Assembly (NCBI GenBank): GCA_965235115.1
Contig: OZ249445.1
Coordinates: 10,044,001 to 10,108,000 of the forward strand
Length of the DNA: 64,000 bases
Direction: 5' to 3'
Origin: Laetmonice hystrix
Taxonomy: Eukaryota
In this document: in pieces, positions 1 to 64,000 of the stretch
Numbering within the stretch: position 1 is the first letter of the stretch
How the letters are laid out: every line of letters starts with the position of its first letter
The notes under the pieces: generated by a model
What the model was told of the DNA's origin: nothing
Seen by the model: the letters and a program-made list of their open reading frames with translations, nothing else
Databases searched by the model: none
Translations under genes and position numbers: made by a program

Positions 1-1890
1 ATTTGAAACCAAAGTTGTTTCTGAATTGGAATTATGAAGTTTACGACATTTGTGACATACGCCTACATGCATTCTCTACTAACCAACCCACAACAAAGAA
101 ATTTTTAAAAAATACGGACATGAAAACGGTTGTACCGTTGAAATACTATACATGAAGAAATCGCATCCTGGTCCAACTAGATAAGTCAGGCCATCGGCAG
201 CAAACGTGAACTCAAACTGGCGGCTAATATTTACTGAGATCCTGACAGGCTACACCCCACAAGAATACTACAAACCAAGATCAAACAACTTTTTATTTCC
301 TGGATCTTATTGCCTGTGTGGGCGTTATCTGAAGTATTGGTCTCGAATCTCCGTCTCTTCAAATAACGACAAAAAAGGGCCCCCTCATACATAAAGACCT
401 GAAACGTTATTTGTCGAGCTGTTTTAAATACCGGTACGAACAGAAAACAGCGCGCGTCTGTACTAGTCTCACCGGTCCGTCTTTGTTTTTTCACTTAACG
501 GTAACAGAATCGTTGGTCTGTGTGGCCACCAGCCCAGTAAGGAGGTTACGGTAACAAACATGGACGACAATTCCACTTATTTGATTACTTCCTCTTCCAT
601 GATGTAGGGGCCACCTCCTGAATGTGACCAATTCAGACAATGACCATGACCACTGTGACTGAAGAAATTTAAATACATATACATGTACATTCAACATTCA
701 ACACATGGCCTACTGGTTTGTTTAAACGGTACCGTGTAAAACACCACGACTGTTCCTGCATACGACCAGCCGTCTGGGGGAAAGATCATTTTATCAGATT
801 TGCGCGCGGTTCGAGTAGGAGGTTACATGGAACAAAATTAATTGTCCATACAGTTCAAGTCCTATAAATCACCGCTAAAACATTACAGGGTTACCTAAAC
901 TTCCGTAAACTTGTTAATATTCCCACGAATAATAAAACCCGGTATATTAAATAGAAACTGACCCAACGCTCTCCACCCACAGACAGCCTGCTTGGCCAGC
1001 GTCGCCACAGTTCCTCATTATACCACGAAAACCCTTTTAAAACCCCCTTGTTGTTGAGAGCATTGTAAACATGAATTCACCTGCATTAATACAATCTCTT
1101 TAAAAAAAAGGCGATGTAATTTGTCTGGGTGACGTGCGGAACGAAACCAAACAAGCCCCCTTGTGGTGACCCCACCCAACCAGTAAACCCGAGCAAGCTC
1201 CGATCAGACCCTGATTAACCGAGTAATGGCTCCTTCTGACACCGCCGGTATACATCCCAGGCGTCCCAACACATCCCCACCCTACCCCCACACACCTGCT
1301 GGTGACTATGTGAGCCTCTCACAGACACAGCGTCGATAAGCCGATCGGATTTATCAATTGACGGTTTAAATGTAAATCCTCTTATATATCCTATCCGGCA
1401 ACTGCTACATATTTCCTCAAAACTGATACATATATTTCAGCACTCAGGGTCTGTCTGACGAAGGTCTGGTTTTTAAAGATATAGTTAAATTTACCTGACC
1501 GTGAATAGGCGGCCTCTCGTTAATGGGGTCGTTATTAACAACAGACTCTTATGCATTCCTATTTATGTTAACGATATCGTTAAGACACTTCATTGACATT
1601 GTCTATCAATCCCAAAGCTCTACAGCGAAGTTTTTGAGTTTCCTGGCTGCAGGACCACCACGGTCCGTGTAATATCAGACTCGGTGGTTGTGAACCATTT
1701 GTAGGCCACGGGCCCTCACTAGGTCCCTCTCTACCTGAGCCACTGGGCGTGTGCTGTTTACGGTCTACAGCGTTCACAAACACCAGCCATGGGGGTTTCT
1801 GAGCCGGACGTCGGGGCCTGGGCTGAAGGCCGGCTTTTGTTACCGTCTGACGGCAGGTGTAGTGGAGCTTGGACAACCAACTCCCAGGGT

Positions 1891-2230
1891 TGACACCAAT
1901 CGGTCCTCGGTCTGACACCAGCAGTCTCAATACACCAGATCCCAGATCTGACACTAATCAGTCTCAATACACCAGATCCCAGATCTGACACCAATCAGTC
2001 TCAATACACCAGATCCCAGATCTGACACCAATCGGTCTCAATATACCAGATTTCATGTCTGACACCGGCGGTCTCAATGCACCAGATTTCAGCTCAGACG
2101 CCAGCCGGTCTCAAACTCCGCCCATCTCAAGAGACCAGCTCCAAGCTATGACACCCACTGGTCTCAATATACGAGCTCCCAGGCCTAACATCTGCCAGTC
2201 TAAACGGCCAGCTCCCATCTCTGACACTCT
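1891..2230. repeat. 37-bp minisatellite that degenerates rightwards
   Basis: Unit CAGTCTCAATACACCAGATCCCAGATCTGACAC(T/C)AAT starts at 1922, 1959, 1996 and 2033 (37-bp period), with diverged copies at 2069 and 2106 and more degenerate ones to about 2230. Confidence 0.9.
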
Positions 2231-2487
2231 TACACCTGGTTTTCAATGGTCCTTCGTCTCCATCTTATCAACTCAGTTGTGAAAAGTCATATCGGATCAA
2301 GGGTCAAACTGATGGGTCCATCTCACTCAATTTATCGGAATATACTGTGGCTACGATAAGTCTTATTGATGGATCCCTGCCTATAGTATTTTTGTCTGGA
2401 GCCTGTATTCTTACCTCAGCATTTATCTATAGTTATTCGCTCAGCAACTGCGCTATTTTCAACAACTTTCTTCGTATTTTTCTACGA

Positions 2488-2727
2488 CAGGCCTACTGAA
2501 CGGCAATGAAAACGCATACGTCAAAATGTATATATTTTCCTCACTAGTAGGATGTGTAAAGTGTTTTGGTTGAGAACCGGAATGTTCTCTTCTGAGTAGT
2601 CCATTCCGTTGAGTTACCCCATGCTGACCTGGCTTCTTGTTAAATATCAAATGTGACTATTCCTTTCAAATAAATATTTTAGCTATATTTTCAGCCTAGG
2701 CGTTTTCATTGCCGTTCACTATGCCTG
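2488..2727. mobile_element. MITE with ~33-bp TIRs (CAGG...CCTG, hAT-like ends)
   Basis: Left end CAGGCCTACTGAACGGCAATGAAAACGCATACG; right end reverse complement CAGGCATAGTGAACGGCAATGAAAACGCCTAGG. No TSD is visible. Confidence 0.7.
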
Positions 2728-5624
2728 CCAATAGCTACCAATAGCTGCCTACCATATAAAGATTGGGCATGAACATTATGTTGTGTATACATGTAGGCCT
2801 ATATGTACATGTGTATACGTGTGTGCACGCACGTGTCTATGCATGTTAGCATTCCTGCAGATATTATAGCAACTCGTGCGGATGTCAGTAGACAACATGT
2901 ATGCGCCAACTGACACACTTCTGTCATCACCAGCTGTGACAGCACGGAGGTTATAGAGATCGGATCCTGTATTGGTGGCTGGCCCTCAAAGTGAGTCTGT
3001 GGGGGCTTCCCATCAGGTCACATGAGGTCAAACAGCTGGCTGCTCATTGTGACACCTCCCTCCTCCTGCACCACCTGACTCGGTGACCTCCCGCCTGCTT
3101 CATCTGACTGCTGACTGTGCCTGACCGTCAACTCCATCCTGTAGCGCCTGACTGTCACCTCGATCAATCTGTCGATGCCGTAGCACCTACGCACTGCCCA
3201 CCTCGTGTAGAGTGGGGATCTCTGAGCTCAGCGGTTGTGCTGTTATAATTAACGAGCAGGTCACAGCTCCCCGCTGTCACCTCCGTGTCATGGACGTGAT
3301 CCCACGGACACTCCGTGCGTCAGTCCCTGATTAACCAGCATCCAATGACTCGCCAAGAATTGCTAGGTGCTCGTTTCCTGTTATCCTGCAACGCCCACTC
3401 ACAGAAGTGCTGGCAAATACGGATCTGCCACTCCACCGTGTTTCACAGTACCAAATCCCCTATAGATTCACCCCTAATAGCCTTTTCCTCCATCAGGTAG
3501 GGCCCTCTCGCACGCGTCAACAAATTACGACATTTCCGGTTTGACCACTAGATCTTTTTCATCAAAATAAATGTTATGGACCTATGCAACACTTGGGGAT
3601 GCTTACGGAGTGACGAAAACATACAGCAGTGTATAGACAGAAAGATTGTCCAATAATACATATTGCCTAGTCGTGCACATCATTAACTGGTGTATCCCTG
3701 CACCACAAAGGCTATCTCCAAGGACGTCACCTGAGACAGTGTCTCACTGGAGAACTGAGGGGAACGCTCACAGGCACCCAATGACCTCTAACTGTCTTTA
3801 TATAACCTCCCTCTGGGCGACATATTTAGCCGGGATCAGGTGAATAACTAGCTACAAACAGACATTCTCCTGTACTCCCGTATTCTACAAATCTACTCAG
3901 TTTTACAATGGCAGCAACATTTCTGCTAACACAATTAGGCCGCCCATAACAAAGAGTACCCTTAACATTTTAGCGGATTTAATGTCAATACCCCCATTGC
4001 TTCACAGTGATGTTATATATTCAATTCACTGTATGATAATTCTTTGGGTGACAATAAGGACGGTCTATTTGTCAAGGTACCTCACCATCTTTTTCTATAC
4101 ACTTCACAGAAATGGCTCTCAAAATAGTTTCTCTGTTTGGCTCATTTTTAGATCTGATGAAAGTAAGTTAATAAAAGTCATAGTAAATGAACCTTGATTT
4201 CAAACAAAACATCAGCTACAACAAATCAATTGTCAGCCATCAGTCTCAAAGACTGTGAACAATGATCCATTATTTATATCAATGACATTTTTCTTGGAAA
4301 ATAAATAATGCGGACAGGCATTGTCTGGCAGGTTCTTGTTATGGTAGCAAGTGTTCTTGAGGTCACCTTGCCTACTGGAAGTAAGGAGCCCCCCCCCCCC
4401 CCGCTCCAGCGGCTGTCCTTGAGTACATATGGGTTGTGTACTTACACTGACACAAAGAACCGTCTGATGGAGGGTTGTTTAACCTTCCGTGGGAGGCTGA
4501 ACGTGATGTTCTGGTTGTAGTCGTGGAGTTTCTGGAAGAACATGCTGCCGAAGGTGGAGGTATTAATAACATGGACACCTTTCACCATCGTCTTCTTACT
4601 TCAATGGTGCTGAGATTTTCTCTGAACAGGTGGCCGCCGGTTGTCGTTGTTTGGCTGAATAAGATCGGTTTCACCCTTACATCCCTGGATGAGTTATGTA
4701 GCGGCCACTTCTGCGCTCTCATCCATAATCAATAGTCATCCAATAAGTGGCAAGATGTAGGCTGTTAGGGCAGTATGATGTATGTATGTGGGTAGTGATG
4801 GCGGTTTAGGTCCTGTACGTGCTGACAAAGAGCAGTGAATGCTAGCAGGCACGTCCTGTAGTTGTCACCTTCTCAGCTATCAGAATCAGCTGTCCTCCCT
4901 GCTCGCCGTCTCTACCGTTGTTTTTTTGCCCGCGCGTTCCTTCACTCCACTCTGCCAGCTGGCGGGTCATGGACTGCCGCACGTGCTGCCTCCTGCCCGC
5001 CAAGCCTCCAGTTTGAGCCAATCAGGGCGCAGCAGGACACTTGCACTGGCCTATCGGTGGATCACCTGACTGGCTAAGCTCCACCCACTGGGTGGTTTGT
5101 TGACAACCCACTGTGCTGGTATACAGGCAGAGTAGGGAGCGCTTTGCCATCCACGCCACCATCCATATCCTCTCGCCACGTCGACCTATTCCTCATATTA
5201 ATGAGTCTGCTGGTCATCTAGTTCTACCCTAGTCATCTAGCTTGGCTCCTGACCAGAAATCTGTGGCCAGGTTGAACAGCAGGCCAAATAATAGTGGCCC
5301 AGGTCAAATATAAGCAACCTGTGACACAATGCATGGAGCTGGATAGCTAACCACAAAATACACAGGAAAAAGTTGTGTCTCCATGTTCACTGCATGTTAT
5401 AAATAGGGTTTCTGTGGAAAACGACAAGATTTAATGAGGATACATTACTTGGGCACCGGGAAAGCTGAAGCGGAATAAGCTAAACTGGGCAACTGTCCTT
5501 CAATCAATATGGTCCTACAATTACCATATATGGCTTGACGTAAGAGACCAGAGATTTTACCATCAATTCTGTTATTCAGGACCGTTAGATGTATTATTTA
5601 TGTGCTGAACAACCTCGGTTATAC

Positions 5625-5660
5625 CAAAGAACGTATACCGGGGCCGGTATACGTTCTTTG
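5625..5660. repeat. 36-bp palindrome flanked by 7-bp direct repeats (micro-MITE-like)
   Basis: 17-bp perfect arms CAAAGAACGTATACCGG / CCGGTATACGTTCTTTG with a GG loop. GTTATAC occurs at 5618-5624 and 5661-5667. Confidence 0.75.
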
Positions 5661-7432
5661 GTTATACAACAGTCTTTTTGGAGACTACTAGTGAGCGGGA
5701 AACATGACTTCCGATTCCATATATGTATGTCTTTGTGAAACCGACTTTCATTTGGTTATTTAATTCATAATCATCACGTGTTCCTCACAATTTCTGATAC
5801 GCCCCCCCCCCCCCCCCAATAATGACCGGTGTAAAGGTGTAAGGAGACAGTGAGCTGCTCATTCGTCACCTCACGTTATCCTTGACTCATTCCCAACAGG
5901 GCCGAGCGAGGATCACGTGAACGACAGGACGGCCTTCTTAGAGGATATCCAACCAAGAATATTGGGATATGACCCATCCCATTATTCTTAATCCAACCAA
6001 TCGCAGTACTTTTAGCAGACTTAAACACAAGAAAATTCTCTCAAGGACTAATCACGTCTCCATTTTACCCTTTTAACTAGGACTCACAGAAGTTCGATCC
6101 AGTTTTTCTTTTAGTACCGATGATTCTATATATCAAAAATATGGTTAAAATTGTTCATTCCTGTTACAGAAATTTTCAGCGTTAGTAAATGTAAATGAAG
6201 AATGTTGAGAAACGGTGCAACAAACTTAGACAAGATACAATCATGTTGTCAATAATGATACCTCTTTATTTGATATACCCTTTGTTCCCTTAAACCATGG
6301 ATTTCCTTATAAAAAAATTATCTTTAACACATTATTGCTCAAACGGCCTGCATATATCTGGTAAAGTACCGAAACACAAAAAAGTGTTTAGGTGTGTCAT
6401 TTTGGTAAGTTGATATAATACCCTTTTTACCCCTGTACAAAGGAGAATGACAACACTGCCGTTAGTCATAGGAAAATGAAGAAGCTCGAGCCTCGCCCGA
6501 ACGCCCAGCCACGAGCCGCTGACTGTATACAATACAGTCGGCATGAAATTGTTTCTAATCTCAATTTGACGTGGATTATTTCATAATGAAGTCTTACAGG
6601 GCGTCTGGACTGGAGACATAATCTAGTTGATATTTTCTATCTCGCTGATTAATCCGTTTTCTTATTATGCATTTTCTTAATGAGTGTCATTTTCCTTTGT
6701 GTCTCTTGCTTTCTCACTGTCACATTTCTTCACTTAGAAAAAGCGCAATCTAATAACCGTGACATATAAACACTGTGAAAGAAAGAAGAGACCACGTAAA
6801 AAGAAAATGCAGAGACAGTGAGATTGGCAAACCTCCCGTCCTGCCTGCAGGGCCTGTGATGTTTGTATATGAACAAAGAACACTGTCTGATATTGATCCT
6901 TGTGTTCCGACCAAGGTTGGGAATCCGCTTGTGCTACAACTTAGGTGGCAAAGACTCTACTTTTGTCGGGTGTAAAAATACAATATGAACTCTCATTTGA
7001 CGGCAGACGATGACAGCCAACACCTCCGACGAGGTAACAAGGCTTTTCTTTCATAATATGAAAGAGAGAAAGCCATTTTTGGCATAACACATTGGGTTTG
7101 GCAAGGCTAATAAGATTAGCCCACCAGTTAGAACAGTGAGTCACCGCTATAGACTAGGCTATGACTTCACCACTGACTTTCAATAATCTCCGTACATTCT
7201 AACACGATAAGCTGGCTTCTGCAATGGTAAATATTCTGTTCGAGCTCCCACGAATGTTAGTCACATGGCCCTCAGCATCTGTCTCTGATTCGGGGGGGGG
7301 GGGGGCATCTTCCTAACACAAACCTACCACCACAAGGTGGCCTGACCAGATCTAGTCTGCCAGTCTACGATAGTTAATTACGTCTCCCCCCAGCTGGGGG
7401 AGACGTTTTGTTTTGCACGCTGTTTCTGACCG

Positions 7433-7440
<8 letters not shown>

Positions 7441-7475
<35 letters not shown>

Positions 7476-7476
7476 T
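7441..7476. repeat. (TTTC)n microsatellite
   Basis: Read directly from the sequence; lies inside the HINE-like element. Confidence 0.9.
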
Positions 7477-8714
7477 GTTTCTTTTATTTCCTTCTTTTTG
7501 GAATAACTCGGCCACTGTTAGAGAGGGAGTTATCAAATTTGAAATGCCCCGACAGAACCTTCTGAAAAATCTTTGTTTCTAATTATAGTGCCATTTGACC
7601 TTTGACCTCTTCCGTGGCACGAATGTGCCAACTTGTGCTGTGATCACGATAACGCGAGAAAAATAGCCTGAATCGATCCAAAATTGGTATGTCGGCCTTC
7701 TTTCATCCGGGGCTTGGACAAGTTCGATAACCAGTTTGGTTGACCTAGAACTTTCAAGATGGCGGCTGATCTAAAAATAATGGCACGTGCCATTTTTTTG
7801 CCAAAGCCATAACTCGGAAAATACTGGCTGGAATAACATCAAATTTGGTCAGCAGGGTCATCTATGTGCCAAATTTAGATTTCCCGGAGGACACGTTCGT
7901 GTGACCCCAGATGACCTCTGTGTGACCTTCAACATTTTCGAAGTGGTTGGGCGCTTACTTGACATCAGCCCAAAAACTACCGGGGCTAGAAAGTCCTAAT
8001 TTGGGGAAAAGACAACTGTGGATATTTTCTCGGGATTTTGCTATTTTTAGCACTTCATGACCTTTGACCTCAGTACCGTGCCAACCTTAGAGAAGCCTTT
8101 TATATCTCCCAAACCCCTGACCGTATCTTTATGAAACTTGGTGGAGAAGAATCTCCAGGTCTTTGCCTATACCGCTACACTAAGTGTTATTCTCTACAGT
8201 TAATAGTTTCCGACTTATGTGGCCGTCTTTCCGACACACAGCCACACAGCGTAAAACGCTCGCGTGTCGCGTAAACAAGGGTCCACCACCACTCGGTCAG
8301 GGGTCGTTGCCCGGCAACAAGGTGCCTGACCTCGCCACGCCTGCATCTATTTATAGGAGGTCAGATCCTAAGCTGGTTCCCGGCTCACTCGCTCTGGGGT
8401 CGACGCGAGTATAGGAACCGGTAACACCTACTGAGAGCTTGGCTGTCATTGGTCACACTCCCGTCTTTGATAGCTCGCTTATTATTGGCTTATCTAAAAA
8501 TACATTAAGGATGTGCCTCTGTGATGGCCGCGCTGCCCATATTTTATCTTCTTCTTATGCCGGCCAACGACACCACCTTCTTCCTTTCCTGGCACATTTT
8601 GACGCGTCAGGCAGTATCAAGCAGTCGGTATAGCTTAGTCGAACACGCACTACCATTATCACAACCCTTTCATTCACCCAAAACCGCTTTGGACTACCGC
8701 ATATTACCCCGGCC

Positions 8715-8907
8715 CAAGGGTGTAGCTAGGGGGGTTTCCGGGGTGGCTGGAACCCCTCCCCTCCCCAAAAAAGAAAATTAATAGATAATTAAGTAACTAA
8801 ATAGATCTATATGAATGACTAATATTATGGTTCCCCCCCCCCCCCCCCCGCATCTCAGTTGGACCCCCCCCCCCCCCCCCCGCATCTCAGTTCTGCCTAC
8901 ACCTCTG
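8715..8907 (+). mobile_element. MITE family A, copy 1 (CA...TG ends, poly-C tracts)
   Basis: Imperfect TIRs CAAGGGTGTAGCTAG / CAGAGGTGTAGGCAG (reverse complement). The core AATTAATAGATAATTAA-TAACTAAATAGATCTA-ATGA-TGACTAAT is shared with 50214-50363 in inverted orientation. Confidence 0.7.
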
Positions 8908-11900
8908 GCCGCGCTACTACTATTATTATATCGTGTTTTTTTTCATAGAAAATCTGCTATAGCTCGCAACACATTACTTTCAGACTAGTTGGGTCAAACA
9001 ATTAATAATGTGATTGATTTAAAAAAGGGGAGACGTCCTGTTCGGGCTGAACAATTTCTAGTTACCTATAGTGTCTTCATTATCTGGTGAGGTGGGTCAC
9101 CAGCAGGAGTTTACATGGGAGGAACTGGCTGAGCCTACTGGCAGCCGACCACCTACATGGGTACTGGCCCCATGGTCAGTCCATGGGCGGCGTGTGTCAC
9201 CCTCTCACAGTGGGCCCAGGGAGGAGGGACACTCTGGTACTTTCCTATAATAATAATATAGCACCACCAAAGACGAAATTCTAGGCGTACGCCTCAACGA
9301 TTCCGTAACAATCTAATATAAAAGATTTTAAAAGTAGTCCACTAAGGAGTGGAACCAAATCAATAAAGGGTGTTATTGTTTCTCACCATCACATATTAAT
9401 ATTTCTTGGCAATTTTGGTTTACTCGCATTTGCTTCGTAAAATCTAGGGGACGATGACCTTTCGACCTTTGTAGCTAGGCATTCTGCTTCACCCTGTCTA
9501 TACGGACGCCGCAGGGGGTGGGGTCTCCAAGGCCCTGACTCCTGCTCACCCCAGCACCAACGCTGACCACAATAATGGTTGGGGGGGGGGGGGGGGGGGT
9601 AGGCATCAACTGCTGGGCTACGATATCAATACCAGGAAAAGACGTTAACAGACAACTGGTTCCAAAATGAATATTCTTGATTAACATTCTGATCATAGAC
9701 GTAGATATTTCTACGCCTATGATCTGATCAATCCGTCTTTTGTCCCTCATCGGGAATCCTAAACAGACCGCCATTTGCTGCCACTATCTGTCCTAAATAT
9801 TCTCAACCCATTCATCCCCGCCCGCCCTCAAGTCACCAGTCACTTCCGGTCCGTACTTGAACTCTCCACAACCCACCTGGAAGTCACCATTGTTATTGAC
9901 ATGTTTACGTGCACCACTGACCTATCTATTACTTCTCCTACCTGGTATAATATATACTGTATAGTAGTTTAAACTACACAAACAAAATGACCTGGTCTCA
10001 GACCTACACCTGTCCGTGTTACTCTGCTCTAATTGTTCTGAGACCTATCTTTAGTTCCTTGCACCAATATCGTTTTATTGACCACAGTAAATAAATTTTA
10101 TTGATTCAATGTTTGAATATCTGATCTTCTTCAATTATGAGCTATGATCTTGTGATGCTGAGTAAATCTGATTGCAGATTTCTATCAGGCAAAACTCTTC
10201 CGACCAACTTGTCCTTGGAGAGAGGCCTTCCAATGGCCGCACCCCGAGCTGTAGCCTGGGATGCTAACCTGATCATTGTGCCTCCTGCTCAGCCTAGATC
10301 CGACTGGATTCGGTCCGGATTGTCCCAGATCAGCTGTCATCAAGTCGGTGTGATCAGTGATTGCTGCGACAGGCGAGCACGGCGCTTGCCCGCCGTATTT
10401 TGAGCGGGCCGGAGCCGTGTAATGAGGCCAGTTAGTCAGCTCTGTGTATGTGTGGGATTCGCCCCGGGAGATGAAGCAGAAATGGCACTGCCAGCTGGTG
10501 AATAACACCTCAGTGAAATGTAAATCACGAGGGGGAGGGGTTGCTATAGCGGCCTGTGGGAACAATCAGGATTATGTACAAATGTGAGCTGCGAGTCATG
10601 TCTCACTCATAAAATAGTCACCAAAATCGAGAAATAATTATTTCTTTTTTTCACGATACATGGCCAAGTTAGAACCAGGGGGCGAGCATTTCAATTCCAA
10701 TTGTTTATCCTCGTTTCTTTATAATTTCTGTAATATATACTACTTAAAGAGATCTAAACAACTTCCTTAAAACACCAGAACACCCAGATACAGGTCGGAC
10801 CTACATTGTAACCTCCCTAATGACCAGACACCTTGAACTACAGACACAGTTCTCTCCTCTATGCAGGTGTACCCACGTGTAACCTACGTCAGTACTTGAC
10901 TCTTCTTTTAACACCCCCCCCCCCCCCCTCCAATTACGGCAATAATTACTGGCACTCTGGGATCAGATGTGGTAGGTGATCACGTATGGTCGCCAAAGCA
11001 GCCAGGTAGAGAGAAAAGGCCTTTATGTAACATGGACAATGCCCAGTTAAGGACATGACTTCCTTGTATTCTGGGTCATGTGTTACGGTTGCCTGTTGGA
11101 CCCATGAGAGAAAACTTCGCCTCGGTTTGCGCTTTGATATCTGTTCCAGATCTTAACAACAACAAAAAACGATGCTCCTTTTGGGACGATTTCGAGAAAC
11201 CGAGCGGTCAGCCGTCCTTTATTTAACTTTCGTCATGCATTATGATATCAGTTCTCATTCTGCCCTGGTGAAGGCCGCACGGTATCCGTACCTCCGTTCC
11301 CATGGTAGTAGGGGCAATGCGGCCGCTCGGAGGTCCTATACCACCGCTGAGACTGGTGGACACGAAACATACAAGTTCCCCCCTCCCTTCCCTTCATTTT
11401 AATTTCGTGAAATTTTAACGCCTCTTTCCAATATCTGTTTTTTATATGCTGCAGAATGATGGTAGAGGCCAGGCAAACCACTGCCTACCAACGTGGTAGC
11501 AATTCAGATACGTATACTGTGACACCATTGTGACCAGATCTGTGATAAAACCGAAACTGGTTCATGGCAAATGTTCCGCTGTCAACGTCTAAGATTACAT
11601 GTTCAGTTGTCACCTTTATTATTCAAAATGTATCGTTACGTTTATGAAAGGCCGATTCGTTTTGAGCTGCTTCAGTAACCGCAACATCACTGGCCTTGTA
11701 TCAAGTTACTCATGAGTCATAGATTATTTCAGTCCAGGGGAGGGGGTTGATGTATGTTATCCTACCGGAAATATATGTTGGCACAGAAATCAATGGTTGA
11801 AGCACCTATAGTGTTGGTAATGTGTCAGAAAACATGCCTGAGGGGCAGCCACTATAGCACCTGAGGATGTCCACCATCCTCAGTCAGAGAAACATGATAC

Positions 11901-14900
11901 AGGATGTCCAATGGAAGATACTCTACACGCAGACAACTTGTGCTGACAGACCAACGGTGTACCAGATGCCACCTTTATCTTTTATAGATTCCGTGTGCGG
12001 TGGTGGATGTGGTGGTGGTACATGTGGTGGTGGTGGTGGTGGGGGGGGGGGGGGGTATTCTCCTACAAGCTGTACTTCAGCAGTAACGTGCTCATAAATG
12101 TACACATCACTACAGTGGCTCCCCCTCGGGGCATACCTACTAATGGGAGCAGCCCCCGGGGTACAATCAGTATAATCACAACTGTCACATGTGAACTTTG
12201 ACCTTCCGGGACCCACCACTCCTGACCTTTTAGAAGCTCACCGTGACGCACGGGGGGGGGGGGGGGGGGGTCAACTTTAAGCTTCAGGAGGATGATCAGA
12301 GTTTAGATGGTCCAAGAGTTTTTTTTCTATATCTCATCAGTAATCAGCATGCTTCAATATTACCGTTCAAGTGAGCATGACATCAGCTCTTACATCGTCA
12401 TAACTGTCACACGAACTGGACAGGAAAGACCTGAGTCAGACACCTTGAGCTAACGCTTTATTCCCACTGACTGAATGAGCTGAGCCCCATTTATTTTCAA
12501 AGTTCTAAACTGATCATGATCACGATCTGTTAAGGTGATAGATCACGAATGACAACATGTGGTCGTTGACAGGAACCTTGTTAGGTGGTCAGGAAGTGCA
12601 CATAACGTCACACAAACCGGGCCACTGATCAATAGGGCCGCGTCTGCAGGGGACGCTAACCATCCAACCACCAGCTTATTCTGTCAACTCAGCACGGGAA
12701 GGGATCCTTATCAATCCAAACATCCTCCTCTCTGCTCCACTTCAAATCATTCTTATCTCTTACCTGGCTCACTTCTGACCTGTGTACTGATCCACTCCCA
12801 AACATCTTAAACAGCATAAAAATGTTTCTTTTTTTTTCAAAGTCCTGTAAGAGAAATGCATTACAAGGCCGTTTGAACCTAACATAATTATACGTGACAT
12901 ATGGTTTCAGTAAGGCATGGCAGCAAAATATTACTGGTCAGCATCAACTGATGTCGTTTCCCTCGTAAACATCAGTTTTCTTTACTCCTGCCAAGCTACG
13001 CTTCCACTAATAATGACTTAACCTTGATGGCCGGTCAGACTGGGCCTGTCATCTATACATGCCACCTGGTGTTAATAATTGGTACTTCCATCCAGTCCAT
13101 CAGACCTTCCCAAACATGGCGCGGGTGAGGTGGACATCAAACCATCGACTGTTACGACCCGTTACATAGATATTCAATATGTTCCGCTTCGCTCAGTTCT
13201 GAAGGCACTGTATAATTGTCACGTACACTGAGGAGCATGAACTCATGAACCTGAATTATAGATTTGTGCAGTACAAAGCTGATGATATAATAGATGTTGG
13301 CATGCCTCACTCGCCCTCGACAGGGCAAACAGGTGTGACTAGTCTATATGCACCTGAAACTTCCACATCGTACTTCACATTTCGATCATGGGTTTACCAT
13401 GGTTTACCATGACAGCCTCTTTATTAATTCACTTTTACTCTTAACCTTCTGATTCCAGCGGTTCGCCAGCTATTTCGTACAGCTGACTAAAGATCATTTT
13501 CACCTTTTGCAAGATTGCTTTAAAACAACACTGCGAAAAATGGACCTGGAAAAAGTTCTAATGATCCTAAAATACTTGCGTTTCCATAACACAGAGTCTT
13601 TTGGGTCGAATGATATATCCTTCTGAATAAAGAATTGATATTTCATGCAGGTGTATTATGCCATTCAATAATGCCCTGAACATTTACAGCAGTTCCTATC
13701 AATAACTCATTCTGCCTTGGGAATAACGGAAGGCATTCTTTATACTGACCAGATTCCGAGGATGAACATGTTGTAAATTGACGAATGGCCTGCCGAGGAT
13801 GAAATCTAACACAGAGACTGCCTCAAGGTCAATTCCTGTGGTCAGTGGGCTGCAGAGCTTACAACGTAATAAGTGGAGCGAGCGAGTCGGCTGCTAGCCG
13901 AGCTGGTGGAGGCCGGTGGGAGTGTGTGTCCGGGTGGATAGCTCAGTTCTACAGGGTCTTCACCCGACAACGGGTCAGCCCGGTGAGGCCCCGCTGACAG
14001 CAATACGGGCAGATCACCGACTCGGCCAGTTCTGATCCCCTGAGCCCCCACCCGGCCGGGGAATATCATATGTACAGGTACGGCTGCTGTGGATACCGTT
14101 GTGGGCACTGACTGGGGAGGGGGAGGGAAGGGGAGGGTGAGAGGGGGATTGGGGGGTAGGGGGCTCACCGGGGGGGGGCCTGGATCAGGCCACAACTGAT
14201 ACAGGTGGGCACCTCGCTCGCTCCCAGCAAGAGGCCGCTGTGGTTCCACCACGGCTTGGCGGCTCCCGTATCCACTGGGCAGGATCGCCTCACTGGCCGC
14301 AGGGAGAGGCGTACGGTGGTTTGTATGTTTGTCTACAGCTATCTTTACCTGCCGCTGATTAAAGACGCACCCACCCTTGCCTCGCCTACCCCCAGTCCTG
14401 CGGCTTCCCTCCACAGACTTGCTGACTGGCAACAGGCCCCACCAGCCCTTACAGAACTGGATCAGTTGAGTCCCTGCAGCTGTTAACCTTTGACTTTCAC
14501 CCTGATCAATTGGAGCAGGGCAGGGGAAGCTGGTGGGTGGAGGTCATGGACAGATTAATCAACAAGCTAGAATCAACAGACTGCGCAAACAACAACAACG
14601 TGCACTGCTAGGAAATGGGCCCTTTTCAAATAATATGTACATGTACACACATTCACTAATCAATAATTATCAGCTTTTTTATTCCTAAAACCTAGTTCAA
14701 CATAACTGCCGTTTTCACACTAAACAACTGATGGACTGAGAATGTTGATGGATACCAACTCTAAATCTACTGAATAATTAATATCAGCATCTTTTCAAAA
14801 GGTAGCCTGATCTATAGCCGGGCCTCCTGGGTATGTGGGTGGTGTGGATGGGGGATAGCCGATGTACAACATCAGCACCCAGTCTGTCTGAGTCTGCCTC

Positions 14901-17900
14901 CTTCATCAGCAGCTGTCTGTGTGGGAGGTCAGGTGGGACGGCGGTATTAAACAGTTTGTTGTGTTTGTTCTCCGAATACCGAATGGACCCATGGGCTGGC
15001 CCATGCGTAGGTGGGTCACACTGCGCCTATCCTCGAGAGTCCCAAACTCACTAAGTCAATTCTGGCACCAATTTTAGTCCACATCAATACACAATAGTTT
15101 GGTAAAGTACTGTGGGTGTTCACAGTCTGCAGTGCGGACGATCTGTCATTATAAGGGGAAAATTCCAATTTACAACAAATGAAATGAAAGGGGCTGCCCT
15201 GCCCTGCCTGGTCCTTTCTATATATGTTGTTTGATCAATATGTGGCCCACCAAGCCATCAAAGCTTACAATGAGTTATCAGCTCTATGTACCGGCGTATA
15301 GCAACTTTCCAATATATTGCTCTTTTGCCTTGGGAGTTGAGCACCACGCTGGAAGTATACCCGGCATAGTGCATTATTACAAGCGATCATTAGTGGAATC
15401 TGTCTTCCGCCACATACAAGGAAGCAGAACAACACCTGTTACCATGGCAATCTCCCAGGAGGAACAACTGATGCAGTCAAGTGACGTTTGACCTGGCGGC
15501 CGGCGGCCGGGGACATGCACAGGCAGCTGACACGAGGTGATCCAGGCCCACTCTTACCGCCATTGTCACTGACCGACAACTGCAGCTCTCCGAGCGCCAC
15601 CTGGTGCCAGCTGTCCAATCCGTGCTCCCCGACCCGGGCGCAACCATGCATTTATCTAGGTTATCATTTAAATGGTCACACGAGCTCGAGGCTGGAATTC
15701 CATATTCAATTGTCACACATACAACGTTTGCCCTATCACTCATGTATGATTTTCAATATCAACCGACCCCATTCTTAATTATTTTTATTTTTTAATTTCA
15801 TACAACTACCGTATTACTGGATTCAGGAACGGTATTTGAAGTTTTAAAAGTGTTTGCACCACACCACGTAAATCAACCACCATAAAGCCGTAATTTGAAA
15901 ATAAAACACCCTGAAAGATACGCCCCAAGTTTATTCTTGCCTTTAGTACACTCAGTGACACAGCCAGAAATAGCGTGAAAGGGGGATTACTTGACACCAT
16001 GAGACGCGATATGCAATGACCAGAATGATTTTGACGTAAAGAACTTATTATCTCGTCAGAATCATGGAGATCATTTCTGCGAGAGGGCGGGGCATGAGGC
16101 TTCTATTATTACCTTTTTTTACACTATACTTGCGCCTCCAATGTCACACAACCACCGGCGCTTATCTCAAGGTCAGTCTACTGTCTGTGTGTGCGCGCCA
16201 CTTAAATAGATATCGTCTAGCCATGTGAAAACATTCAGCAAGTATACAGGAAGCTAACTATCAGCTTTATCTTAAGGAGACCAGGTCACTGGACGTACCT
16301 ATCCACCCATACTTTAAAAAAACAGATCTTTATCATTTGCATTGTTTTCCTTTTAAAATCTTGAAGGAAGTATGCTTAGATAACAAACACGTGTCGCAGT
16401 ACAAAACCAAGTACACAATGTAACATGATGGGAAGTCGGGTAGATCACCTGGGCCCAGTACTAACGGTAGTTTCCAAGGTGACCTCCCCCAGCCAGCTCT
16501 ACAACCGACTGACTGCCTCCCCACTAATTACCATCACCAGCTCGTTAGTCTTTAATGAATAATCAGGCACTGATTAGTCTATGTTGCTATTGCTTTAGTC
16601 GATATAGAAGTAAATGCGAAGAGGGACATCCGATGGTATTTTCTTTCCCACTGCAAAACTTTCCTGCCGCCAGTAGATATATACATTTGTATACATAATA
16701 TGTACACTCGCATTAAACACACATGTTGAACAATTTTAAGTACGAGGACGGGCGAAAACGGCTGAGATTGTATGGGTGTTCTTCAGCTTACAGTGGTACG
16801 ATATTTATTCAACGTGTCGGGGTTGTAAAGCAGTCACTGGGGCTGTGTCAATGTCTGCATTGTCGATTTCGTTTCGCTCATAAATTCGAGTCAGGTGCAC
16901 GCTAAGTACGTCTATACATGGACTTGTGTCCCTGATGTGAAGTGTGGGTAGATTATATATGTATGTAGGTGGTTTATAATGCAACAAAGTTTGAGTGCCT
17001 GAGTCTAGTGGAATGTTTGCGTATGTCGGCTTTCTGTAGCCCGACGCCGAGATTACTGAATTCTCCAGTCGGGCTAGCAGTGCTGGCAGTGTCCACCAAG
17101 AACTTGTGACCATGCATGGGTTACTAGTAGTACTATATAAATTTCTAGTTTGGTTTGCTGAAGCCTGGGCCAGGAGACAGAGATTTTGGGCTAGTGCAGC
17201 CATGGGTTTTCGATCGCCACTCAGTCTCTGTTTGCGAACGTCGAGCCCTTCAGCCGACCGGTGGATGCAGCTATTACCCTAATTAAATCTTCACCACTCA
17301 CTCTGACCACGCGAGCACAACTCAATAATATCACTATCACTACCACCCCGCCCCAGCCCCACTTTATCATTACCCCTCCTGGCACACACAAAGTCTCGTC
17401 AATACCAACCACAGGGTAAATCCACTCATCCTACCCTTAATATTGTTAACCCTGGCATGCTTTCAAGGGACTGACCCTAAGGATCACAGACGCCACAAAT
17501 TCTGCATGTTCTTTCATGGACAAAATATGGTCGGTGTCCGGTTTAATAGCATGGCTTGGACACATCATGGGATGAATATCACCATGCCACCAACCCCTAT
17601 AAACCTTCCCCCCCCCCCCTCCTCCTCCTCCTCCCCCTCGCTCACGTCTATCTCATGGGGACCATGCCTGCTATGATGTGCGCCCAACTTTTGCCGATAT
17701 GATCTCAGCGACGTATCATGACATGATGAGTTGTGGATCCAGTCCATAGTAAATACATCTGATCTAGATCAGAACATAGATCAAACTATAACATAATCCC
17801 TTCTTCCTGCCAGTGACGGTAAACAATTCCAGGAAATATTTTATTGGACAACGATTGCATTTCATATTTAGTTTGGTACATCTCTTCTTATAAATGCTAC

Positions 17901-20900
17901 CATTAAATGAATGTGTCCAATGCTTCACCTAAGCTTATAATTTAGATAATGATAAATTAAAAAAGGGGCGGCCCTGCTATTGACAGGAACCTTCCCGCTG
18001 CACGCCCTACCGGCCAGGAGGGGACAGCCTTCCAGTCGGACATACACCTTGGATTAACACGTCAAGGTTGGCCTACAGCTCCTAAACTAACAAAACTCGA
18101 CACTGATCGCGTCTCTTCTTACTAAGTTGGAGTTTTCCCACCAGGCGGCACTGCACACGCAATCCAGACACGTCCCTCGAATGAGCACTCGGCTGTTCTC
18201 GAAACAACAACCCGACTGACAGCTCGCATATCGTCCACGCTAATCAGCCATCATGTAGACAAAGCACGCTATCTTTCTCGAATAACCAATAAATCAGTGA
18301 AAACCTACAAATTACAATGTTTTTCCTCCAATAAGAAATTACAGAACCACATTCTGTAACCCTCTAGTTAAATAACCGATCATAGATTCACAACCTAAAA
18401 TTTCTTCCCATAATTTACCAATCACAGGGTCCAAACCATCCATGATCCTACTCGAATCACCAATCACCGACTCAGGGACCCAAGATTTGAGCACTTTCTC
18501 CCATATCCTTGACTTGGTTGCCTTACCCTCAAACACTGCTCTTTGAGCTGTGACCTGATCTGTATCATTCAGGACCCCCCCCCCCCCCCCCCTCCTCCTT
18601 ACAACAAGCACTTTGATGGTCAGTATTGGCTGTTCACATTGGCATGGCAACCTTTCTGGTCCCCTTTTAGAGGTGTACCATGAATGTTCTCTCAGCGAAT
18701 GTTTCAACAGGCAATCTTCAGCCATCAGATGCTGATCGATCACGTGACCTGCCTATTTTCCCATGGTGATGGATCATGTGACCTGCGTTTTTCACCACTC
18801 CACAAGGTGACCAGAGCAACTGCGCCATCAACGTCTGGCATGGCACTGCCGGACCAAATGGACTACACATACATGGCAACGTGATTACATTCTATAAAAC
18901 TGGGTAACAATCACTACTTCTTTTGTAATGCTCAGCCCGGTACTTAGTTATTGGGCAAATGCAAGAGACATGGCAAAAATGATAATATCTTTAATATTGT
19001 CTACTATCCATTATAACCCTTACAATGTTTTAGTAGAGCTACTGCCCATAAAAATAGTAGCATGGGGTCTTAAAGGGGAAAGTATCAGTTATATCGTTAA
19101 GTAAAACTATGATGATTCGTTGCAGACTTAATAACAATCCAAACTTAACATGTTCATACTAACGACTTCTCACTCACTTTTTACGGTTGACCTTCATCAG
19201 ATCCTAACCTACAGCTTTGCACCTGATAATTTGCTATCACTTTTTCGTTCAAGTCATCGTTGAGGCCTCGTTATTCCCCTCAGGATACTTCTTATATCTG
19301 ACACTACTAGTGACAGCCTTTTATGGCTGACGTCGAGATCAGTCGGAGCTTCTCGACAACGTAACAACCCGTCGACCTCAGCGTGTCCAGGGTCCAGCTA
19401 CCACAAAGCTGGTGGTCACTGTGACCAGTCTGTGGTCAGTGCTGCCCCAATGATGGGGCCAGGGACAAGGTCAATGTCTGTTGGTGGACGGGCCTCTCAG
19501 TCAGACCACTCAGACTTCGTGCGCCTGTATACATATCTACACGATAAAGTTCCAAGTCCTTCCTCAGTCAAAGCATGCTACTTGTTCCCTCATTTCGGCG
19601 GAAGAAAAACTGCACTATGATTTACGATAATAATTCAGTTTCATTGAATGTTCAAATAGTTGTACTGACCTTCTAACTACATCCGGGCTTCCCCACACTC
19701 TGCTTGAAGAATCAAACCAATTCTTTAAGGCCATATTCTGCCGACGGCAGATTCTTTCGATCAACAGTACTAAAGAGACAGTTGCCGAAGAAGTCATTTG
19801 ATGACAATTGTCTAATTATCTTAGAAAAAAGTTTCCCACCAACTCAGGTCAACCACTTCTGACCAGCTTATCCGGAGTACTCGGCCACATTTAGCACTGA
19901 TGCCGACTTTTCAAAATGTCACTGCGAGTAGAAAAATGTCAGTCATTAACAAAACAAAAACTGCTTTATTAATGATAATTTTCCTGAGCGATCTTTGCTA
20001 TTAAATGGAAAATATTTACACATTAAAAAGTACTTTTCAACTTCCAGTCATGTGCAACTCCTTTCTTTGGCACTGGGCATTTTCTCAACTTATAGTGATA
20101 CAATAATCCAACTTCACTTAAAATAACTTCCTATTAAAGTTAACTCTTGAACTTTATTTTTAGTTCCCTTTTTAAGTTTATTAATGTGCTAATCATAGTT
20201 TGAGTTATTTTGTTTTAACCAGCTGTCCAAACACATTACCGGTTGGGTCATGTTCTCGACCTCTCTGCACGGACTTCAAAAGGCATGTTATCTTGAGGAG
20301 ATTCTTACAGTTATTTCACCCACACTTCACAGTACAAATGACGATCTTCCTGCAAATGTCACTTCCCCGCAGGGGTCATTCCCCTTATGATTTTTGTCCC
20401 ACTTCAGTCTCCTTGATTTCAGCTTCATTAGGAACTGCACTGTCATGACAATGAAGCCAATTTAAATGCAGTTCGATAAAATTCTCGCACATCAGAGTGT
20501 AATAATAAGTTACTCCCAACTGTTTAATATATTACTGATCACCGCACTCTTAGAGCTCTCTTTGATTAATATAACTAAATTAATATCATAATATGCTTCA
20601 TAGCAGTATCCATATTATTCCTTCACATGGGGCCTGTACCATATGAATATCATTATCTGTTATAATAATGCGCCAAAACTTATTTCGACCTTGACAGCAT
20701 CTCGCAGATTGCAAAGGTTTCACATGAAAAACTGAAAGATGATAATTATGAACCAGAAGATTACCCGGCCGTCATAGCTGCTTGTACGTACATAGGCTTG
20801 GCCCTAACACCCTGTAACAGCCACCCAGGCTGGCCATGGTACCTGCTCCTATCATGGAAAGAAATTACATAATTTCTTCTCACTTCTTTACCTTGTAGGC

Positions 20901-21991
20901 AGCCACTGCTTGATTAACAATCCAGGGAGGTGTCACTTTCATTTAGGAGAGATAAAGCTATCGTATTACTTCAGGCAAAGCAAACAGCCGACTTGGTTTA
21001 AATTATGCCTATGTCTTGGTGGAGGCGGTTATGGAATGATAAATGTGTACAATGGTGGCCTTGAAAACTTCACGTCTAGTTAAACTTCATAAAGTGAATT
21101 AACTCGAAGCAAGGACTAATTATTTCAATTATTCCCAAGGAATTCACTAAAAATGGTAAAAAAAAAATATTATTTTTTCAACCTGGCTCTGACATTAAGT
21201 TCTTTTTATAAAATTGCACCAAAATCAACTAAAATACTACACGTAATTAATATTCTGATTTGAGTTATTTTGGCCAATTTCTCCAGTGGCTGCTCTAAGT
21301 GCTACTGAGCCAGTTATGACTAGATTGGCTTAACAGAGACACTTGAAATAAACCACGCCACATTGGCAGACACCGAAAGATGGCGCAATTTGTTAGTGAT
21401 GGCTAAATCATCATGATCAAATTAAACCAGTGGAAAAATCGTGTTTCATTTTCACATGTTGGTTTGGTTTTTTTTTCATCTCAGAATTTCCTTATGACGG
21501 GTGTTTTGATTACGGACTAGTCAGCAACCTCTGCAAGTGTATAGTACCCTTCAGGATACATCCCCTATGGTAACTTAAACCCCACGAAATTTGGTTGCAA
21601 GCAAATATCTATATCACTATCCATACCCCTAACCTTATCCCTAACCCCTCCGGTCCCTTGACCTCTGAAAAACATATCACTACCCCTGACCTTAACCCGA
21701 ACCCTTACACAGAAATTTTGTGGAGAAGTTACCATGGGGATACAACCCCTTTCGGCGACACTCCTTATAATACTTCAACCAACGTTGCTTCAACTTATCA
21801 ACCCAAACAGCGGCTTCAGTGATAACACCCGTGTATGTTTTATTTGAGAAGTGATCACGTAATGACCTGCCTTCGCAAATTAAATGATTCACCCGAAATA
21901 TTATTCTTCAGGCTAGCAATACCACAGTCTGCAAATCCTTTACACGTTCTTGAAATACGAATATCTATCATATAAAATGCATTAAACTTAA

Positions 21992-22420
21992 AGGCAGGGT
22001 AAACACCCACGGCAAATAAGGTTTCATAGACCAAATGAAACACCAGCATTTAACTCAGGGCAATAAATGCCACAATTACGTTGTCAGAATGAACGTGTAA
22101 CCGCTCGAGGTATGACGCCGCTGGTTCTTACCTTGACCTTCTTGTGTGTTCATCAGAGCCGAATGCTGCACACCGCGGCGTATTGCGTAACATTACGTGT
22201 TACTCTGCTCACAGACCTTGACCGATGTTTGGAGTCCCAACGTTTGTAAACGTCCGAGGTGTTGAACACACAGGCAGAACCAGTTGCGTCACACATCGGG
22301 CAGTTACACGTTAATTACTTCATTCAGACAATGTAATTGTGTCATTTATTGCCCTGAGGTAAATGCTGGAGTTTCGTTTGGTCTACGAAACCTTATTTGC
22401 CGTGGGTGTTTACCCTGCCT
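21992..22420. mobile_element. Kolobok-type MITE (TTAA TSD, AG...CT termini, ~100-bp TIRs)
   Basis: TTAA at 21988-21991 and 22421-22424. TIR AGGCAGGGTAAACACCCACGGCAAATAAGGTTTC... is mirrored at both ends, which explains the twin ORFs LVYETLFAVGVYPAFK in the track. Purine-purine ends with TTAA are the known Kolobok signature. Confidence 0.85.
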
Positions 22421-25400
22421 TTAAGTGTGCTTATAAACATGATGTTCTGCATGCATTTACTGTCTGCTCATCCACACTATTTCCTACACAATCTAGTGAA
22501 ATTTACAATAACCAACGAGCAATAACAAAGCCCAAGGGAGGACAGTAAAATTGTCGGACTCCCGGAGAGTATTCAATGAAAGGACAGGCAGACTGGTAGA
22601 ACTCACCGAATGCTGACCAGATTTAGGTGACATATTAACGCCCTTTTGTATGCAACTTCTGGTTACATCATGTGGTGCCCAGATGATATTAATACCACTA
22701 TAGATTAGTGTCACGTACCGGTATGTCTGTACGCTGGAGGCCGCCATGGACCACTGCAGACCCACCCCCGGGGGCGGGGCCGACTACCCCCCATTCAGCC
22801 TTTCAGGCAGGGACCAATACTGCCCTCACTGCGTTTATCATTTCTTTGTGACCATTATACACCAGTGGGTGTTGATGATAGATGGTACGGGTTATTTTTT
22901 ATCGTTTTCCCAGAGTGAGACCATGTATAAATTTGTATGACAGAAATCACACGATCCAAGGCGCCATTGCCGACAACCAATCAATCCACATGTATACACG
23001 ATTGGACCCTGAGCTAAGTTACGTAAGAAAATCGTATCAAGGTCATGAAGCCGACAATGATGACATAAGGTCATATAAGTCTCAAGATAAAGGCATGCTG
23101 CAGTCCTGCATAATATTGTCATGGTCAGAAGTACCAGCATCATTTCCATATCTATCCCTCAATTAATCTCTTCTGTGCTACAGCCACACTAATTGGACAC
23201 TGACATAAACAACCTCAGTCTCCTAGCCCCAGTAAATACCCACTAATTGTAGTATATGTACAGCATACAAGCGCCTCTGCTCTCCCGACCGAACGCATTT
23301 TATCCTAACCAATCCTCAGCAATAGGTAGCGGTATATCCACTCAAGTGGACGGCTGCTGCCACTGGAATGTCAAGCCTCAACACAGTTCGATGATGAAAG
23401 GTGACCGTGAAGTGGACACTGGTCCATCACTGCCACTGGCACAGGTCTATGTGAACCTCAGGTCACGGCCCAGCCGCACTGCTGTCCACCCAATACCACC
23501 GGGACACAAACTGAGTACTGAACCTGATAATGATGACAATAATGTATGTTTTCTACTCCAGCACGTCTTCTGACAGTCTATAGATACAACAGTGTACAGC
23601 AACATACTAACTAGTACCAGATTTCATTTTCAGGATTCCGTTCCTTTATAATGTGTGGGCTGGTACAAGAGTACGCTTCGCAAATGTTGTTGGGGAAACA
23701 ATTCATTCACTTTAGAATTTGCACATCTGTTCATTTCTCAGTAATCCAATATATGAATTATTTATACTAGATCTACCCAAAATCTGCCAACTTCCAGTGT
23801 ACATGGCTCTCTGCCTACTTTATGCAGTACTTTATGCCGTACTACAATATCTCTCTAGTATTAATCCGGCATGTGTTATCTTGTTTTGGAGCCATTCAGT
23901 AGCAGCAAAACAGCCTGTCAAACAACACCATGAGAGGATTCCTCATTCCTCCACCTGGTGGAGGAATGAGGGTGACCTATTCTGTTATTTTGTTCAGGGA
24001 GGTTGTAGAGGGGGGGGGGGGGGGGGTTCGAGTTGCCGATCTGGCCGTAGACCTGGAGCAGGGCCGACCCGACCGACCCCGAGGTGAAGGATCCCAGGTG
24101 CGTTGCTGGCCATGGCCCTCACGTGACTCGACCAGAAGGCCATCTGCTCCCCAGCCATGCATCTGTGATCATCCATTTGGGCAGGTTCCAAGGATCCACA
24201 TTTATACTGGACACTTTCCCCCCTTTCCCACACACGTGTACATTTGAAGCCAATAGAAAGTCACCTTTTGCACCATAAAACTTCTGCCATCCAGGATCTG
24301 TGTACCAACCTTACCCAGTCTAACCTCTATGAACTGTTTCATACATGTCTGTTCGTGTACACAACCTCGGCGGCCTCATATCAAGTTCCATCGGACCGGA
24401 CCTGTCTGCGTACGATCATCATTCAAGTCAACTCTCAAGTCTTCCTTTTACTAGGCATGATTGCCTCAGCATACACACATCCACTGAATATTATCATATA
24501 CATAAGCTATCATATCTCATCAGACAACGTTATTTCACCAAAAATATGATCAATTTGGATCGGATGTACAGATGGCTGTAACAGACACCAATCAACACTG
24601 AATACGACTCAAGATTCTCAAATGGGGGGTTATTTAACAAAGATCTAACCAATCATCATGAGGTCTGACGCCAGACCTGGTAGCTCGTCAAAGGGCAAAC
24701 AGTGCATCATCTGTCAACCTGGTATCCCCGACCTCCGACCCGATTACAGTGTCTCCCTGATCCAGCAGCCACACCCGAGCGGTGGTGACAACCAATACCC
24801 CAGAACGTGAACGTCGACTCATCCATAACGGTTTACATACCTGCCCATGGTCAGCGCCCGGGATCCTGACACAAGGCCGCGTGAAGGCTGAGATGAGGCT
24901 GGGTGTGCCGGTCAAGCCTCACCCCGGATCGTGCCGGTGGGGTTTATATCACCAGGTGTGGCTGTGACCTGGGGGAAGTTACCCGCTCACCCAACCGCCG
25001 CCCAGTTTACTACCTGCGTGAGCCCTGGACCTGCCCTGATGTCTATTGATGTGCAGGGCGATAACTTAGTCAGCCGGTTACTAAGATGAAGGGATCTTTA
25101 CCAGGTCCTCCACAACACATACAAAGGGCGGGGCCTTGGCAGCCACCAAGGTAGTCATGGATTATACATGCATTCCTTATTAATAGGCTCCCCAGACTAA
25201 TACTCATGCATATTGCACACTGTCAACAGTTCCTCAAAGTATCTTTTTCTTGAGGGGGGAGGGTGCCGATACTTGCAATTCGTTAACTGATTCAGGAGCA
25301 TGGAATTTCCTATTTTAGACCAGAACCGCGATATGGTAAGGACTCACTAAGATAACACCTGCTAACCTTGATCCAGGCTCATAAAATGGGGACGGCATCC

Positions 25401-28400
25401 TTTGTCATTAAAATAATTCAGAATAAATCAGCTTTACAATTTGCTCCCCAATCCTTGCCTAAGCTGTCACCTGCTCTGGTCCCATTACAGCGTCTTTAAC
25501 ACTGATGAATGCCAATCTTTCCCTGCATTTCTGTCTCTACAGGTTTCCTGAGCACAATTAATTCCACCATCAATGCTGGATCCTTTATAATCCCAATTGG
25601 ACTGCAACACTCGTCGACCTTGAACCAAGGTCTTCCAGCATCTCAGGCAACCACCCATACCACACAGATCATTTCATCAGAGCCACTGAAATTTAGATAT
25701 TGTCCCTATACTGTTACCAGTCTCCCTGACCATTTCAGAGCTTCCACTTTATGACACATTGATAACCCATATAAGTTTATGAATTTTAAAAAAGTATTGC
25801 TTACTGACAGTCATAAATGTAATGTATAATGCGCTCACTTCAATTACCCAGAAATGAGCTCACGTTCAGACTGTATGCACAGGGGTACTGTATCGTATTA
25901 AAACACAGCACAACAACCCCTTATTTTCTCCACCAATAAACTCTGTATACATGTACATAAAAAAAATCAACCTAAATTGCCAAAATAGCGCCATTCCAGT
26001 ATCTAGATACAGATACTGAGATAGTGTACAATGTACCTGCTTGCACTTTCTATGTCCAGCCAACTACCCCAGACTGCTAACTCGCCTGTCTGGGCTTTTG
26101 TGACGTTTTCTTGTGCTACTCAAGTAGACAAGGCCGTTACCACTTACCGCCTACCCCACCCAACTGCACTTATACACGGCTCCCAATCATAGTGATGTAG
26201 AGGAAATAAGTTGGTCACGGCTTCTCCACAACTCCATCAATGCACAGCAGTGCGTGAGGAATGTGACCGACACGTGTGTCACGAACTGAAGAGCTGGCCG
26301 AATGTACCTCAGCAACCAAGGCTGATGACCTGTGTCCACTGCCAATGACCACTGGTCATTTATGGTATGCGGCAACCAGCAAAATTTTATATTACCCCCT
26401 CCCTGTCCCCACATACAAGCACCCCCCCCCCCCCCCCAACACACACACCTCCCTCCCTCTGTCTCAGAAAGTGAGAACTTACTAGGGAAGGCAAAATAAG
26501 TGTAGTCCTGACTGTATTGTTTTGGACTTGGAGCCGTAATGTTGCTAAGGACCACACCTAGAAACGACCGCTATTCATGGCTGGACTGATGTTCAAACAT
26601 GCCATAAATAAACCATGGTTCAGCCTGGCTGTAAAAATGAACCACCTTCCCACTTCCTCCTTCACCACCAGGAGCCAGTAGCTGTGAAATACTTTCCTGC
26701 CTCGCCTGATAAAATATAAGTGTCTGTCAGTCTGTGACTTGACAGTTCGACACTAGCATTGACCATCTGAGACTGGCTTTACCCAGTAATATATACAGAC
26801 AAAAGAATATTTCCTCAATGTACATTAGTATTCTACTGCTATTATTTTAAGCGACATACAAACTTCAATCCTTCATGGCCTGATGCAAGGACGTAGTCTC
26901 GAGATTAACCCAATCCGTGGATTTACGCCTATAGTCCTAGTTGCCAAAGTCAGAATTTTCTAGTCTTTTCCCTTTGTTGGAGACTGGCCCTTACTTCGCT
27001 GGACAAGCACAATAGAATTCAGTTAAACATGACTACAAAACCCAACCTTAAATCTAGCCTAGAGTGTAAGTTAAGCCATTCTTGGGATAAACTTCACAAA
27101 ACGTTCTTGCATCCGGCCATCAATGTTTTTCATGCTGTCAGTGTGACCACAACTACCGGCAAGTTTGTTGTTGATCCCCGCCTGTGAACAGACGCATTAT
27201 GCTTTGGCCACTTTTGGTCCATCACTTCCTGATGTCCAACTACAATATAACTATCTGACCCTACTGAATAAGTATCTGATCCATAGTCTGGTAGACAAGA
27301 TAGCCATCTCCATATGCTGGTTATGACTGCAGAATAAGACAAAATATTGCAATATTAGATACAAGTCCTTATCACTTTTCCCCATGAGCGAAATGAAAAA
27401 AAATGGGCCATAGTTCACTGAGAATTGCACTCGGTGGTTGATTCTTTCTCAGATACATCTGCCGCCAACCATGATCCTGACCTCATATCTTTGAATGACC
27501 AATTTTAGAGCTCTTCGTCGACCACTTTCAGATATTCCAGTAATTGCAGACAGCACCTGTCGAAAGTTGCCAGCTGGCTTCAAACGTAATAGTGCATTTT
27601 TTTAAATACAATTTCAGGACCCGAACATTACCAAATCTTGCCAGTAGATCCTGTACATATATAAGAACCATAATTTACTGCCTGCAGATTCCACGCCCCT
27701 TCGTATCCCCACGTTCAAAGGCATCTCCCAATCGCTGGAAATCTGCAGAGCATTGTAAACCGAAGAGAAACCACCGAAGGTTGACAGAATGTCTTGCCAA
27801 AGAAAGTCACTACAGCTATAAGCTTCTACCTTGTCCATGAAAAGGCAACATATGACACCTACTAGGCCAGTAATTACAATTTGCATCAAAAATATGTTTT
27901 ATGGTCCTCCACTGAAATAAACTTCATACAAAAAACATTCAACTGGATCAGCAGATGCAGAGTAAAAAACGTGCATGACCTTAAGAAATCTAGTTGCTAG
28001 GGATAACTGGGCAATTCTGAAGCTGAGGCCTTCATAAATGATAAGTGTTTGCTGAACACTGCTGCCCCATGATAGAAGGGATAATGTAATTTTAGACAAA
28101 GATTCACTAATAAACTCCGTCAACAGGATTTCAGCTTGTGTCAGTTATGGTGGCACAAGATTGTTCAATATGAGACGAGTTTTTTTCAGACACGATTTCA
28201 CACACTCGCGGACACCTAGATGGCCGCTATAGAAGTCCACAATTTTTCATGCATGATCTCTTCCAGCAGGGGAAAAAAAATTTACAACAATTTTTTTCTC
28301 CCTGCCTTATCAGATTTTTTCCAACAAAATTCATTGGAACAAACAATTTTTTAAGGCTGGCCCTAGGTCACATTTAAAATACTCACAACAGTCAATAGAG

Positions 28401-28776
28401 ACAACCATTTTCTAAAGGTCTCCTGATGATGTAACTGATCTATCTCTCCTTGAAAGATATTAGCGAGCGCAGCGAGCTGCAAAGCGGCTCGCAAAGTGAG
28501 CTCTATACCCAAGGAGCTGCATACCGTGCATCGATCGGATATGGAAATCCATGGAGGCTTTGGTGGTATTACGGAGCCGGCAAAATTGGAGCAATCTGAT
28601 TGGCTTAAATGGGGTGCCGGCATAAATATGTCATCCTCCAGAGGGCGCTCCGAGCAAGTAGACCGGAAGTGGCGGCCGGTAAACAAGCCATCCACGCTGC
28701 CACGCTGTTTACAGTCGAGTGCACATGTGCGTTTACGGTCCGGTGCACCTTTTCAAAAGGCTTGGTAGCATATATA

Positions 28777-30888
28777 ATGCCACAATGCTCAGCTCTTGGA
28801 TGTACAAATCAAGGAGGCCATAGGTTCCCCACCAGCAAGCCTAAACTAATGAGGCAATGGGTTGTGGCTGTGAGACGAGAGGAGCCAGGGAAAAGGGGTA
28901 AGCTATGGCGCCCTGGACCAGCTGCAAGAGTCTGCTCGGACCACTTTGATGAAAGAGACTACAAAACAATGAACTTTTACGGTAGGTATTTTTCCAGTAA
29001 TGATGGCAGAATAATAATATTGTAGGCCTATAGATGTTCATTGACTCTGTTATATTGTGAAAAGTGGAATGGTATTAATTAATGAAGTACAGTGGCAATG
29101 TCAGTCTCGGTCACTCAACTATCTTTAGGCTTGATCAAGACTGTGGCAATGTTGGCTGTTGAGTGTTGTCTCGGCCTACGACAGACAGGAAAGTTCAAAC
29201 TGTGTTACAAATATTTCAAGTGTGTATTTCCCCTCCCCCCATTCATTTAGGTAACAAACCAGCCTACAAGCAGCTTAAAGCCGATGCAGTTCCTCATATT
29301 TTTCCGTGCTTGGGGAATAGTGCATCACCAAGTAGCAGTGGTAGGGCTATCCGAGCTCAAAGGAAAGACATAAAAGAAAAAGAGAGAGACAGAGAAGGAC
29401 AAGAAGCATGGCATGACATTGGCATGGAGGAGGAGGTATCGACCACACACGACGAGGAACCTAATGGTACAAATAAGTTTTTATTCTTGTTAAATACATG
29501 GAAAAAACATGTTAATGATCAGCCATTGTGACAAGTTTTTCCACTTTCTCACAACTTGGCACATACACCACAGTAAACAACTGATTTGACAAATGCATTT
29601 AATTGTGATGTAAAGTAGATTCAAATTTTAATTACTATTTACTAAATTCTGCCCACACTTTTTATTAACAGAAATGTACAAGAACACAATGATTATAATT
29701 TTACAAGTTGTATTGCTTGATGTAATAACCGTACAATGCTAAATAACTGTCCAGAGTCTTATCCTGTTATTACTGCCTTCCAAACCATCAATTGTATCAC
29801 TACACTCTATATACTCATGAACCAGAAAAATATATTTTCTATGACTTTACCAGATTTTTGTTCAGGATTTCACGCACCTGCAAGAACTACTATTTTTCGC
29901 TGAAACCCCTCATTTCCTTGTTACAGAATCATACGAAGTACAGGAAAGCCATTCTACTTCTGTAGCTGTTCAGACGGATTCCACTTCAGTGCGTCAGTTG
30001 TACAATGCCAAGAGATTTGATGACGACACTATGCATTTCTATACTGGACTAGAAACTTATGAAAAATTTAGAATGGTGTTGGATAGCCTCGGTCGTGCTG
30101 CTCACGTTCTAGTCTACTACTACGGTGTGGAACCGCCCATCTCAGTTGAAGATCAGTTTTTCTTAACACTTATTAAATTAAGAACTCATCCAACAAACAA
30201 GGAGCTGGGAATATTTTTTGGCCTCAATGAAAAGCAAGTGAGCAACGTTTTCATAACCTGGATAAATTTCATGTTTTGTCAGTGGGAAGAAATCGACTGG
30301 TGGCCTTCACGAAAGTTAATACAGTATTATTTCCCTTCAGACTTTCGTTTAAAATTTCCTGCCACAAGAGTTATTGTTGATGGAACTGAGTTTCCTATAA
30401 AGAAACCCAGACAACCCGTTGCACAGCAAGCCACCTTTTCCACATACAAGAACAGAAATACCATGAAAGTTTTAGTTGGTGCAAGTCCAGGTGGTTTGGT
30501 GACCTATGTCTCACCAGCCTATGGTGGGTCAGCTAGTGACCGACAGATAGTGGAACGGTCAAGTCTCCCCCGCATGTGTGACCCTGGGGATGAAATTATG
30601 GCAGACAAAGGCTTCAACGTTGAGGACATGTTCATTCCATACTATGTTGCTATTAATATCCCTACCTTTTTCAAGAAAAAGAACAGGATGTCAAATGAGA
30701 CTGTCATTAAAGACAGGAAAATAGCAAGCAAAAGGGTCCATATTGAGAGGATTATCGGTTTGGCAAAAACATACAAGATACTTCGTGATCCTATGGTGAA
30801 CATGGAATCGTCTCTTGCATCTCGTATTGTAAGAGTTGTTTTTATTTTATGTAATTTTCGCAAGTGTATTGTACCAGAAAATGCCTAA
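28777..30888 (+). CDS. THAP-HTH-DDE (DDE_Tnp_4/Harbinger-type) transposase, 3 exons, ~460 aa
   Basis: join(28777..28981,29251..29466,29927..30888) = 1383 nt with consistent phases (1,1) and GT-AG ends. THAP motifs CSALGC..FP..W..W..VCSDHF..LKADAVPHIF; HTH FFLTLIKLRTHPTNKELGIFFGLNEKQVS; catalytic VIVDGTE / MADKGF / RVHIERIIG. Confidence 0.92.
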
Positions 30889-30992
30889 CTGCAGTTTAGT
30901 TGTGCCTGTCAAAAAGTCAAAAAGTTTTAACATTAACGAAAATTAAGAAATGTCTAAATATATAGGTTGCAGAAAAGAATATTATGGTCTAA

Positions 30993-33900
30993 CTAAAAGT
31001 ACTGATCATAGAACTTGTAAACATGTTTTTGCAGTAGAGCAGGCCTGAAGTAAGTGTGATAAAAGGTGTTAAGCTTGGTGACCATGTCTGTGATGAACTC
31101 CTCATCTCTTGTTATTTTACATACTTTAAAGTCCTTTAAGGTGAAAACACAAAAGTAGCACATTTTTCTACCTGAGCACAAAAGCTGGCCTTGCACTTGA
31201 TAAAAGTACACGTGATTTCTGTCAAGGGTAAGCCCAGAAGTACACTTCTTTAGATATGGCACAGTGACGTGGTCGATTTGCTTGTCCTTGGCAGTGTACG
31301 GACACTTAACCTCGACAATGACTTCAGAATCAATGACTCTGTCAGGTGATGCTGCCAACCACGGAAAGTTTTCTTTTATGTATAGTCCGCATTCTTGTGT
31401 TTTTCCATGCACCTTTTCGAAATACTCCACAGCGACAGACTCGTATGCTTGCCCATAGCTTGTCGCACGACTCCTAAATTCCTTGGGCGATAGCATTTGA
31501 GTCGCGAGCTTTGCCAAATCCCTTCTTACTGTCGATTTTGCAATGCTTCCAAAATTAGAAGACGTGATTCTTTTGGATCTTTCCACCTTCCACAACTTGT
31601 TTCCTGCCTGTCCACGTGTTTTCTGTTCTATTTCTATAGTGTCAGCCTCTGTGATATGTGATATCTGAATAAAAAAATTATTGTGGATAAGAAACATGTA
31701 TAGGCCTATTCGCAACGACCTTCATTAGTAGATCTAAGACAATATATTCAATGGAACAAAATTTCCATATGAATAGGCAAACTTGCTAGTCCTACCTAAT
31801 TTAGATTTCATGCATTAGTGTATGAGTGTAATGTAACAAAATTAATCTACCAGTAGATATAAAGTCATTCTATTATTTCATATCACTTGCTGTAGCCAGT
31901 AAATCAACCTGATCATAATATTAAGCCTATAAGGCGTGTTAAAAAGTACCTTTTCTCTTTTTAAAAAGGCCTCTTCAGACGACATGTCATAGTCATGCAT
32001 AGTGTTGTAAGCATATGGATCCGCAGGCTGGTAGAGTTGCAGCACAGGCATCTTTCCCTCACCCTGAAAATCAATTTTCATACAAGAATCATTCAGGAAA
32101 ACCTTGAAATAATTTTAATGTCTTCTATTGCAGAGTGGCTATATATAGTAAAATATAGTAAAATTCACAGGTCAAGATTCTGATGTATTTGTTACACTAT
32201 TACAATTCATACTATGTACTAATTTTACCTGGAAATTGAGTACTGTGTTTCTGAAATGGTCTGGATAAGCTGGTTGCTGCCTATAATTCTGGGGTCTTGG
32301 GTCATATTCAAACTTCTGGTTGCGCATTTCTTGGATGTGGCATGCTTTCATTGGGGAACCTTTGTAGGGTTTCGTCTGGTGGAAAGTTTGCAATCTCTGA
32401 AATATAATTTATAACAAGGTGAATAAAATGCGTGTCTATGTTGCTTTCCTTTGAGATATTTAGACTCTAAACATAGATCTATATGAAAAGGCTTATTCCA
32501 ACAAAAGAATTTACTGAGAAAAAGGATAATTTGACCAAAATCATGCAAAACAAGTGGGTTACTTTAAAAAAAAATATATTTCATTGTCCAGAGAAGTATA
32601 GGCTAAATTTACCTGTGTACATGTTTGCTCAGTGATTATGTCTCCCTGAGAAGTAAGGCAGTGTATGCCATACAGAACACAGGCCACATGTTTACAGTGT
32701 GCTGCAGGACCCTGACCAGCCGCACACTCACACTGTGCTTCCTGGATCACCTGGTGGTCATCTACAGCCACATCCACCTTATAGGCTACACTCTTTTTCA
32801 TTTCAGCCCATATGCTTCCAGTTAGGTAGAAAATCCCTTTGGCATTGGTTGGTGACATGCGAACAAATCTGAGGTATCTGTAGGAAGAATACAGTGGCAA
32901 TTATTGAATGTCCCCATCTCAACCATGCAAGTATTTTTTACCAGGAGAGTTGATGACCCAACAGGTGTCATTTTCATATATATATGCAAAATTATGTAAG
33001 TAAAGTTTTTATTTTAATTTTGAAATACACAAGACTGAAACTCTTGCCCACAAAGTTGCATTTCACTGAGAAGATATGAGCTTTGAGATAATAAATGACA
33101 TACCTTTGCTTGTATAATTGTTTGATTTTTTCTTCAAACTCCTTGTCCTGGTTCTTAAGGTATTGTAGAATTCTACACATAGGTAAATCAGGCAGTACAG
33201 AACCTGCATGTACATCACTGTAGGTTGATGGCTCAGGCAAGATCATGTCATACTCGTCCTCCATGTCCTGTTCCCTATTTGTCACCTGCATGATGTCAAG
33301 CGACTCAAGCCTGAATATTGAACAAGAAGAATAAAGTGGTACTTTACTAAAAAAAACATGAGGCAGATGCAGAATTTTCAAGGGAGAATCACTAAAGAGA
33401 CGGGGGGGGGGAGCTAGGAAAAAAATTATGTCTACGACTCTCAGCCAGGTAAACCAAGATTCAGTCAATCTATCAGAGTAAAAAATTTTTTTTCAAAGTG
33501 TAGCTAAAAAAAAAGGATATAAGAATCCATTCAGTCAACTGCTGCCTAACACAAAAATAACAAAAGCACCCTTAGTTAAGTTAGGTGTCTCCAGTTTGAG
33601 TTACACTTTTCCATATTTTTTTAATGACACGAAATAGGCCTAAAATGCCTATAATATACATTTCTACATCTGAGTTCAATAGTTCTACTATTTGTATGTT
33701 GGCACTGAATTAACATGATCGTCTAGATCTAGACTTCTTAGCTGTGCCTATTACTAGTAGAAATGCTACAGAAATATGAAAGTTTGAGTGCAACAAAGCT
33801 AAACTTAAGTGCAACACGTGTGACCCCCTGACCCTGACTGAGAGTGAGACAGCAGCAGCAGCATGATGATGCTAATAATTGCCGTTAATTTACTTACCTT

Positions 33901-33998
33901 TCCAAAAGATCCCTTTTCTTGCCAGAACACTTGATTCTTCTTCTTTTTAGCTCTGCTTGTAGCTGTTTCAACGTCCATGATTTGTACTTTGACGACAT
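30993..33998 (-). CDS. SAP - SWIM zinc finger - YqaJ (lambda-exonuclease-like PD-(D/E)xK) protein, 6 exons, ~508 aa
   Basis: complement(join(30993..31664,31950..32063,32229..32396,32613..32877,33104..33310,33898..33998)) = 1527 nt, all GT-AG and phase-consistent. SAP-like WTLKQLQAELKRRRIKCSGKKRDLLERL; SWIM CECAAGQGPAAHCKHV; YqaJ motifs WLAASPDRVI..VEVKCPY and YFYQVQGQL. Confidence 0.9.
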
Positions 33999-35278
33999 AA
34001 TTTCCACGTTGACACGAGTCCTTTGTCTGCCAAGTCACTCACTCACTGGATGCTGCCGGGAGTGAGCGACAATACGTTCGGTACGCCCGCTTGCAGCGCC
34101 GCGGTGCGGCAAAAATGTGCCGGTACCCCATTGCACTGCATCGAAATTCAAATTTCCCAAACACATGGGAATAGATCTACAATTTCAAAACAGATTCCAA
34201 ACATTTAGTGACTTTTCCATTTGATTCTACCTACTATTCACGTCAAATCGCCTGTCGGAAACGTAACGGCCAATCGCTTCTGTTTACAGCCGCTTGACCG
34301 AAGTGAAAATGGTGGAAAACTTAGCCTGCTAGACTGTGGATTTAGAACCCGGTCTGTTGATTTCCACTGTGACGTCACAATATCAGCAGATGCTTTTTCC
34401 AACTGTGACATGACAATATCACCACGGTCGTCATAAGACGACAATAGGCGTTACTAAGTGACCTGTCACTCCCGGTAACTCGATCGATCCCGGCGCCTGA
34501 CTTGGCAGACACCCATTTCAATATCAATGACTATGGAAAGCTGAAACACTGTGCGCGCCCCTGGGTAGCGCCTGAGTCATATTAGTTGAACCTAATTATT
34601 ACGGGAGTTTTCGATATAATAGAACAATTGCAAACATGTGCTGCCACCAGGATGATGTCATAGACCTGTCAACTTTCCTGTCATACTCATTATATGTCAT
34701 ACTCATAGTCCTGTTTTCAGTTACACCAATGTAATGTACGGTCACAGTCACATTATTAAAAAAAAAGCTAACCGCAAACGGCAAAAACCAAAAGAAGAAA
34801 AAACAGACGCATTTTGTCATATATTAACCTCGGTTAACTTTGGCAACATATGCCCACTACCATGCAGTGTCAGTGACATTCTTTGTCCTGAATGTAGTCA
34901 CTAACACTCTCAGTCTCACTAGTCTCAGCCTCGGCTCCGCCTCAGGCCAGCTGGCTGTCACTGGGATTTCATTCATGATTCACTCGTAATTCACGCATCA
35001 ACACTTCACGCATCATCCGTGTGTGGTTCAAAATACACATCTATCCACAAACACACTACACTAATGATATGAAGCAGTATTACATTTGTTTAAGAACGCC
35101 GCAATCAATGGCAATGAATGAGAGACCATACTGAGTGAATGACACGCGGTTCTTGTTGACGGTGTCACTGACATGACATTCGCGGACGGCGAGCGAGGCC
35201 CGAGCCTCATCTCAGCCCACTGTTGATGTCACATTCTGAGCTAATCGAGCCTGATTAAAATGTCTCAGAATCACCTAC

Positions 35279-35460
35279 CCTGGGAAGAGCCAATCCATTG
35301 TATCTCTGAAGTAGTCTGGTAGCTTGTCCAGGTTTGCGGTTAGCCAACAGCCCCACGGAGACAGCAAGACGCAAACAAAACAATCCCCCTTCGACCGCCA
35401 GTGTGAATTGTCAATATGGCGACCAACACGAACCGCGCATGAGCAATGCGTGCGGAAGTA
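35279..35460 (-). promoter_or_regulatory. CpG-rich promoter with a putative first exon of an unidentified minus-strand gene
   Basis: YY1-like AATATGGCG (35413), NRF1-like GCGCATGAGC (35435), ETS CGGAAGT (35453). Minus-strand ATG at 35298 (MDWLFP) is followed by the donor CAGG|GTAGGT at 35278. No downstream exons were identified. Confidence 0.4.
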
Positions 35461-37201
35461 CTGAATCCTTCCCACAAGACACCTGACATCAACAAACTTT
35501 TGTAAACTTTTGCACGGCCACGTGGTGACCTACTTTTACGCTTTTGCCCCGCCCACTTCTTTCAGATCTCAGATCAGTACATCCTGGGGCTACTGAACCC
35601 GACTGAATTTGATTTTTCAATTGGGACTGCAAAATGCCTTGAAACAATTTTCTGTTATTTTGTAGTCTATACTACTAGATCTAGGCCTTTCACTTATGCC
35701 ATGATTTCTTTTGTTTTGATGAGATGAAGTTATTTAAAAAAAGATGTTTTGATTTGCATAGAATCTATATATTATGTTCTTAAAAGGCATTAAAATTGCA
35801 ATTTTTAAAATTTCTAGAATGTAACAGAGGTCACTTCTAGGCTAGTAATACTGAAGGTACCCCCCCCCCCCCCCCCCGGCATTTCCTTACAAAATCGGAC
35901 ACTTGACTTTGTACTTTACATTTTATTAGGCTATCTCTGCACTACGTGAAATAACAAAGGCAAAACACTTACAAGCATGAGGAATATATAGTTAGAATTT
36001 TATTACCGCATTATTCGCAATCAGACACTCGCATAGGCCTATGTATGCAGCCAGCGGGGCCGCGCCTTGCCACCCTGATGGCAACGAGGTAGTGCCCGCC
36101 CCCTGGTGTCATATATACACACTACGTCAATCAGCCATGGACTCCTCCAGAATGGGTAACATTTGCCGACATACATGCATTTACAAATTTCTGCAGCACT
36201 AACATGGTATAGGATCAACGATCAACACTGCCAATACACTAGAGTACGAGAGTTAAGTCTTTAATTTTTTTTATACAGCTGATTTGTTCCCACCGCATTT
36301 ATCAATCTTAGAAACCTCCGTCACGTATACAATTGAACATAATTCCTGCAAGGTTGGTTTTGAAAAAGAAAGAGAAAATCCACCCCACCCTCCAAGAAAG
36401 AAACCAAACTGTTCTGAACGAAAAGAAGCGACGGACGCATACAGACACGCACATAACTGTTATATGTTCAGATTTGAAGAACCCTATGAAAATTTCCGGG
36501 ATCAGTCAATGTACCATTCCATTCACATGGAGTATTTTGTGTGGGATATATTTTAACCCAACCCTATTCACGATATTTGAAGCACTGGATGGAGATACAA
36601 TAGAGTAGAATAGACATTCTATCATCCCTTCCCCTCCCCATTACTTCCCTGAACAAAAGACCACTCACTTTTCCACCAAAGTGTGTTAGCCAAAGCATCT
36701 ACCGCAGTCTGCAGCACTGGACCACAGAACTCTTTAACAGCACCTTCAGTCACATTAAGTATGTTACATGTAGATAAACTTATAAATAGAAATAACTAGA
36801 GTGTGCATCAGGTCACAGAATCAGATTTCCTGTCATAAATACGGGTATATAACCGTCCCCATCATTCTTACCCCCGCACAATGTAAGTTTATTAAAAGTC
36901 AATGGTAAAACGACTGGTTTTTAATGCCAATGAAAAAAGTCCCCTTTATCATCGCAAATTCAGTACATTTGTATTTATTCAGGTATCTACAGCCGCACGT
37001 AACAAGCACATTAAAGACCACTAACAGAAAAAAAAATCAGAGCATACTGACTTTAATTTAATATGTAACTATATAATATTCTCGCAGAACATTAAAGTAT
37101 CTAAAATTTGGATGCATGAACTTACATGGAATGTAAAATTTGTATAGGTACTGGTAGATCGCGCGATTTAGGCTTTGGTCGAACAAATCCAGATCACAAC
37201 C

Positions 37202-37367
37202 CAGTGGCGTACCAAGAAACTGGACCCAGGGGGGTGCTGGAAATAACCAACCTCGTAGGCGCTGCAAATTGGGAGGGGGCTGTGTGCAACAAGCGCAAAA
37301 AAAGGGGCAAATTGAGGGGGGTGCTTGAGCATCCCAAGCACCCCCCCCCCCCCCGGGGACGCTACTG
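37202..37367. mobile_element. Short MITE with CAGTGGCGT / GACGCTACTG ends
   Basis: Imperfect TIR CAGTGGCGTACC / CAGTAGCGTCC (reverse complement), internal poly-C, and CAACC direct repeats on both flanks. Confidence 0.6.
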
Positions 37368-37819
37368 CAACCCGGTACGTTTGTAAAGCAACATCGGAAA
37401 AGATTTAAACCGAGTATTTTTTAACGATTTCTGACCAGAATACAACCTGAAATATAACAACAGCCTTCAGTAGGTTTCAGTATGAAAAACAACGTGTTTA
37501 CTGAGGAGACTTGGGACGTCACGTGGATCAATTAACCAACATCTGTTACGGAGAAGGCTTACATACGATCTTAGCCTGTCCAAACATCGACCTGCCCAAA
37601 CACTAACAATACAACAAGCTCTAAGTTATAACAGTGGGACCACTTCTCCACATGCAGTAGTCGACCTACGCAACTAGGAACAAAACAAGCAACCACGTTG
37701 TGAGGACCTCAATACAATAAAGCAAAACTTCTATATATCTGTACAATTCTATCAATTCCATCCTTCTTACACCACATCAACAGTTCGTCATCAAAATCTC
37801 CTGTCATATTGCCACCAAG

Positions 37820-37864
37820 AGTATCTGTATTCACAGGGAAAAGTATCTGTATTCACAGGGAAAA
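37820..37864. repeat. 22-bp tandem duplication
   Basis: AGTATCTGTATTCACAGGGAAA twice, starting at 37820 and 37842. Confidence 0.85.
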
Positions 37865-39056
37865 GTGCAGAGACACTGACCAGATAAACTATACTGAGGT
37901 TGTTACCATCCTGGGACTGACTTCTCAATAATTCCAAACAAACTGGGAAGTAAATCTGACTATCAGGATAATACCGTTGTTCAAAATCTTTGCTCGTACT
38001 TATAATTTCTGCATCGTGTTAAACCATTTAACCTTTCCTACCTTGCCTTTTAAATGCTTGAAAATTGTTTTTACGAGTGGCCCCTGGCCTCATATAATAT
38101 GCTATTACACCGGTACATGTAGTTCCTTACCCGAATCCATGCACACCTTTCACCCTCTCCACACACCCACACACACCCACCAACCAGTCCCAGTCCACAC
38201 CCTGCCCCCCTGAATAAAACAATCTCTACCCCAATACACCTCCCACCCTCTCCATTCTCTAACATACCCACCCACACAAAGATACCTCTCAATCGTCAAA
38301 TCTTAGTACCATACGACAGAGATAAGCTCAATGAGGTTTTCAATTGGCACAGAAGTACACTCGGCAAATTATTCAATACTACCGGTAGTAAACTCAAAAA
38401 TGGCATGTTTCTGTTATTCAAGGATATAAATACTGATCAAACCACACCAAAACTCATCAGCGAAAATCCCTTCAGTCACATAGAATAGTCACACCGACAG
38501 TCCTCATGACTTTCTTTGTATGCAATATGTATAATCCCTCCTCGTGATATACAAGGCTTTTCACGGCCATTGTATATAATGCAAGACTGAAAGTACACCA
38601 TGTGGGGGTCAAGGTTCAGTCCATACAAGTAGCTTGATTTCGACAGCTTCCTGTAAGGATTTACAATCATGGCAGGACAAGATGAGGTCAAGAAGCTGTG
38701 AGGAAAACTCGTGACCTTGACTCTCGACCTTTTGTCTCGCAACCTTGAGTGTATGGTAGGTGTTCAACCATGGGTTGACCTATACATGTACCCCTGGGAC
38801 ATGGTGCGAGTACAGATTCGCTTCTGTTGTCTTCCTTCAAATATTACTAATCGCACTATGCCAATGAGTGATGACCAGCTAGTGCCTTCTCAAGATATAT
38901 TTACAGGATGCTGTGCGAAGATGTTTGATGAAATTCAATGTTGTTATAGCAACTGATGTTGCCATGGCGTCTTTTATTAATATGAAAACCATAAACGTTA
39001 TTATGCCTACTATGATGAGGATGTAGGCATTGAATGAGATTGAGAAAAGGACTGCA

Positions 39057-42000
39057 TCATGATTTCACCTTAAATGCACCAGCTGTAGACAGCGATTCTT
39101 TTAATTCCTGGAACAACTGGAAGAAGAAAAGAAACAAAATACTTAATTAAAAATCGGAAAATGGCAAGAAAGATTTTGTGTTCATTATCGCTCATTCCAG
39201 CCTAGCCTTACCAACGTTTATCAAGCCAGAATCTACTCATTTCAACAATCTGCACAGAATTCATTGATCAACCTGAATGTACCAGTCTCTAGTGTCTAGC
39301 CCATATACACAATATGATTTATGTTTTCTATATTCGATAGTTTAACTGCGACGAACTTGCCTTTTTGACCCAATCACGATTCTGGAGACATTGATCGAGT
39401 ATGTCTCGGTTCTCCACCTTATCATCTTCTTCCTTAAGTGCTGTCACCTAGCGGAGAACAATAGAATTATAATCCTGTTGAGCTACCATTTCTACACGAC
39501 AGAAACGTTCTTATGAACCATTATATTTCAAGTTTGTGACGATGCTTAAAACCCTTCCAACTGATTGTCTATTCCACTCGTGATAATTTTTCTTTAAATT
39601 TTGAAGTTAATTACCAGTTCTTTTTGGGAAACACTATGGGTCAATGTATATATTTGGGGGTGGGGGGGGGGGGGGCATACCTTTGATGAACACCGCAGGT
39701 ACAGGTTGTACCGGAAATGATAGAGCCCATGGTAGGTTGGCAGGTGAACCATCACTTCCTTGCCGACATCATATTGCTGCAAACACACCACACAACAGTT
39801 TGTTACAAAGAAATTAAGAAGGGAGACAAAAAACTAGATACATTGAGCAAATCTATGAAACTTGATGGCATTCTGTTTTCCCCAATTATTCGCATTACTT
39901 TAAGTGCATTACGACCGAGTTATCCTTGGACTTCATACAGGACCACAGTTGGAAATCCTGGCGTGCGTACCTGCTGGTGTACGGTTTGCTCGATAGAGGG
40001 CGCCTCCAGCGTGTCACGGTCGTAGAAATTGCCGCTGAGCGTCACCTGTTTGAAGACAGGCACCTTGGTGGTCGTGCCAGCCTGGCAGAATACATCCGGC
40101 TGTGATCGGTCAACTACGCTCAGCTCCGGGAACTGCTCCACGTCTTTCTGTAACACACAGCCGGTCCAAACCAGGTTTAAATACGTCCGCTTAACTCGTC
40201 ACCTTGTGCTTGTCCTTGGTGAGCCAAACCCTAATACCTCTATTGTCAATGTAAACCGAGGTCAAAGTATGATGACCTTTCAAAGTTCTAACAATTCACA
40301 AGGGCATACAACCAAAAGGCCCCGGAAATTAAATGTGTGTGGGGGTGGGGATGGATTGCAAAACTACCTCGATCTTTCTTAAATTTGCTACTATTGGCAA
40401 TGAAGCAAAGCGTTTGCTCACACAGTCAGATGGAGGTGTTCGGGAGCTGAAAACATTCCCGAACCACAATTTAAGACAAAAATGCTATGGCTAAAGCTGA
40501 TGTCAAGCCAGAACCAAGGAATTAAATCACGTGCCACACTTGCGTTTCTTGAACGTCCCTGAACGACTAAAACAATGAATCCTTTTTAAGGATAACACAA
40601 AAGAGAATCTGTGCAGGTCGGAAGAGCAGACCCCCCCCCCCCCCCTCACCCCCACCCCACACCCTTGACTCCAGCTGTAGAACTTAAGCCGGGGATCCTG
40701 AGTGATGTCAGCGCGGTGGGTAGGAGTTGGACTGACAGCTCGACAGGTCTCTGGTTTATGCCTGGAGCAACCAGTACCAGCGTCAGGCCAGGCTGTCGGT
40801 GAGCACTGAAAGGACACGGACCCGTCAACAGCCCGCAGGATTGTATGGGCAAACCCACACGACAAGCCTGTAACATTGCCACAAACCCACACCCTAGAGA
40901 CCCACAATACTGGCTTACTGTAATACATAGGCACAGATCTATACTGCCAGAGGCATTATGTAAACACATACCTTCACTACAGACTCCCATTTAGGAACTG
41001 ACTTACCCAACAACCAATGAACCGTGTTTGACGGCATTTTGTAGTGAAACAATATGAAAAAGACCGTCCATTTGAAAACGTACCCGTATCATTAAAAGGT
41101 AGCCAGCAGTTTTCGAAACCAATACTCGTATTCAGTTCGGCAATAGGTCATTTGTACCGGTCGGTAACTTCCTTTAACTGGTTAAATTAGAGAACGGGTT
41201 ATGTCTTAAAATATATTCACGGGAAAATGACGACGACGATGAAAACAATGAACACCCGGATTGCAAACGTTGGACAGAGTGGACCGACTGCATCTCCCGG
41301 CCTCTCAACAACGCCAGAGATTGTCAGTCAAAAATATATGAAAGACAAAAATTATATACATGTGTATATGAAAAATAAGAAATATATAACATTCCTCGAC
41401 CTTCCAACTGCGATAAGAATGCCGTATAATACGGCGTTTACATTTCACAAACGTCAACTACTGCAGATGTTAATTGATAATGGCTGCTGGCGTAATGACC
41501 AAGTTTACAAACACACGGTGGTGACTGAGTGACGGCGGCAATGACCGGTGTACACACACTCAGACACCACATCTAATACTTCTCCTCGCAATCCGATATT
41601 ATAAGCCTGGAGCTAAGATCCCAGTTATAAACTCACATTTTCAACCCGAGGTCCTTTCCTTCCATGGGACCGAAAATCATGGAAATGAGCTAAAATCTTG
41701 TCACCACTTTCTCTGTTATGACTGAAAAGGTAAGATGGGCTTTGATTCTGAAAAGCGCCGTCTGTGCACAAGTGACTACATGTATGCTCAAACTATCAGC
41801 AGGTTTCAAGATTCCATCTGTATTTGTCTCTTTCAGAACTGAGTCAGAGTGGCAGATCAGAAGGTGTAGTCTTGAAATGGTGTCTATTTGAAGGCCACCA
41901 TGTATGCCTACTGATTTATAGTCATTACTACTTCATACAAGGGGTACCAGTATCTGAGCCACGTGGGCTGCTGAAGATATAAACCATCCATTAATGTAAT

Positions 42001-45000
42001 TTACTCAATTTCTGTAATGTCCTGGTATTACGGCCTTTTTTTGCCAGTCAGTCTCAAAATAAGGCTCCCTTTTCTGGCGGCAGGTGCCAATAAAATGACA
42101 CTGTGGAGTAGGGCTGATAGCTTTCACTGACAAGGTAGATCTTGCTGCTCCGAAAGGAAGTCTTTTTCAATAAATCTTTTAGTACAGAATCTATTTCATA
42201 TTGCCATGATTATGGCTGAACGGCTCCAGACTGTGGGTGTTGGGTTTAGTGGATGGGACGTGCACGATCCCAAATTATTCTGGGTATCATGTTATATTGG
42301 AAGTTAAGCACTAACCCTGGGGTTGCTGTTTGCTTAGTCAGGCTAGCTTGTCAGAGTCACTTCCAATAACATACATATCACTGGAACTCCTCTGCCCCCA
42401 AGTAACCCCCAACATGAGCGTCGACTGAGAAGCATCCCCATGCCTACCTCAAAGACAGACTGATTTGAATGCATGGAAACCTGAGTAGTTTCATGAGCTC
42501 TCGAGTGGGAGTGGAAGGGTAACGCGGCCTCAGCCACTTGTGTGGTTTGTCTTGTCCAGCGGTCACAAGTCATTCAGGCTTGTTGATCTACCCAAGGCCT
42601 TTGACTACCTTAACATCACCTCCCGACTTTACCGAATTATTCTGTCAGCATAGCAATTTTTGTTTTTGTTGTTTTTTTCTTAGAAATTGTCTCTAAACGA
42701 AACAAAATACTCGGAAGAATGGTTGCCACTTTATGGTTATTAACCTTTTAGTTCAGTTAGCTCTTATTACAATGCATATGAGGAAAATGGCATGAATGTC
42801 TTCACTAACTGTTAAGAGAAATGCAACAAAATGGGATATTTTTCTTACTGCTGACAGATCTTGAATGAACCTGGGTGAAAAGAAAATTCCATTGAACGTT
42901 TTACGGACAAACTAGGGTCAGCCAAACCCAGATATCCACTTGAAAGATGTGAGCCGATGATACCGTCAAGTTGACAAAGATCTAGTTTCTGAAACCTGAC
43001 CTCCGGACTCAAGTCGGAGGGACAGACGGCCTGGCACACACGTGGCTCCAGCGACTGGACGTTAGCTTTTTCAAGCCCAGTCCACGTCCTGACTGTAACA
43101 TAAATAAGAAACAAATGGCCTCCAACATTCAGCCCTAGCTTATCGCCTCAATCTGCCGTGTTTACCCCTTTGTTTATCGGGAGGGGATTTGGCGATCGCC
43201 CATTGTACAGGTACGGCAGTCGCTAGCCACTCAAAGTCAGTGCTGACATGACAAATATGGACAAACGGTGACGGCCCCAAGACAGAGGCGACATCTCAGG
43301 TTCATTCAGACCAGCTCTATCATTGTTAGCTGCGCGACTTCTGACAGTCTACGTGGACGGCGGTGGACGGCTACTTTGCTCTGCACAGATTTTCAGGTCC
43401 TTATCCCTCTTCAAAACTCTTCTCGTAAACTAGGCAATATTTGGTCAAACCGGCACTCTTTGACCACTGCTGTCTAATCTGACAGCTCGCGAACCAAAGA
43501 AGGAATGAAGGTGATATTGGTAGCAATGAAACCTGATCATGTTTGAGTTCGTCAGATTTTCTTCCATGTCATTAGAGGTGGCCACCTTCCAACTTCTCAG
43601 TCGGACTCTGCAATGCTTGTCTTCAGCTAAATTCAACCCGGACCCCCCTCAGTCCCCCATGGATGGGCTTCACCCATTCTGAAATCACAGGGGTGTTAGG
43701 GTTAGAGCTTTTAGGAGAAAAAATCCCATAAATGCTCGGAGCTGGATAGTTTGCCCAAACGTTCTCGGTCCAGCATACAGATACCAGGCGTGCCGCAGTC
43801 AGTTCCTGGCTCCTTCTGCTTCTCTTGGTCCTGGAAATCTCTGAGGAGTTTTTCTAACCAACCACTCACACGTGGAAACTATTAAGCAGTCACTCAATGA
43901 TAGAGCAGAAAAGAGCAAGCCAGGAACAAAACGTCTAACTGCCTATTTCCCTCCTTGTGCACGGCAGTGGTGCGGGGGCTGAGCGGTGGTTGGTGTGGGA
44001 GAGAGCGACGACATCGGCGGTTTACTCTGACTGTTTCTCCTACCTGGCAGACAATATCTCACCTCGCCTTCTCCTGGTGGTACCTGTCTCCGTAACAACT
44101 AAAACCTGATTCTCAAACTTTAACTTAAACCATGCCTACTTACAAAATGGCAGGCTGGCATTCACCATCGTTTGTTTTACAACTAGCGATCGTCTTCGCG
44201 ATCTGGATGTGTACGGCAAGCAAACCCTCCAAGCAATCCTGCAGCTACACCTTCACCGTGCAGCACTCGGATGTGGCAGCAATGTGTGGAAAGGACAACA
44301 CAAAAAATGAAAATCTTGTGGATTACCTACTCCAGGGTAGTGGCCAAGGTCAAGGTCATCGTCACAGAAAACATCACCAGCAGCAGCAATTGAGAATGAT
44401 GGGAGATGAAGGTGTCTCAGAACGGGAGATTGTGGGCAAACTTCTCCTCACAGTCAATAAACTCTTACAGCATCAAAATGTTCTGGAGAACGTTAAAACC
44501 GCACATCTCGGGATCAAGGACCTCAAGAATGAAATGCATGATCAAAAAGATGACTACGATATTTTGGTTGAGAGGATAACCGCGCTAGAAAACCATCTCC
44601 AACTCTTGACTTCAGGCAAGATTCTCCTCGACCAGCAGGAAGCAAAGACCGGACTTTTCAGGCATTTTACCGGCCGATCAAGTAGATTTCTTGGTAAGGT
44701 CCAATAGTTTATATAATTCTCTCATCTCACTAAGTCTTGCACACATTGCATATACATTGCATATACCCCAGTAATGTAAAATGTGCTTTCAGTTATCCCT
44801 TGTTAAACTCCTTTAATTACCAAACTCAGGATCTGACTTCAGTTCATCCACAAAAACCTTAGTAAGCCAATAACAAACTATCGCCTGAACCTTTGTTACA
44901 AAATCTGATAGAAAGGCGTGGCTCCCACAAGCCAATCTCTTCAGATATATTTTCCTTGTGCCAATCAGCTTAACAGAGTTGATGGGAATATCTTAATCTT

Positions 45001-48000
45001 TCCATCAACAATCCAGCAAACTCTTCCTTTTAACTATTATAATGTTCAGTGTTCGCAGTAATAACGGGGTTTTCATATAACGGGGTGTGAAGCCCAAACT
45101 TCAAAGAGGCACATGACGTATATCCACTGACTATGTCAATGATTAGATTCGCAAAATAAACATTTCTCGCCCCCCCCCCCCAAAAAAAAATAAGTTCTTA
45201 GTCCTTCAGAAATATCAGGACTACGACTAGGTTTTTTTTTTTTTTTTTTTTTTTTTGGGGGGGGGGGGGGGGGGTCGGTTTACTGTTACTGTTAGATATA
45301 CTTTATGTGCCTATTAAACGTAAATGAAAACGACAGACTGAGAACGACAGAACCTAATATCAAACCCAAATATTTTTTGATTTTCCCGATTGTCAATGAA
45401 ACATGTGAGTAGTCTCCCCATGTTTGGACATTGAAAATGTTACAATTAGCCTATTAGCAGCCACGTGTTAGTAGTGTTTTCAAATCCTGCGCACAGTGAG
45501 GGTCTGCGGGGTTGGCGTGTCTGACGCTGTTTCCAATCCAGTGACTATGTCCGTTCCACCCCGCCCAGGCTCGTCAGGAATAGTGTCATCACAACCATCC
45601 ACCACGTGCCTTCCCAAACCAGCGGGGCGCTCGGCCTCTCACTTATTGCTTGTTTATGGACGGGGAAAAACTTGGCATCACCTAAAGGCACCTCAGAATA
45701 GTCTGCGGCTGTGTGATGTGGCACCTCTTGTTCCTAGTGGCGCGTTAACTTTTCACTTTTCCTTTAAACACACGTTAAAATTTTTCTTAATAAAAATCCT
45801 GAAGGAGGATATCTTGTTTCTGCAATAATATGAAATTTGACAATCAAAGAATGACAGAATGTGATAAAACCAAAGAAACTGACATAACCGTATTTTACAC
45901 CTCCTTCTGTAGGCGACTATTGGTTTGAGTATTTACTAACGAATAGATATCATGCTGAATTTGACGGATATATGACAGGACTATCTGGGATATATTCCTG
46001 GTACCGGTTGGCAAGGCGAGAATGGATGGCTCTGGATAACAAAAACGAGAACACTTGCCAGGCTGTCTCAACAACAAGCCTGAAATCCTGGTGAAATATC
46101 ATACTATGCCTGGCCACATATGTAATCAGCTTCACATGGATGACTCAGCGACTTACTCCCCCCTTTGGAACCTGAACTCAGATCAAACAAACAACAAATA
46201 AAAAAAGAAGCAAGAAAGAAACGACCCCTTTACAAGTTTACAGAAGGTCCTTGACATCTGATTTTTTATGCTTTCCCTCTGGCAACCTGATTCTGGATAC
46301 CCCGACAGTGTTGATTAACAGCAATGAGACTATTATATTCCTTCTATAACGAAAGAAAAGAATTGAACTCACATTCACAAAGACCACCCATAAAAGCTAC
46401 AACCTGGATTCTCGGATGACAACACAAAACGGAGAAAAACTTCCTAAAACATTTGTTAAAAGTTCTATCCCTCCACAAATTTCTCACACCTGGCATAGAA
46501 CAAGCTGCGTCTTATATTGCTTGTTCTTGTCAGTAAAAAAAGAGTCTGAACCCCAAACAGGTCTGCAAATATTTTGTAGCAAAGGCCATCGACTGAAATG
46601 CTCCCAGTCCTGTCAATTCGTTCGTGTTCACGGCCCCCTCGTCAAGATTTCTACAAACCAGAAACATTCGGTAACTGTATATATACCGTAGTGTGCTACA
46701 CTCCAGAACGCTACTCATTCAATGTCGGCCTCGGAAATATGTACATAAACTTCTAGATCCCGTCTAGGCTAGAGAAGACCCAATTCTAATATTGGATTAA
46801 GTTAACCCACCCACCTAATTAAATCAGTTTCACTCATACCAGACCGCTAACTGCTGCCACACTAAACATGTGTACAATGTAAATGACGAGTAAACGACCA
46901 GCATTTCTGGAGCTTCATTCTCAACATTTTCCATACATTCCGACGCTTCTCTTGTTCTACGACGGGTTTTGAATTTTTCTTAGAAACGACATATCATAAG
47001 TTCAGAACCTGATCAATTTACTACTAAACTATTCAAGCCGGGTAATTGTAAACGAGGCCCTCTCGAAGACATATCGGAGAGGCCCCTCCCACTGTATTAT
47101 CCCAGCAGAATTAAGAATGCAGCAGCTACTGAACACTGCTTCCAAGCCTGACGACAAAACTTCTTTTCTGACTGCTAAGCAATTTTTCATCTCAAGCTTT
47201 ATGCGAAAATAGAACTAACTGGGTCTTCGCTGAAAATTTGAGCTCTGGACGGAATGCACCCTTGCTGGTCATTTTTGCACAGAAACGCCCAGAGCAAACA
47301 TATGAAAAAAAGGTATAAAAATAGGACACATAAAGATTATGATAAAAACCAACTGACGCATAGGTTCTCAGGACTTCAGTTTTTGTTACCTCCAGGTGGG
47401 AAAAATACCAGATTTTTTATACCCAGAGAAATGCGATATCTACGATGTTTTGTCGGGTTGTCGTCAATCTCTGGGCAGAGAGGCTTACTTTGTGATTTAG
47501 TCCCCCCCCCCCCCCCAGCTACATTTCCAAAACTGTTCACGACAGAAGGCAATGTTAACATATTAATGCACAAGTAAATAGCCTGGGATCGGAGAGTAGA
47601 GAGGCGTGTCGGAGATGGACATGACAGGAAGAACATCCGGATACACAAGGTAATGATGGAAGACTCCCGAGATGGCAGGAAAGATCAGAACAGCTGGTGA
47701 CAATGGTAGTCACAACGTGAAAACATCCTCAGGAGATGGAAAAGTTTTTAAAAAGTGATCAGAAAATGTGTTCATTACCTCATTTAATTTTCATTTTGTG
47801 CTTGAATGACCTTTTGTGATTGAGTTCACGTGTAACCCAGGGTTAGCCGACCTCAACATGTCAAGTTGAGACCACCACCATTTCAGAGAGATGCCACACG
47901 ACAAACATGCAGTTTACATCCAAGATAGATCTATATGTGTGCCCCAACCAAAAAACCGCCGGCATCATCATCAGTTCACTCTAGGACCCGTCAACCACTG

Positions 48001-51000
48001 GCGCCGCCGGGTTGGGCCACGTGGCCCGACCATAAAGTTGACGGTGCCGCCCAGCCTGTTGTGCCATATCAGCAGCGCGTTCCCAGCACCGGCACCACTA
48101 CCCCACCGCCAGGCGTCTCTCCAAGCGTCACCCCATGATAATTTACGGCACGGCCCACCTGTGCCGTGTCCTCACTTCTTCAGATTAACAGCGAATGAAA
48201 GGGGCACAAGAGGCCGCCCGGCTTGGCCAGCACGGGTTTGGGATCAGACATTGAGGGTTCTTGAGGCATTTGGCTCCTAGTGGCTTCCACTAAATCAGCC
48301 CTACCTGCCAAGTCTGTAATAACATCCTTAGGTGAGAATTTGTGGTCATTGCCACAAATCTTAAGCTTAATTTCTCTTTGGGTCACGATAGGACTTCAAC
48401 AGGAAAGATAGAGTTCGAGTAATGCTCGCCGTCTCCTGATTTGATGTTCAGTCAGGATTTTCTCACAAAAGAAACTTTCACTTAACTGTACTAAAGTTCT
48501 GATCGCGGTACTTGCCGCAAATATTCATTTCTCACATTGCCAAAGAAAGCGCGAAATCTGCGACTTTATTTTAGACTTACTTATCTTTTTGATTCTAGGT
48601 CAGTTTCCTTTTACCCCTGTAAAAGAAATAGCAGGGAAAAAGTCCCACAAAAAAACTACCTCCGTTCCAAGCCCAGCAGGGTGTCGTGACCGACAAACTG
48701 TTGTCAGAGTGCCATGTTATACACATGCTATACGGCGTTACGGCACCTGTTACACATGCTTCGTGCACAGATTGTGTTTCCATGGAGATATTCCCGCACT
48801 TGACTACCTCTCAGACCTGCTGGAACCCCCATTGTCAGAGGAACAACTTACATTGGTTAGGTTTACTCTGGTACCATCGTGCTCAACGTGGGCGACTTGA
48901 CAACCTCAGCCAACCCTATCCTGTCTATTAAACTAAACTTTTATGGTACAACTCCCAACTTCCCATCCTCCATAACCACAAATCTCACCCATCACACCCC
49001 GCGACGGCGCAAGAAAATATTCGGCGGGATAACTCTGTATGGATGACGTCTGATGTCATAGACAGTATTTAAACAAGTTCAACTTCTTACAGCACAAAAT
49101 ATACAAACGTACTGGATTACTTGAAACAACAACGTCCACCCCCACCTTCCCTCACCCCCCCCCCCCCCACACACACACACTTAAAAAAAAATCAAACAAC
49201 GCGCATGAACATAATCATTATAGCCCTTACATATACCAAGAAACTTTTACAGAATTTTAGCGTCTAAATGTTTAAGTAATCTTCATACGTCCAAAATTAC
49301 ATCATGTCGGTCTCCAATCATCAGCCACGCTGTTTTCAGGGACATGGTTATTTCAATCATTGCCAACATAGATTTGTTTCTAACCACAGTAACTCTAACA
49401 TTAGTTGTTGGGCCTAATGCACCGGTTTGTGTATGCCTGGCAAGCTTTGAAGTCTTTTAGATTGGTAGCTTCCAGTCTGACTCATCTCAAAACATTAAGC
49501 ATTTAAAGATTTTGTCAGCCTCCCCTTCTATGTGAGACGGCGAGAGAAACGCTTCCTGACAGGCACGGCTCTCTGTCATCTGACCTGGTTAGAGGTGACC
49601 TGACCCCAGCGGCCTGGACCTCACCCCAGGTCAAAGGTCAGCAGGCTCTACGGGGGTCAGGCATCATATCTGTCAGGGGCATCACGGGGGATCATATATA
49701 ACTGCCGTTGAATGGGGGGAAAGGACCAATACCTATCCGTCAGGGAATTTTACCCAAATTATCTACATTCTCATCATTTTGGGTGCATCTCTCAGCTGTG
49801 AACTGTAAACAGTCATGTCTAATCGTCATCTCTGCTTGAATCATAAACCACTCCAGAGGTTTCAGGTTGGCGGAAGCTAATCATATATCCCACCCGAGGA
49901 TGTCAACCGAGGGTTCAGGTTGTTGCACATAATGACATGAACAGAAAGGTACCAGTAAAACTGTCTAACCATCTCCTTGTAACATGGCTATCATGAGTTT
50001 AATCTTTCTTCACCTTCAGACTGCCCTGTCAACAATGGCCGCAGGATTCATGAGATGGCACCGATCAAAACCAAATACAACGAACTCATCCGAGTTGGTA
50101 TGTATCATTGTAATAAGGTGCTTCTCAAATTTATATTTCCAGACTGTTACTTCGTTATATATTCACCATGAACAAATGCTGAATAGTCTGCCTGTAAATT
50201 TTACATTACTTGCGGGTCCAACTGAAATGGGGGATGGGGGGTCCCAACCATAATTAGTCAATCATTTAGATCTATTTAGTTATTTAATTATCTATTAATT
50301 ATCTTTTTTGGAAGGGGGGGGGGGTCCAGGCAACTCGTAACTCCCCCTGTGGCTACATCATTGATTCGGACAAAATGACCCTGTCTACCATCAGCGGCAT
50401 GGGCCACACGGTCGAGACGCGGCAGCGCCTGCTGGCGGAAATTTTGATAACTATGCTATGGCATGGGCATGGCCGAATTCGCCAAAACAATTGTTAATAT
50501 GGGATTAGTTAGAGATTCTCTTACAATCTGTAACGCTAATAAAATATTATGATCATTTCACACTTTGATACCTTATCCCTGCTTGATATGATAGTTTCTG
50601 TGTCTGTTTATGTTTCTGACGGTCCGCCATTAGCTAGCCTACGCTTTGACAGCCGACTGTAGCGCCATAGGCGGCCACTGATGGCACTGAATAGGGTGCT
50701 GTCATCAATCGTTTTTACTCTGAACTAATATTGAGTTCCAAATCAAAACGATAGATGGCAGTACCCTTTTCCGTGCCCTCTAGCGGGAATTATGGAACTA
50801 ATCACGATTCATCAGCACCGGTGGAGCTTCGCTTTGGTTCGGCACTTCAAACGTTCATAGCGACGAACGAAATAATGCTTATCGCGTGTCAAGAGGGAGT
50901 TAAGAAGTCAAAGGTTGAATGATGATTGGATTTCCTGCAGATTCTAAGTGAATTGTCAAAGAATTCGTGTCGAACGTGTGTTGATGTAAATTGATTTCAG

Positions 51001-54000
51001 CTTTCAAGGTTTCACAAAAGTGCCGCCAGTAGGCGCTGGTGTGGATTGACCGTTTCGAGAATGGGTGGCGCGTTGGTGTATTGTGGGCGGGGCCTCCGGC
51101 CGTGGGGAAATAACACCACCACCAACGCAAGGGGTCACTCAGTAAAACGGGGGCATAAAATGTATTTGATTTTTTAGAAAATTTAAATCTGGGGAAGTGA
51201 GTGAGGAATGTGGCGGGGCGCACATAATCCCACAAGGGCGGATTTAGAGGGGGCGAGGGGGCCGCGCCTCCCCCACTTTCGTCGGGTGCCAATCAGAAAA
51301 AAACGCAAAATTTTGTTGTTTGCAACTGTAAAAGCAAACATTTTGCTTTCTCAGAATGCAGGAAATGCCATTTCACAGACTCTATAGGCCTAAATGTTCC
51401 AAAATTGTCCCCCTTTTCCAACCGCCCCCCCCCCCTTTTCCTAAATCCTGGATCCGCCCCTGCTTGGTATTCTTGAAGGTATTGTGTTTTCCCCAAAATA
51501 TTCCACCCTTTTAATAGTTTTATTGGTATATTTGACTGCAATTCAACAGGGAGATGTTTAAAACAATAAGAAATCGCTTTATGCTACACTGTTTGTAGTT
51601 CCCCGCTCCTGCAGTGAGTGGCGTAAAGGCGGCTTTACCCAGAAAGGTATGTACCTAATTGACCCTGACGGGATGGAGGACACGGCGCCATTCTCAGTGG
51701 AGTGTGACATGAAGCAGGATGAGGCGGCCGCCATCATCCACCACGACCAGGAGAAACGGTCACAGGTCAAAGGACACGAGGACTCGGGCAGTTACAACGT
51801 ACCCGTCACATACAAGGGTATATATCCTCCATCATATTTCTCGTGTAACCAGGAAGAAAAAGTCATATCAGAAACTTACAATAACACTTAAAATCCTGTT
51901 GCTAGTTTTTCACTTTTAGGGCTCAGGTTTTGACAAATTATAACATTGATTGCATTTATAACTGGCTGTAGGTGTCAGCAGAGAGCAACTGGCGTCACTG
52001 ACTTCCAACTCCTACCGCTGTACTCAGTTCCTCAAGTGGGAATGTAAGGGTGCGGCGATATCCCGGGAAACATGGTGGGTGAATGCTCATGGTGAGGCCA
52101 TGCCGTACTGGGCGGGAGGCAAAGTACGCGGGTGTGCTTGTCTACAAAACAACACCTGCCAGGGAGGTAAGTTCACCAAATCACCACCAGTCGTTGTAAA
52201 TTGCTCCAAATTGTTTCAACAGGAGAACAGTATATCCGCATCAAAACATGAATTGCAAGACAAATTTATTAATTTACTTACGTTAGCCAGTTATTATTAG
52301 TCTAGGTAACATGCTAGAGTGGAATTGGTTTGGACTCTCAACTCTTACTCCCTGCTACTGTTTAGGTAACTTGTGTAACTGTGACGCCAACTCGGACACC
52401 AAGTGGACGTCCGACGCTGGGTTCATCTCGGAGAAGGAGGACCTCCCAGTGAGCAGGCTCCAGTTTGGTGACACTGGGAGCTCCCTGGAGGAAGGCTACT
52501 TCACGCTCGGACCTCTCTACTGTTTCTCCAGTAAGATACACTACTCATCCTTACTTCTCACAGCAGGTTTCACAGCCCATGGTGACTGCTCACAGCTAGG
52601 GCAAATTGTGTTATCCTTACTTCTCACAGCAGGTTTCACAGCCCATGGTGACTGCTCACAGCTATGGCAAATTGTGTGTTTTGGCTACCAAGACATTGTA
52701 CCAGAGGCACGCTACTCTGGGTGTGGCACTGGACACATTTGATTTGTCCTTACTTCAAACAATATGACTGAACGTTTTATGATAGTGAAATTGTGAAGAT
52801 GCCTGGAAATAGTTTGGACTGTTTGCCATCTTGTATTCCAGGTTAAATCCACATGTACATGTCATTTCAATAGCCTAAACAATTGGCCCTTGAATCTGAT
52901 TATTTCAACCATATTTAGAATGGAATCCATTGTTCTTCAGACAAGACGAACCCATATGAAACAAGCAATGCCTTCATGCCAGTGGAGATCTACCCACCAT
53001 TTAACGTCTTCTGTGACCTGGAAGGATGGATTGTGATTGCTCGCCGTAATGCAGGAAGCTCACTCACATTTGACCGTGACTGGAGCGAGTATCGGAATGG
53101 CTTTGGCAAACTGGAGGATGAGTTCTGGCTTGGCCTTGAAAAACTACATCACCTAACTGGCCAGGACAAGAGCTACACATTACAGGTACACTTTTCTATC
53201 CACTAGTAACCTCCAGGTGCCAGTTCATTAAGTCGTGATATTATGCACAGTGCAATCCCCTACATGTGATGACAGATATAATCCCTATAATATCATCTGT
53301 AAATTTCTCTTCCTTCTAGATGTCGTTTGCCTCAGGAAAGGGCATCAGATACTATGCACAGTACACTCACTTCCACGTGTCAAGTGAAACCGATGGCTAC
53401 CGTCTGTACATTGGACACTACACGGGGACCATCATTGACGCACTCTCGGCAGCCTACGGTCAACTATTCTCAACCCGCGACAAGGACCAGGACCAGTGGA
53501 ATGATGGCTCATGTGCCAAGCACGCACAGGTGCCCCCTCCCGGCGGATGGTGGTACACAGACTGTGGCAAAGTTTTCTTGTTTGGTGAGAAAATCATCTG
53601 GGGTGCCATTGATGATATGAAGTACGTGGAAATGAAGATTAAACCGATGGCATGAGTGTCACATTCTAGGAGGACGAATTCTAACCTGGAGAATCAGTTA
53701 CACCTAGTATGATAGTGACTAAAACACAGACTGTCCTAGTCCTGTCTTGTTTGTGCCACTTAGATAGGCGTTTAGGAGGATTATGCTAATTCCATGTGCA
53801 TAGTTTTTTTTTGTATTGTTAGCATGTTGTTGTAAATATGGAAAAATAAAGTTAATGACTTTTAGATTTCAATAAATTCTGCATTTTGTTTCCTCCAATT
53901 TTAAATTTCAAATATACATGTACTATTTATCTTTTAGAATCAGCGAATGTTAGTGGTTTTAAAAAGTAAAAGTGAACAACCTACAACTTAATTTTCATCA

Positions 54001-57000
54001 ACATGACGAAGCTGGATTGGTTATCCTGCAGAACGTCCAAATTACCACTCTTCTTCACTGTACCCAGTGAAACCAAAATACTTTTAATATATAGATCTGG
54101 GATTTTAAAAAGACGTATCATGTGGCAGTGGTCTCGTATTGAGACAAGCTAGGATAGGTACACACTGCTCACCGGCGCCCTCTTGCGGAGACGAGTAGGG
54201 TTAATCCCCCTAGTGGACAAATCTCGTACTATATATCCCTCAGACGGTTTAATGCACTTTATTTCCTTTCCAAAAACCTTACGCAGACTAAAGATTCGGC
54301 TAACATTGCACAAATATGCACTTATATATATACCATTCTCTGCAAGTTCCAATACTAGCATGCGTCATACTAATATTGCAAATATATATAATAAAGGGCC
54401 TAGATATGCACACAATGAAAGTCACTACTGTTCAACAATGTTCAACAATGGAGTGACCATTAAATTTCTTACCACACAAGATTTTAAAACAGACCTAGAA
54501 TAACTGCATCACTGGAAAACGGCCCATGCAGAATCAGGATTAAAAGCATTTTATCATTTTTTAAAAGAAACATTCACTGAACGCTTCCACCGCTGGGTTG
54601 AGTCTAAGATTTGTCTTGCTAGGTCTTACCTGAAAGCTATTCGTCCAGTTGATGAGATTTGCAATGATCTTTGCATGATCTGCGATGATATTGTCCAATT
54701 GTTGTAGGGGGCCATGGTAGTAGTCATCTGAAATCATGATTCAAATTTCACTCTGGAATGAAACTCCATAAATAATGGAACTAAAAGTTAAAAGATCAAG
54801 TCACTACCAATACACACACACACATCATCCTGTGTCTTACCTTTCTCTTCATTAATAGCAGCTAAAAATCCAGGTTCCAGAGCCTGGCTGATGAGAATTT
54901 GTATATAGACCATGAAGGCAGACATCAGTTCATCTTCTTCTTCGGGGCTGAGAAAAAAAAGAGAAAAGAAAATTCTTACATCTGCCAATCATTTTTCCTC
55001 TGAAAACTTTAGAGATGCATCTGATTTTTTTTACCCATGCTACTTCTGCACCCACCTCTCCTCGACTGGTCTGGGTCGGAACTCCTCTAGCACCTCAACC
55101 TGCTCCAGTGTCCCGCGACCAGAATAGAAGATGCGAACCTTGATTGCCCGGAACTGATGTCGTGCACTATCAGACCAGCTCGAGTACTGTAAATACAAAT
55201 AATACACTGTTTTCCGAACCTTTTATTTTTGTACATAAATCAGCCCAGAATAATAAATGTTTCCTCAAAAGTATATTTGCATATGTTTAAAGAAAGTTAA
55301 AAATCCAGAATATTTGCTAAAATAAAATTATTTTGTAGCTTGCTGTATTTTCCCCTCATAATGGACACTACTAAATATATTGCGCTCACCGTGGACAAGG
55401 CCTGGTGCAATATACGACCATCCTTATTTATTAACTCAAACTTCTGTAGTAGGCGTCCAGCGTCAATCTTCCAGATAGGATACGAGTCGTAATTTTTTAA
55501 GTCCTTCTTTTCCAAGACAAATTCGCCCTTCTGTATTGAAAATAATTTAAAACATGTCACAAAGCTTTTGCATATTTTTCAAATGAGGTCTTTCAACAAC
55601 TTTGTCTGGTTTTACCTGAGAGGGTGGCACAACAAGACTCCTCCAGTACTGCACTGCACTCTGCACACAACCTCAGCTGTAATGTAATCTGCCATACATC
55701 ACAGCCAATAGCAGTACTGTAGACAAGAATGCACTGATTCAGTATCGACACAAGGAATTCTCCCTGTTCTCTTACATTCCCTGACAGTTCTGTCACAGGA
55801 ATATTTGACGACTTACCAAGATAATGGAAAGCATGATTTGAGCAAAACTTACTGTGAACTTGTGAACTGGTTCTTCTTCATCATCTGAGGGTAGGTGGAC
55901 AGGTTCTGGTACAGGATCATTGACCAGGTCATCAGCAGTTGTTCTGGCCTCTGTTTGAGGGGTTAAGGGCGCACCCCGGTACACTGTCTGAACACCACGG
56001 CCCCTCAATGAAGAGCGACCCCGGCTACAAATTCAAATTTATAATGTCACACACATTACCACAGGTTAAAGTTTTCAGGAACCTAAGACGAAAGATTCAT
56101 TCTTATAAACATTAAATACTATGGCTTCCATTACACAAAGTATCAGTATCAAACACAATGCTGATTAATTCTTACTTAAATCTTGGGGTAGTGACACGGA
56201 ATTTCTTCCCCCGTCCTCCAAGTGCTCTCCGACTACCATCTTCATCATCAGAATCCACTCGTCCCGTCACTATGTCTGGCTGAAGTACAAATATATTGTG
56301 TGAGATAACACTACAGCTAGGAACACAGTTCTAACTTACAGTAATACCATGCTACAGATGTTATATCTGTCACCGGTTAACAATCTTTCATATTTTCTGA
56401 GTGAAGTCTTGATCACCGTCTATTGTCAACTCTGATTTTCTTTTTTCATAGAACACTTGATGACAAGGGCACCCTTACCAAAGCTGTTGGTCTCCATGCA
56501 GGGTCTTTGTCCGAATCATAATCCTTTTCCTCAGGTTCATCTTCTTCACTAGACAGAGACACGAAATCTTCTATACCAGATCCAGAGCCTCCTCCCTTAC
56601 TATGTCGCTGTTTCTCTAAAACCACATTGTTTCAGTAGAATAAAATATGTCGCCATCCAGCAGAGACTTCAAAATGACACTATGACCATGTCTTAGTGGG
56701 CATCTCCTTAAGTTCTGACATTCTGGATTTCAAATGTGTCATGTTCAATCTGATTTACCTGTACATTTCAGATTTTTCTTAGATTTTTACTTCCCAAAAA
56801 ACTTTAGTCTTTGGTAAAGTTGAGGTATAACTCATGAAACCTGCTCATCCTTCATTGAACTTCAGTTACCCCACAAAGCAATTTTATTGCCACATTAAAT
56901 CATTCTGATAATATGGTCTTAATCTTTCAAGCCTGACAGTGACAACAGACTGAAAGAACCATCTTGGAATCTATGAAACAATCCCCCCTTCCCCAACAGA

Positions 57001-60000
57001 CATTATGGCCATATGGTGTTCCAAAATAGGTATTCATTTTCTTGAAAAATCAAAAGAAAACAGACTTCCCGTATTTCCAATCCTCACAAATGCCTACCCA
57101 AAAACAAAATGCATCCTTTACCAAACGTAATAAGATGGAAATATCTTGTACACTATGTTTAATAGGGCTAACAGATCATCTTAAGACAAAAGGTCAGGTG
57201 CCAGTAACTGTTTTTGTGCATAGTGAATGATAATGTGTTAAAATGGAGAGATTGCAGCCAATTAAGGTAGGTTTTCCTTCCTCCTACAAACCTGTCTGCC
57301 AACTAACCTTTTCTGCCTTCTGGTGTTTTTTCTAAAACCAAAACAGATACTTAGGTTCAGCATTTATGTTATACATGCTGCAGCCCGCATGCTCAGCCCT
57401 TCGTCAGAACAGTGCAGAAACTACAGAATGAAGTTTAAAACTTCTAAGCCACAATATATAATAAGGGTTGTATCAGGGAAAACACTGACCAAAAATCAGT
57501 TCATTTTAATAAAAGCTGAAAAGATATGTTTTGACAGAGGGGAAACAAATAATGTTATGTTGTCCTCAGAACTAAACCAAGCCAAGTCTCCATGCTGTGT
57601 GCCAGTAAGCATCTCTTCATAAAATAACTTTTGAGTGTACAGACATCCACGCTGATTCACATAGAATGAGACGTCCTTCATTGTCATGTTTTAAAAAATG
57701 GTCTTTGTGTTGGAAGGGTGTAGAATATGCATATATATGCTTTATAAAAAAAAATTGTTAGTGTGACAGTGGTTGCAATTTTGTGGGGCTGCAAGTAGCT
57801 AGCTCATAATGATAATTGACTCACTCCTGGCTTGTCTCTCCTTTCGCTTCTCCTCGACCTTGACCTTGGCTTGCCGAGATGTCCTCTCCCTAAGTGGAAG
57901 TGGGGATGGTGCCTTTCTCTTGGGTACAGGCTGTGGTATATATAGTGGCAATGCTAGTTAAATATGCAAAGCCTACCTATGATACATAAATTAATGCTCC
58001 ACATTGTTTGACAAGACAATTGCTCAGGACAACTACATCAATAGAAAATGAAGATTGTGAAAACATAATTTATTAACCTTTGACTTGACGACCTCATCAC
58101 CACTGCCTTCTGGATTAAAATCATCATCTTCAGGATCCAAACTTGCTTTCCTTTTCTTAATACCAGTGACACGACCCCGCCCTCGACTCTTCCCTCTACC
58201 TCGTCCACGACGAACGACTAGCATTGGTATAGAGTCCAAAGTGGCAGAACTACTGCTGTCTTCACCACTTAGATTAGAGATGACATTTCTAAGGGCCTCC
58301 TTCATGTTTCCTTGCGTGTCTTCATCATCAGAGAATGCCACAGGCTCATCAATTTTAGAAGAACTTTTGATTAAGCCTTCTTCCCCCTTGGACACCTTTT
58401 CCCGGTCTTTTGTACTGAATGGAAAAACAGGGCGGGGATCGGGGACATACTTTGGCATTGGAGGTCTTGGAGTGTTACTGTTTGTTACACTAGAAAGAGT
58501 TTCTGGTTTTTTCCCCTGTAAAAAGCTGAGGAAAGAGTTCTGGAAGGCACTGGTTGACGTGGGCTGGACTGGTTCAGACTCAGATATATTTGCATCATTG
58601 TTTTGTTTACTGTTTGTGATTATTGGTGGTTCAACTAGGTGAGCAAATTCATCGTCAATCTCAGTTGGCCTTGGCATAGTGGGCATAACTTTCTGTTGTG
58701 CCTTGGTTCGACGAGATTTGGGTTTCGTTTCCATGTAATCCATAGGGTCAGGCTTGGGGTCGGACCCGGGTACTGTCCCAAGGGCTGTATTGGGATTTAC
58801 AAATGCATTCCCAAATGTGTTTGTCATAAAGACTTGGTCGGCAGCAAGCACATCTTTTGTTGCCATAACAGAGTCAGACGATGTATAATCCAGGGTTGAG
58901 GTTGTAGGGGAACTGAACGTTTGGCATGTTGGGACATCAGAGAACTGTGGATCAGGGATGTGGCCTGCAGCTGACCCTTGGACCGGAAAAATGGGGTTGA
59001 TAGCTGGAGGAGCCTGCTCGTGTTGGTAAAGTTGGTCTTGGGGAAGCGTTACCACTGGTCCTGGAGCCTGCTGGCTCACCTCAAATGTTGTAGGTGTCAT
59101 GTGCTCCAGGCCTGCGACTGTGTTTTTGTCTTTGCGTTTGCGTGTCCGCCGCTTGGGTCTGGTGGTTGAGTCTGGTACAGCCTGGACTGGGATTGGTGTT
59201 GGCTGAACAGTAGAACTGGAATGTTGTGGACTACCCAGAGATATCCCCACCTGGAGGACAAACACACACGTTTTTCACTCCACCTATCTCAAGGAACAAC
59301 TCTAACTATTAGGAGATTTAGCTTGATCTTGTCTCAGCTAATAAGATCTATTTCGCAAAGATAATATTCATGATATATATATGGGCGTACATAAAAACTT
59401 AAAACTCTAAGGTATCCTGTTGACTCTTAAATCTGACCTAGAGTTGGCGTAAATGTGCACAATACCTGTGGACTGCCGACACTGACAGGTGATTGTTGCG
59501 GCATTGGATTGAGCCGAGTCATTGAGCCCGGCTCTGACATTGGACCAACTATGTGACTGCCTTGTGGCGACCTCATGTGGCCATGAGGGCTTGTTAGTCT
59601 TGACTGACGCTCCTGCAATCAACACCAAATTAACCGAAAGCAATGATATGTAAAAACATTAGATGCTGGTCTTTTTGATTTTAACATAATGAGCTTCACT
59701 TTTGGGTAAAATTCCCTTACTAGACTTGAATTAAATCAATTTAGCTTTAAAAATACACTGTGGGATACCAAAATGGCACACTTCTGCTGTAAAATTTGGC
59801 CAACTTAAAATAATTAAGACAGCCATGCTACAATTCATGGCAATATTTGATATGCTTCATGTTTTGTAGGTGTCAAAACTAATAGTCTAACAACCCTTCA
59901 TGGGCCAAATGAGATAGACAACGTACCTGCAAGGGTAGTTTCTCCTGGTTGGAGCTGATGTCTGCAAGGTCCTGTAGGGACATGGCTGTGTTGAAAGAGT

Positions 60001-60322
60001 CATTTGTCTGTGAGTCAGGGATTGGGGCTGCAGGACTCACTGCCTCGTAACTCATGGAGCTGGTGCCATCCTGGCCTCCCATTTTGGTGGTGCTCACATA
60101 GGTGGTGGTTCCCATGGCTGGGCTATAGCTACAACAGATATTCCAGGTTATCAAAGTATGCACAATATTACAGACAGCTGCACCTGGCTATCAGATATCT
60201 CAAAGCTCTCTCAAAGCAACCCTTAAGTGGTACCTGAATGGGCTGTGGCCATGTGGCGCCTGTTGGGATTGCTGTGCCAACTGTGGTGAGCTGGGATAGC
60301 TTTGATGGTTGGTAATACGTGA

Positions 60323-60407
<85 letters not shown>

Positions 60408-61692
60408 TGATGCTGACTGCTCACTGGTCGACCACCCTCATTATGATCATAGGACTGAAAATATATTTCAAAAAGAAGTGAGACCAACATGTTTAAATTT
60501 AATACCTAATCATAATGCAAAATTGCAACATTCTTGACACATACACTGACAATACTGCTGATAATACGCAAAATATTCAACGATGATGAAATTTAAATTA
60601 TATCTCTAACGTAATCACAATATTAAGACACTGAAATAATACATCCAATGTCCTAAATTCAGACATGAAGGAGATCTGAAATACCTACTGTGTAGTGAGA
60701 GTGTGCTGTTGGTGGCTCACGTTCTGTACTGACTGGAGGGCTGTAGGTGGTTTGATTACTACGATTGCCTCCAGAGTGCGCTGGTTGAAGGGTCTGTGAG
60801 TATTCCTTGTACGGGTTGCGTTGAATGGTACTTGCCCTGTGTCCCGTCTGGGAGCCTGAGTGAGCTGGTGGAGGCTCAATACTTGGGGTGAATCCAGTAC
60901 TGGTCACGTGGTCACCAACATACTGAATCCCTGGCACTGTTGTCACGGGCACAAAACTAGTTAGGCCCCATGCCTTTGCAGTGTCATTGAAAATGGAAGT
61001 TGGTGACGGAGTGGTTGTGTAGGATGGCACCAGGTCCTTAGCCACATGAGAATCAGTGAAAGACAAGGCTTTGCTGATTGCTGCCGGTGATGCTGTCATG
61101 GACAGCCGCCCCTCCTGTAGTTTGTTTGGAGACTCAAGGGTATATGCCGGTTGACCAACAGTAACTGTTTTATAGGGTGACTGCTGCGAGGTTGCCAGAG
61201 AGGTTACAGAATCAAGGAACTGTGACATGGTCCCCAGCGCTGGATGGGTATAGTTCATCGTAGGTATTCCAGCAATTGGACGTGGTGGGGAAAGCGTTGT
61301 GTGGGCTGGCAGTGGTGGGGACAATGCCCCAAGGCCTGCAAAGGGACACAAAAACTCTGCTTTCAATATTCAAACTGTGATTAGTACTTGCAGTGTTAGG
61401 ATCATCTTTGCTTTGTTTTCTACACCCCCAAAAAAGCACCTTCTCTACTTCAGCCATCTACTTTTCCCACCACCGTTATCAAGATTATTAATACTCCTCA
61501 ATTTACAGTGGAGCAACACACTCATTTTGCATTTGATACTGGAGCCAACTACTTCTACCTTTAATTACCTTGGCTTGCTAACGTTGATTGGTCAAGCAAT
61601 GAGAGGTCAATCCTAGGGTTTGTGGTCATTCCCGGACCTGAACTCAGACGACTATAAGCCTGGTTGTAGGTATTCCAATGGTTAGGATCCAT
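39057..61692 (-). CDS. QSER1: QSER1/PRR12-family chromatin protein, 17 coding exons, ~1260 aa (polyQ, AT-hook-like RGRG, DUF4211-like C-terminus)
   Basis: Exons in transcript order: 61692-61569, 61335-60689, 60454-60234, 60128-59927, 59250-58078, 57930-57825, 56615-56479, 56279-56176, 56024-55853, 55530-55390, 55186-55056, 54947-54841, 54727-54630, 40147-39971, 39776-39681, 39447-39361, 39116-39057. Total 3783 nt, phase-consistent. Motifs recalled from the family: FQNSFLSFLQG, FMVYIQILISQALEPGFL, FPEL..SGNFYDRDTL..YHGLYHFRYNLYLRC..QCLQNRDWVKKLF. The symbol indicates family membership; orthology was not tested. Confidence 0.82.
44132..53655 (+). CDS. Secreted fibrinogen-related protein (signal peptide, angiopoietin-like N-terminus and coiled coil, CASPR/COLFI-type module, fibrinogen C-terminal domain), 7 exons, ~599 aa
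   Basis: join(44132..44693,50020..50097,51599..51817,51972..52166,52366..52530,52941..53185,53320..53655) = 1800 nt, GT-AG and phase-consistent. Hydrophobic FVLQLAIVFAIWMC; CSYTFTV; PRSCSEW..GMYLIDPDG..VECDM; CNCDA..LPVSRLQFGDTG..TLGPLYC; FDRDWSEYRNGFG..EFWLGLEKLH; FSTRDKDQD..GGWWYTDC. AATAAA signals at about 53845 and 53871. Confidence 0.9.
49581..49660. promoter_or_regulatory. Nuclear-receptor half-site cluster including a perfect DR1
   Basis: AGGTCA-A-AGGTCA at 49628-49640, plus TGACCT (49581, 49596), TGACCC (49601), GGACCT (49616) and GGGTCA (49654). Confidence 0.4.
50214..50363 (-). mobile_element. MITE family A, copy 2 (truncated, inverted relative to 8715-8907)
   Basis: The reverse complement begins CAATGATGTAGCCACAGGGGG and shares the AT-rich core and the TCAGTTGGACCC segment with copy 1. 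Confidence 0.7.
51233..51462. mobile_element. MITE with CAAGGGCGGAT / ATCCGCCCCTG ends (hAT-like)
   Basis: TIR CAAGGGCGGATTTAG / CAGGGGCGGATCCAG (reverse complement). No TSD is visible. Lies in intron 2 of the nested gene. Confidence 0.65.
52547..52678. repeat. 66-bp tandem duplication in an intron
   Basis: ATCCTTACTTCTCACAGCAGGTTTCACAGCCCATGGTGACTGCTCACAGCTA(G/T)GGCAAATTGTG.. starts at 52547 and 52613. Confidence 0.9.
60323..60409 (-). repeat. Coding CAG repeat: (CAG)26 pure, Q29 in total
   Basis: Plus-strand CTG x26 at 60326-60403, flanked by TTG/CTG codons, in frame in exon 60454-60234. Confidence 0.95.
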
Positions 61693-63265
61693 CTTGTATC
61701 CAGATTTAGCAATGCAATAGAAGGCAAGTCGTAGTCTGGATGAATACAAGTGATCTTGTGAGTCACCAGTAGTTACAACACATGTTGTTTTCCAAATAAT
61801 TCCAATTGGTCAGTTTCCCTACGACCTAAAAGAAGAAAGGCAAAACATAAAATTTTACTTCAAAAATTACAGGAATTTTTATGGGTCGTCAGATGGCTGG
61901 CCAACCATTTCAGCATCTCACAAGTGAAACAAGACTTCATAGAAATCATAGCCTCCAAATGTACTGATCAATAGTATTTTCAATGTAAATAAGTGTATAT
62001 TTGATCCCTTCATCTCCGATTCATTGCGAAGCCCATCGAGTCATTATTTTTCATAACAAATAGTCTAAATCCATTAGCACAGATTAGCAATTTGTCACCC
62101 TATATAACGTCATACTAATGTGCAGTCAGGAGGACTGGGGCGACAGTGCTGCCTGAGTGCCTCCACATGGATATTACTGGAATGCCCCACTGCGCATGCG
62201 TTTCGAGACACCCATTGGCTAGCCTATGTAACACTCTCCGCTTTGCCTCGCCAGCGGGGCCTATGGGCGATGTTGGTTACTTTCAGGGGCTCCTGCTCAC
62301 CTCCATATCAGAACCCATATAAAAGGTTCCAGTCGTATATGTTCTTGCAGCCTTAGCTGTCAACTCAAAGTTGTTCCTCCCACTGTCCGAGTGTCGTTCA
62401 CTAGTGTCAGAATTAAATGCCTACCCATTGCTGCTATCGTTGGCTTTGCCATTTTGCTTCAACAACTTTACTGGGGACATTCCTATTGGCTAACCAGAAA
62501 TGCATGCTAATTTTTATGAATTGCGCCTCAGGCACTGCTGTAATCTGATTGGTTGTATGGAGTACCAAACTACATGCCTCGAATTAGAAGGTGAAAGGGG
62601 CATGGCAAAAACTTCCGTCAATACATAAGAATCAACGTCAGATTTTTCCAGGGCACAGCGGCAAATTTACGATACATGGAAACGGCACGACGGCAAATGT
62701 CGTCGAGTGAAACTAGGTGAAAAACAGATGGCGCTGCGAGTTACGCGTTTCTGAGAATAGGTAGGCAGGCGGGGGGGATCACTGGAAGCGGTTCAACCCT
62801 GTCCGTGGGAGGATGATCGGGACCGGATGATCCCACCCGGGCGCCCGTACTCAAGCCAAGGAAACCTATACTACTGCGACTGTGGAGGCTTACTGGCCTA
62901 TTACTATTATGCTATTGCATCAAATTGCAGTTTTCTAAGCCTCAGACTTATCAGAGACGGATTCAGACTGTACAGTCAGTAGTACCTACGCTACAGTAGA
63001 CTTCTACTTTCTAGGCCTACACTGCCTGCTTTGGTTTTGCATTGCCATTACTTAGTATTACTTTACTTAGTCGAGATCTAATCAGACTGCCCCATCGCTA
63101 TATCGGGCAGTTAATTGCCGCGTGCATCGTCTACTCACCGCCACACTCTATAAAAATGTATTATGTCAATCACAGTTCTATTGTGTACGCATAGTATACC
63201 TTTAATAATTCGTTTTTCGCGTGGTTAAATGCAGATAATGGGTCAAAACGAACACACACACTTAC

Positions 63266-63580
63266 GCTCACGTATGAGGTCGAGAGTCCGCCATTTTGGA
63301 ATTAGCTCCCAGCATGCCTTGCGACATGAGAGGCCGCACCTGCAGGTGCCCGGTGAATTGTGTGTTTTTCGATCATAAAGTCAGGTTCATTGTAAGTCTT
63401 ACATGTGCTCATATACATGATTGCAGTATATAGAGTCTGGGCTCCCTTGGCGCCGAATTGACAAGATAATACATCACGTTTGACAGGTCAACCACCCGGA
63501 TGTCCTATCTAGGCTCCTGTCGGAAGTGACCGGAATTCAAAACTAACAAAAGAGGGTTTAGCGAAATTCACACATGGAAG
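63266..63580. promoter_or_regulatory. Bidirectional promoter between the QSER1-like (-) and CECR2-like (+) genes, including a probable non-coding first exon of the QSER1-like gene
   Basis: Minus-strand donor GTAAGT at 63265-63260; YY1 CCGCCATTTT (63288-63297); ZNF143/Staf-like CTCCCAGCATGCCTTGCG (63306-63323); ETS CGGAAGTG (63521). A further NRF1 palindrome TGCGCATGCG lies at 62191. Confidence 0.65.
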
Positions 63581-63806
63581 GTAGGGAACTTTGATGATAA
63601 ATTTGCATCATAAATCATCGATTTCCTATTATGGAATATGAATATAGGCATGATAGTTGTTTGGCTTGTTTCCTTCTCGAGGTGTGCATGACATGTTTCC
63701 ATGTGTTTTCTTGACAGAGTTACGTTCTTGGTGGGAGGTGCCGAGCATTGCTCACTTTTGTTCCCTGTTCGCGGCAGCGTTCGACTTGACAGAATTCCAT
63801 ATCGAT
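63574..63806 (+). CDS. CECR2: CECR2-like ISWI-complex subunit, 5' partial (first two coding exons)
   Basis: join(63574..63580,63718..63806) gives MEELRSWWEVPSIAHFCSLFAAAFDLTEFHID, closely matching the recalled CECR2 N-terminus (ELRSWWEVPAIAHFCSLF). Donors GTAGGG (63581) and GTAGGT (63807); acceptor TTTTCTTGACAG. The gene continues beyond the window. Confidence 0.85.
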
Positions 63807-64000
63807 GTAGGTATTCTGATTCTTCACTCTGAGATAAGGATCATGTTTATAATAGATTCCTGGTATATGCATTTAGATGTTGCTAGTTGGCCAAGTAGAT
63901 TGTCATCATAACGACTTAACCCTGGGTTGACAGTTCCTCATTTAAGCCTAATTTTTAGCACAGGCTGCACAGTCGAGCCACACTGGAAATTCCTTTAAAA

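Follow-up and report, generated by a model that had tools for sequence, protein, structure and literature searches.

A structurally complete and probably recently mobile ISL2EU transposon nested in an older interspersed repeat of Laetmonice hystrix

Within a 64,000-nucleotide window of Laetmonice hystrix DNA (contig OZ249445.1 of GCA_965235115.1), two convergent genes lie between short terminal inverted repeats (TIRs), and the locus raises the questions of whether this unit is an autonomous transposon that moved recently and what its second gene might contribute to movement. The reading favoured here, to which we assign a probability of about 0.9, is that of a structurally complete, recently mobile autonomous ISL2EU (PHIS superfamily) transposon nested in an older interspersed repeat; on structural grounds, the element would be potentially active. 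Its features, in window coordinates, are these (slashes within motifs mark joints):

28457..28610, no strand: host interspersed repeat, left part, outside the element (at least 268 candidate genome copies)
28609..28610, no strand: left AT target-site duplication (A/AT...AT/T flanks in 3/3 copies)
28611..28622, plus: left TIR GGGGTGCCGGCA (11/12 match to the right TIR)
28611..28776, plus: left end, 166 bp, GC- and CpG-rich, presumed promoter and 5'UTR of the transposase gene
28777..28981, plus: gene 1 exon 1, THAP zinc finger, N-terminal portion with C-x4-C...C-x2-H (Pfam THAP E = 1.4e-10; GT donor)
29251..29466, plus: gene 1 exon 2, THAP end (AVPHIF box) and acidic linker (homologue alignment)
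29927..30888, plus: gene 1 exon 3, HTH_Tnp_4 and DDE_Tnp_4 catalytic domain (Pfam E = 1.9e-12 and 3.2e-39)
30889..30992, no strand: 104-bp spacer between the convergent stop codons, which end at 30888 and 30993
30993..31664, minus: gene 2 exon 6, YqaJ/lambda-exonuclease-type PD-(D/E)XK nuclease domain (Pfam YqaJ E = 1.2e-14)
31950..32063, minus: gene 2 exon 5, linker with conserved PANPY...HDY block (colinear with eight homologues)
32229..32396, minus: gene 2 exon 4, LQTFH...GSP block (colinear with eight homologues)
32613..32877, minus: gene 2 exon 3, SWIM-type zinc finger C-x-C-x9-C-x-H (residues invariant in homologues)
33104..33310, minus: gene 2 exon 2, acidic linker (exon model and homologue comparison)
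33898..33998, minus: gene 2 exon 1, SAP DNA-binding motif (Pfam SAP E = 4.5e-8)
33999..34129, minus: right end, 131 bp, GC- and CpG-rich, presumed promoter and 5'UTR of gene 2
34118..34129, minus: right TIR, GGGGTACCGGCA on the minus strand, inside the right end
34130..34131, no strand: right AT target-site duplication (flanks of three copies and paralogous empty sites)
34132..34548, no strand: host interspersed repeat, right part, outside the element (extent comparison; same repeat as the left part)

By direct reading and by scripts, the element spans 28611-34129 (5,519 bp), with AT followed immediately by GGGGTGCCGGCA on the left and TGCCGGTACCCC followed immediately by AT on the right. The original prediction had named both TIRs and an AT target-site duplication (TSD), and both are present: the 12-bp TIRs, of the form GGGGT[G/A]CCGGCA, begin with GG, agree at 11 of 12 positions with one mismatch (GGGGTGCCGGCA versus GGGGTACCGGCA, the right TIR on the minus strand) and are invariant among all copies of the element, and AT stands at 28609-28610 and at 34130-34131. 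The flanking pair is as expected if 2 bp, AT, were duplicated within an AATT target; the A/AT/T arrangement, seen as A-AT...AT-T, surrounds all three full-length copies in the genome, and the target in 3/3 is AATTG rather than AAATTT. Since AT is palindromic, a 2-bp TSD and a blunt, TSD-less insertion (T...A ends, AA/TT) fit the sequence equally. Under the latter, the true ends would be T-GGGG...CCCC-A and integration would fall in the middle of AA/TT; an empty site TTAAA/TTGCA plus the segment 28610-34130 recreates the filled site exactly, and the sister clade Spy enters between AAA and TTT with no duplication (PMC4122938). Blunt insertion is nonetheless unlikely, as the field takes such a pattern as A/AT/T with AT duplication (PMC4482050) and as TIR identity begins at GGGG, although the flanking T and A are also mutually complementary.

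On both sides the element is bordered by the same host repeat, of which the genome contains at least 268 candidate copies and for which ARAGORN did not support a tRNA origin. This repeat supplies paralogous empty sites, and all 29 of the uninterrupted copies that were fetched read TTAAAT/TGCA with a single AT. The empty-site joint also occurs in sequencing contigs, where it may derive entirely from paralogous repeat copies; depth in these contigs is very high over both element flanks, which are host repeat. The element itself is present in independent sequencing-run contigs (one small run of unspecified type; a single sample and study contain the sequence), the pieces being unspliced and DNA-like.

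Between the termini, nine predicted exons, with GT-AG at 7/7 introns and with neither internal stop nor frameshift, make up two convergent genes. This arrangement, and stop codons 104 bp apart at 30888 and 30993, had been claimed beforehand; direct reading bears out both, and the spliced proteins are colinear with full-length homologues at six of seven junctions. Gene 1 (plus strand; predicted 3 exons, 1,383 nt, 460 codons and a TAA at 30886-30888) encodes a THAP-HTH-DDE_Tnp_4 transposase, based on Pfam and alignments, in which the THAP C2CH residues and the AVPxIF box are in place and in which the intact catalytic triad D151/D226/E273 (numbering of the exon 3 piece), along with an R-x3-E motif, is invariant across 18 homologues. 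Its first junction lies in an unbroken alignment with eight full-length THAP-DDE homologues; the second sits in a variable linker, where homology gives no check. A sequence search of the transposase against the PDB gave no match at E <= 1, and AlphaFold2, given an 18-sequence alignment for the DDE exon, produced a poor model (mean pLDDT 53.7; <50 in the catalytic core).

Gene 2 (minus strand; predicted 6 exons, 1,527 nt, 508 codons and a TAG at 30993-30995, read as CTA on the plus strand) encodes a SAP-SWIM-YqaJ protein and lies within the TIRs in 3/3 copies. The SWIM residues C49, C51, C61 and H63 (exon 3 piece) are invariant across 11 homologues; Pfam SWIM matches two full-length homologues weakly, under the gathering score. 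For the YqaJ domain, PDB matches were obtained to 3syy (E = 3.3e-5) and to lambda exonuclease, 1avq (E = 3.3e-3), and the lambda-exonuclease motif, SPD...E-V-K-CP, is aligned, with D...ExK in place. Pfam gave no Myb/SANT match in the gene 2 product. The sole canonical poly(A) signal in the vicinity is an AATAAA on the minus strand at 30846, within the coding exon of gene 1.

The pairing of these two genes extends well beyond this locus. Of the 90 best-scoring transposase hits of this genome, 68 are accompanied by a YqaJ hit no more than 6 kb away, with 62 of those pairs convergent, 6 divergent and 0 on the same strand; a convergent pair occurs as well in GCA_022581195.1 and in two ENA contigs, and the closest transposase homologues (56-76% identity) are also THAP-HTH-DDE proteins with an adjoining convergent YqaJ gene. 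Judged from these gene neighbourhoods, the two-gene transposase-YqaJ unit is conserved, and the genome holds a large and diverse ISL2EU population. In another ISL2EU family here, 47% identical, the transposase-side terminus is GGGTTCGTGCG, preceded by TA or AT; only that end was delimited. A search for the element's TIR in the nearest foreign locus and two others gave no convincing match, the inverted-repeat scan returning mostly AT-rich simple sequence.

Full-length copies of the element number three, on three different contigs at unrelated loci, with pairwise divergence of 0.27-0.69%. Termini are identical and both genes are open in all three, and the flanks are unrelated from the first base beyond the AT; intact coding capacity and termini are thereby found together in several near-identical copies at different loci. 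The family additionally has two old end fragments, and a genome-wide count gave exactly four left and four right ends, with two-mismatch matches at the control level. That scan revealed no MITE derivatives, and MITE amplification was rejected on the same 4 + 4 count. Three near-identical, intact copies at unrelated loci point to recent movement, and the structure is not a product of chance, since two further loci, unrelated to this one, carry the 5.5-kb unit with the same termini and an AT on either side. The view of the element as recent and apparently intact is therefore sustained, and the check suggested for it, a search for near-identical copies, returned two further full-length ones at unrelated loci.

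These same data bear on whether the unit is a transposon at all. If it were instead a pair of domesticated host genes, a product of segmental duplication or an artefact of assembly, the intact reading frames would be the sole argument in favour; against such a reading stand the three contigs, the unrelated flanks, the TIRs, the element-free paralogous sites and the independent sequencing-run contigs that contain the element, leaving it a negligible chance. Segmental duplication was rejected because the flanks of the three loci diverge at the first base past the AT, and domestication because of the unrelated flanks, the TIRs and the paralogous empty sites that lack the element; domestication, which had been named in advance as the alternative, is refuted by three intact copies at different loci.

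A more serious challenge, held as a substantial minority possibility, is that the family is structurally intact and now immobile, either silenced (e.g. by the piRNA pathway or methylation) or carrying subtle inactivating missense changes. Copy number is very low (three full-length elements and two fragments, with MITEs absent), and the CpG depletion of the element body suggests past germline methylation: the entire element has a GC content of 0.39 and a CpG observed/expected ratio (o/e) of 0.48. The 104-bp spacing and a poly(A) signal inside the other gene would also yield overlapping antisense transcripts, a natural trigger for small RNAs. However, CpG o/e of about 1 is retained at both ends, i.e. 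0.97 at the left (28611-28776; GC 0.55) and 1.15 at the right (33999-34129; GC 0.59), and both ORFs are kept in 3/3 copies, with exons depleted of changes and free of indels. Among the three copies, variable sites number 12 over 2,910 bp of exon and 30 over the 2,600 bp outside exons (Fisher P = 0.0017), a contrast that may be partly inflated by mutation-prone homopolymer and AT-rich runs in the introns. None of the 13 indel events is exonic (P about 6e-5), and the exonic changes comprise 5 non-synonymous and 7 synonymous ones. Retained ORFs together with exon depletion form the pattern expected for descent from a functioning lineage, not for free decay.

As for how a recently mobile element of this kind might work, the transposase would bind the GG-initiated ends through its THAP and HTH modules, and excision of the element and its joining to the target would fall to the DDE (RNase H-like) domain, the two target strands being cut 2 nt apart at A/AT/T. 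Each CpG-rich end may promote one inward-reading gene. The second protein, held on DNA via SAP and SWIM, would act as a lambda-Exo-type 5'-3' exonuclease, and the role that we tentatively prefer for it, at somewhat less than even odds, is resection of the donor-site double-strand break or of the excised ends, leading to homology-directed copying from the sister or homologue. Repair of the donor site by copying would restore the element there and so give a net gain in copies. A closer coupling, in which the THAP-DDE transposase would require the SAP-SWIM-YqaJ protein and be physically associated with it, the latter serving as second-strand nuclease or as a resection factor that gives net replicative gain, is doubtful. 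If it did hold, this low-copy family with both genes intact could provide the first reconstitution of ISL2EU transposition, which would also settle whether the target cut in ISL2EU is 2-nt staggered or Spy-like and blunt.

Improbable, in our estimation, is a third role, in which the YqaJ protein would be the catalytic subunit of a heteromeric transposase and cut the non-transferred (5') strand. The precedent is Tn7, where the PD-(D/E)XK protein TnsA cuts the 5' strand for the DDE protein TnsB. Such a role would accord with the intact PD-(D/E)XK motif and with a nuclease-transposase linkage that is tight and ancient across families of 30-66% identity, and we know of no established mode of second-strand cutting for PHIS and IS5 enzymes. 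The domain, however, is of the processive lambda-Exo/YqaJ exonuclease type rather than restriction-endonuclease-like as in TnsA, and single-ORF Spy transposases are fully active alone in human cells (PMC11304231). Given that this sister group transposes with one protein, catalysis by the DDE enzyme of ISL2EU probably does not depend on a nuclease partner.

The original description of the ISL2EU group as mechanistically uncharacterised agrees with the search results: the literature yielded no functional ISL2EU study, and no solved structure in the PDB resembles the transposase in sequence. ISL2EU is among the few eukaryotic cut-and-paste groups for which neither reconstituted transposition nor a structure was found. 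The present family, whose ends are defined, whose empty site is verified and whose three intact copies are nearly identical, is convenient starting material for such work, and it may help in asking why, in many lineages, a DDE transposase has kept a lambda-Exo-type nuclease linked to it. For annotation, both gene models here are transposon genes and not host genes.

Set against known systems, the element is by its anatomy an ISL2EU, as originally proposed. The group is defined by an AT TSD in A/AT/T, GG-initial TIRs, a THAP-HTH-DDE transposase and a YqaJ second ORF (PMC4122938, PMC4482050), and every published diagnostic feature (Han et al. 2014, 2015) is present; at the level of sequence, its anatomy agrees with the published definition and nothing essential differs. 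The 12-bp TIR is within the published range of 6-259 bp (Han et al., PMC4122938, PMC4482050), the host is an animal and the length is 5.5 kb against a published mean of about 4.8 kb. Two details were not found in the published ISL2EU descriptions (PMC4122938, PMC4482050): the SAP and SWIM modules that precede the nuclease domain, and a strictly tail-to-tail gene order in which 104 bp separate the two stop codons. No new concept is involved, as comparable two-ORF ISL2EU families were listed in 2015; Han et al. catalogued 12 "potentially active" ones (PMC4482050), and the novelty first attached to an intact copy was overrated. PIF/Harbinger elements (Harbinger3_DR, PIF, Ping/Pong) share related DDE_Tnp_4 and HTH_Tnp_4 domains, two genes and AT-rich targets, but Harbinger has a 3-bp TWA duplication, a Myb/SANT partner and a transposase without THAP; membership there was rejected on the 2-bp AT duplication and the SAP-SWIM-YqaJ partner. 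Spy, of which cgSpy is experimentally active (PMC11304231), is the closest transposase clade and likewise uses a palindromic A/T site (AAA/TTT versus AA(T)/(A)TT here); however, Spy has a single ORF, lacks both a zinc-finger DNA-binding domain and a nuclease partner, and makes no TSD, and the two ORFs, the THAP domain and the AATTG target in 3/3 copies place the element outside it. Lastly, lambda Red Exo, the Laribacter prophage exonuclease (1avq and 3syy, respectively) and herpesvirus alkaline nucleases belong to the same YqaJ/PD-(D/E)XK fold family and have D...ExK in common with gene 2. No SSAP/annealase partner gene is evident in the element and, unlike in the lambda Exo group, the gene 2 domain forms part of a fusion with SAP and SWIM modules of eukaryotic type and is carried on a cut-and-paste transposon.

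A complete two-gene DNA transposon of the ISL2EU group lies at 28611-34129 of the window, and direct reading together with scripted exon assembly confirms the anatomy of the original prediction, that is, the TIRs, the flanking AT, nine exons, and stop codons ending at 30888 (gene 1) and 30993 (gene 2) with a 104-bp spacer between them.

Features of the element (window coordinates)
28611-34129: element proper, 5,519 bp, read directly and by scripts
28609-28610 and 34130-34131: AT adjoining each element end
Element ends: TIR of 12 bp with one mismatch, left GGGGTGCCGGCA; right, on the other strand, GGGGTACCGGCA
28777-28981, 29251-29466, 29927-30888, + strand: gene 1, transposase, 460 aa, script-assembled exons
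33998-33898, 33310-33104, 32877-32613, 32396-32229, 32063-31950, 31664-30993, − strand: gene 2 (ORF2), SAP-SWIM-YqaJ nuclease gene, 508 aa

Exon translations of gene 1 match the Pfam models THAP (1.4e-10), HTH_Tnp_4 (1.9e-12) and DDE_Tnp_4 (3.2e-39), and the catalytic motifs are retained, as D151, D226 and E273 (numbered on the exon-3 piece), which sit in VDGTE, ADKGF and R-x3-E, are shared by all 17 aligned homologues, which come from molluscs, a priapulid, a nemertean and further assemblies. The spliced protein is colinear with eight full-length homologues and has no gap at junction 1, the THAP AVPxIF box coming from exon 2; junction 2, which falls in a variable acidic linker, is excepted. 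The spliced product of gene 2 is also colinear with eight full-length homologues, its junctions being gap-free. Gene 2 matches SAP (4.5e-8), YqaJ (1.2e-14) and, more weakly, viral alkaline exonuclease. Compared by sequence with solved exonucleases, its nuclease domain matches 3syy (E = 3.3e-5) and lambda exonuclease 1avq (3.3e-3), and the active-site motif SPD...E-V-K-CP aligns with theirs. A SWIM-type C-x-C-x9-C-x-H in exon 3 is invariant in 11 homologues, and the Pfam SWIM model scores weakly on two full-length homologues. All seven predicted introns are GT-AG, and neither frame contains an internal stop. Close to the 3' ends there is a single canonical poly(A) signal, and it falls within the opposite gene; the transcripts may therefore overlap tail to tail. 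Both element ends are GC-rich, with CpG o/e of 0.97 on the left (28611-28776) and 1.15 on the right (33999-34129); the value for the whole element is 0.48, under the window average of 0.60.

Recency had also been predicted, along with a check for near-identical copies, and a DNA search against the assembly to which the window belongs (627 Mb; contigs numbered C1 onwards) bears this out. Besides the copy in the window, on C11, there are two more full-length copies, at C4:15,001,583 and C21:1,119,825, all at 99-100% identity, with pairwise divergence of 0.27-0.69% and unrelated flanks; the element has thus transposed in the past. The same search returned two fragments, one of the left end and one of the right, and also older relatives at 77-93%. 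The left-end orphan (C5:35,594,862-35,596,796, element positions 1-1467) is broken by a 471-bp insertion, and the 7 bp at positions 836-842 are repeated on either side of it; the right-end orphan (C5:30,503,067-30,503,612) comprises 540 bp at 95% identity; the two are 5 Mb apart, in an order unlike that of one split copy. Genome-wide, the 22-nt end patterns occur exactly four times on the left and four on the right, and two-mismatch matches are no commoner than in a reversed control; copy number is therefore very low, and this search detected no MITE derivatives. Both frames are open and of identical length in all three full-length copies. Exons hold 12 variable sites in 2,910 positions (5 non-synonymous and 7 synonymous changes) versus 30 in 2,600 non-exon positions (Fisher P = 0.0017), a contrast that mutation-prone intron repeats may exaggerate, and none of 13 indel events falls in an exon (P about 6e-5). 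Such sparing of exons is expected of copies from a lineage selected for function in both genes. In the C4 copy, a 7-bp insertion adjoins the exon-2 donor of gene 2, leaving the GT intact. Contigs from public runs over 30217-32009 carry internal deletions (e.g. 30699→30820 and 31137→31213) and base variants missing from the three assembled copies, which points to additional copies, allelic or diverged, in the individual sequenced.

The window's copy is nested inside an interspersed host repeat, for which the genome has at least 268 candidate copies. This repeat, roughly 500-570 bp long, spans 28457-28610 and 34132-~34548, has very high depth in sequencing contigs, and yielded no tRNA with ARAGORN. 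Uninterrupted copies read GGCTTAAAT followed directly by TGCACTGC, with one AT only, in all 29 fetched, and the empty-site joint 28608→34130 also occurs in public-run contigs; the target is therefore AATT, of which AT is now present twice. All three full-length copies have the form A-AT[element]AT-T(G), their flanks showing no relation from the first base beyond the AT. Since AT is palindromic, the data at the element fit just as well a blunt, TSD-less insertion between AA and TT of an element ending T...A, which, if true, would bring ISL2EU mechanistically nearer to its sister clade Spy; this caveat is seldom stated. The TIR contains a GGCA core, which we take to be of the kind recognised by THAP domains, as in the THAP1 binding site.

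The assembly holds a large and diverse ISL2EU population. Six-frame searches gave at least 125 transposase matches and at least 87 YqaJ matches, many with open frames; beyond the element's own family and close relatives, their identity to its proteins is 28-66% and 25-52%, respectively. A YqaJ match lies within 6 kb of 68 of the 90 best transposase matches, and these pairs are convergent in 62 cases, divergent in six and never on the same strand. GCA_022581195.1 has a SAP-YqaJ gene and a THAP-HTH-DDE gene that converge, the former ending 11 bp from the latter, and a convergent pair is likewise present in two ENA contigs with the closest foreign transposases (73-75% identity). The pairing of the two genes is old and conserved, and linkage so persistent speaks for a contribution of the nuclease to propagation of the element.

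Some relatives depart from this layout. Divergent pairs include C7:23.90 Mb, C1:69.83 Mb, C4:32.20 Mb and three units of an array at C11:22.36 Mb. Distant pairs (about 33-34% identity to the element's proteins) form head-to-tail tandem arrays, unusual for cut-and-paste elements, at C1:26,032,118-26,105,524 and C11:22,361,664-22,375,960, one with a period of about 6.99 kb and at least eight units, the other with 6.04 kb and three units; the C11 pair is divergent. A four-copy family (C3:2.30 Mb, C6:19.73 Mb, C2:40.54 Mb, C11:29.50 Mb), its transposase 47% identical to the element's, has the transposase-side terminus GGGTTCGTGCGATGCG in three copies, where TA or AT comes before it; the fourth is truncated or replaced upstream.

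In the mechanism proposed here, the THAP and HTH domains would bind the element ends, the DDE domain would excise and then integrate the element, both CpG-rich ends would act as inward-facing promoters, and tail-to-tail transcript overlap could feed small-RNA control. The role of ORF2 is unknown according to Han et al. (PMC4122938, PMC4482050), and neither a literature search nor a PDB sequence search with the transposase found a functional or structural study of ISL2EU. We put at about 35-40% the probability that ORF2 performs 5'-3' resection, so that either the break at the donor site or the excised ends would be repaired by a homology-directed route and the donor copy regenerated. A TnsA-like second-strand nuclease is less likely, because the single-ORF transposases of Spy are active alone, needing no partner (PMC11304231).

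ISL2EU was defined by Han et al. in 2014 (PMC4122938) and 2015 (PMC4482050) by a 5'-AT-3' TSD within A/AT/T, TIRs of 6-259 bp usually starting with GG, a THAP/HTH/DDE transposase and a second ORF with a YqaJ exonuclease domain, with a mean length of about 4.8 kb and animal hosts only; 12 of its 25 families were termed 'potentially active', meaning that both ORFs are intact. The two-ORF description was repeated in a 2022 review of fish elements. Every published feature testable by sequence is found here, in line with the identity first predicted, and structure and copy identity suggest that the element may be active. The evidence supports an ISL2EU family that is clean, young and low in copy number and in which both genes are intact, a good specimen of a known kind rather than a new one. 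The related two-gene group Harbinger differs in its 3-bp TWA duplication and Myb/SANT partner, neither of which the element has, whereas Spy differs in its single ORF and missing zinc finger.

What the first reader, a model, noticed from the sequence alone, without database searches (positions are those of the whole stretch)
30993..33998. Transposon accessory gene fusing SAP, SWIM and a lambda-exonuclease-like nuclease
The ORF track misses the first exon (33998-33898), which encodes a clear SAP-like DNA-binding helix pair spliced to SWIM and YqaJ domains. Canonical Harbingers use a Myb/SANT partner protein; here the partner is a DNA-binding 5'-3' exonuclease-like protein with intact PD-(D/E)xK residues (SPD...EVK). 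Inference: it may resect donor-site or target ends to drive homology-directed repair, which would turn cut-and-paste into copy gain, or it may process transposon ends. YqaJ in ISL2EU is established; whether the SAP fusion has been described I cannot verify.
Basis: partly seen in the sequence, partly recalled or inferred. Interest (0 to 1): 0.75.

Follow-up and report, generated by a model that had tools for sequence, protein, structure and literature searches.

The report
ISL2EU transposon's SAP-SWIM-exonuclease accessory gene
This is the intact second gene of an ordinary ISL2EU "jumping gene" in an invertebrate genome, and its make-up (a DNA-tethering SAP motif, a SWIM zinc finger and a lambda-exonuclease-type nuclease) is the conserved norm for this transposon family across animals, although no one has yet tested what it does.

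Summary
A six-exon, 508-aa gene lies on the minus strand at 33998-30993, with GT-AG at every intron and the frame kept.

- **SAP:** exon 1 alone passes Pfam's SAP threshold (33 bits).
- **SWIM:** exon 3 carries an invariant CxCx9CxH knuckle and folds as a SWIM domain. The window's sequence gives no Pfam SWIM hit.
- **Nuclease:** exon 6 is a YqaJ/lambda-exonuclease domain with every catalytic motif intact.

No RNA runs were available, so the 33898/33310 splice is supported only by comparison. The same intron, in the same Arg codon and phase, follows the SAP exon in elements of Gigantopelta, Helicoverpa and a Logan contig.

The gene sits tail to tail with a THAP-HTH-DDE_Tnp_4 transposase. Both lie between GGGGTRCCGGCA inverted repeats with an AT duplication in an AATT site, which is a textbook ISL2EU element (28611-34129).

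The SAP-SWIM-YqaJ architecture is not special to this copy. It recurs in arthropods, molluscs, cnidarians and chordates and is auto-annotated in public databases. [quoted passage not shown]

Verdict: a new member of a known kind, of modest interest. The scan also noted this same element separately, as s1-313661.

The parts
28609..28610 (.). Left target-site duplication AT, preceded by A
   Evidence: The rebuilt empty site reads ..TTAAATTGCA.., with A|AT|T as described for ISL2EU in PMC4482050.
28611..28624 (+). Left terminal inverted repeat, GGGGTGCCGGCATA
   Evidence: 12 of 14 bases match the right end. It starts with GG, as reported for the family. A related element, L003, ends in AAT+GAGGTACC on both sides.
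28777..28981 (+). Transposase exon 1 (start of the THAP zinc finger)
   Evidence: Pfam THAP, 40.8 bits. tblastn with the H. zea transposase. Gene model.
29251..29466 (+). Transposase exon 2 (end of THAP with the AVPHIFP motif, then an acidic linker). The donor site is uncertain: 29466 or 29510.
29927..30888 (+). Transposase exon 3 (HTH_Tnp_4 and the DDE_Tnp_4 catalytic domain). The acceptor site is uncertain: 29927 or 29974.
   Evidence: Pfam DDE_Tnp_4 134.7 bits and HTH_Tnp_4 47.1 bits. tblastn: 64% identity to the L003 transposase over 29947-30885, 51% to the H. zea one. With the window's DDE ORF as query, 66% to L003 and 54% to H. zea.
33898..33998 (-). ORF2 exon 1: start codon and SAP domain (aa 1-33, plus two bases of the Arg34 codon)
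   Evidence: Pfam SAP, 33 bits, E 4.5e-8. The intron position is conserved in L001, L002 and L003.
33104..33310 (-). ORF2 exon 2: end of SAP helix 2 (RLESL), an acidic linker and the start of the helical part of the SWIM module
   Evidence: The homologue model has a disordered linker at residues 39-50 and helices at 76-98.
32613..32877 (-). ORF2 exon 3: SWIM-type zinc-finger domain (four strands and a helix). The CxCx9CxH ligands lie at 32732-32688.
   Evidence: Invariant C, C, C, H in 42 sequences. Model pLDDT 94.3. Atlas and ZSWIM8 matches.
32229..32396 (-). ORF2 exon 4: conserved LQTFH / GSPxK / DPRP linker motifs
   Evidence: This region has low confidence in the homologue model.
31950..32063 (-). 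ORF2 exon 5: conserved MPxxQLxxPA and DHxY motifs, a helical lead-in to the nuclease
30993..31664 (-). ORF2 exon 6: YqaJ/lambda-exonuclease domain (Pfam match 31592-31167) with W310, R314, E360, D393, E403, K405 and the YxYQVQGQ motif. The stop codon is at 30995-30993.
   Evidence: Pfam YqaJ, 55.3 bits. PDB sequence matches. Homologue model against 3syy and 1avq, TM 0.70-0.79 by target.
34116..34129 (-). Right terminal inverted repeat, GGGGTACCGGCACA read on the minus strand
34130..34131 (.). Right target-site duplication AT, followed by T

Best explanation
**What it is (shown).** The stretch is ORF2 of a complete, apparently intact autonomous ISL2EU (PIF/Harbinger-like, 'PHIS') DNA transposon at 28611-34129. 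ORF1 on the plus strand is a THAP-HTH-DDE transposase. ORF2 on the minus strand converges on it, with the two stop codons 104 bp apart. ORF2 encodes a 508-aa protein with three modules: an N-terminal SAP helix-extended-helix on its own exon, a SWIM-type CxCx9CxH zinc-finger domain, and a C-terminal lambda-exonuclease/YqaJ PD-(D/E)xK nuclease. This architecture, the convergent two-gene layout and the intron after SAP are all conserved in ISL2EU elements of distant animal phyla.

**How it probably works (inferred).** ORF2 is an active Mg-dependent 5'-to-3' exonuclease acting on double-stranded DNA ends. SAP holds it on DNA or chromatin, and the SWIM module holds it on DNA or on the transposase. 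It acts on the breaks that the transposase makes. My preferred version is that it resects the donor-site break. The break's 2-nt AT overhangs could otherwise simply be re-ligated. Resection would steer repair to homology-directed copying from the sister chromatid and so restore the element, giving a net copy gain.

**Confidence.** About 0.9 for identity and architecture, about 0.6 that nuclease activity matters for transposition, and about 0.3 for the specific resection/homology-directed-repair route. The figure given below is for identity plus 'an active end-processing nuclease serving transposition'.
For: **Element anatomy**
- TIRs, the AT duplication in an AATT site and a GG start match the published ISL2EU definition.
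- The related element L003 ends in AAT+GAGGTACC on both sides.

**Domains**
- SAP, YqaJ, THAP, HTH_Tnp_4 and DDE_Tnp_4 are all above Pfam cut-offs.
- SWIM is supported by the invariant motif and by fold.

**Nuclease**
- Sequence and profile matches to LHK-Exo and lambda exonuclease cover the W..R (lambda's WHKLR), E, D, ExK and QxQ motifs.
- The homologue model superposes on 3syy and 1avq.
- The catalytic D, E and K, and the W and the E of G...E, are invariant or at least 90% conserved in 50-64 sequences from several phyla. This argues that the activity, not just the scaffold, is under selection.

**Conservation of the whole arrangement**
- End-to-end alignment with proteins of Helicoverpa, Eretmocerus, Frankliniella, Gigantopelta and Mytilus.
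- A convergent THAP-DDE gene lies next to the SAP-SWIM-YqaJ gene in L001, L002 and L003.
- The intron position and phase after SAP are identical in all four elements.

**Logic of the inferred role**
- The transposase carries its own THAP DNA-binding domain, so unlike the Harbinger Myb partner, ORF2 is less likely to be needed only for DNA binding. This point is inference.
Against: - No transcript evidence for this copy. The only runs holding it are DNA.
- No experiment on any ISL2EU ORF2 exists in the searchable literature. PMC4482050 says its function is unknown.
- Lambda-type exonucleases usually work with a single-strand annealing partner, and none is encoded here.
- Trimer formation, substrate preference and any contact with the transposase were not testable with these tools.
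- The window's SWIM does not reach Pfam's threshold.
- The full-length structure is of a 38%-identical homologue, not of this protein.
- The 12/14 TIR match alone is not significant (E 0.2). It is convincing only together with its position, the duplication and the L003 termini.
Confidence: 0.6

Rival explanations
1. **Second-strand nuclease of a two-protein transposase, as with Tn7 TnsA and TnsB.** The DDE transposase would cut or transfer only the 3' ends. The PD-(D/E)xK protein would remove or cut the 5' (non-transferred) strands, so that ORF2 is a catalytic subunit of the transpososome itself. SWIM would be the contact to the transposase and SAP the contact to the DNA ends.
For: - ORF2 belongs to the same broad nuclease superfamily as TnsA (established knowledge).
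- Its active-site residues are conserved across phyla.
- ORF1 and ORF2 are strictly coupled in a convergent layout in four elements from distant hosts.
- Lambda-exonuclease-like nucleases have been recruited independently by another transposon superfamily, KolobokE (PMC9587614). YqaJ also sits next to or fused with Mutator-like transposases.
Against: - The closest structures are processive end-dependent exonucleases (LHK-Exo and lambda Exo), not site-specific endonucleases.
- The Arg aligned with lambda's WHKLR (lambda's 5'-phosphate-binding Arg, from my own knowledge) is kept, which suggests that a free 5' end is needed.
- Harbinger and PIF relatives transpose without such a nuclease.
Confidence: 0.2
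2. **Mainly non-catalytic helper, the functional analogue of the Harbinger Myb-like partner.** SAP and SWIM would bring the transposase into the nucleus or to the transposon ends or chromatin. The nuclease domain would be a scaffold or serve a secondary purpose.
For: - The literature calls ORF2 a 'DNA-binding protein'.
- SAP is above threshold and conserved.
- The SWIM ligands are invariant.
- In Harbinger the partner protein has exactly this helper role (PMC4122938, and established knowledge of Harbinger3_DR).
Against: - The ISL2EU transposase already has THAP and HTH DNA-binding domains.
- Near-invariance of the catalytic D, E and K, and of the W and Q motifs, over very long divergence would not be expected of a mere scaffold.
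Confidence: 0.12
3. **Dead or silenced relic.** This copy would be open by chance of youth but not expressed or functional, and the exon-1 join would be a coincidence of sequence.
For: - No RNA run holds the stretch.
- Other copies are degraded: L004 carries a frameshifted fragment.
Against: - Six exons with consensus splice sites and an unbroken 508-codon frame.
- An intact three-exon transposase frame.
- Intact TIRs and duplication.
- A SAP exon above the Pfam cut-off, at an intron position conserved across phyla.
- Absence of RNA runs for this organism is not evidence of silence.
Confidence: 0.08

Closest known systems
ISL2EU group of the PIF/Harbinger-like (PHIS) superfamily of DNA transposons (Repbase; Han et al. 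2014 PMC4122938; Han et al. 2015 PMC4482050)
   Same: - Two genes: a THAP-HTH-DDE transposase and a YqaJ-domain protein.
- AT duplication in an A|AT|T target.
- TIRs that start with GG.
- An animal host.
All of these were found here.
   Different: Nothing essential. The published descriptions I could read do not mention the SAP and SWIM modules or the separate SAP exon. Here both are shown to be conserved features of the family.
Lambda exonuclease / LHK-Exo (PDB 1avq, 3sm4, 3syy); YqaJ of the Bacillus skin prophage
   Same: - The same fold and active site: W..R (lambda's WHKLR), E, D, ExK, QxQ.
- This predicts a Mg-dependent 5'-3' exonuclease acting on double-stranded ends.
   Different: - The phage enzymes are single-domain proteins of about 200-230 aa that pair with an annealing protein (Red beta, YqaK).
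- This protein has a 285-aa N-terminal SAP-SWIM extension and no annealing partner, and it is encoded with a DDE transposase.
Myb/SANT-like partner protein of canonical PIF/Harbinger elements
   Same: It is the second gene of a related two-gene transposon and is presumed to bind DNA.
   Different: The fold is unrelated and the Myb partner has no enzymatic domain. The ISL2EU partner is a nuclease.
KolobokE transposons, which encode a lambda-exonuclease-like PD-(D/E)xK nuclease (Kojima and Bao 2022, PMC9587614)
   Same: Another eukaryotic DDE transposon lineage that carries a lambda-exonuclease-like nuclease.
   Different: - A different transposase superfamily.
- The nuclease is encoded downstream of the transposase domain rather than as a separate convergent gene.
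- I did not compare the sequences.
Tn7 TnsA/TnsB heteromeric transposase
   Same: A PD-(D/E)xK nuclease working beside a DDE transposase. This is a functional analogy only, drawn from established knowledge.
   Different: TnsA is a restriction-enzyme-like endonuclease, not a lambda-Exo-type exonuclease. No homology was tested or claimed.

Membership tests
ISL2EU transposon (PHIS superfamily) | Transposase with THAP, HTH and IS5/Harbinger-type DDE domains | tested here: met
   Pfam THAP 40.8 bits, HTH_Tnp_4 47.1 bits, DDE_Tnp_4 134.7 bits. An open three-exon frame of about 460 aa.
ISL2EU transposon (PHIS superfamily) | Second ORF encoding a YqaJ-domain protein | tested here: met
   Pfam YqaJ, 55.3 bits. 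The gene is convergent with the transposase inside the same TIRs.
ISL2EU transposon (PHIS superfamily) | AT target-site duplication within A|AT|T, and TIRs starting with GG | tested here: met
   AT at 28609-10 and 34130-31. The empty site reads AATT. TIR GGGGTRCCGGCA, 12 of 14 matching. Criteria from PMC4482050.
SAP domain (PF02037) | Profile match above the gathering score, and a helix-extended-helix of about 35 aa | tested here: met
   33 bits against 23.9 on exon 1 alone. The aligned homologue P0139 scores 50.3 bits and models as helices 7-16 and 25-37.
SWIM zinc finger (PF04434) | Profile match above the gathering score | tested here: not met
   No hit for the window's exon 3 at E<=1. Homologues reach 17.4-17.6 bits against 19.6. 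4 of 64 match at E<=0.01.
SWIM zinc finger (PF04434) | CxCxnCxH zinc signature on a strands-plus-helix fold | tested here: met
   C49, C51, C61 and H63 of exon 3 are invariant in 42 sequences. Model pLDDT 94.3, four strands and a helix. TM 0.70 to an Atlas cluster that is 100% PF04434, and 0.67 to bacterial SWIM+SNF2_assoc. The best solved match is ZSWIM8 145-214, Z 5.9, which is modest.
YqaJ / lambda exonuclease family (PF09588; PD-(D/E)xK) | Profile match and conserved active-site residues (E, D, ExK), plus the Arg aligned with lambda's WHKLR | tested here: met
   55.3 bits against 22. SPD, EVK, G...E, W...R and QVQGQ are aligned to 3syy and lambda Exo.
YqaJ / lambda exonuclease family (PF09588; PD-(D/E)xK) | Lambda-Exo fold | tested here: met
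   Shown for the 38%-identical homologue P0139: Foldseek E 1.4e-9 to 3syy (TM by target 0.77) and 9.5e-9 to lambda Exo 3sm4_B. The window's own domain was not folded.
YqaJ / lambda exonuclease family (PF09588; PD-(D/E)xK) | Toroidal trimer and processive 5'-3' exonuclease activity | not testable with these tools
   Needs a multimer prediction or biochemistry.

The most novel reading that the evidence does not exclude
ISL2EU elements would carry their own end-resection enzyme. The SAP/SWIM-tethered lambda-type exonuclease would resect the transposase-made donor break, or strip the non-transferred strand. That would force homology-directed restoration of the donor copy and make a nominally cut-and-paste eukaryotic transposon replicative in effect. 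Alternatively, it would act as the second catalytic subunit of a eukaryotic two-protein transposase, as TnsA does in Tn7. Either reading would be a new mechanistic class among eukaryotic DDE transposons.
Probability: 0.3. Interest if true: 0.7.

Novelty: new member of a known kind. Interest (0 to 1): 0.33.

Why it matters
- **State of knowledge.** The role of the ISL2EU second gene has been an open point since the family was described. [quoted passage not shown]
- **What this adds.** The full conserved architecture is SAP on its own first exon (routinely missed by gene callers), a SWIM module and a fully equipped lambda-type exonuclease. This gives a concrete protein to test.
- **A usable starting point.** This copy appears intact, with both frames open and its TIRs and duplication in place. 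It would be a reasonable starting sequence for a transposition assay.
- **If the nuclease biases break repair or takes part in strand cleavage.** That would explain how a cut-and-paste family gains copies, and it could interest makers of transposon tools.
- **Limits.** The element itself is an ordinary member of a known family.

Tried and rejected
- **Transcript test of the splice.** No RNA test was possible.
- **Pfam SWIM on the window's exon 3.** No hit. The call had to rest on the motif, the homologues and the fold.
- **Foldseek of the exon-3 model against the PDB.** Nothing at E<=0.001. Only the exhaustive aligner and the Atlas found SWIM relatives.
- **Termini from a second copy.** L004 holds only a degraded fragment, 78-95% identical over 30829-33062. 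It has no SAP exon, no transposase and no ends. L003 gave the corroborating termini instead.
- **Idea that SWIM came with a MULE/Mutator transposase.** I rejected this. The Mutator-YqaJ proteins P0079 and P0187 lack the CxCxnCxH motif and share only the nuclease part.
- **Founding paper.** Bao et al. 2009 (PMC2727372) is not held, so I cannot exclude that SAP or SWIM was mentioned there or in Repbase entries.
- **Literature searches.** YqaJ with 'SAP domain', and ISL2EU with SAP or SWIM, gave nothing relevant.
- **Other copies in the window.** There is only this one.
- **Full-length window protein.** I did not submit the spliced 508-aa protein to the family, homology or structure tools, because it has no reference form. 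Exons were searched separately, and full-length homologues were used instead.
Full report
**1. What is in the sequence**

On the minus strand between 33998 and 30993 I could join six exons. They are 33998-33898, 33310-33104, 32877-32613, 32396-32229, 32063-31950 and 31664-30993.
- Every intron begins with GT and ends with a pyrimidine-rich tract and AG.
- The joined sequence is 1527 nt with a single terminal stop, giving a 508-aa product.
- In the genome, exon 1 runs into a stop two codons past its donor site. It is therefore only a 34-codon ORF and falls below ordinary ORF listings.

**2. Domains**

- **SAP.** Exon 1 alone matches Pfam SAP at 33 bits (E 4.5e-8, cut-off 23.9).
- **Nuclease, sequence level.** Exon 6 matches YqaJ at 55.3 bits and Viral_alk_exo at 28.2 bits. 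It also matches the solved exonucleases LHK-Exo (3syy) and lambda exonuclease (1avq, 3sm4).
- **Nuclease, motif level.** A profile of 50 full-length relatives aligns to these structures over all the motifs:
  - W..R, aligned with lambda's WHKLR. This Arg is lambda's 5'-phosphate-binding Arg28, from my own knowledge of the numbering.
  - ITSS
  - G...E
  - SPD
  - E-V-K-C-P
  - Y-x-Y-Q-V-Q-G-Q
  
In the window protein these are W310, R314, E360, D393, E403 and K405.
- **SWIM, the weakest call.** Pfam gives no SWIM hit on exon 3 even at E<=1. Relatives score just under the cut-off (17.4-17.6 against 19.6 bits), and 4 of 64 match at E<=0.01.
- **SWIM, supporting evidence.**
  - The CxCx9CxH signature is invariant in all 42 aligned sequences.
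  - The AlphaFold model of the window's exon 3 (pLDDT 94.3; four strands and a helix) superposes at TM 0.70 on an ESM-Atlas cluster whose members are all PF04434. It superposes at 0.67 on bacterial SWIM+SNF2_assoc proteins.
  - Its best match among 48,161 solved chains is ZSWIM8 residues 145-214 (Z 5.9, rmsd 2.3 over 67 residues, 22% identity). That Z is modest.
  - UniProt names the Mytilus homologue 'SWIM-type domain-containing protein'.
  
  I accept it as a SWIM-type zinc finger that lies at the edge of the Pfam model.

**3. The splice joining SAP to the rest**

No transcript test was possible. The comparative evidence is strong.
- **End-to-end alignment.** The 508-aa product aligns end to end with independently predicted proteins:
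  - 505 aa in Helicoverpa zea (XP_047039840)
  - 505 aa in the snail Gigantopelta aegis (XP_041374757)
  - 545 aa in Eretmocerus hayati
  - 516 aa in Frankliniella occidentalis
  - 554 aa in an unnamed NCBI record
  
  With Mytilus galloprovincialis (412 aa) it aligns in two blocks. The alignment is collinear across the exon 1/2 junction: ...DLLE|RLESL here, ...ELIERLESY in Mytilus.
- **Same intron in three other elements**. In each fetched locus the SAP motif sits on its own first exon, and the intron splits the same Arg codon after its second base (phase 2):

| Element | Donor | Acceptor |
|---|---|---|
| Window | GGAAAG\|GTAAGT | ..CAG\|GCTTGA |
| Gigantopelta (L001) | GGAAAG\|GTTAGT | ..CAG\|ACTTGA |
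| Helicoverpa (L002) | CGAAAG\|GTATGG | ..CAG\|ATTGGA |
| Logan contig (L003) | AAACAG\|GTAAGA | ..CAG\|ATTGGA |

- **A parallel miss.** In L003 the automatic ORF caller missed the SAP exon (162-266) just as in this window.

**4. The surroundings: a complete ISL2EU element**

- **Transposase.** On the plus strand, 28777-30888 encodes a transposase in three open pieces: THAP, then HTH_Tnp_4, then DDE_Tnp_4. They can be joined into an unbroken frame of about 460 aa. The second intron's exact borders are uncertain.
- **Layout.** The two genes converge, and their stop codons are 104 bp apart.
- **Ends.** The element is bounded by GGGGTGCCGGCATA (28611-28624) and its inverted partner GGGGTACCGGCACA (34129-34116), with 12 of 14 bases matching. 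It is flanked by AT on both sides, and removing it leaves AATT.
- **How strong the TIR evidence is.** The match alone is weak statistically (E 0.2 in the flank comparison). But three features are exactly those published for ISL2EU (PMC4482050): TIRs starting with GG, an AT duplication, and an A|AT|T target. The related element L003 also ends on both sides with AAT+GAGGTACC.
- **Conserved layout.** The same convergent pairing of a THAP-DDE gene with the SAP-SWIM-YqaJ gene is seen in Helicoverpa, Gigantopelta and L003.
- **Agreement with another note.** An independent first-stage note (s1-313661) gave the same borders.

**5. How widespread the architecture is**

- An exhaustive search with the nuclease exon found 8593 relatives, 207 of them at E<=1e-30. 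Many of the best 150 are 400-550 aa long with the nuclease at the C-terminus.
- Of 64 such long proteins, 63 have YqaJ, 7 have a Pfam SAP hit and 4 a Pfam SWIM hit. A separate count of the CxCxnCxH motif over all fetched proteins of at least 380 aa, also 64 in number, found it in 56.
- ESM-Atlas clusters that match the SWIM model combine YqaJ, SAP and SWIM in Arthropoda, Cnidaria and Mollusca. SAP is annotated in 23-64% of their members. A further YqaJ cluster is mostly Chordata.
- Because the SAP exon is short and separated by an intron, these shares are probably underestimates (inference, from the L003 and window cases).
- So the fusion is the family norm, not a feature of this copy.

**6. 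Structure of the whole protein (homologue)**

The Helicoverpa protein is 38% identical to the window's. It models with mean pLDDT 88.5 as follows:
- SAP, helices 7-16 and 25-37
- a disordered linker, residues 39-50
- a compact module of two helices, four strands and the SWIM helix, residues 76-174
- a low-confidence conserved linker
- a helical lead-in
- the nuclease

Foldseek places the nuclease on LHK-Exo and lambda exonuclease (E 1e-9 to 1e-7, TM by target 0.66-0.79). ZSWIM8 also appears in the list, at E 6e-3.

**7. Mechanism**

What is shown is a complete lambda-type active site, kept over very long divergence and attached to two conserved nucleic-acid or protein-binding modules. It is always partnered with a THAP-DDE transposase. 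What follows is inference.
The enzyme resects the double-strand break left at the donor site. That break would carry self-complementary 2-nt AT overhangs and could be re-ligated precisely. Resection would instead channel repair into homology-directed copying from the sister chromatid, restoring the element and giving a net gain.
- **Rival 1.** A TnsA-like role in removing the non-transferred strand inside the transpososome.
- **Rival 2.** A mainly non-catalytic helper role like that of the Harbinger Myb partner. This fits poorly with the conserved active site and with the transposase having its own THAP and HTH domains.
- **Rival 3.** This particular copy is silent.

No experiment on any ISL2EU ORF2 was found, and PMC4482050 states that the function is unknown.

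**8. Comparison with what is known, and novelty**

- The element meets every defining feature of ISL2EU that I could test.
- YqaJ in ISL2EU is established. Lambda-exonuclease-like nucleases also occur in KolobokE transposons.
- I found no paper that names SAP or SWIM in the ISL2EU partner. The founding paper was not available.
- Public databases already carry automatic SAP, SWIM and YqaJ annotations for these proteins.
- The fair summary is a new, apparently intact member of a known family, plus a modest descriptive gain: the conserved three-module architecture and the conserved, easily missed SAP exon.

**9. Verdict**

Interest is modest.

Noticed in passing
L003:1-4737 (Logan contig of run ERR10921498): The contig is a whole related ISL2EU element. 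It begins and ends with the same inverted 11-mer, AAT+GAGGTACC, so assembly stopped exactly at the element's ends. It has a SAP exon at 162-266 that the ORF caller missed, an otherwise intron-free ORF2, and a convergent THAP-DDE gene.
   Followed up: partly
Proteins P0079 (840 aa), P0187 (644 aa) and P0175 (1450 aa): Close relatives of this nuclease domain (37% identity or less) occur in predicted proteins together with a Mutator-like transposase domain (PF20700). In one case the partners are PHD and Ulp1-protease domains. None has the SWIM motif. They may be real fusions or merged gene models.
   Followed up: partly
L004:6500-8750 (ENA assembly ERZ26222911, contig ctg1020030_41x_l): A degraded fragment, 78-95% identical to window 30829-33062 (ORF2 exons and introns). 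Its nuclease exon is split by a frameshift. It has no SAP exon or transposase, and it lies near two DUF7869 genes.
   Followed up: partly
window:29984-30218 and 31331-31506: DNA contigs of the same sample include variants with 16-17 differences over 176-232 bases, besides near-identical ones. Contigs also break or diverge at 30908-30917, between the two genes. This suggests further diverged copies or deletion derivatives of the family in that genome. Copy number could not be estimated.
   Followed up: no
window:30889-30992: The stop codons of the two convergent genes are only 104 bp apart. The first AATAAA-like signal for ORF2 lies inside the transposase coding region (about 30845), so the 3' ends of the two transcripts probably overlap antisense.
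   Followed up: no
Same genome, another piece (scan note s1-319952): The scan's notes list a 'TTA-flanked Harbinger-like transposon with convergent THAP and SAP genes' inside an MCM4 intron. It may be a relative of this element with a different target duplication. I did not examine it.
   Followed up: no

What the first reader, a model, noticed from the sequence alone, without database searches (positions are those of the whole stretch)
40148..54629. Whole 7-exon gene nested antisense in a 14.5-kb intron that splits the conserved QSER1-type C-terminal region
The host's other coding introns are under about 1.3 kb, but this one is 14,482 bp and contains the complete fibrinogen-related gene on the opposite strand. 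The host frame joins in phase 0 (...WTNSFQ | KDVEQFPEL...). Without the join, both halves look like truncated genes. Inference: this arrangement allows transcriptional interference or mutually exclusive expression between a housekeeping chromatin gene and a secreted immune or matrix gene.
Basis: partly seen in the sequence, partly recalled or inferred. Interest (0 to 1): 0.7.

Follow-up and report, generated by a model that had tools for sequence, protein, structure and literature searches.

The report
Conserved gene nested inside another gene
A complete gene for a secreted fibrinogen-like protein lies backwards inside the one long intron of a QSER1-type nuclear-protein gene, and at least three other distantly related invertebrates keep the same layout, so this is a real, old but otherwise ordinary nested gene.

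Summary

- **Host gene.** The minus-strand host is a single-copy QSER1/PRR12-family gene with 19 coding exons and 1317 aa. Intron 15 (40148-54629, 14,482 bp, GT..AG, phase 0) cuts the DUF4211 domain. The other 17 introns are 105-692 bp.
- **The join is real.** The spliced protein aligns without a gap at the junction to full-length mollusc orthologues (E about 1e-77). Two of these come from cDNA-like contigs.
- **Nested gene.** The intron holds one complete, single-copy fibrinogen-related gene on the plus strand. It has 7 coding exons (44132-53655), encodes 599 aa, and has poly(A) signals about 200 bp after the stop.
- **Conservation.** Three other species' contigs show the same nesting, with introns of 3.7-6.1 kb, and a fourth shows it partly. 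A bivalve contig and one further species have a roughly 1-kb intron at the same position and no nested gene.
- **Age.** The nesting species are more divergent from one another than mollusc classes are, so the arrangement is old.
- **Assembly.** DNA contigs bridge the acceptor edge.
- **Function.** No RNA data exist, so transcriptional interference or mutually exclusive expression remains untested.

This is a new example of a well-known kind. The scan has first-reader notes of other nested antisense genes in this genome; it has not recorded this pair on other DNA.

The parts
39057..61692 (-). Coding span of the host QSER1/PRR12-family gene: 19 coding exons, 1317 aa
   Evidence: Hand-built model giving a single open frame with all junctions in frame. 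All introns are GT-AG except a GC donor at intron 18. The protein aligns almost end to end (to residue 1307 of 1317) with named mollusc orthologues that carry PF13926. It is single copy in the genome.
54630..54727 (-). Host exon 15, the last exon before the long intron; it ends ...WTNSFQ
   Evidence: Acceptor ag and donor gt; the exon enters in phase 1 and ends in phase 0. Orthologous exons with the same boundaries occur in L002, L003, L004, L006, L007 and L008.
40148..54629 (-). Host intron 15: 14,482 bp, phase 0, inside the DUF4211 domain
   Evidence: GT..AG. Pfam DUF4211 positions 27-55 map to exon 14 and positions 92-137 to exon 16. The 33-codon exon 15 fits the 36-position gap between them. 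The other host introns are 105-692 bp.
39971..40147 (-). Host exon 16, the first exon after the long intron; it starts KDVEQFPEL
   Evidence: PF13926 positions 92-137, E 2.5e-5. It aligns gaplessly after exon 15 to cDNA-derived and annotated orthologues. DNA contigs from three runs bridge 40147/40148.
39057..39776 (-). Host exons 17-19 (39681-39776, 39361-39447, 39057-39116) and the stop codon
   Evidence: They join in frame. Intron 18 has a GC donor. The junctions match orthologue alignments.
44132..44693 (+). Nested gene exon 1: start codon, signal-peptide-like hydrophobic N-terminus, coiled-coil stalk
   Evidence: ORF and donor gt. Homologous first exons lie on the opposite strand inside the intron in L002, L003 and L004.
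50020..50097 (+). Nested gene exon 2 (26 codons)
   Evidence: Found by tblastx conservation in all three relatives. It has ag..gt boundaries and keeps phase 1.
51599..52530 (+). Nested gene exons 3-5 (51599-51817, 51972-52166, 52366-52530): the first, atypical fibrinogen-A/CASPR-like module
   Evidence: They join in frame. They are 45-64% identical to the relatives. Pfam gave no hit at E<=1 for the two ORFs that cover exons 3 and 5.
52941..53655 (+). Nested gene exons 6-7 (52941-53185, 53320-53655) with stop codon: fibrinogen C-terminal domain
   Evidence: PF00147 Fibrinogen_C at E 3.3e-19 and 7e-14. They are 41-48% identical to the relatives over about 190 aa.
53845..53876 (+). Two AATAAA poly(A) signals of the nested gene, about 750 bp before host exon 15
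   Evidence: Pattern scan and the sequence itself. Whether they are used is not shown.

Best explanation
This is an evolutionarily old host/nested gene pair.

**What is there.** A single-copy QSER1/PRR12-family gene on the minus strand has a phase-0 intron inside its C-terminal DUF4211 domain. That intron contains a complete, single-copy, independently transcribed gene for a secreted fibrinogen-related protein on the opposite strand.

**How the host makes its protein.** RNA polymerase must read through the whole nested gene, and the spliceosome must remove 14.5 kb, joining 54630 to 40147.

**Why the intron is long.** The nested gene accounts for its outlier length. It spans 9.5 kb of the 14.5 kb, and species without it have an intron of about 1 kb at the same position.

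**History.** The nesting arose once in the common ancestor of the window species and the L002/L003/L004/L006 group. These are non-mollusc invertebrates, probably annelids. The gene has stayed there since, because it sits inside an essential intron.

**Shown versus inferred.**
- Shown: the gene structures, the join (by homology), the conservation and the copy number.
- Inferred: independent transcription of the nested gene, a single origin, and the age.
- Untested: any regulatory coupling between the two genes.
For: **Splice sites, phase and single open frame:**

**DUF4211 is colinear across the intron.** Exon 14 matches profile positions 27-55 and exon 16 matches 92-137. In orthologues the domain scores 66-70 bits, and the junction maps inside it.

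[quoted passage not shown] The same holds for two cDNA-like Logan contig products, P0020 and P0027.

**The nested gene is complete and is a fibrinogen-related gene:**

**The same nesting occurs elsewhere.** L002, L003 and L004 have identical host intron position and phase, with the orthologous nested gene on the opposite strand. Their introns are 6072, 4189 and 3726 bp. L006 shows the donor-side adjacency.

**Species without the nested gene.** The intron is 964 bp in L008, which falls in the bivalve clade, and 1111 bp in L007. Neither holds a nested gene.

**Divergence.** The tree path from the window to L002-L004 is 1.16-1.21, against 0.66-0.83 between mollusc classes.

**Copy number.** Both genes are single copy and the intron's non-coding DNA is unique.

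**Assembly.** Contigs bridge the acceptor edge.
Against: - No RNA evidence exists for this organism. Use of the junction, the nested gene's transcript ends and the expression of either gene are unobserved.
- UTR exons of the nested gene could lie outside the intron.
- The species behind L002-L008 are unnamed, so the age rests on branch lengths with unknown rates.
- The exon 16 match in L007 is weak (E 0.014-0.2). L007 sits on a long branch next to the window, so a loss in that lineage is implied rather than shown.
- CpG depletion covers only the host's 5' 7 kb (observed/expected 0.37). The intron (0.65) and the 3' exons (0.75) lack it. I cannot explain this, and it could mean the two parts differ in their germline chromatin or transcription history.
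Confidence: 0.88

Rival explanations
1. The nesting is functional. Antisense transcription of the fibrinogen-related gene interferes with host elongation or splicing. The two genes would then be expressed in a mutually exclusive way, or the host would produce a DUF4211-truncated isoform when the nested gene is on.
For: - The arrangement is kept in lineages more divergent than mollusc classes.
- In L002-L004 the nested stop codon lies only 92-152 bp from the host exon-15 donor, with no canonical poly(A) signal in between. The nested transcript there probably overlaps host exon 15 in antisense.
- Interference between nested genes is documented in Drosophila and at mouse H13/Mcts2 (PMC5174743; PMC13309782, abstract).
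Against: - There are no expression data at all.
- Conservation is expected even without function, because a gene inside an essential intron is hard to remove.
- L007 apparently lost the nested gene and kept the host.
- In the window the nested gene has its own poly(A) signals about 750 bp before host exon 15.
- By its title and abstract, a mammalian study finds no expression divergence (PMC8467205).
Confidence: 0.15
2. The two host halves are separate or decayed gene fragments, brought next to a fibrinogen gene by rearrangement or misassembly. On this view the long 'intron' is not spliced.
For: The only support is the absence of RNA data and the different CpG observed/expected values of the 5' part (0.37) and the 3' part (0.75).
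Against: - Both halves are intact, with conserved splice sites and phase.
- Together they reconstitute one DUF4211 domain, gaplessly against orthologues.
- Three other species' independent assemblies show the same order and orientation.
- Exon 16 has no Met, and the 5' half would be truncated after 22 intronic codons.
- There are no Ns in the window.
- DNA contigs bridge 40147/40148 and cover 39000-44999.
Confidence: 0.02
3. The fibrinogen gene entered the same intron independently in different lineages, because a long intron is an easy landing site. On this view the nesting is not inherited.
For: In Drosophila, nested genes typically arise when young duplicates insert into long introns (PMC5174743).
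Against: - The nested genes are mutual orthologues with the same unusual exon and module order.
- They share the same strand and the same tail-next-to-donor position in every species.
- The gene has no close paralogue in the genome; the best other match is 43-50% identical over one exon.
- Where the gene is absent the intron is short, about 1 kb.
Confidence: 0.03

Closest known systems
Opposite-strand host/nested protein-coding gene pairs of animals (Drosophila, mammals, C. elegans)
   Same: One complete gene lies inside one intron of another, on the opposite strand, and the internal gene is shorter than the external one. This is the commonest form of gene overlap. About 10% of Drosophila genes are nested and 71% of those lie on opposite strands (PMC5174743). 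[quoted passage not shown]
   Different: - The internal gene here is not small or intron-poor. It has 7 exons and a 5.3-kb intron of its own.
- The host is otherwise a short-intron gene, whereas typical hosts have many long introns.
- The pair is old rather than a young duplicate insertion.
QSER1 / PRR12 family (vertebrate nuclear proteins with a C-terminal DUF4211)
   Same: - A long Q/S/P-rich, low-complexity protein with a C-terminal DUF4211.
[quoted passage not shown]
- The C-terminal region is the conserved part, as in vertebrates (PMC12648955).
   Different: - This is a single invertebrate gene, so it is a pro-orthologue of both vertebrate paralogues rather than QSER1 specifically.
- At 1317 aa it is shorter than vertebrate QSER1, which is 1708 aa in zebrafish and 1864 aa in human as cited in PMC12648955.
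- I know of no report of a gene nested in the vertebrate genes, and I did not test this.
Fibrinogen-related (FReD) secreted proteins such as angiopoietin-like proteins, ficolins and tenascins
   Same: A signal-peptide-like start, a coiled-coil stalk and a C-terminal PF00147 domain.
   Different: An extra, Pfam-silent module that starts like a fibrinogen A subdomain precedes the true fibrinogen domain. This is the subject of another finding, s1-313697, and was not analysed further here.
Ancient conserved microsynteny in animal genomes (gene pairs that stay linked over long evolutionary times)
   Same: Two unrelated genes have stayed physically interlocked across very deep divergences.
   Different: No conserved non-coding elements were detected in the intron spacers. 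The simplest cause of retention is mechanical: the gene is inside an essential intron. A cis-regulatory cause is not needed.

Membership tests
QSER1/PRR12 family (DUF4211 proteins) | Pfam PF13926 (DUF4211) at the C-terminus, above the curated cut-off | tested here: inconclusive
   Only single exons could be scanned by reference. Exon 16 gave 24.8 bits and exon 14 gave 14.9 bits against a cut-off of 27, with colinear profile positions 27-55 and 92-137. The spliced protein has no reference, so it was not scanned.
QSER1/PRR12 family (DUF4211 proteins) | Full-length homology to recognised family members | tested here: met
   [quoted passage not shown] It also aligns over its N-terminal, central and C-terminal regions to Octopus, Gigantopelta and Mactra proteins, and from residue 644 to 1307 to the cDNA-derived P0027. 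All of these carry PF13926 at 66-70 bits.
QSER1/PRR12 family (DUF4211 proteins) | [quoted passage not shown] | not testable with these tools
   This needs experiments. It is only inferred from the family name.
Opposite-strand nested gene pair | The internal gene lies wholly within one intron of the external gene | tested here: met
   The internal coding sequence (44132-53655) and its poly(A) signals (53845, 53871) lie inside the intron 40148-54629. UTR ends are not observed.
Opposite-strand nested gene pair | Both genes are intact and maintained by selection | tested here: met
   Both have single open frames. Both are conserved with intact frames and splice sites in L002, L003 and L004.
Opposite-strand nested gene pair | The host intron is actually spliced across the internal gene, and both genes are transcribed | not testable with these tools
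   No RNA run holds this locus. Indirect support comes from cDNA-like contigs of mollusc orthologues, which join the same two exons, but those species lack the nested gene.
Fibrinogen-related proteins (nested gene) | Pfam PF00147 Fibrinogen_C above the cut-off | tested here: met
   70 and 52.6 bits for the last two exons against a cut-off of 22. The hits cover profile positions 29-97 and 102-187.
Transcriptional-interference pair | Activity of one promoter lowers or truncates the other transcript; expression is anticorrelated | not testable with these tools
   No expression data are available.

The most novel reading that the evidence does not exclude
The pair may be a functionally coupled unit that has been kept since before deep annelid-level lineages diverged. 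In three species the fibrinogen gene's stop lies about 100-150 bp from the host's exon-15 donor, with no canonical poly(A) signal between them. Its transcripts therefore probably run antisense across host exons 15 and 14. That would create a conserved sense/antisense overlap exactly where the DUF4211 domain is split. Such an overlap could switch the host between full-length and domain-truncated forms whenever the secreted protein is induced.
Probability: 0.1. Interest if true: 0.55.

Novelty: new member of a known kind. Interest (0 to 1): 0.3.

Why it matters
**For annotation.** Gene finders are likely to cut this host into two truncated genes at the 14.5-kb intron. The joined model given here restores an intact DUF4211 protein.

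**For evolution.** This is a datable nested pair. It is present in at least four deeply diverged, probably annelid, lineages. It is absent from a bivalve and from one further species that both keep a short intron at the same site. It therefore offers a natural with/without comparison for asking whether nesting affects host expression.

It does not reveal a new kind of system.

Tried and rejected
- **Exhaustive HMMER search with the 59-aa exon 16.** It returned only two spurious bacterial surface proteins.
- **ESM Atlas look-ups.** Nothing was usable for the host exon. The last nested exon gave only generic fibrinogen clusters.
- **RNA runs.** None were found. The three runs that hold the locus are DNA-like and come from one sample. 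Read laying could therefore test only assembly continuity, on the acceptor side alone, because a call is limited to 6 kb.
- **Contigs without DNA.** The contig of the closest relative (P0003, 59% identical), the contig of P0015 and the octopod contig of P0019 could not be read. The Haliotis look-up was not on record. No named genome could therefore be inspected for nesting.
- **Accession searches in papers.** Searches for the assemblies and runs found nothing, so the relatives remain unnamed.
- **Other content of the intron.** Pfam on nine further ORFs, Rfam and tRNA scans found nothing. Genome-wide DNA search found no repeat copies apart from a short simple tract.
- **Misassembly and independent insertion.** Both were considered and rejected; see the rival explanations.
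Full report
**1. The observation**

On the minus strand, exon 15 of the host ends ...TGGACGAATAGCTTTCAG|gtaagac at 54630. Exon 16 begins ttacag|AAAGACGTGGAG at 40147. I built the whole host model by hand from splice sites and frame.
- It has 19 coding exons, 3954 nt and 1317 aa, as one open frame from ATG 61692 to TGA 39057.
- Intron 15 (40148-54629) is 14,482 bp, GT..AG and phase 0.
- The other 17 introns are 105-692 bp.
- One of them, intron 18, has a GC donor.
- The window has no N.

**2. Is the join real?**

- Pfam DUF4211 (137 positions) matches exon 14 at positions 27-55 and exon 16 at positions 92-137. Exon 15, with 33 codons, fits the 36-position gap.
- Stepping through longer and longer homologues reached full-length orthologues that carry PF13926:
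  - Octopus bimaculoides XP_014781450.1.
  - Haliotis rubra, Gigantopelta aegis and Mactra antiquata.
  - Two products, P0020 (1664 aa on a 5.5-kb contig) and P0027 (1396 aa on a 4.7-kb contig). Each fills nearly its whole contig and so comes from a spliced transcript.
- The joined host C-terminus (aa 1011-1317) aligns to these at 39-46% identity and E 1e-67 to 1e-77. There is no gap at 1178|1179 or at any other predicted junction, including the GC-donor junction.
- In those orthologues DUF4211 scores 66-70 bits, and the junction maps inside it.
- Without the join, the 5' part reads 22 codons into the intron and stops. Exon 16 has no Met.

No RNA run of this organism exists in the index, so direct junction reads could not be sought.

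**3. The nested gene**

The plus strand carries a signal-peptide-like start at 44132 and a coiled-coil exon. A 26-codon exon at 50020-50097 was found only through conservation. Three exons of an atypical module follow, and then two exons of a fibrinogen C-terminal domain (PF00147, E 3e-19 and 7e-14) ending at 53655.

The seven exons join into one 599-aa frame. AATAAA signals follow at 53845 and 53871, about 750 bp before host exon 15.

Nothing else recognisable lies in the intron:
- Nine other ORFs have no Pfam match.
- Rfam and tRNA scans found nothing.
- The non-coding DNA is unique in the 627-Mb genome.

Both genes are single copy.

**4. Assembly**

DNA contigs from three runs of one sample cover 39000-44999 and bridge 40147/40148. 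They break only at a short C-rich simple tract near 40640, and another contig spans that tract. It is supported by synteny, described next.

**5. Other species**

Contigs that encode homologues of the host's large exon were fetched and searched with both proteins.

Nested gene present:
- In L002, L003 (NCBI GCA_029980185.1) and L004 the host exons appear in order.
- Exon 15 ends with the same ...FQ|GT donor in phase 0.
- The orthologous fibrinogen gene then lies complete on the opposite strand, including its first exon.
- Host exons 16-18 follow after it.
- The introns are 6072, 4189 and 3726 bp, and the nested gene fills 70-80% of each.
- L006, a 4.5-kb contig, shows exon 15 followed 270 bp later by the tail of the nested gene.

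Nested gene absent:
- L008 has the same intron position, but the intron is 964 bp.
- L007 has an intron of 1111 bp, although its exon 16 match is weak.

The length of intron 15 therefore tracks the presence and size of the nested gene.

**6. Who are these species?**

A maximum-likelihood tree of host exons 12-16 gives the following:
- Gastropods, cephalopods and bivalves form one clade with 100/100 support. L008 falls among the bivalves.
- The window, L007 and the (L002, L003, L004)+L006 group lie on the other side.
- The path from the window to L002-L004 is 1.16-1.21 changes per site. Paths between mollusc classes are 0.66-0.83.

If rates are roughly similar, the nesting is at least as old as the split of the mollusc classes. 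That split is Cambrian by established knowledge. This dating is an inference.

Other follow-up notes of this scan call the genome 'probably annelid'. I showed only that it is not a mollusc.

With molluscs as the outgroup, the simplest history is one gain in the non-mollusc lineage, or a loss in molluscs, followed by a later loss in L007.

**7. How it works**

- Shown: two intact, conserved, interlocked genes.
- Follows from standard knowledge of splicing: host pre-mRNA synthesis must pass through the nested gene, and 14.5 kb must be removed to make the DUF4211 domain.
- Untested: whether transcription of one gene disturbs the other.

Published work gives different answers. Interference-driven expression divergence is reported in Drosophila (PMC5174743). 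By their titles and abstracts, other papers report no divergence in mammals (PMC8467205), induction of host genes by nested genes in C. elegans (PMC12274878), and interference driving intronic polyadenylation at mouse H13/Mcts2 (PMC13309782).

One detail keeps a functional reading alive. In L002-L004 the nested stop is 92-152 bp from the host donor, with no canonical poly(A) signal in between. The nested 3' UTR there probably overlaps host exon 15 in antisense. In the window it need not overlap.

**8. Unexplained**

CpG observed/expected values in the window are:
- 0.37 over the host's 5' 7 kb.
- 0.65 in intron 15.
- 0.75 over the 3' exons region.
- 0.62-0.75 in the flanks.

The relatives show no such contrast.

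**9. Verdict**

Nested opposite-strand genes are common. About 10% of Drosophila genes are nested (PMC5174743), and first readers of this scan have noted several others in this same genome (unchecked). This is therefore a new, unusually old member of a known kind.

Noticed in passing
window 54630-61692 versus 39057-54629: CpG observed/expected is 0.37 across the host's 5' exons and introns. It is 0.65 in intron 15 (nested gene included) and 0.75 over the 3' exons region, the same as the flanking DNA. The relatives L002-L004 do not show this contrast. It may reflect a germline methylation domain that stops at the long intron.
   Followed up: partly
G000:C21:19194912-19327512 (own genome, outside the window): More than 40 tandem matches to the fibrinogen-A-like exon of the nested gene (35-43% identity) lie within about 130 kb. 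This looks like a large tandem array of fibrinogen-related genes.
   Followed up: no
window 51599-52530: Exons 3-5 of the nested gene encode a module that begins like a fibrinogen A subdomain. The two ORFs tested, which cover exons 3 and 5, have no Pfam match, and the module precedes the true fibrinogen domain. It is conserved at 45-64% in L002-L004. This is the subject of finding s1-313697.
   Followed up: partly
window 53186-53319 versus L002, L003, L004: The intron between the last two nested-gene exons is absent in the three relatives, where a single ORF of about 190-210 aa covers both exons. This is an intron gain or loss within the nested gene.
   Followed up: no
window 52547-52677: A 66-bp unit is tandemly duplicated (98% identity) in the fifth intron of the nested gene, just after its exon 5.
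   Followed up: no
window 39359-39360 (minus strand): Host intron 18 uses a GC donor (AAAAAG|gcaagt). Gapless orthologue alignments support the junction.
   Followed up: yes
window 60319-60430 (minus strand): An uninterrupted run of about 36 glutamine codons, mostly CAG, lies in host exon 3.
   Followed up: no
L002 14010-14122, L003 9800-9951, L004 13583-13674: In the relatives the nested gene's stop codon lies 92-152 bp from the host exon-15 donor. No AATAAA or ATTAAA lies between them, so its 3' UTR probably overlaps host exon 15 in antisense.
   Followed up: partly
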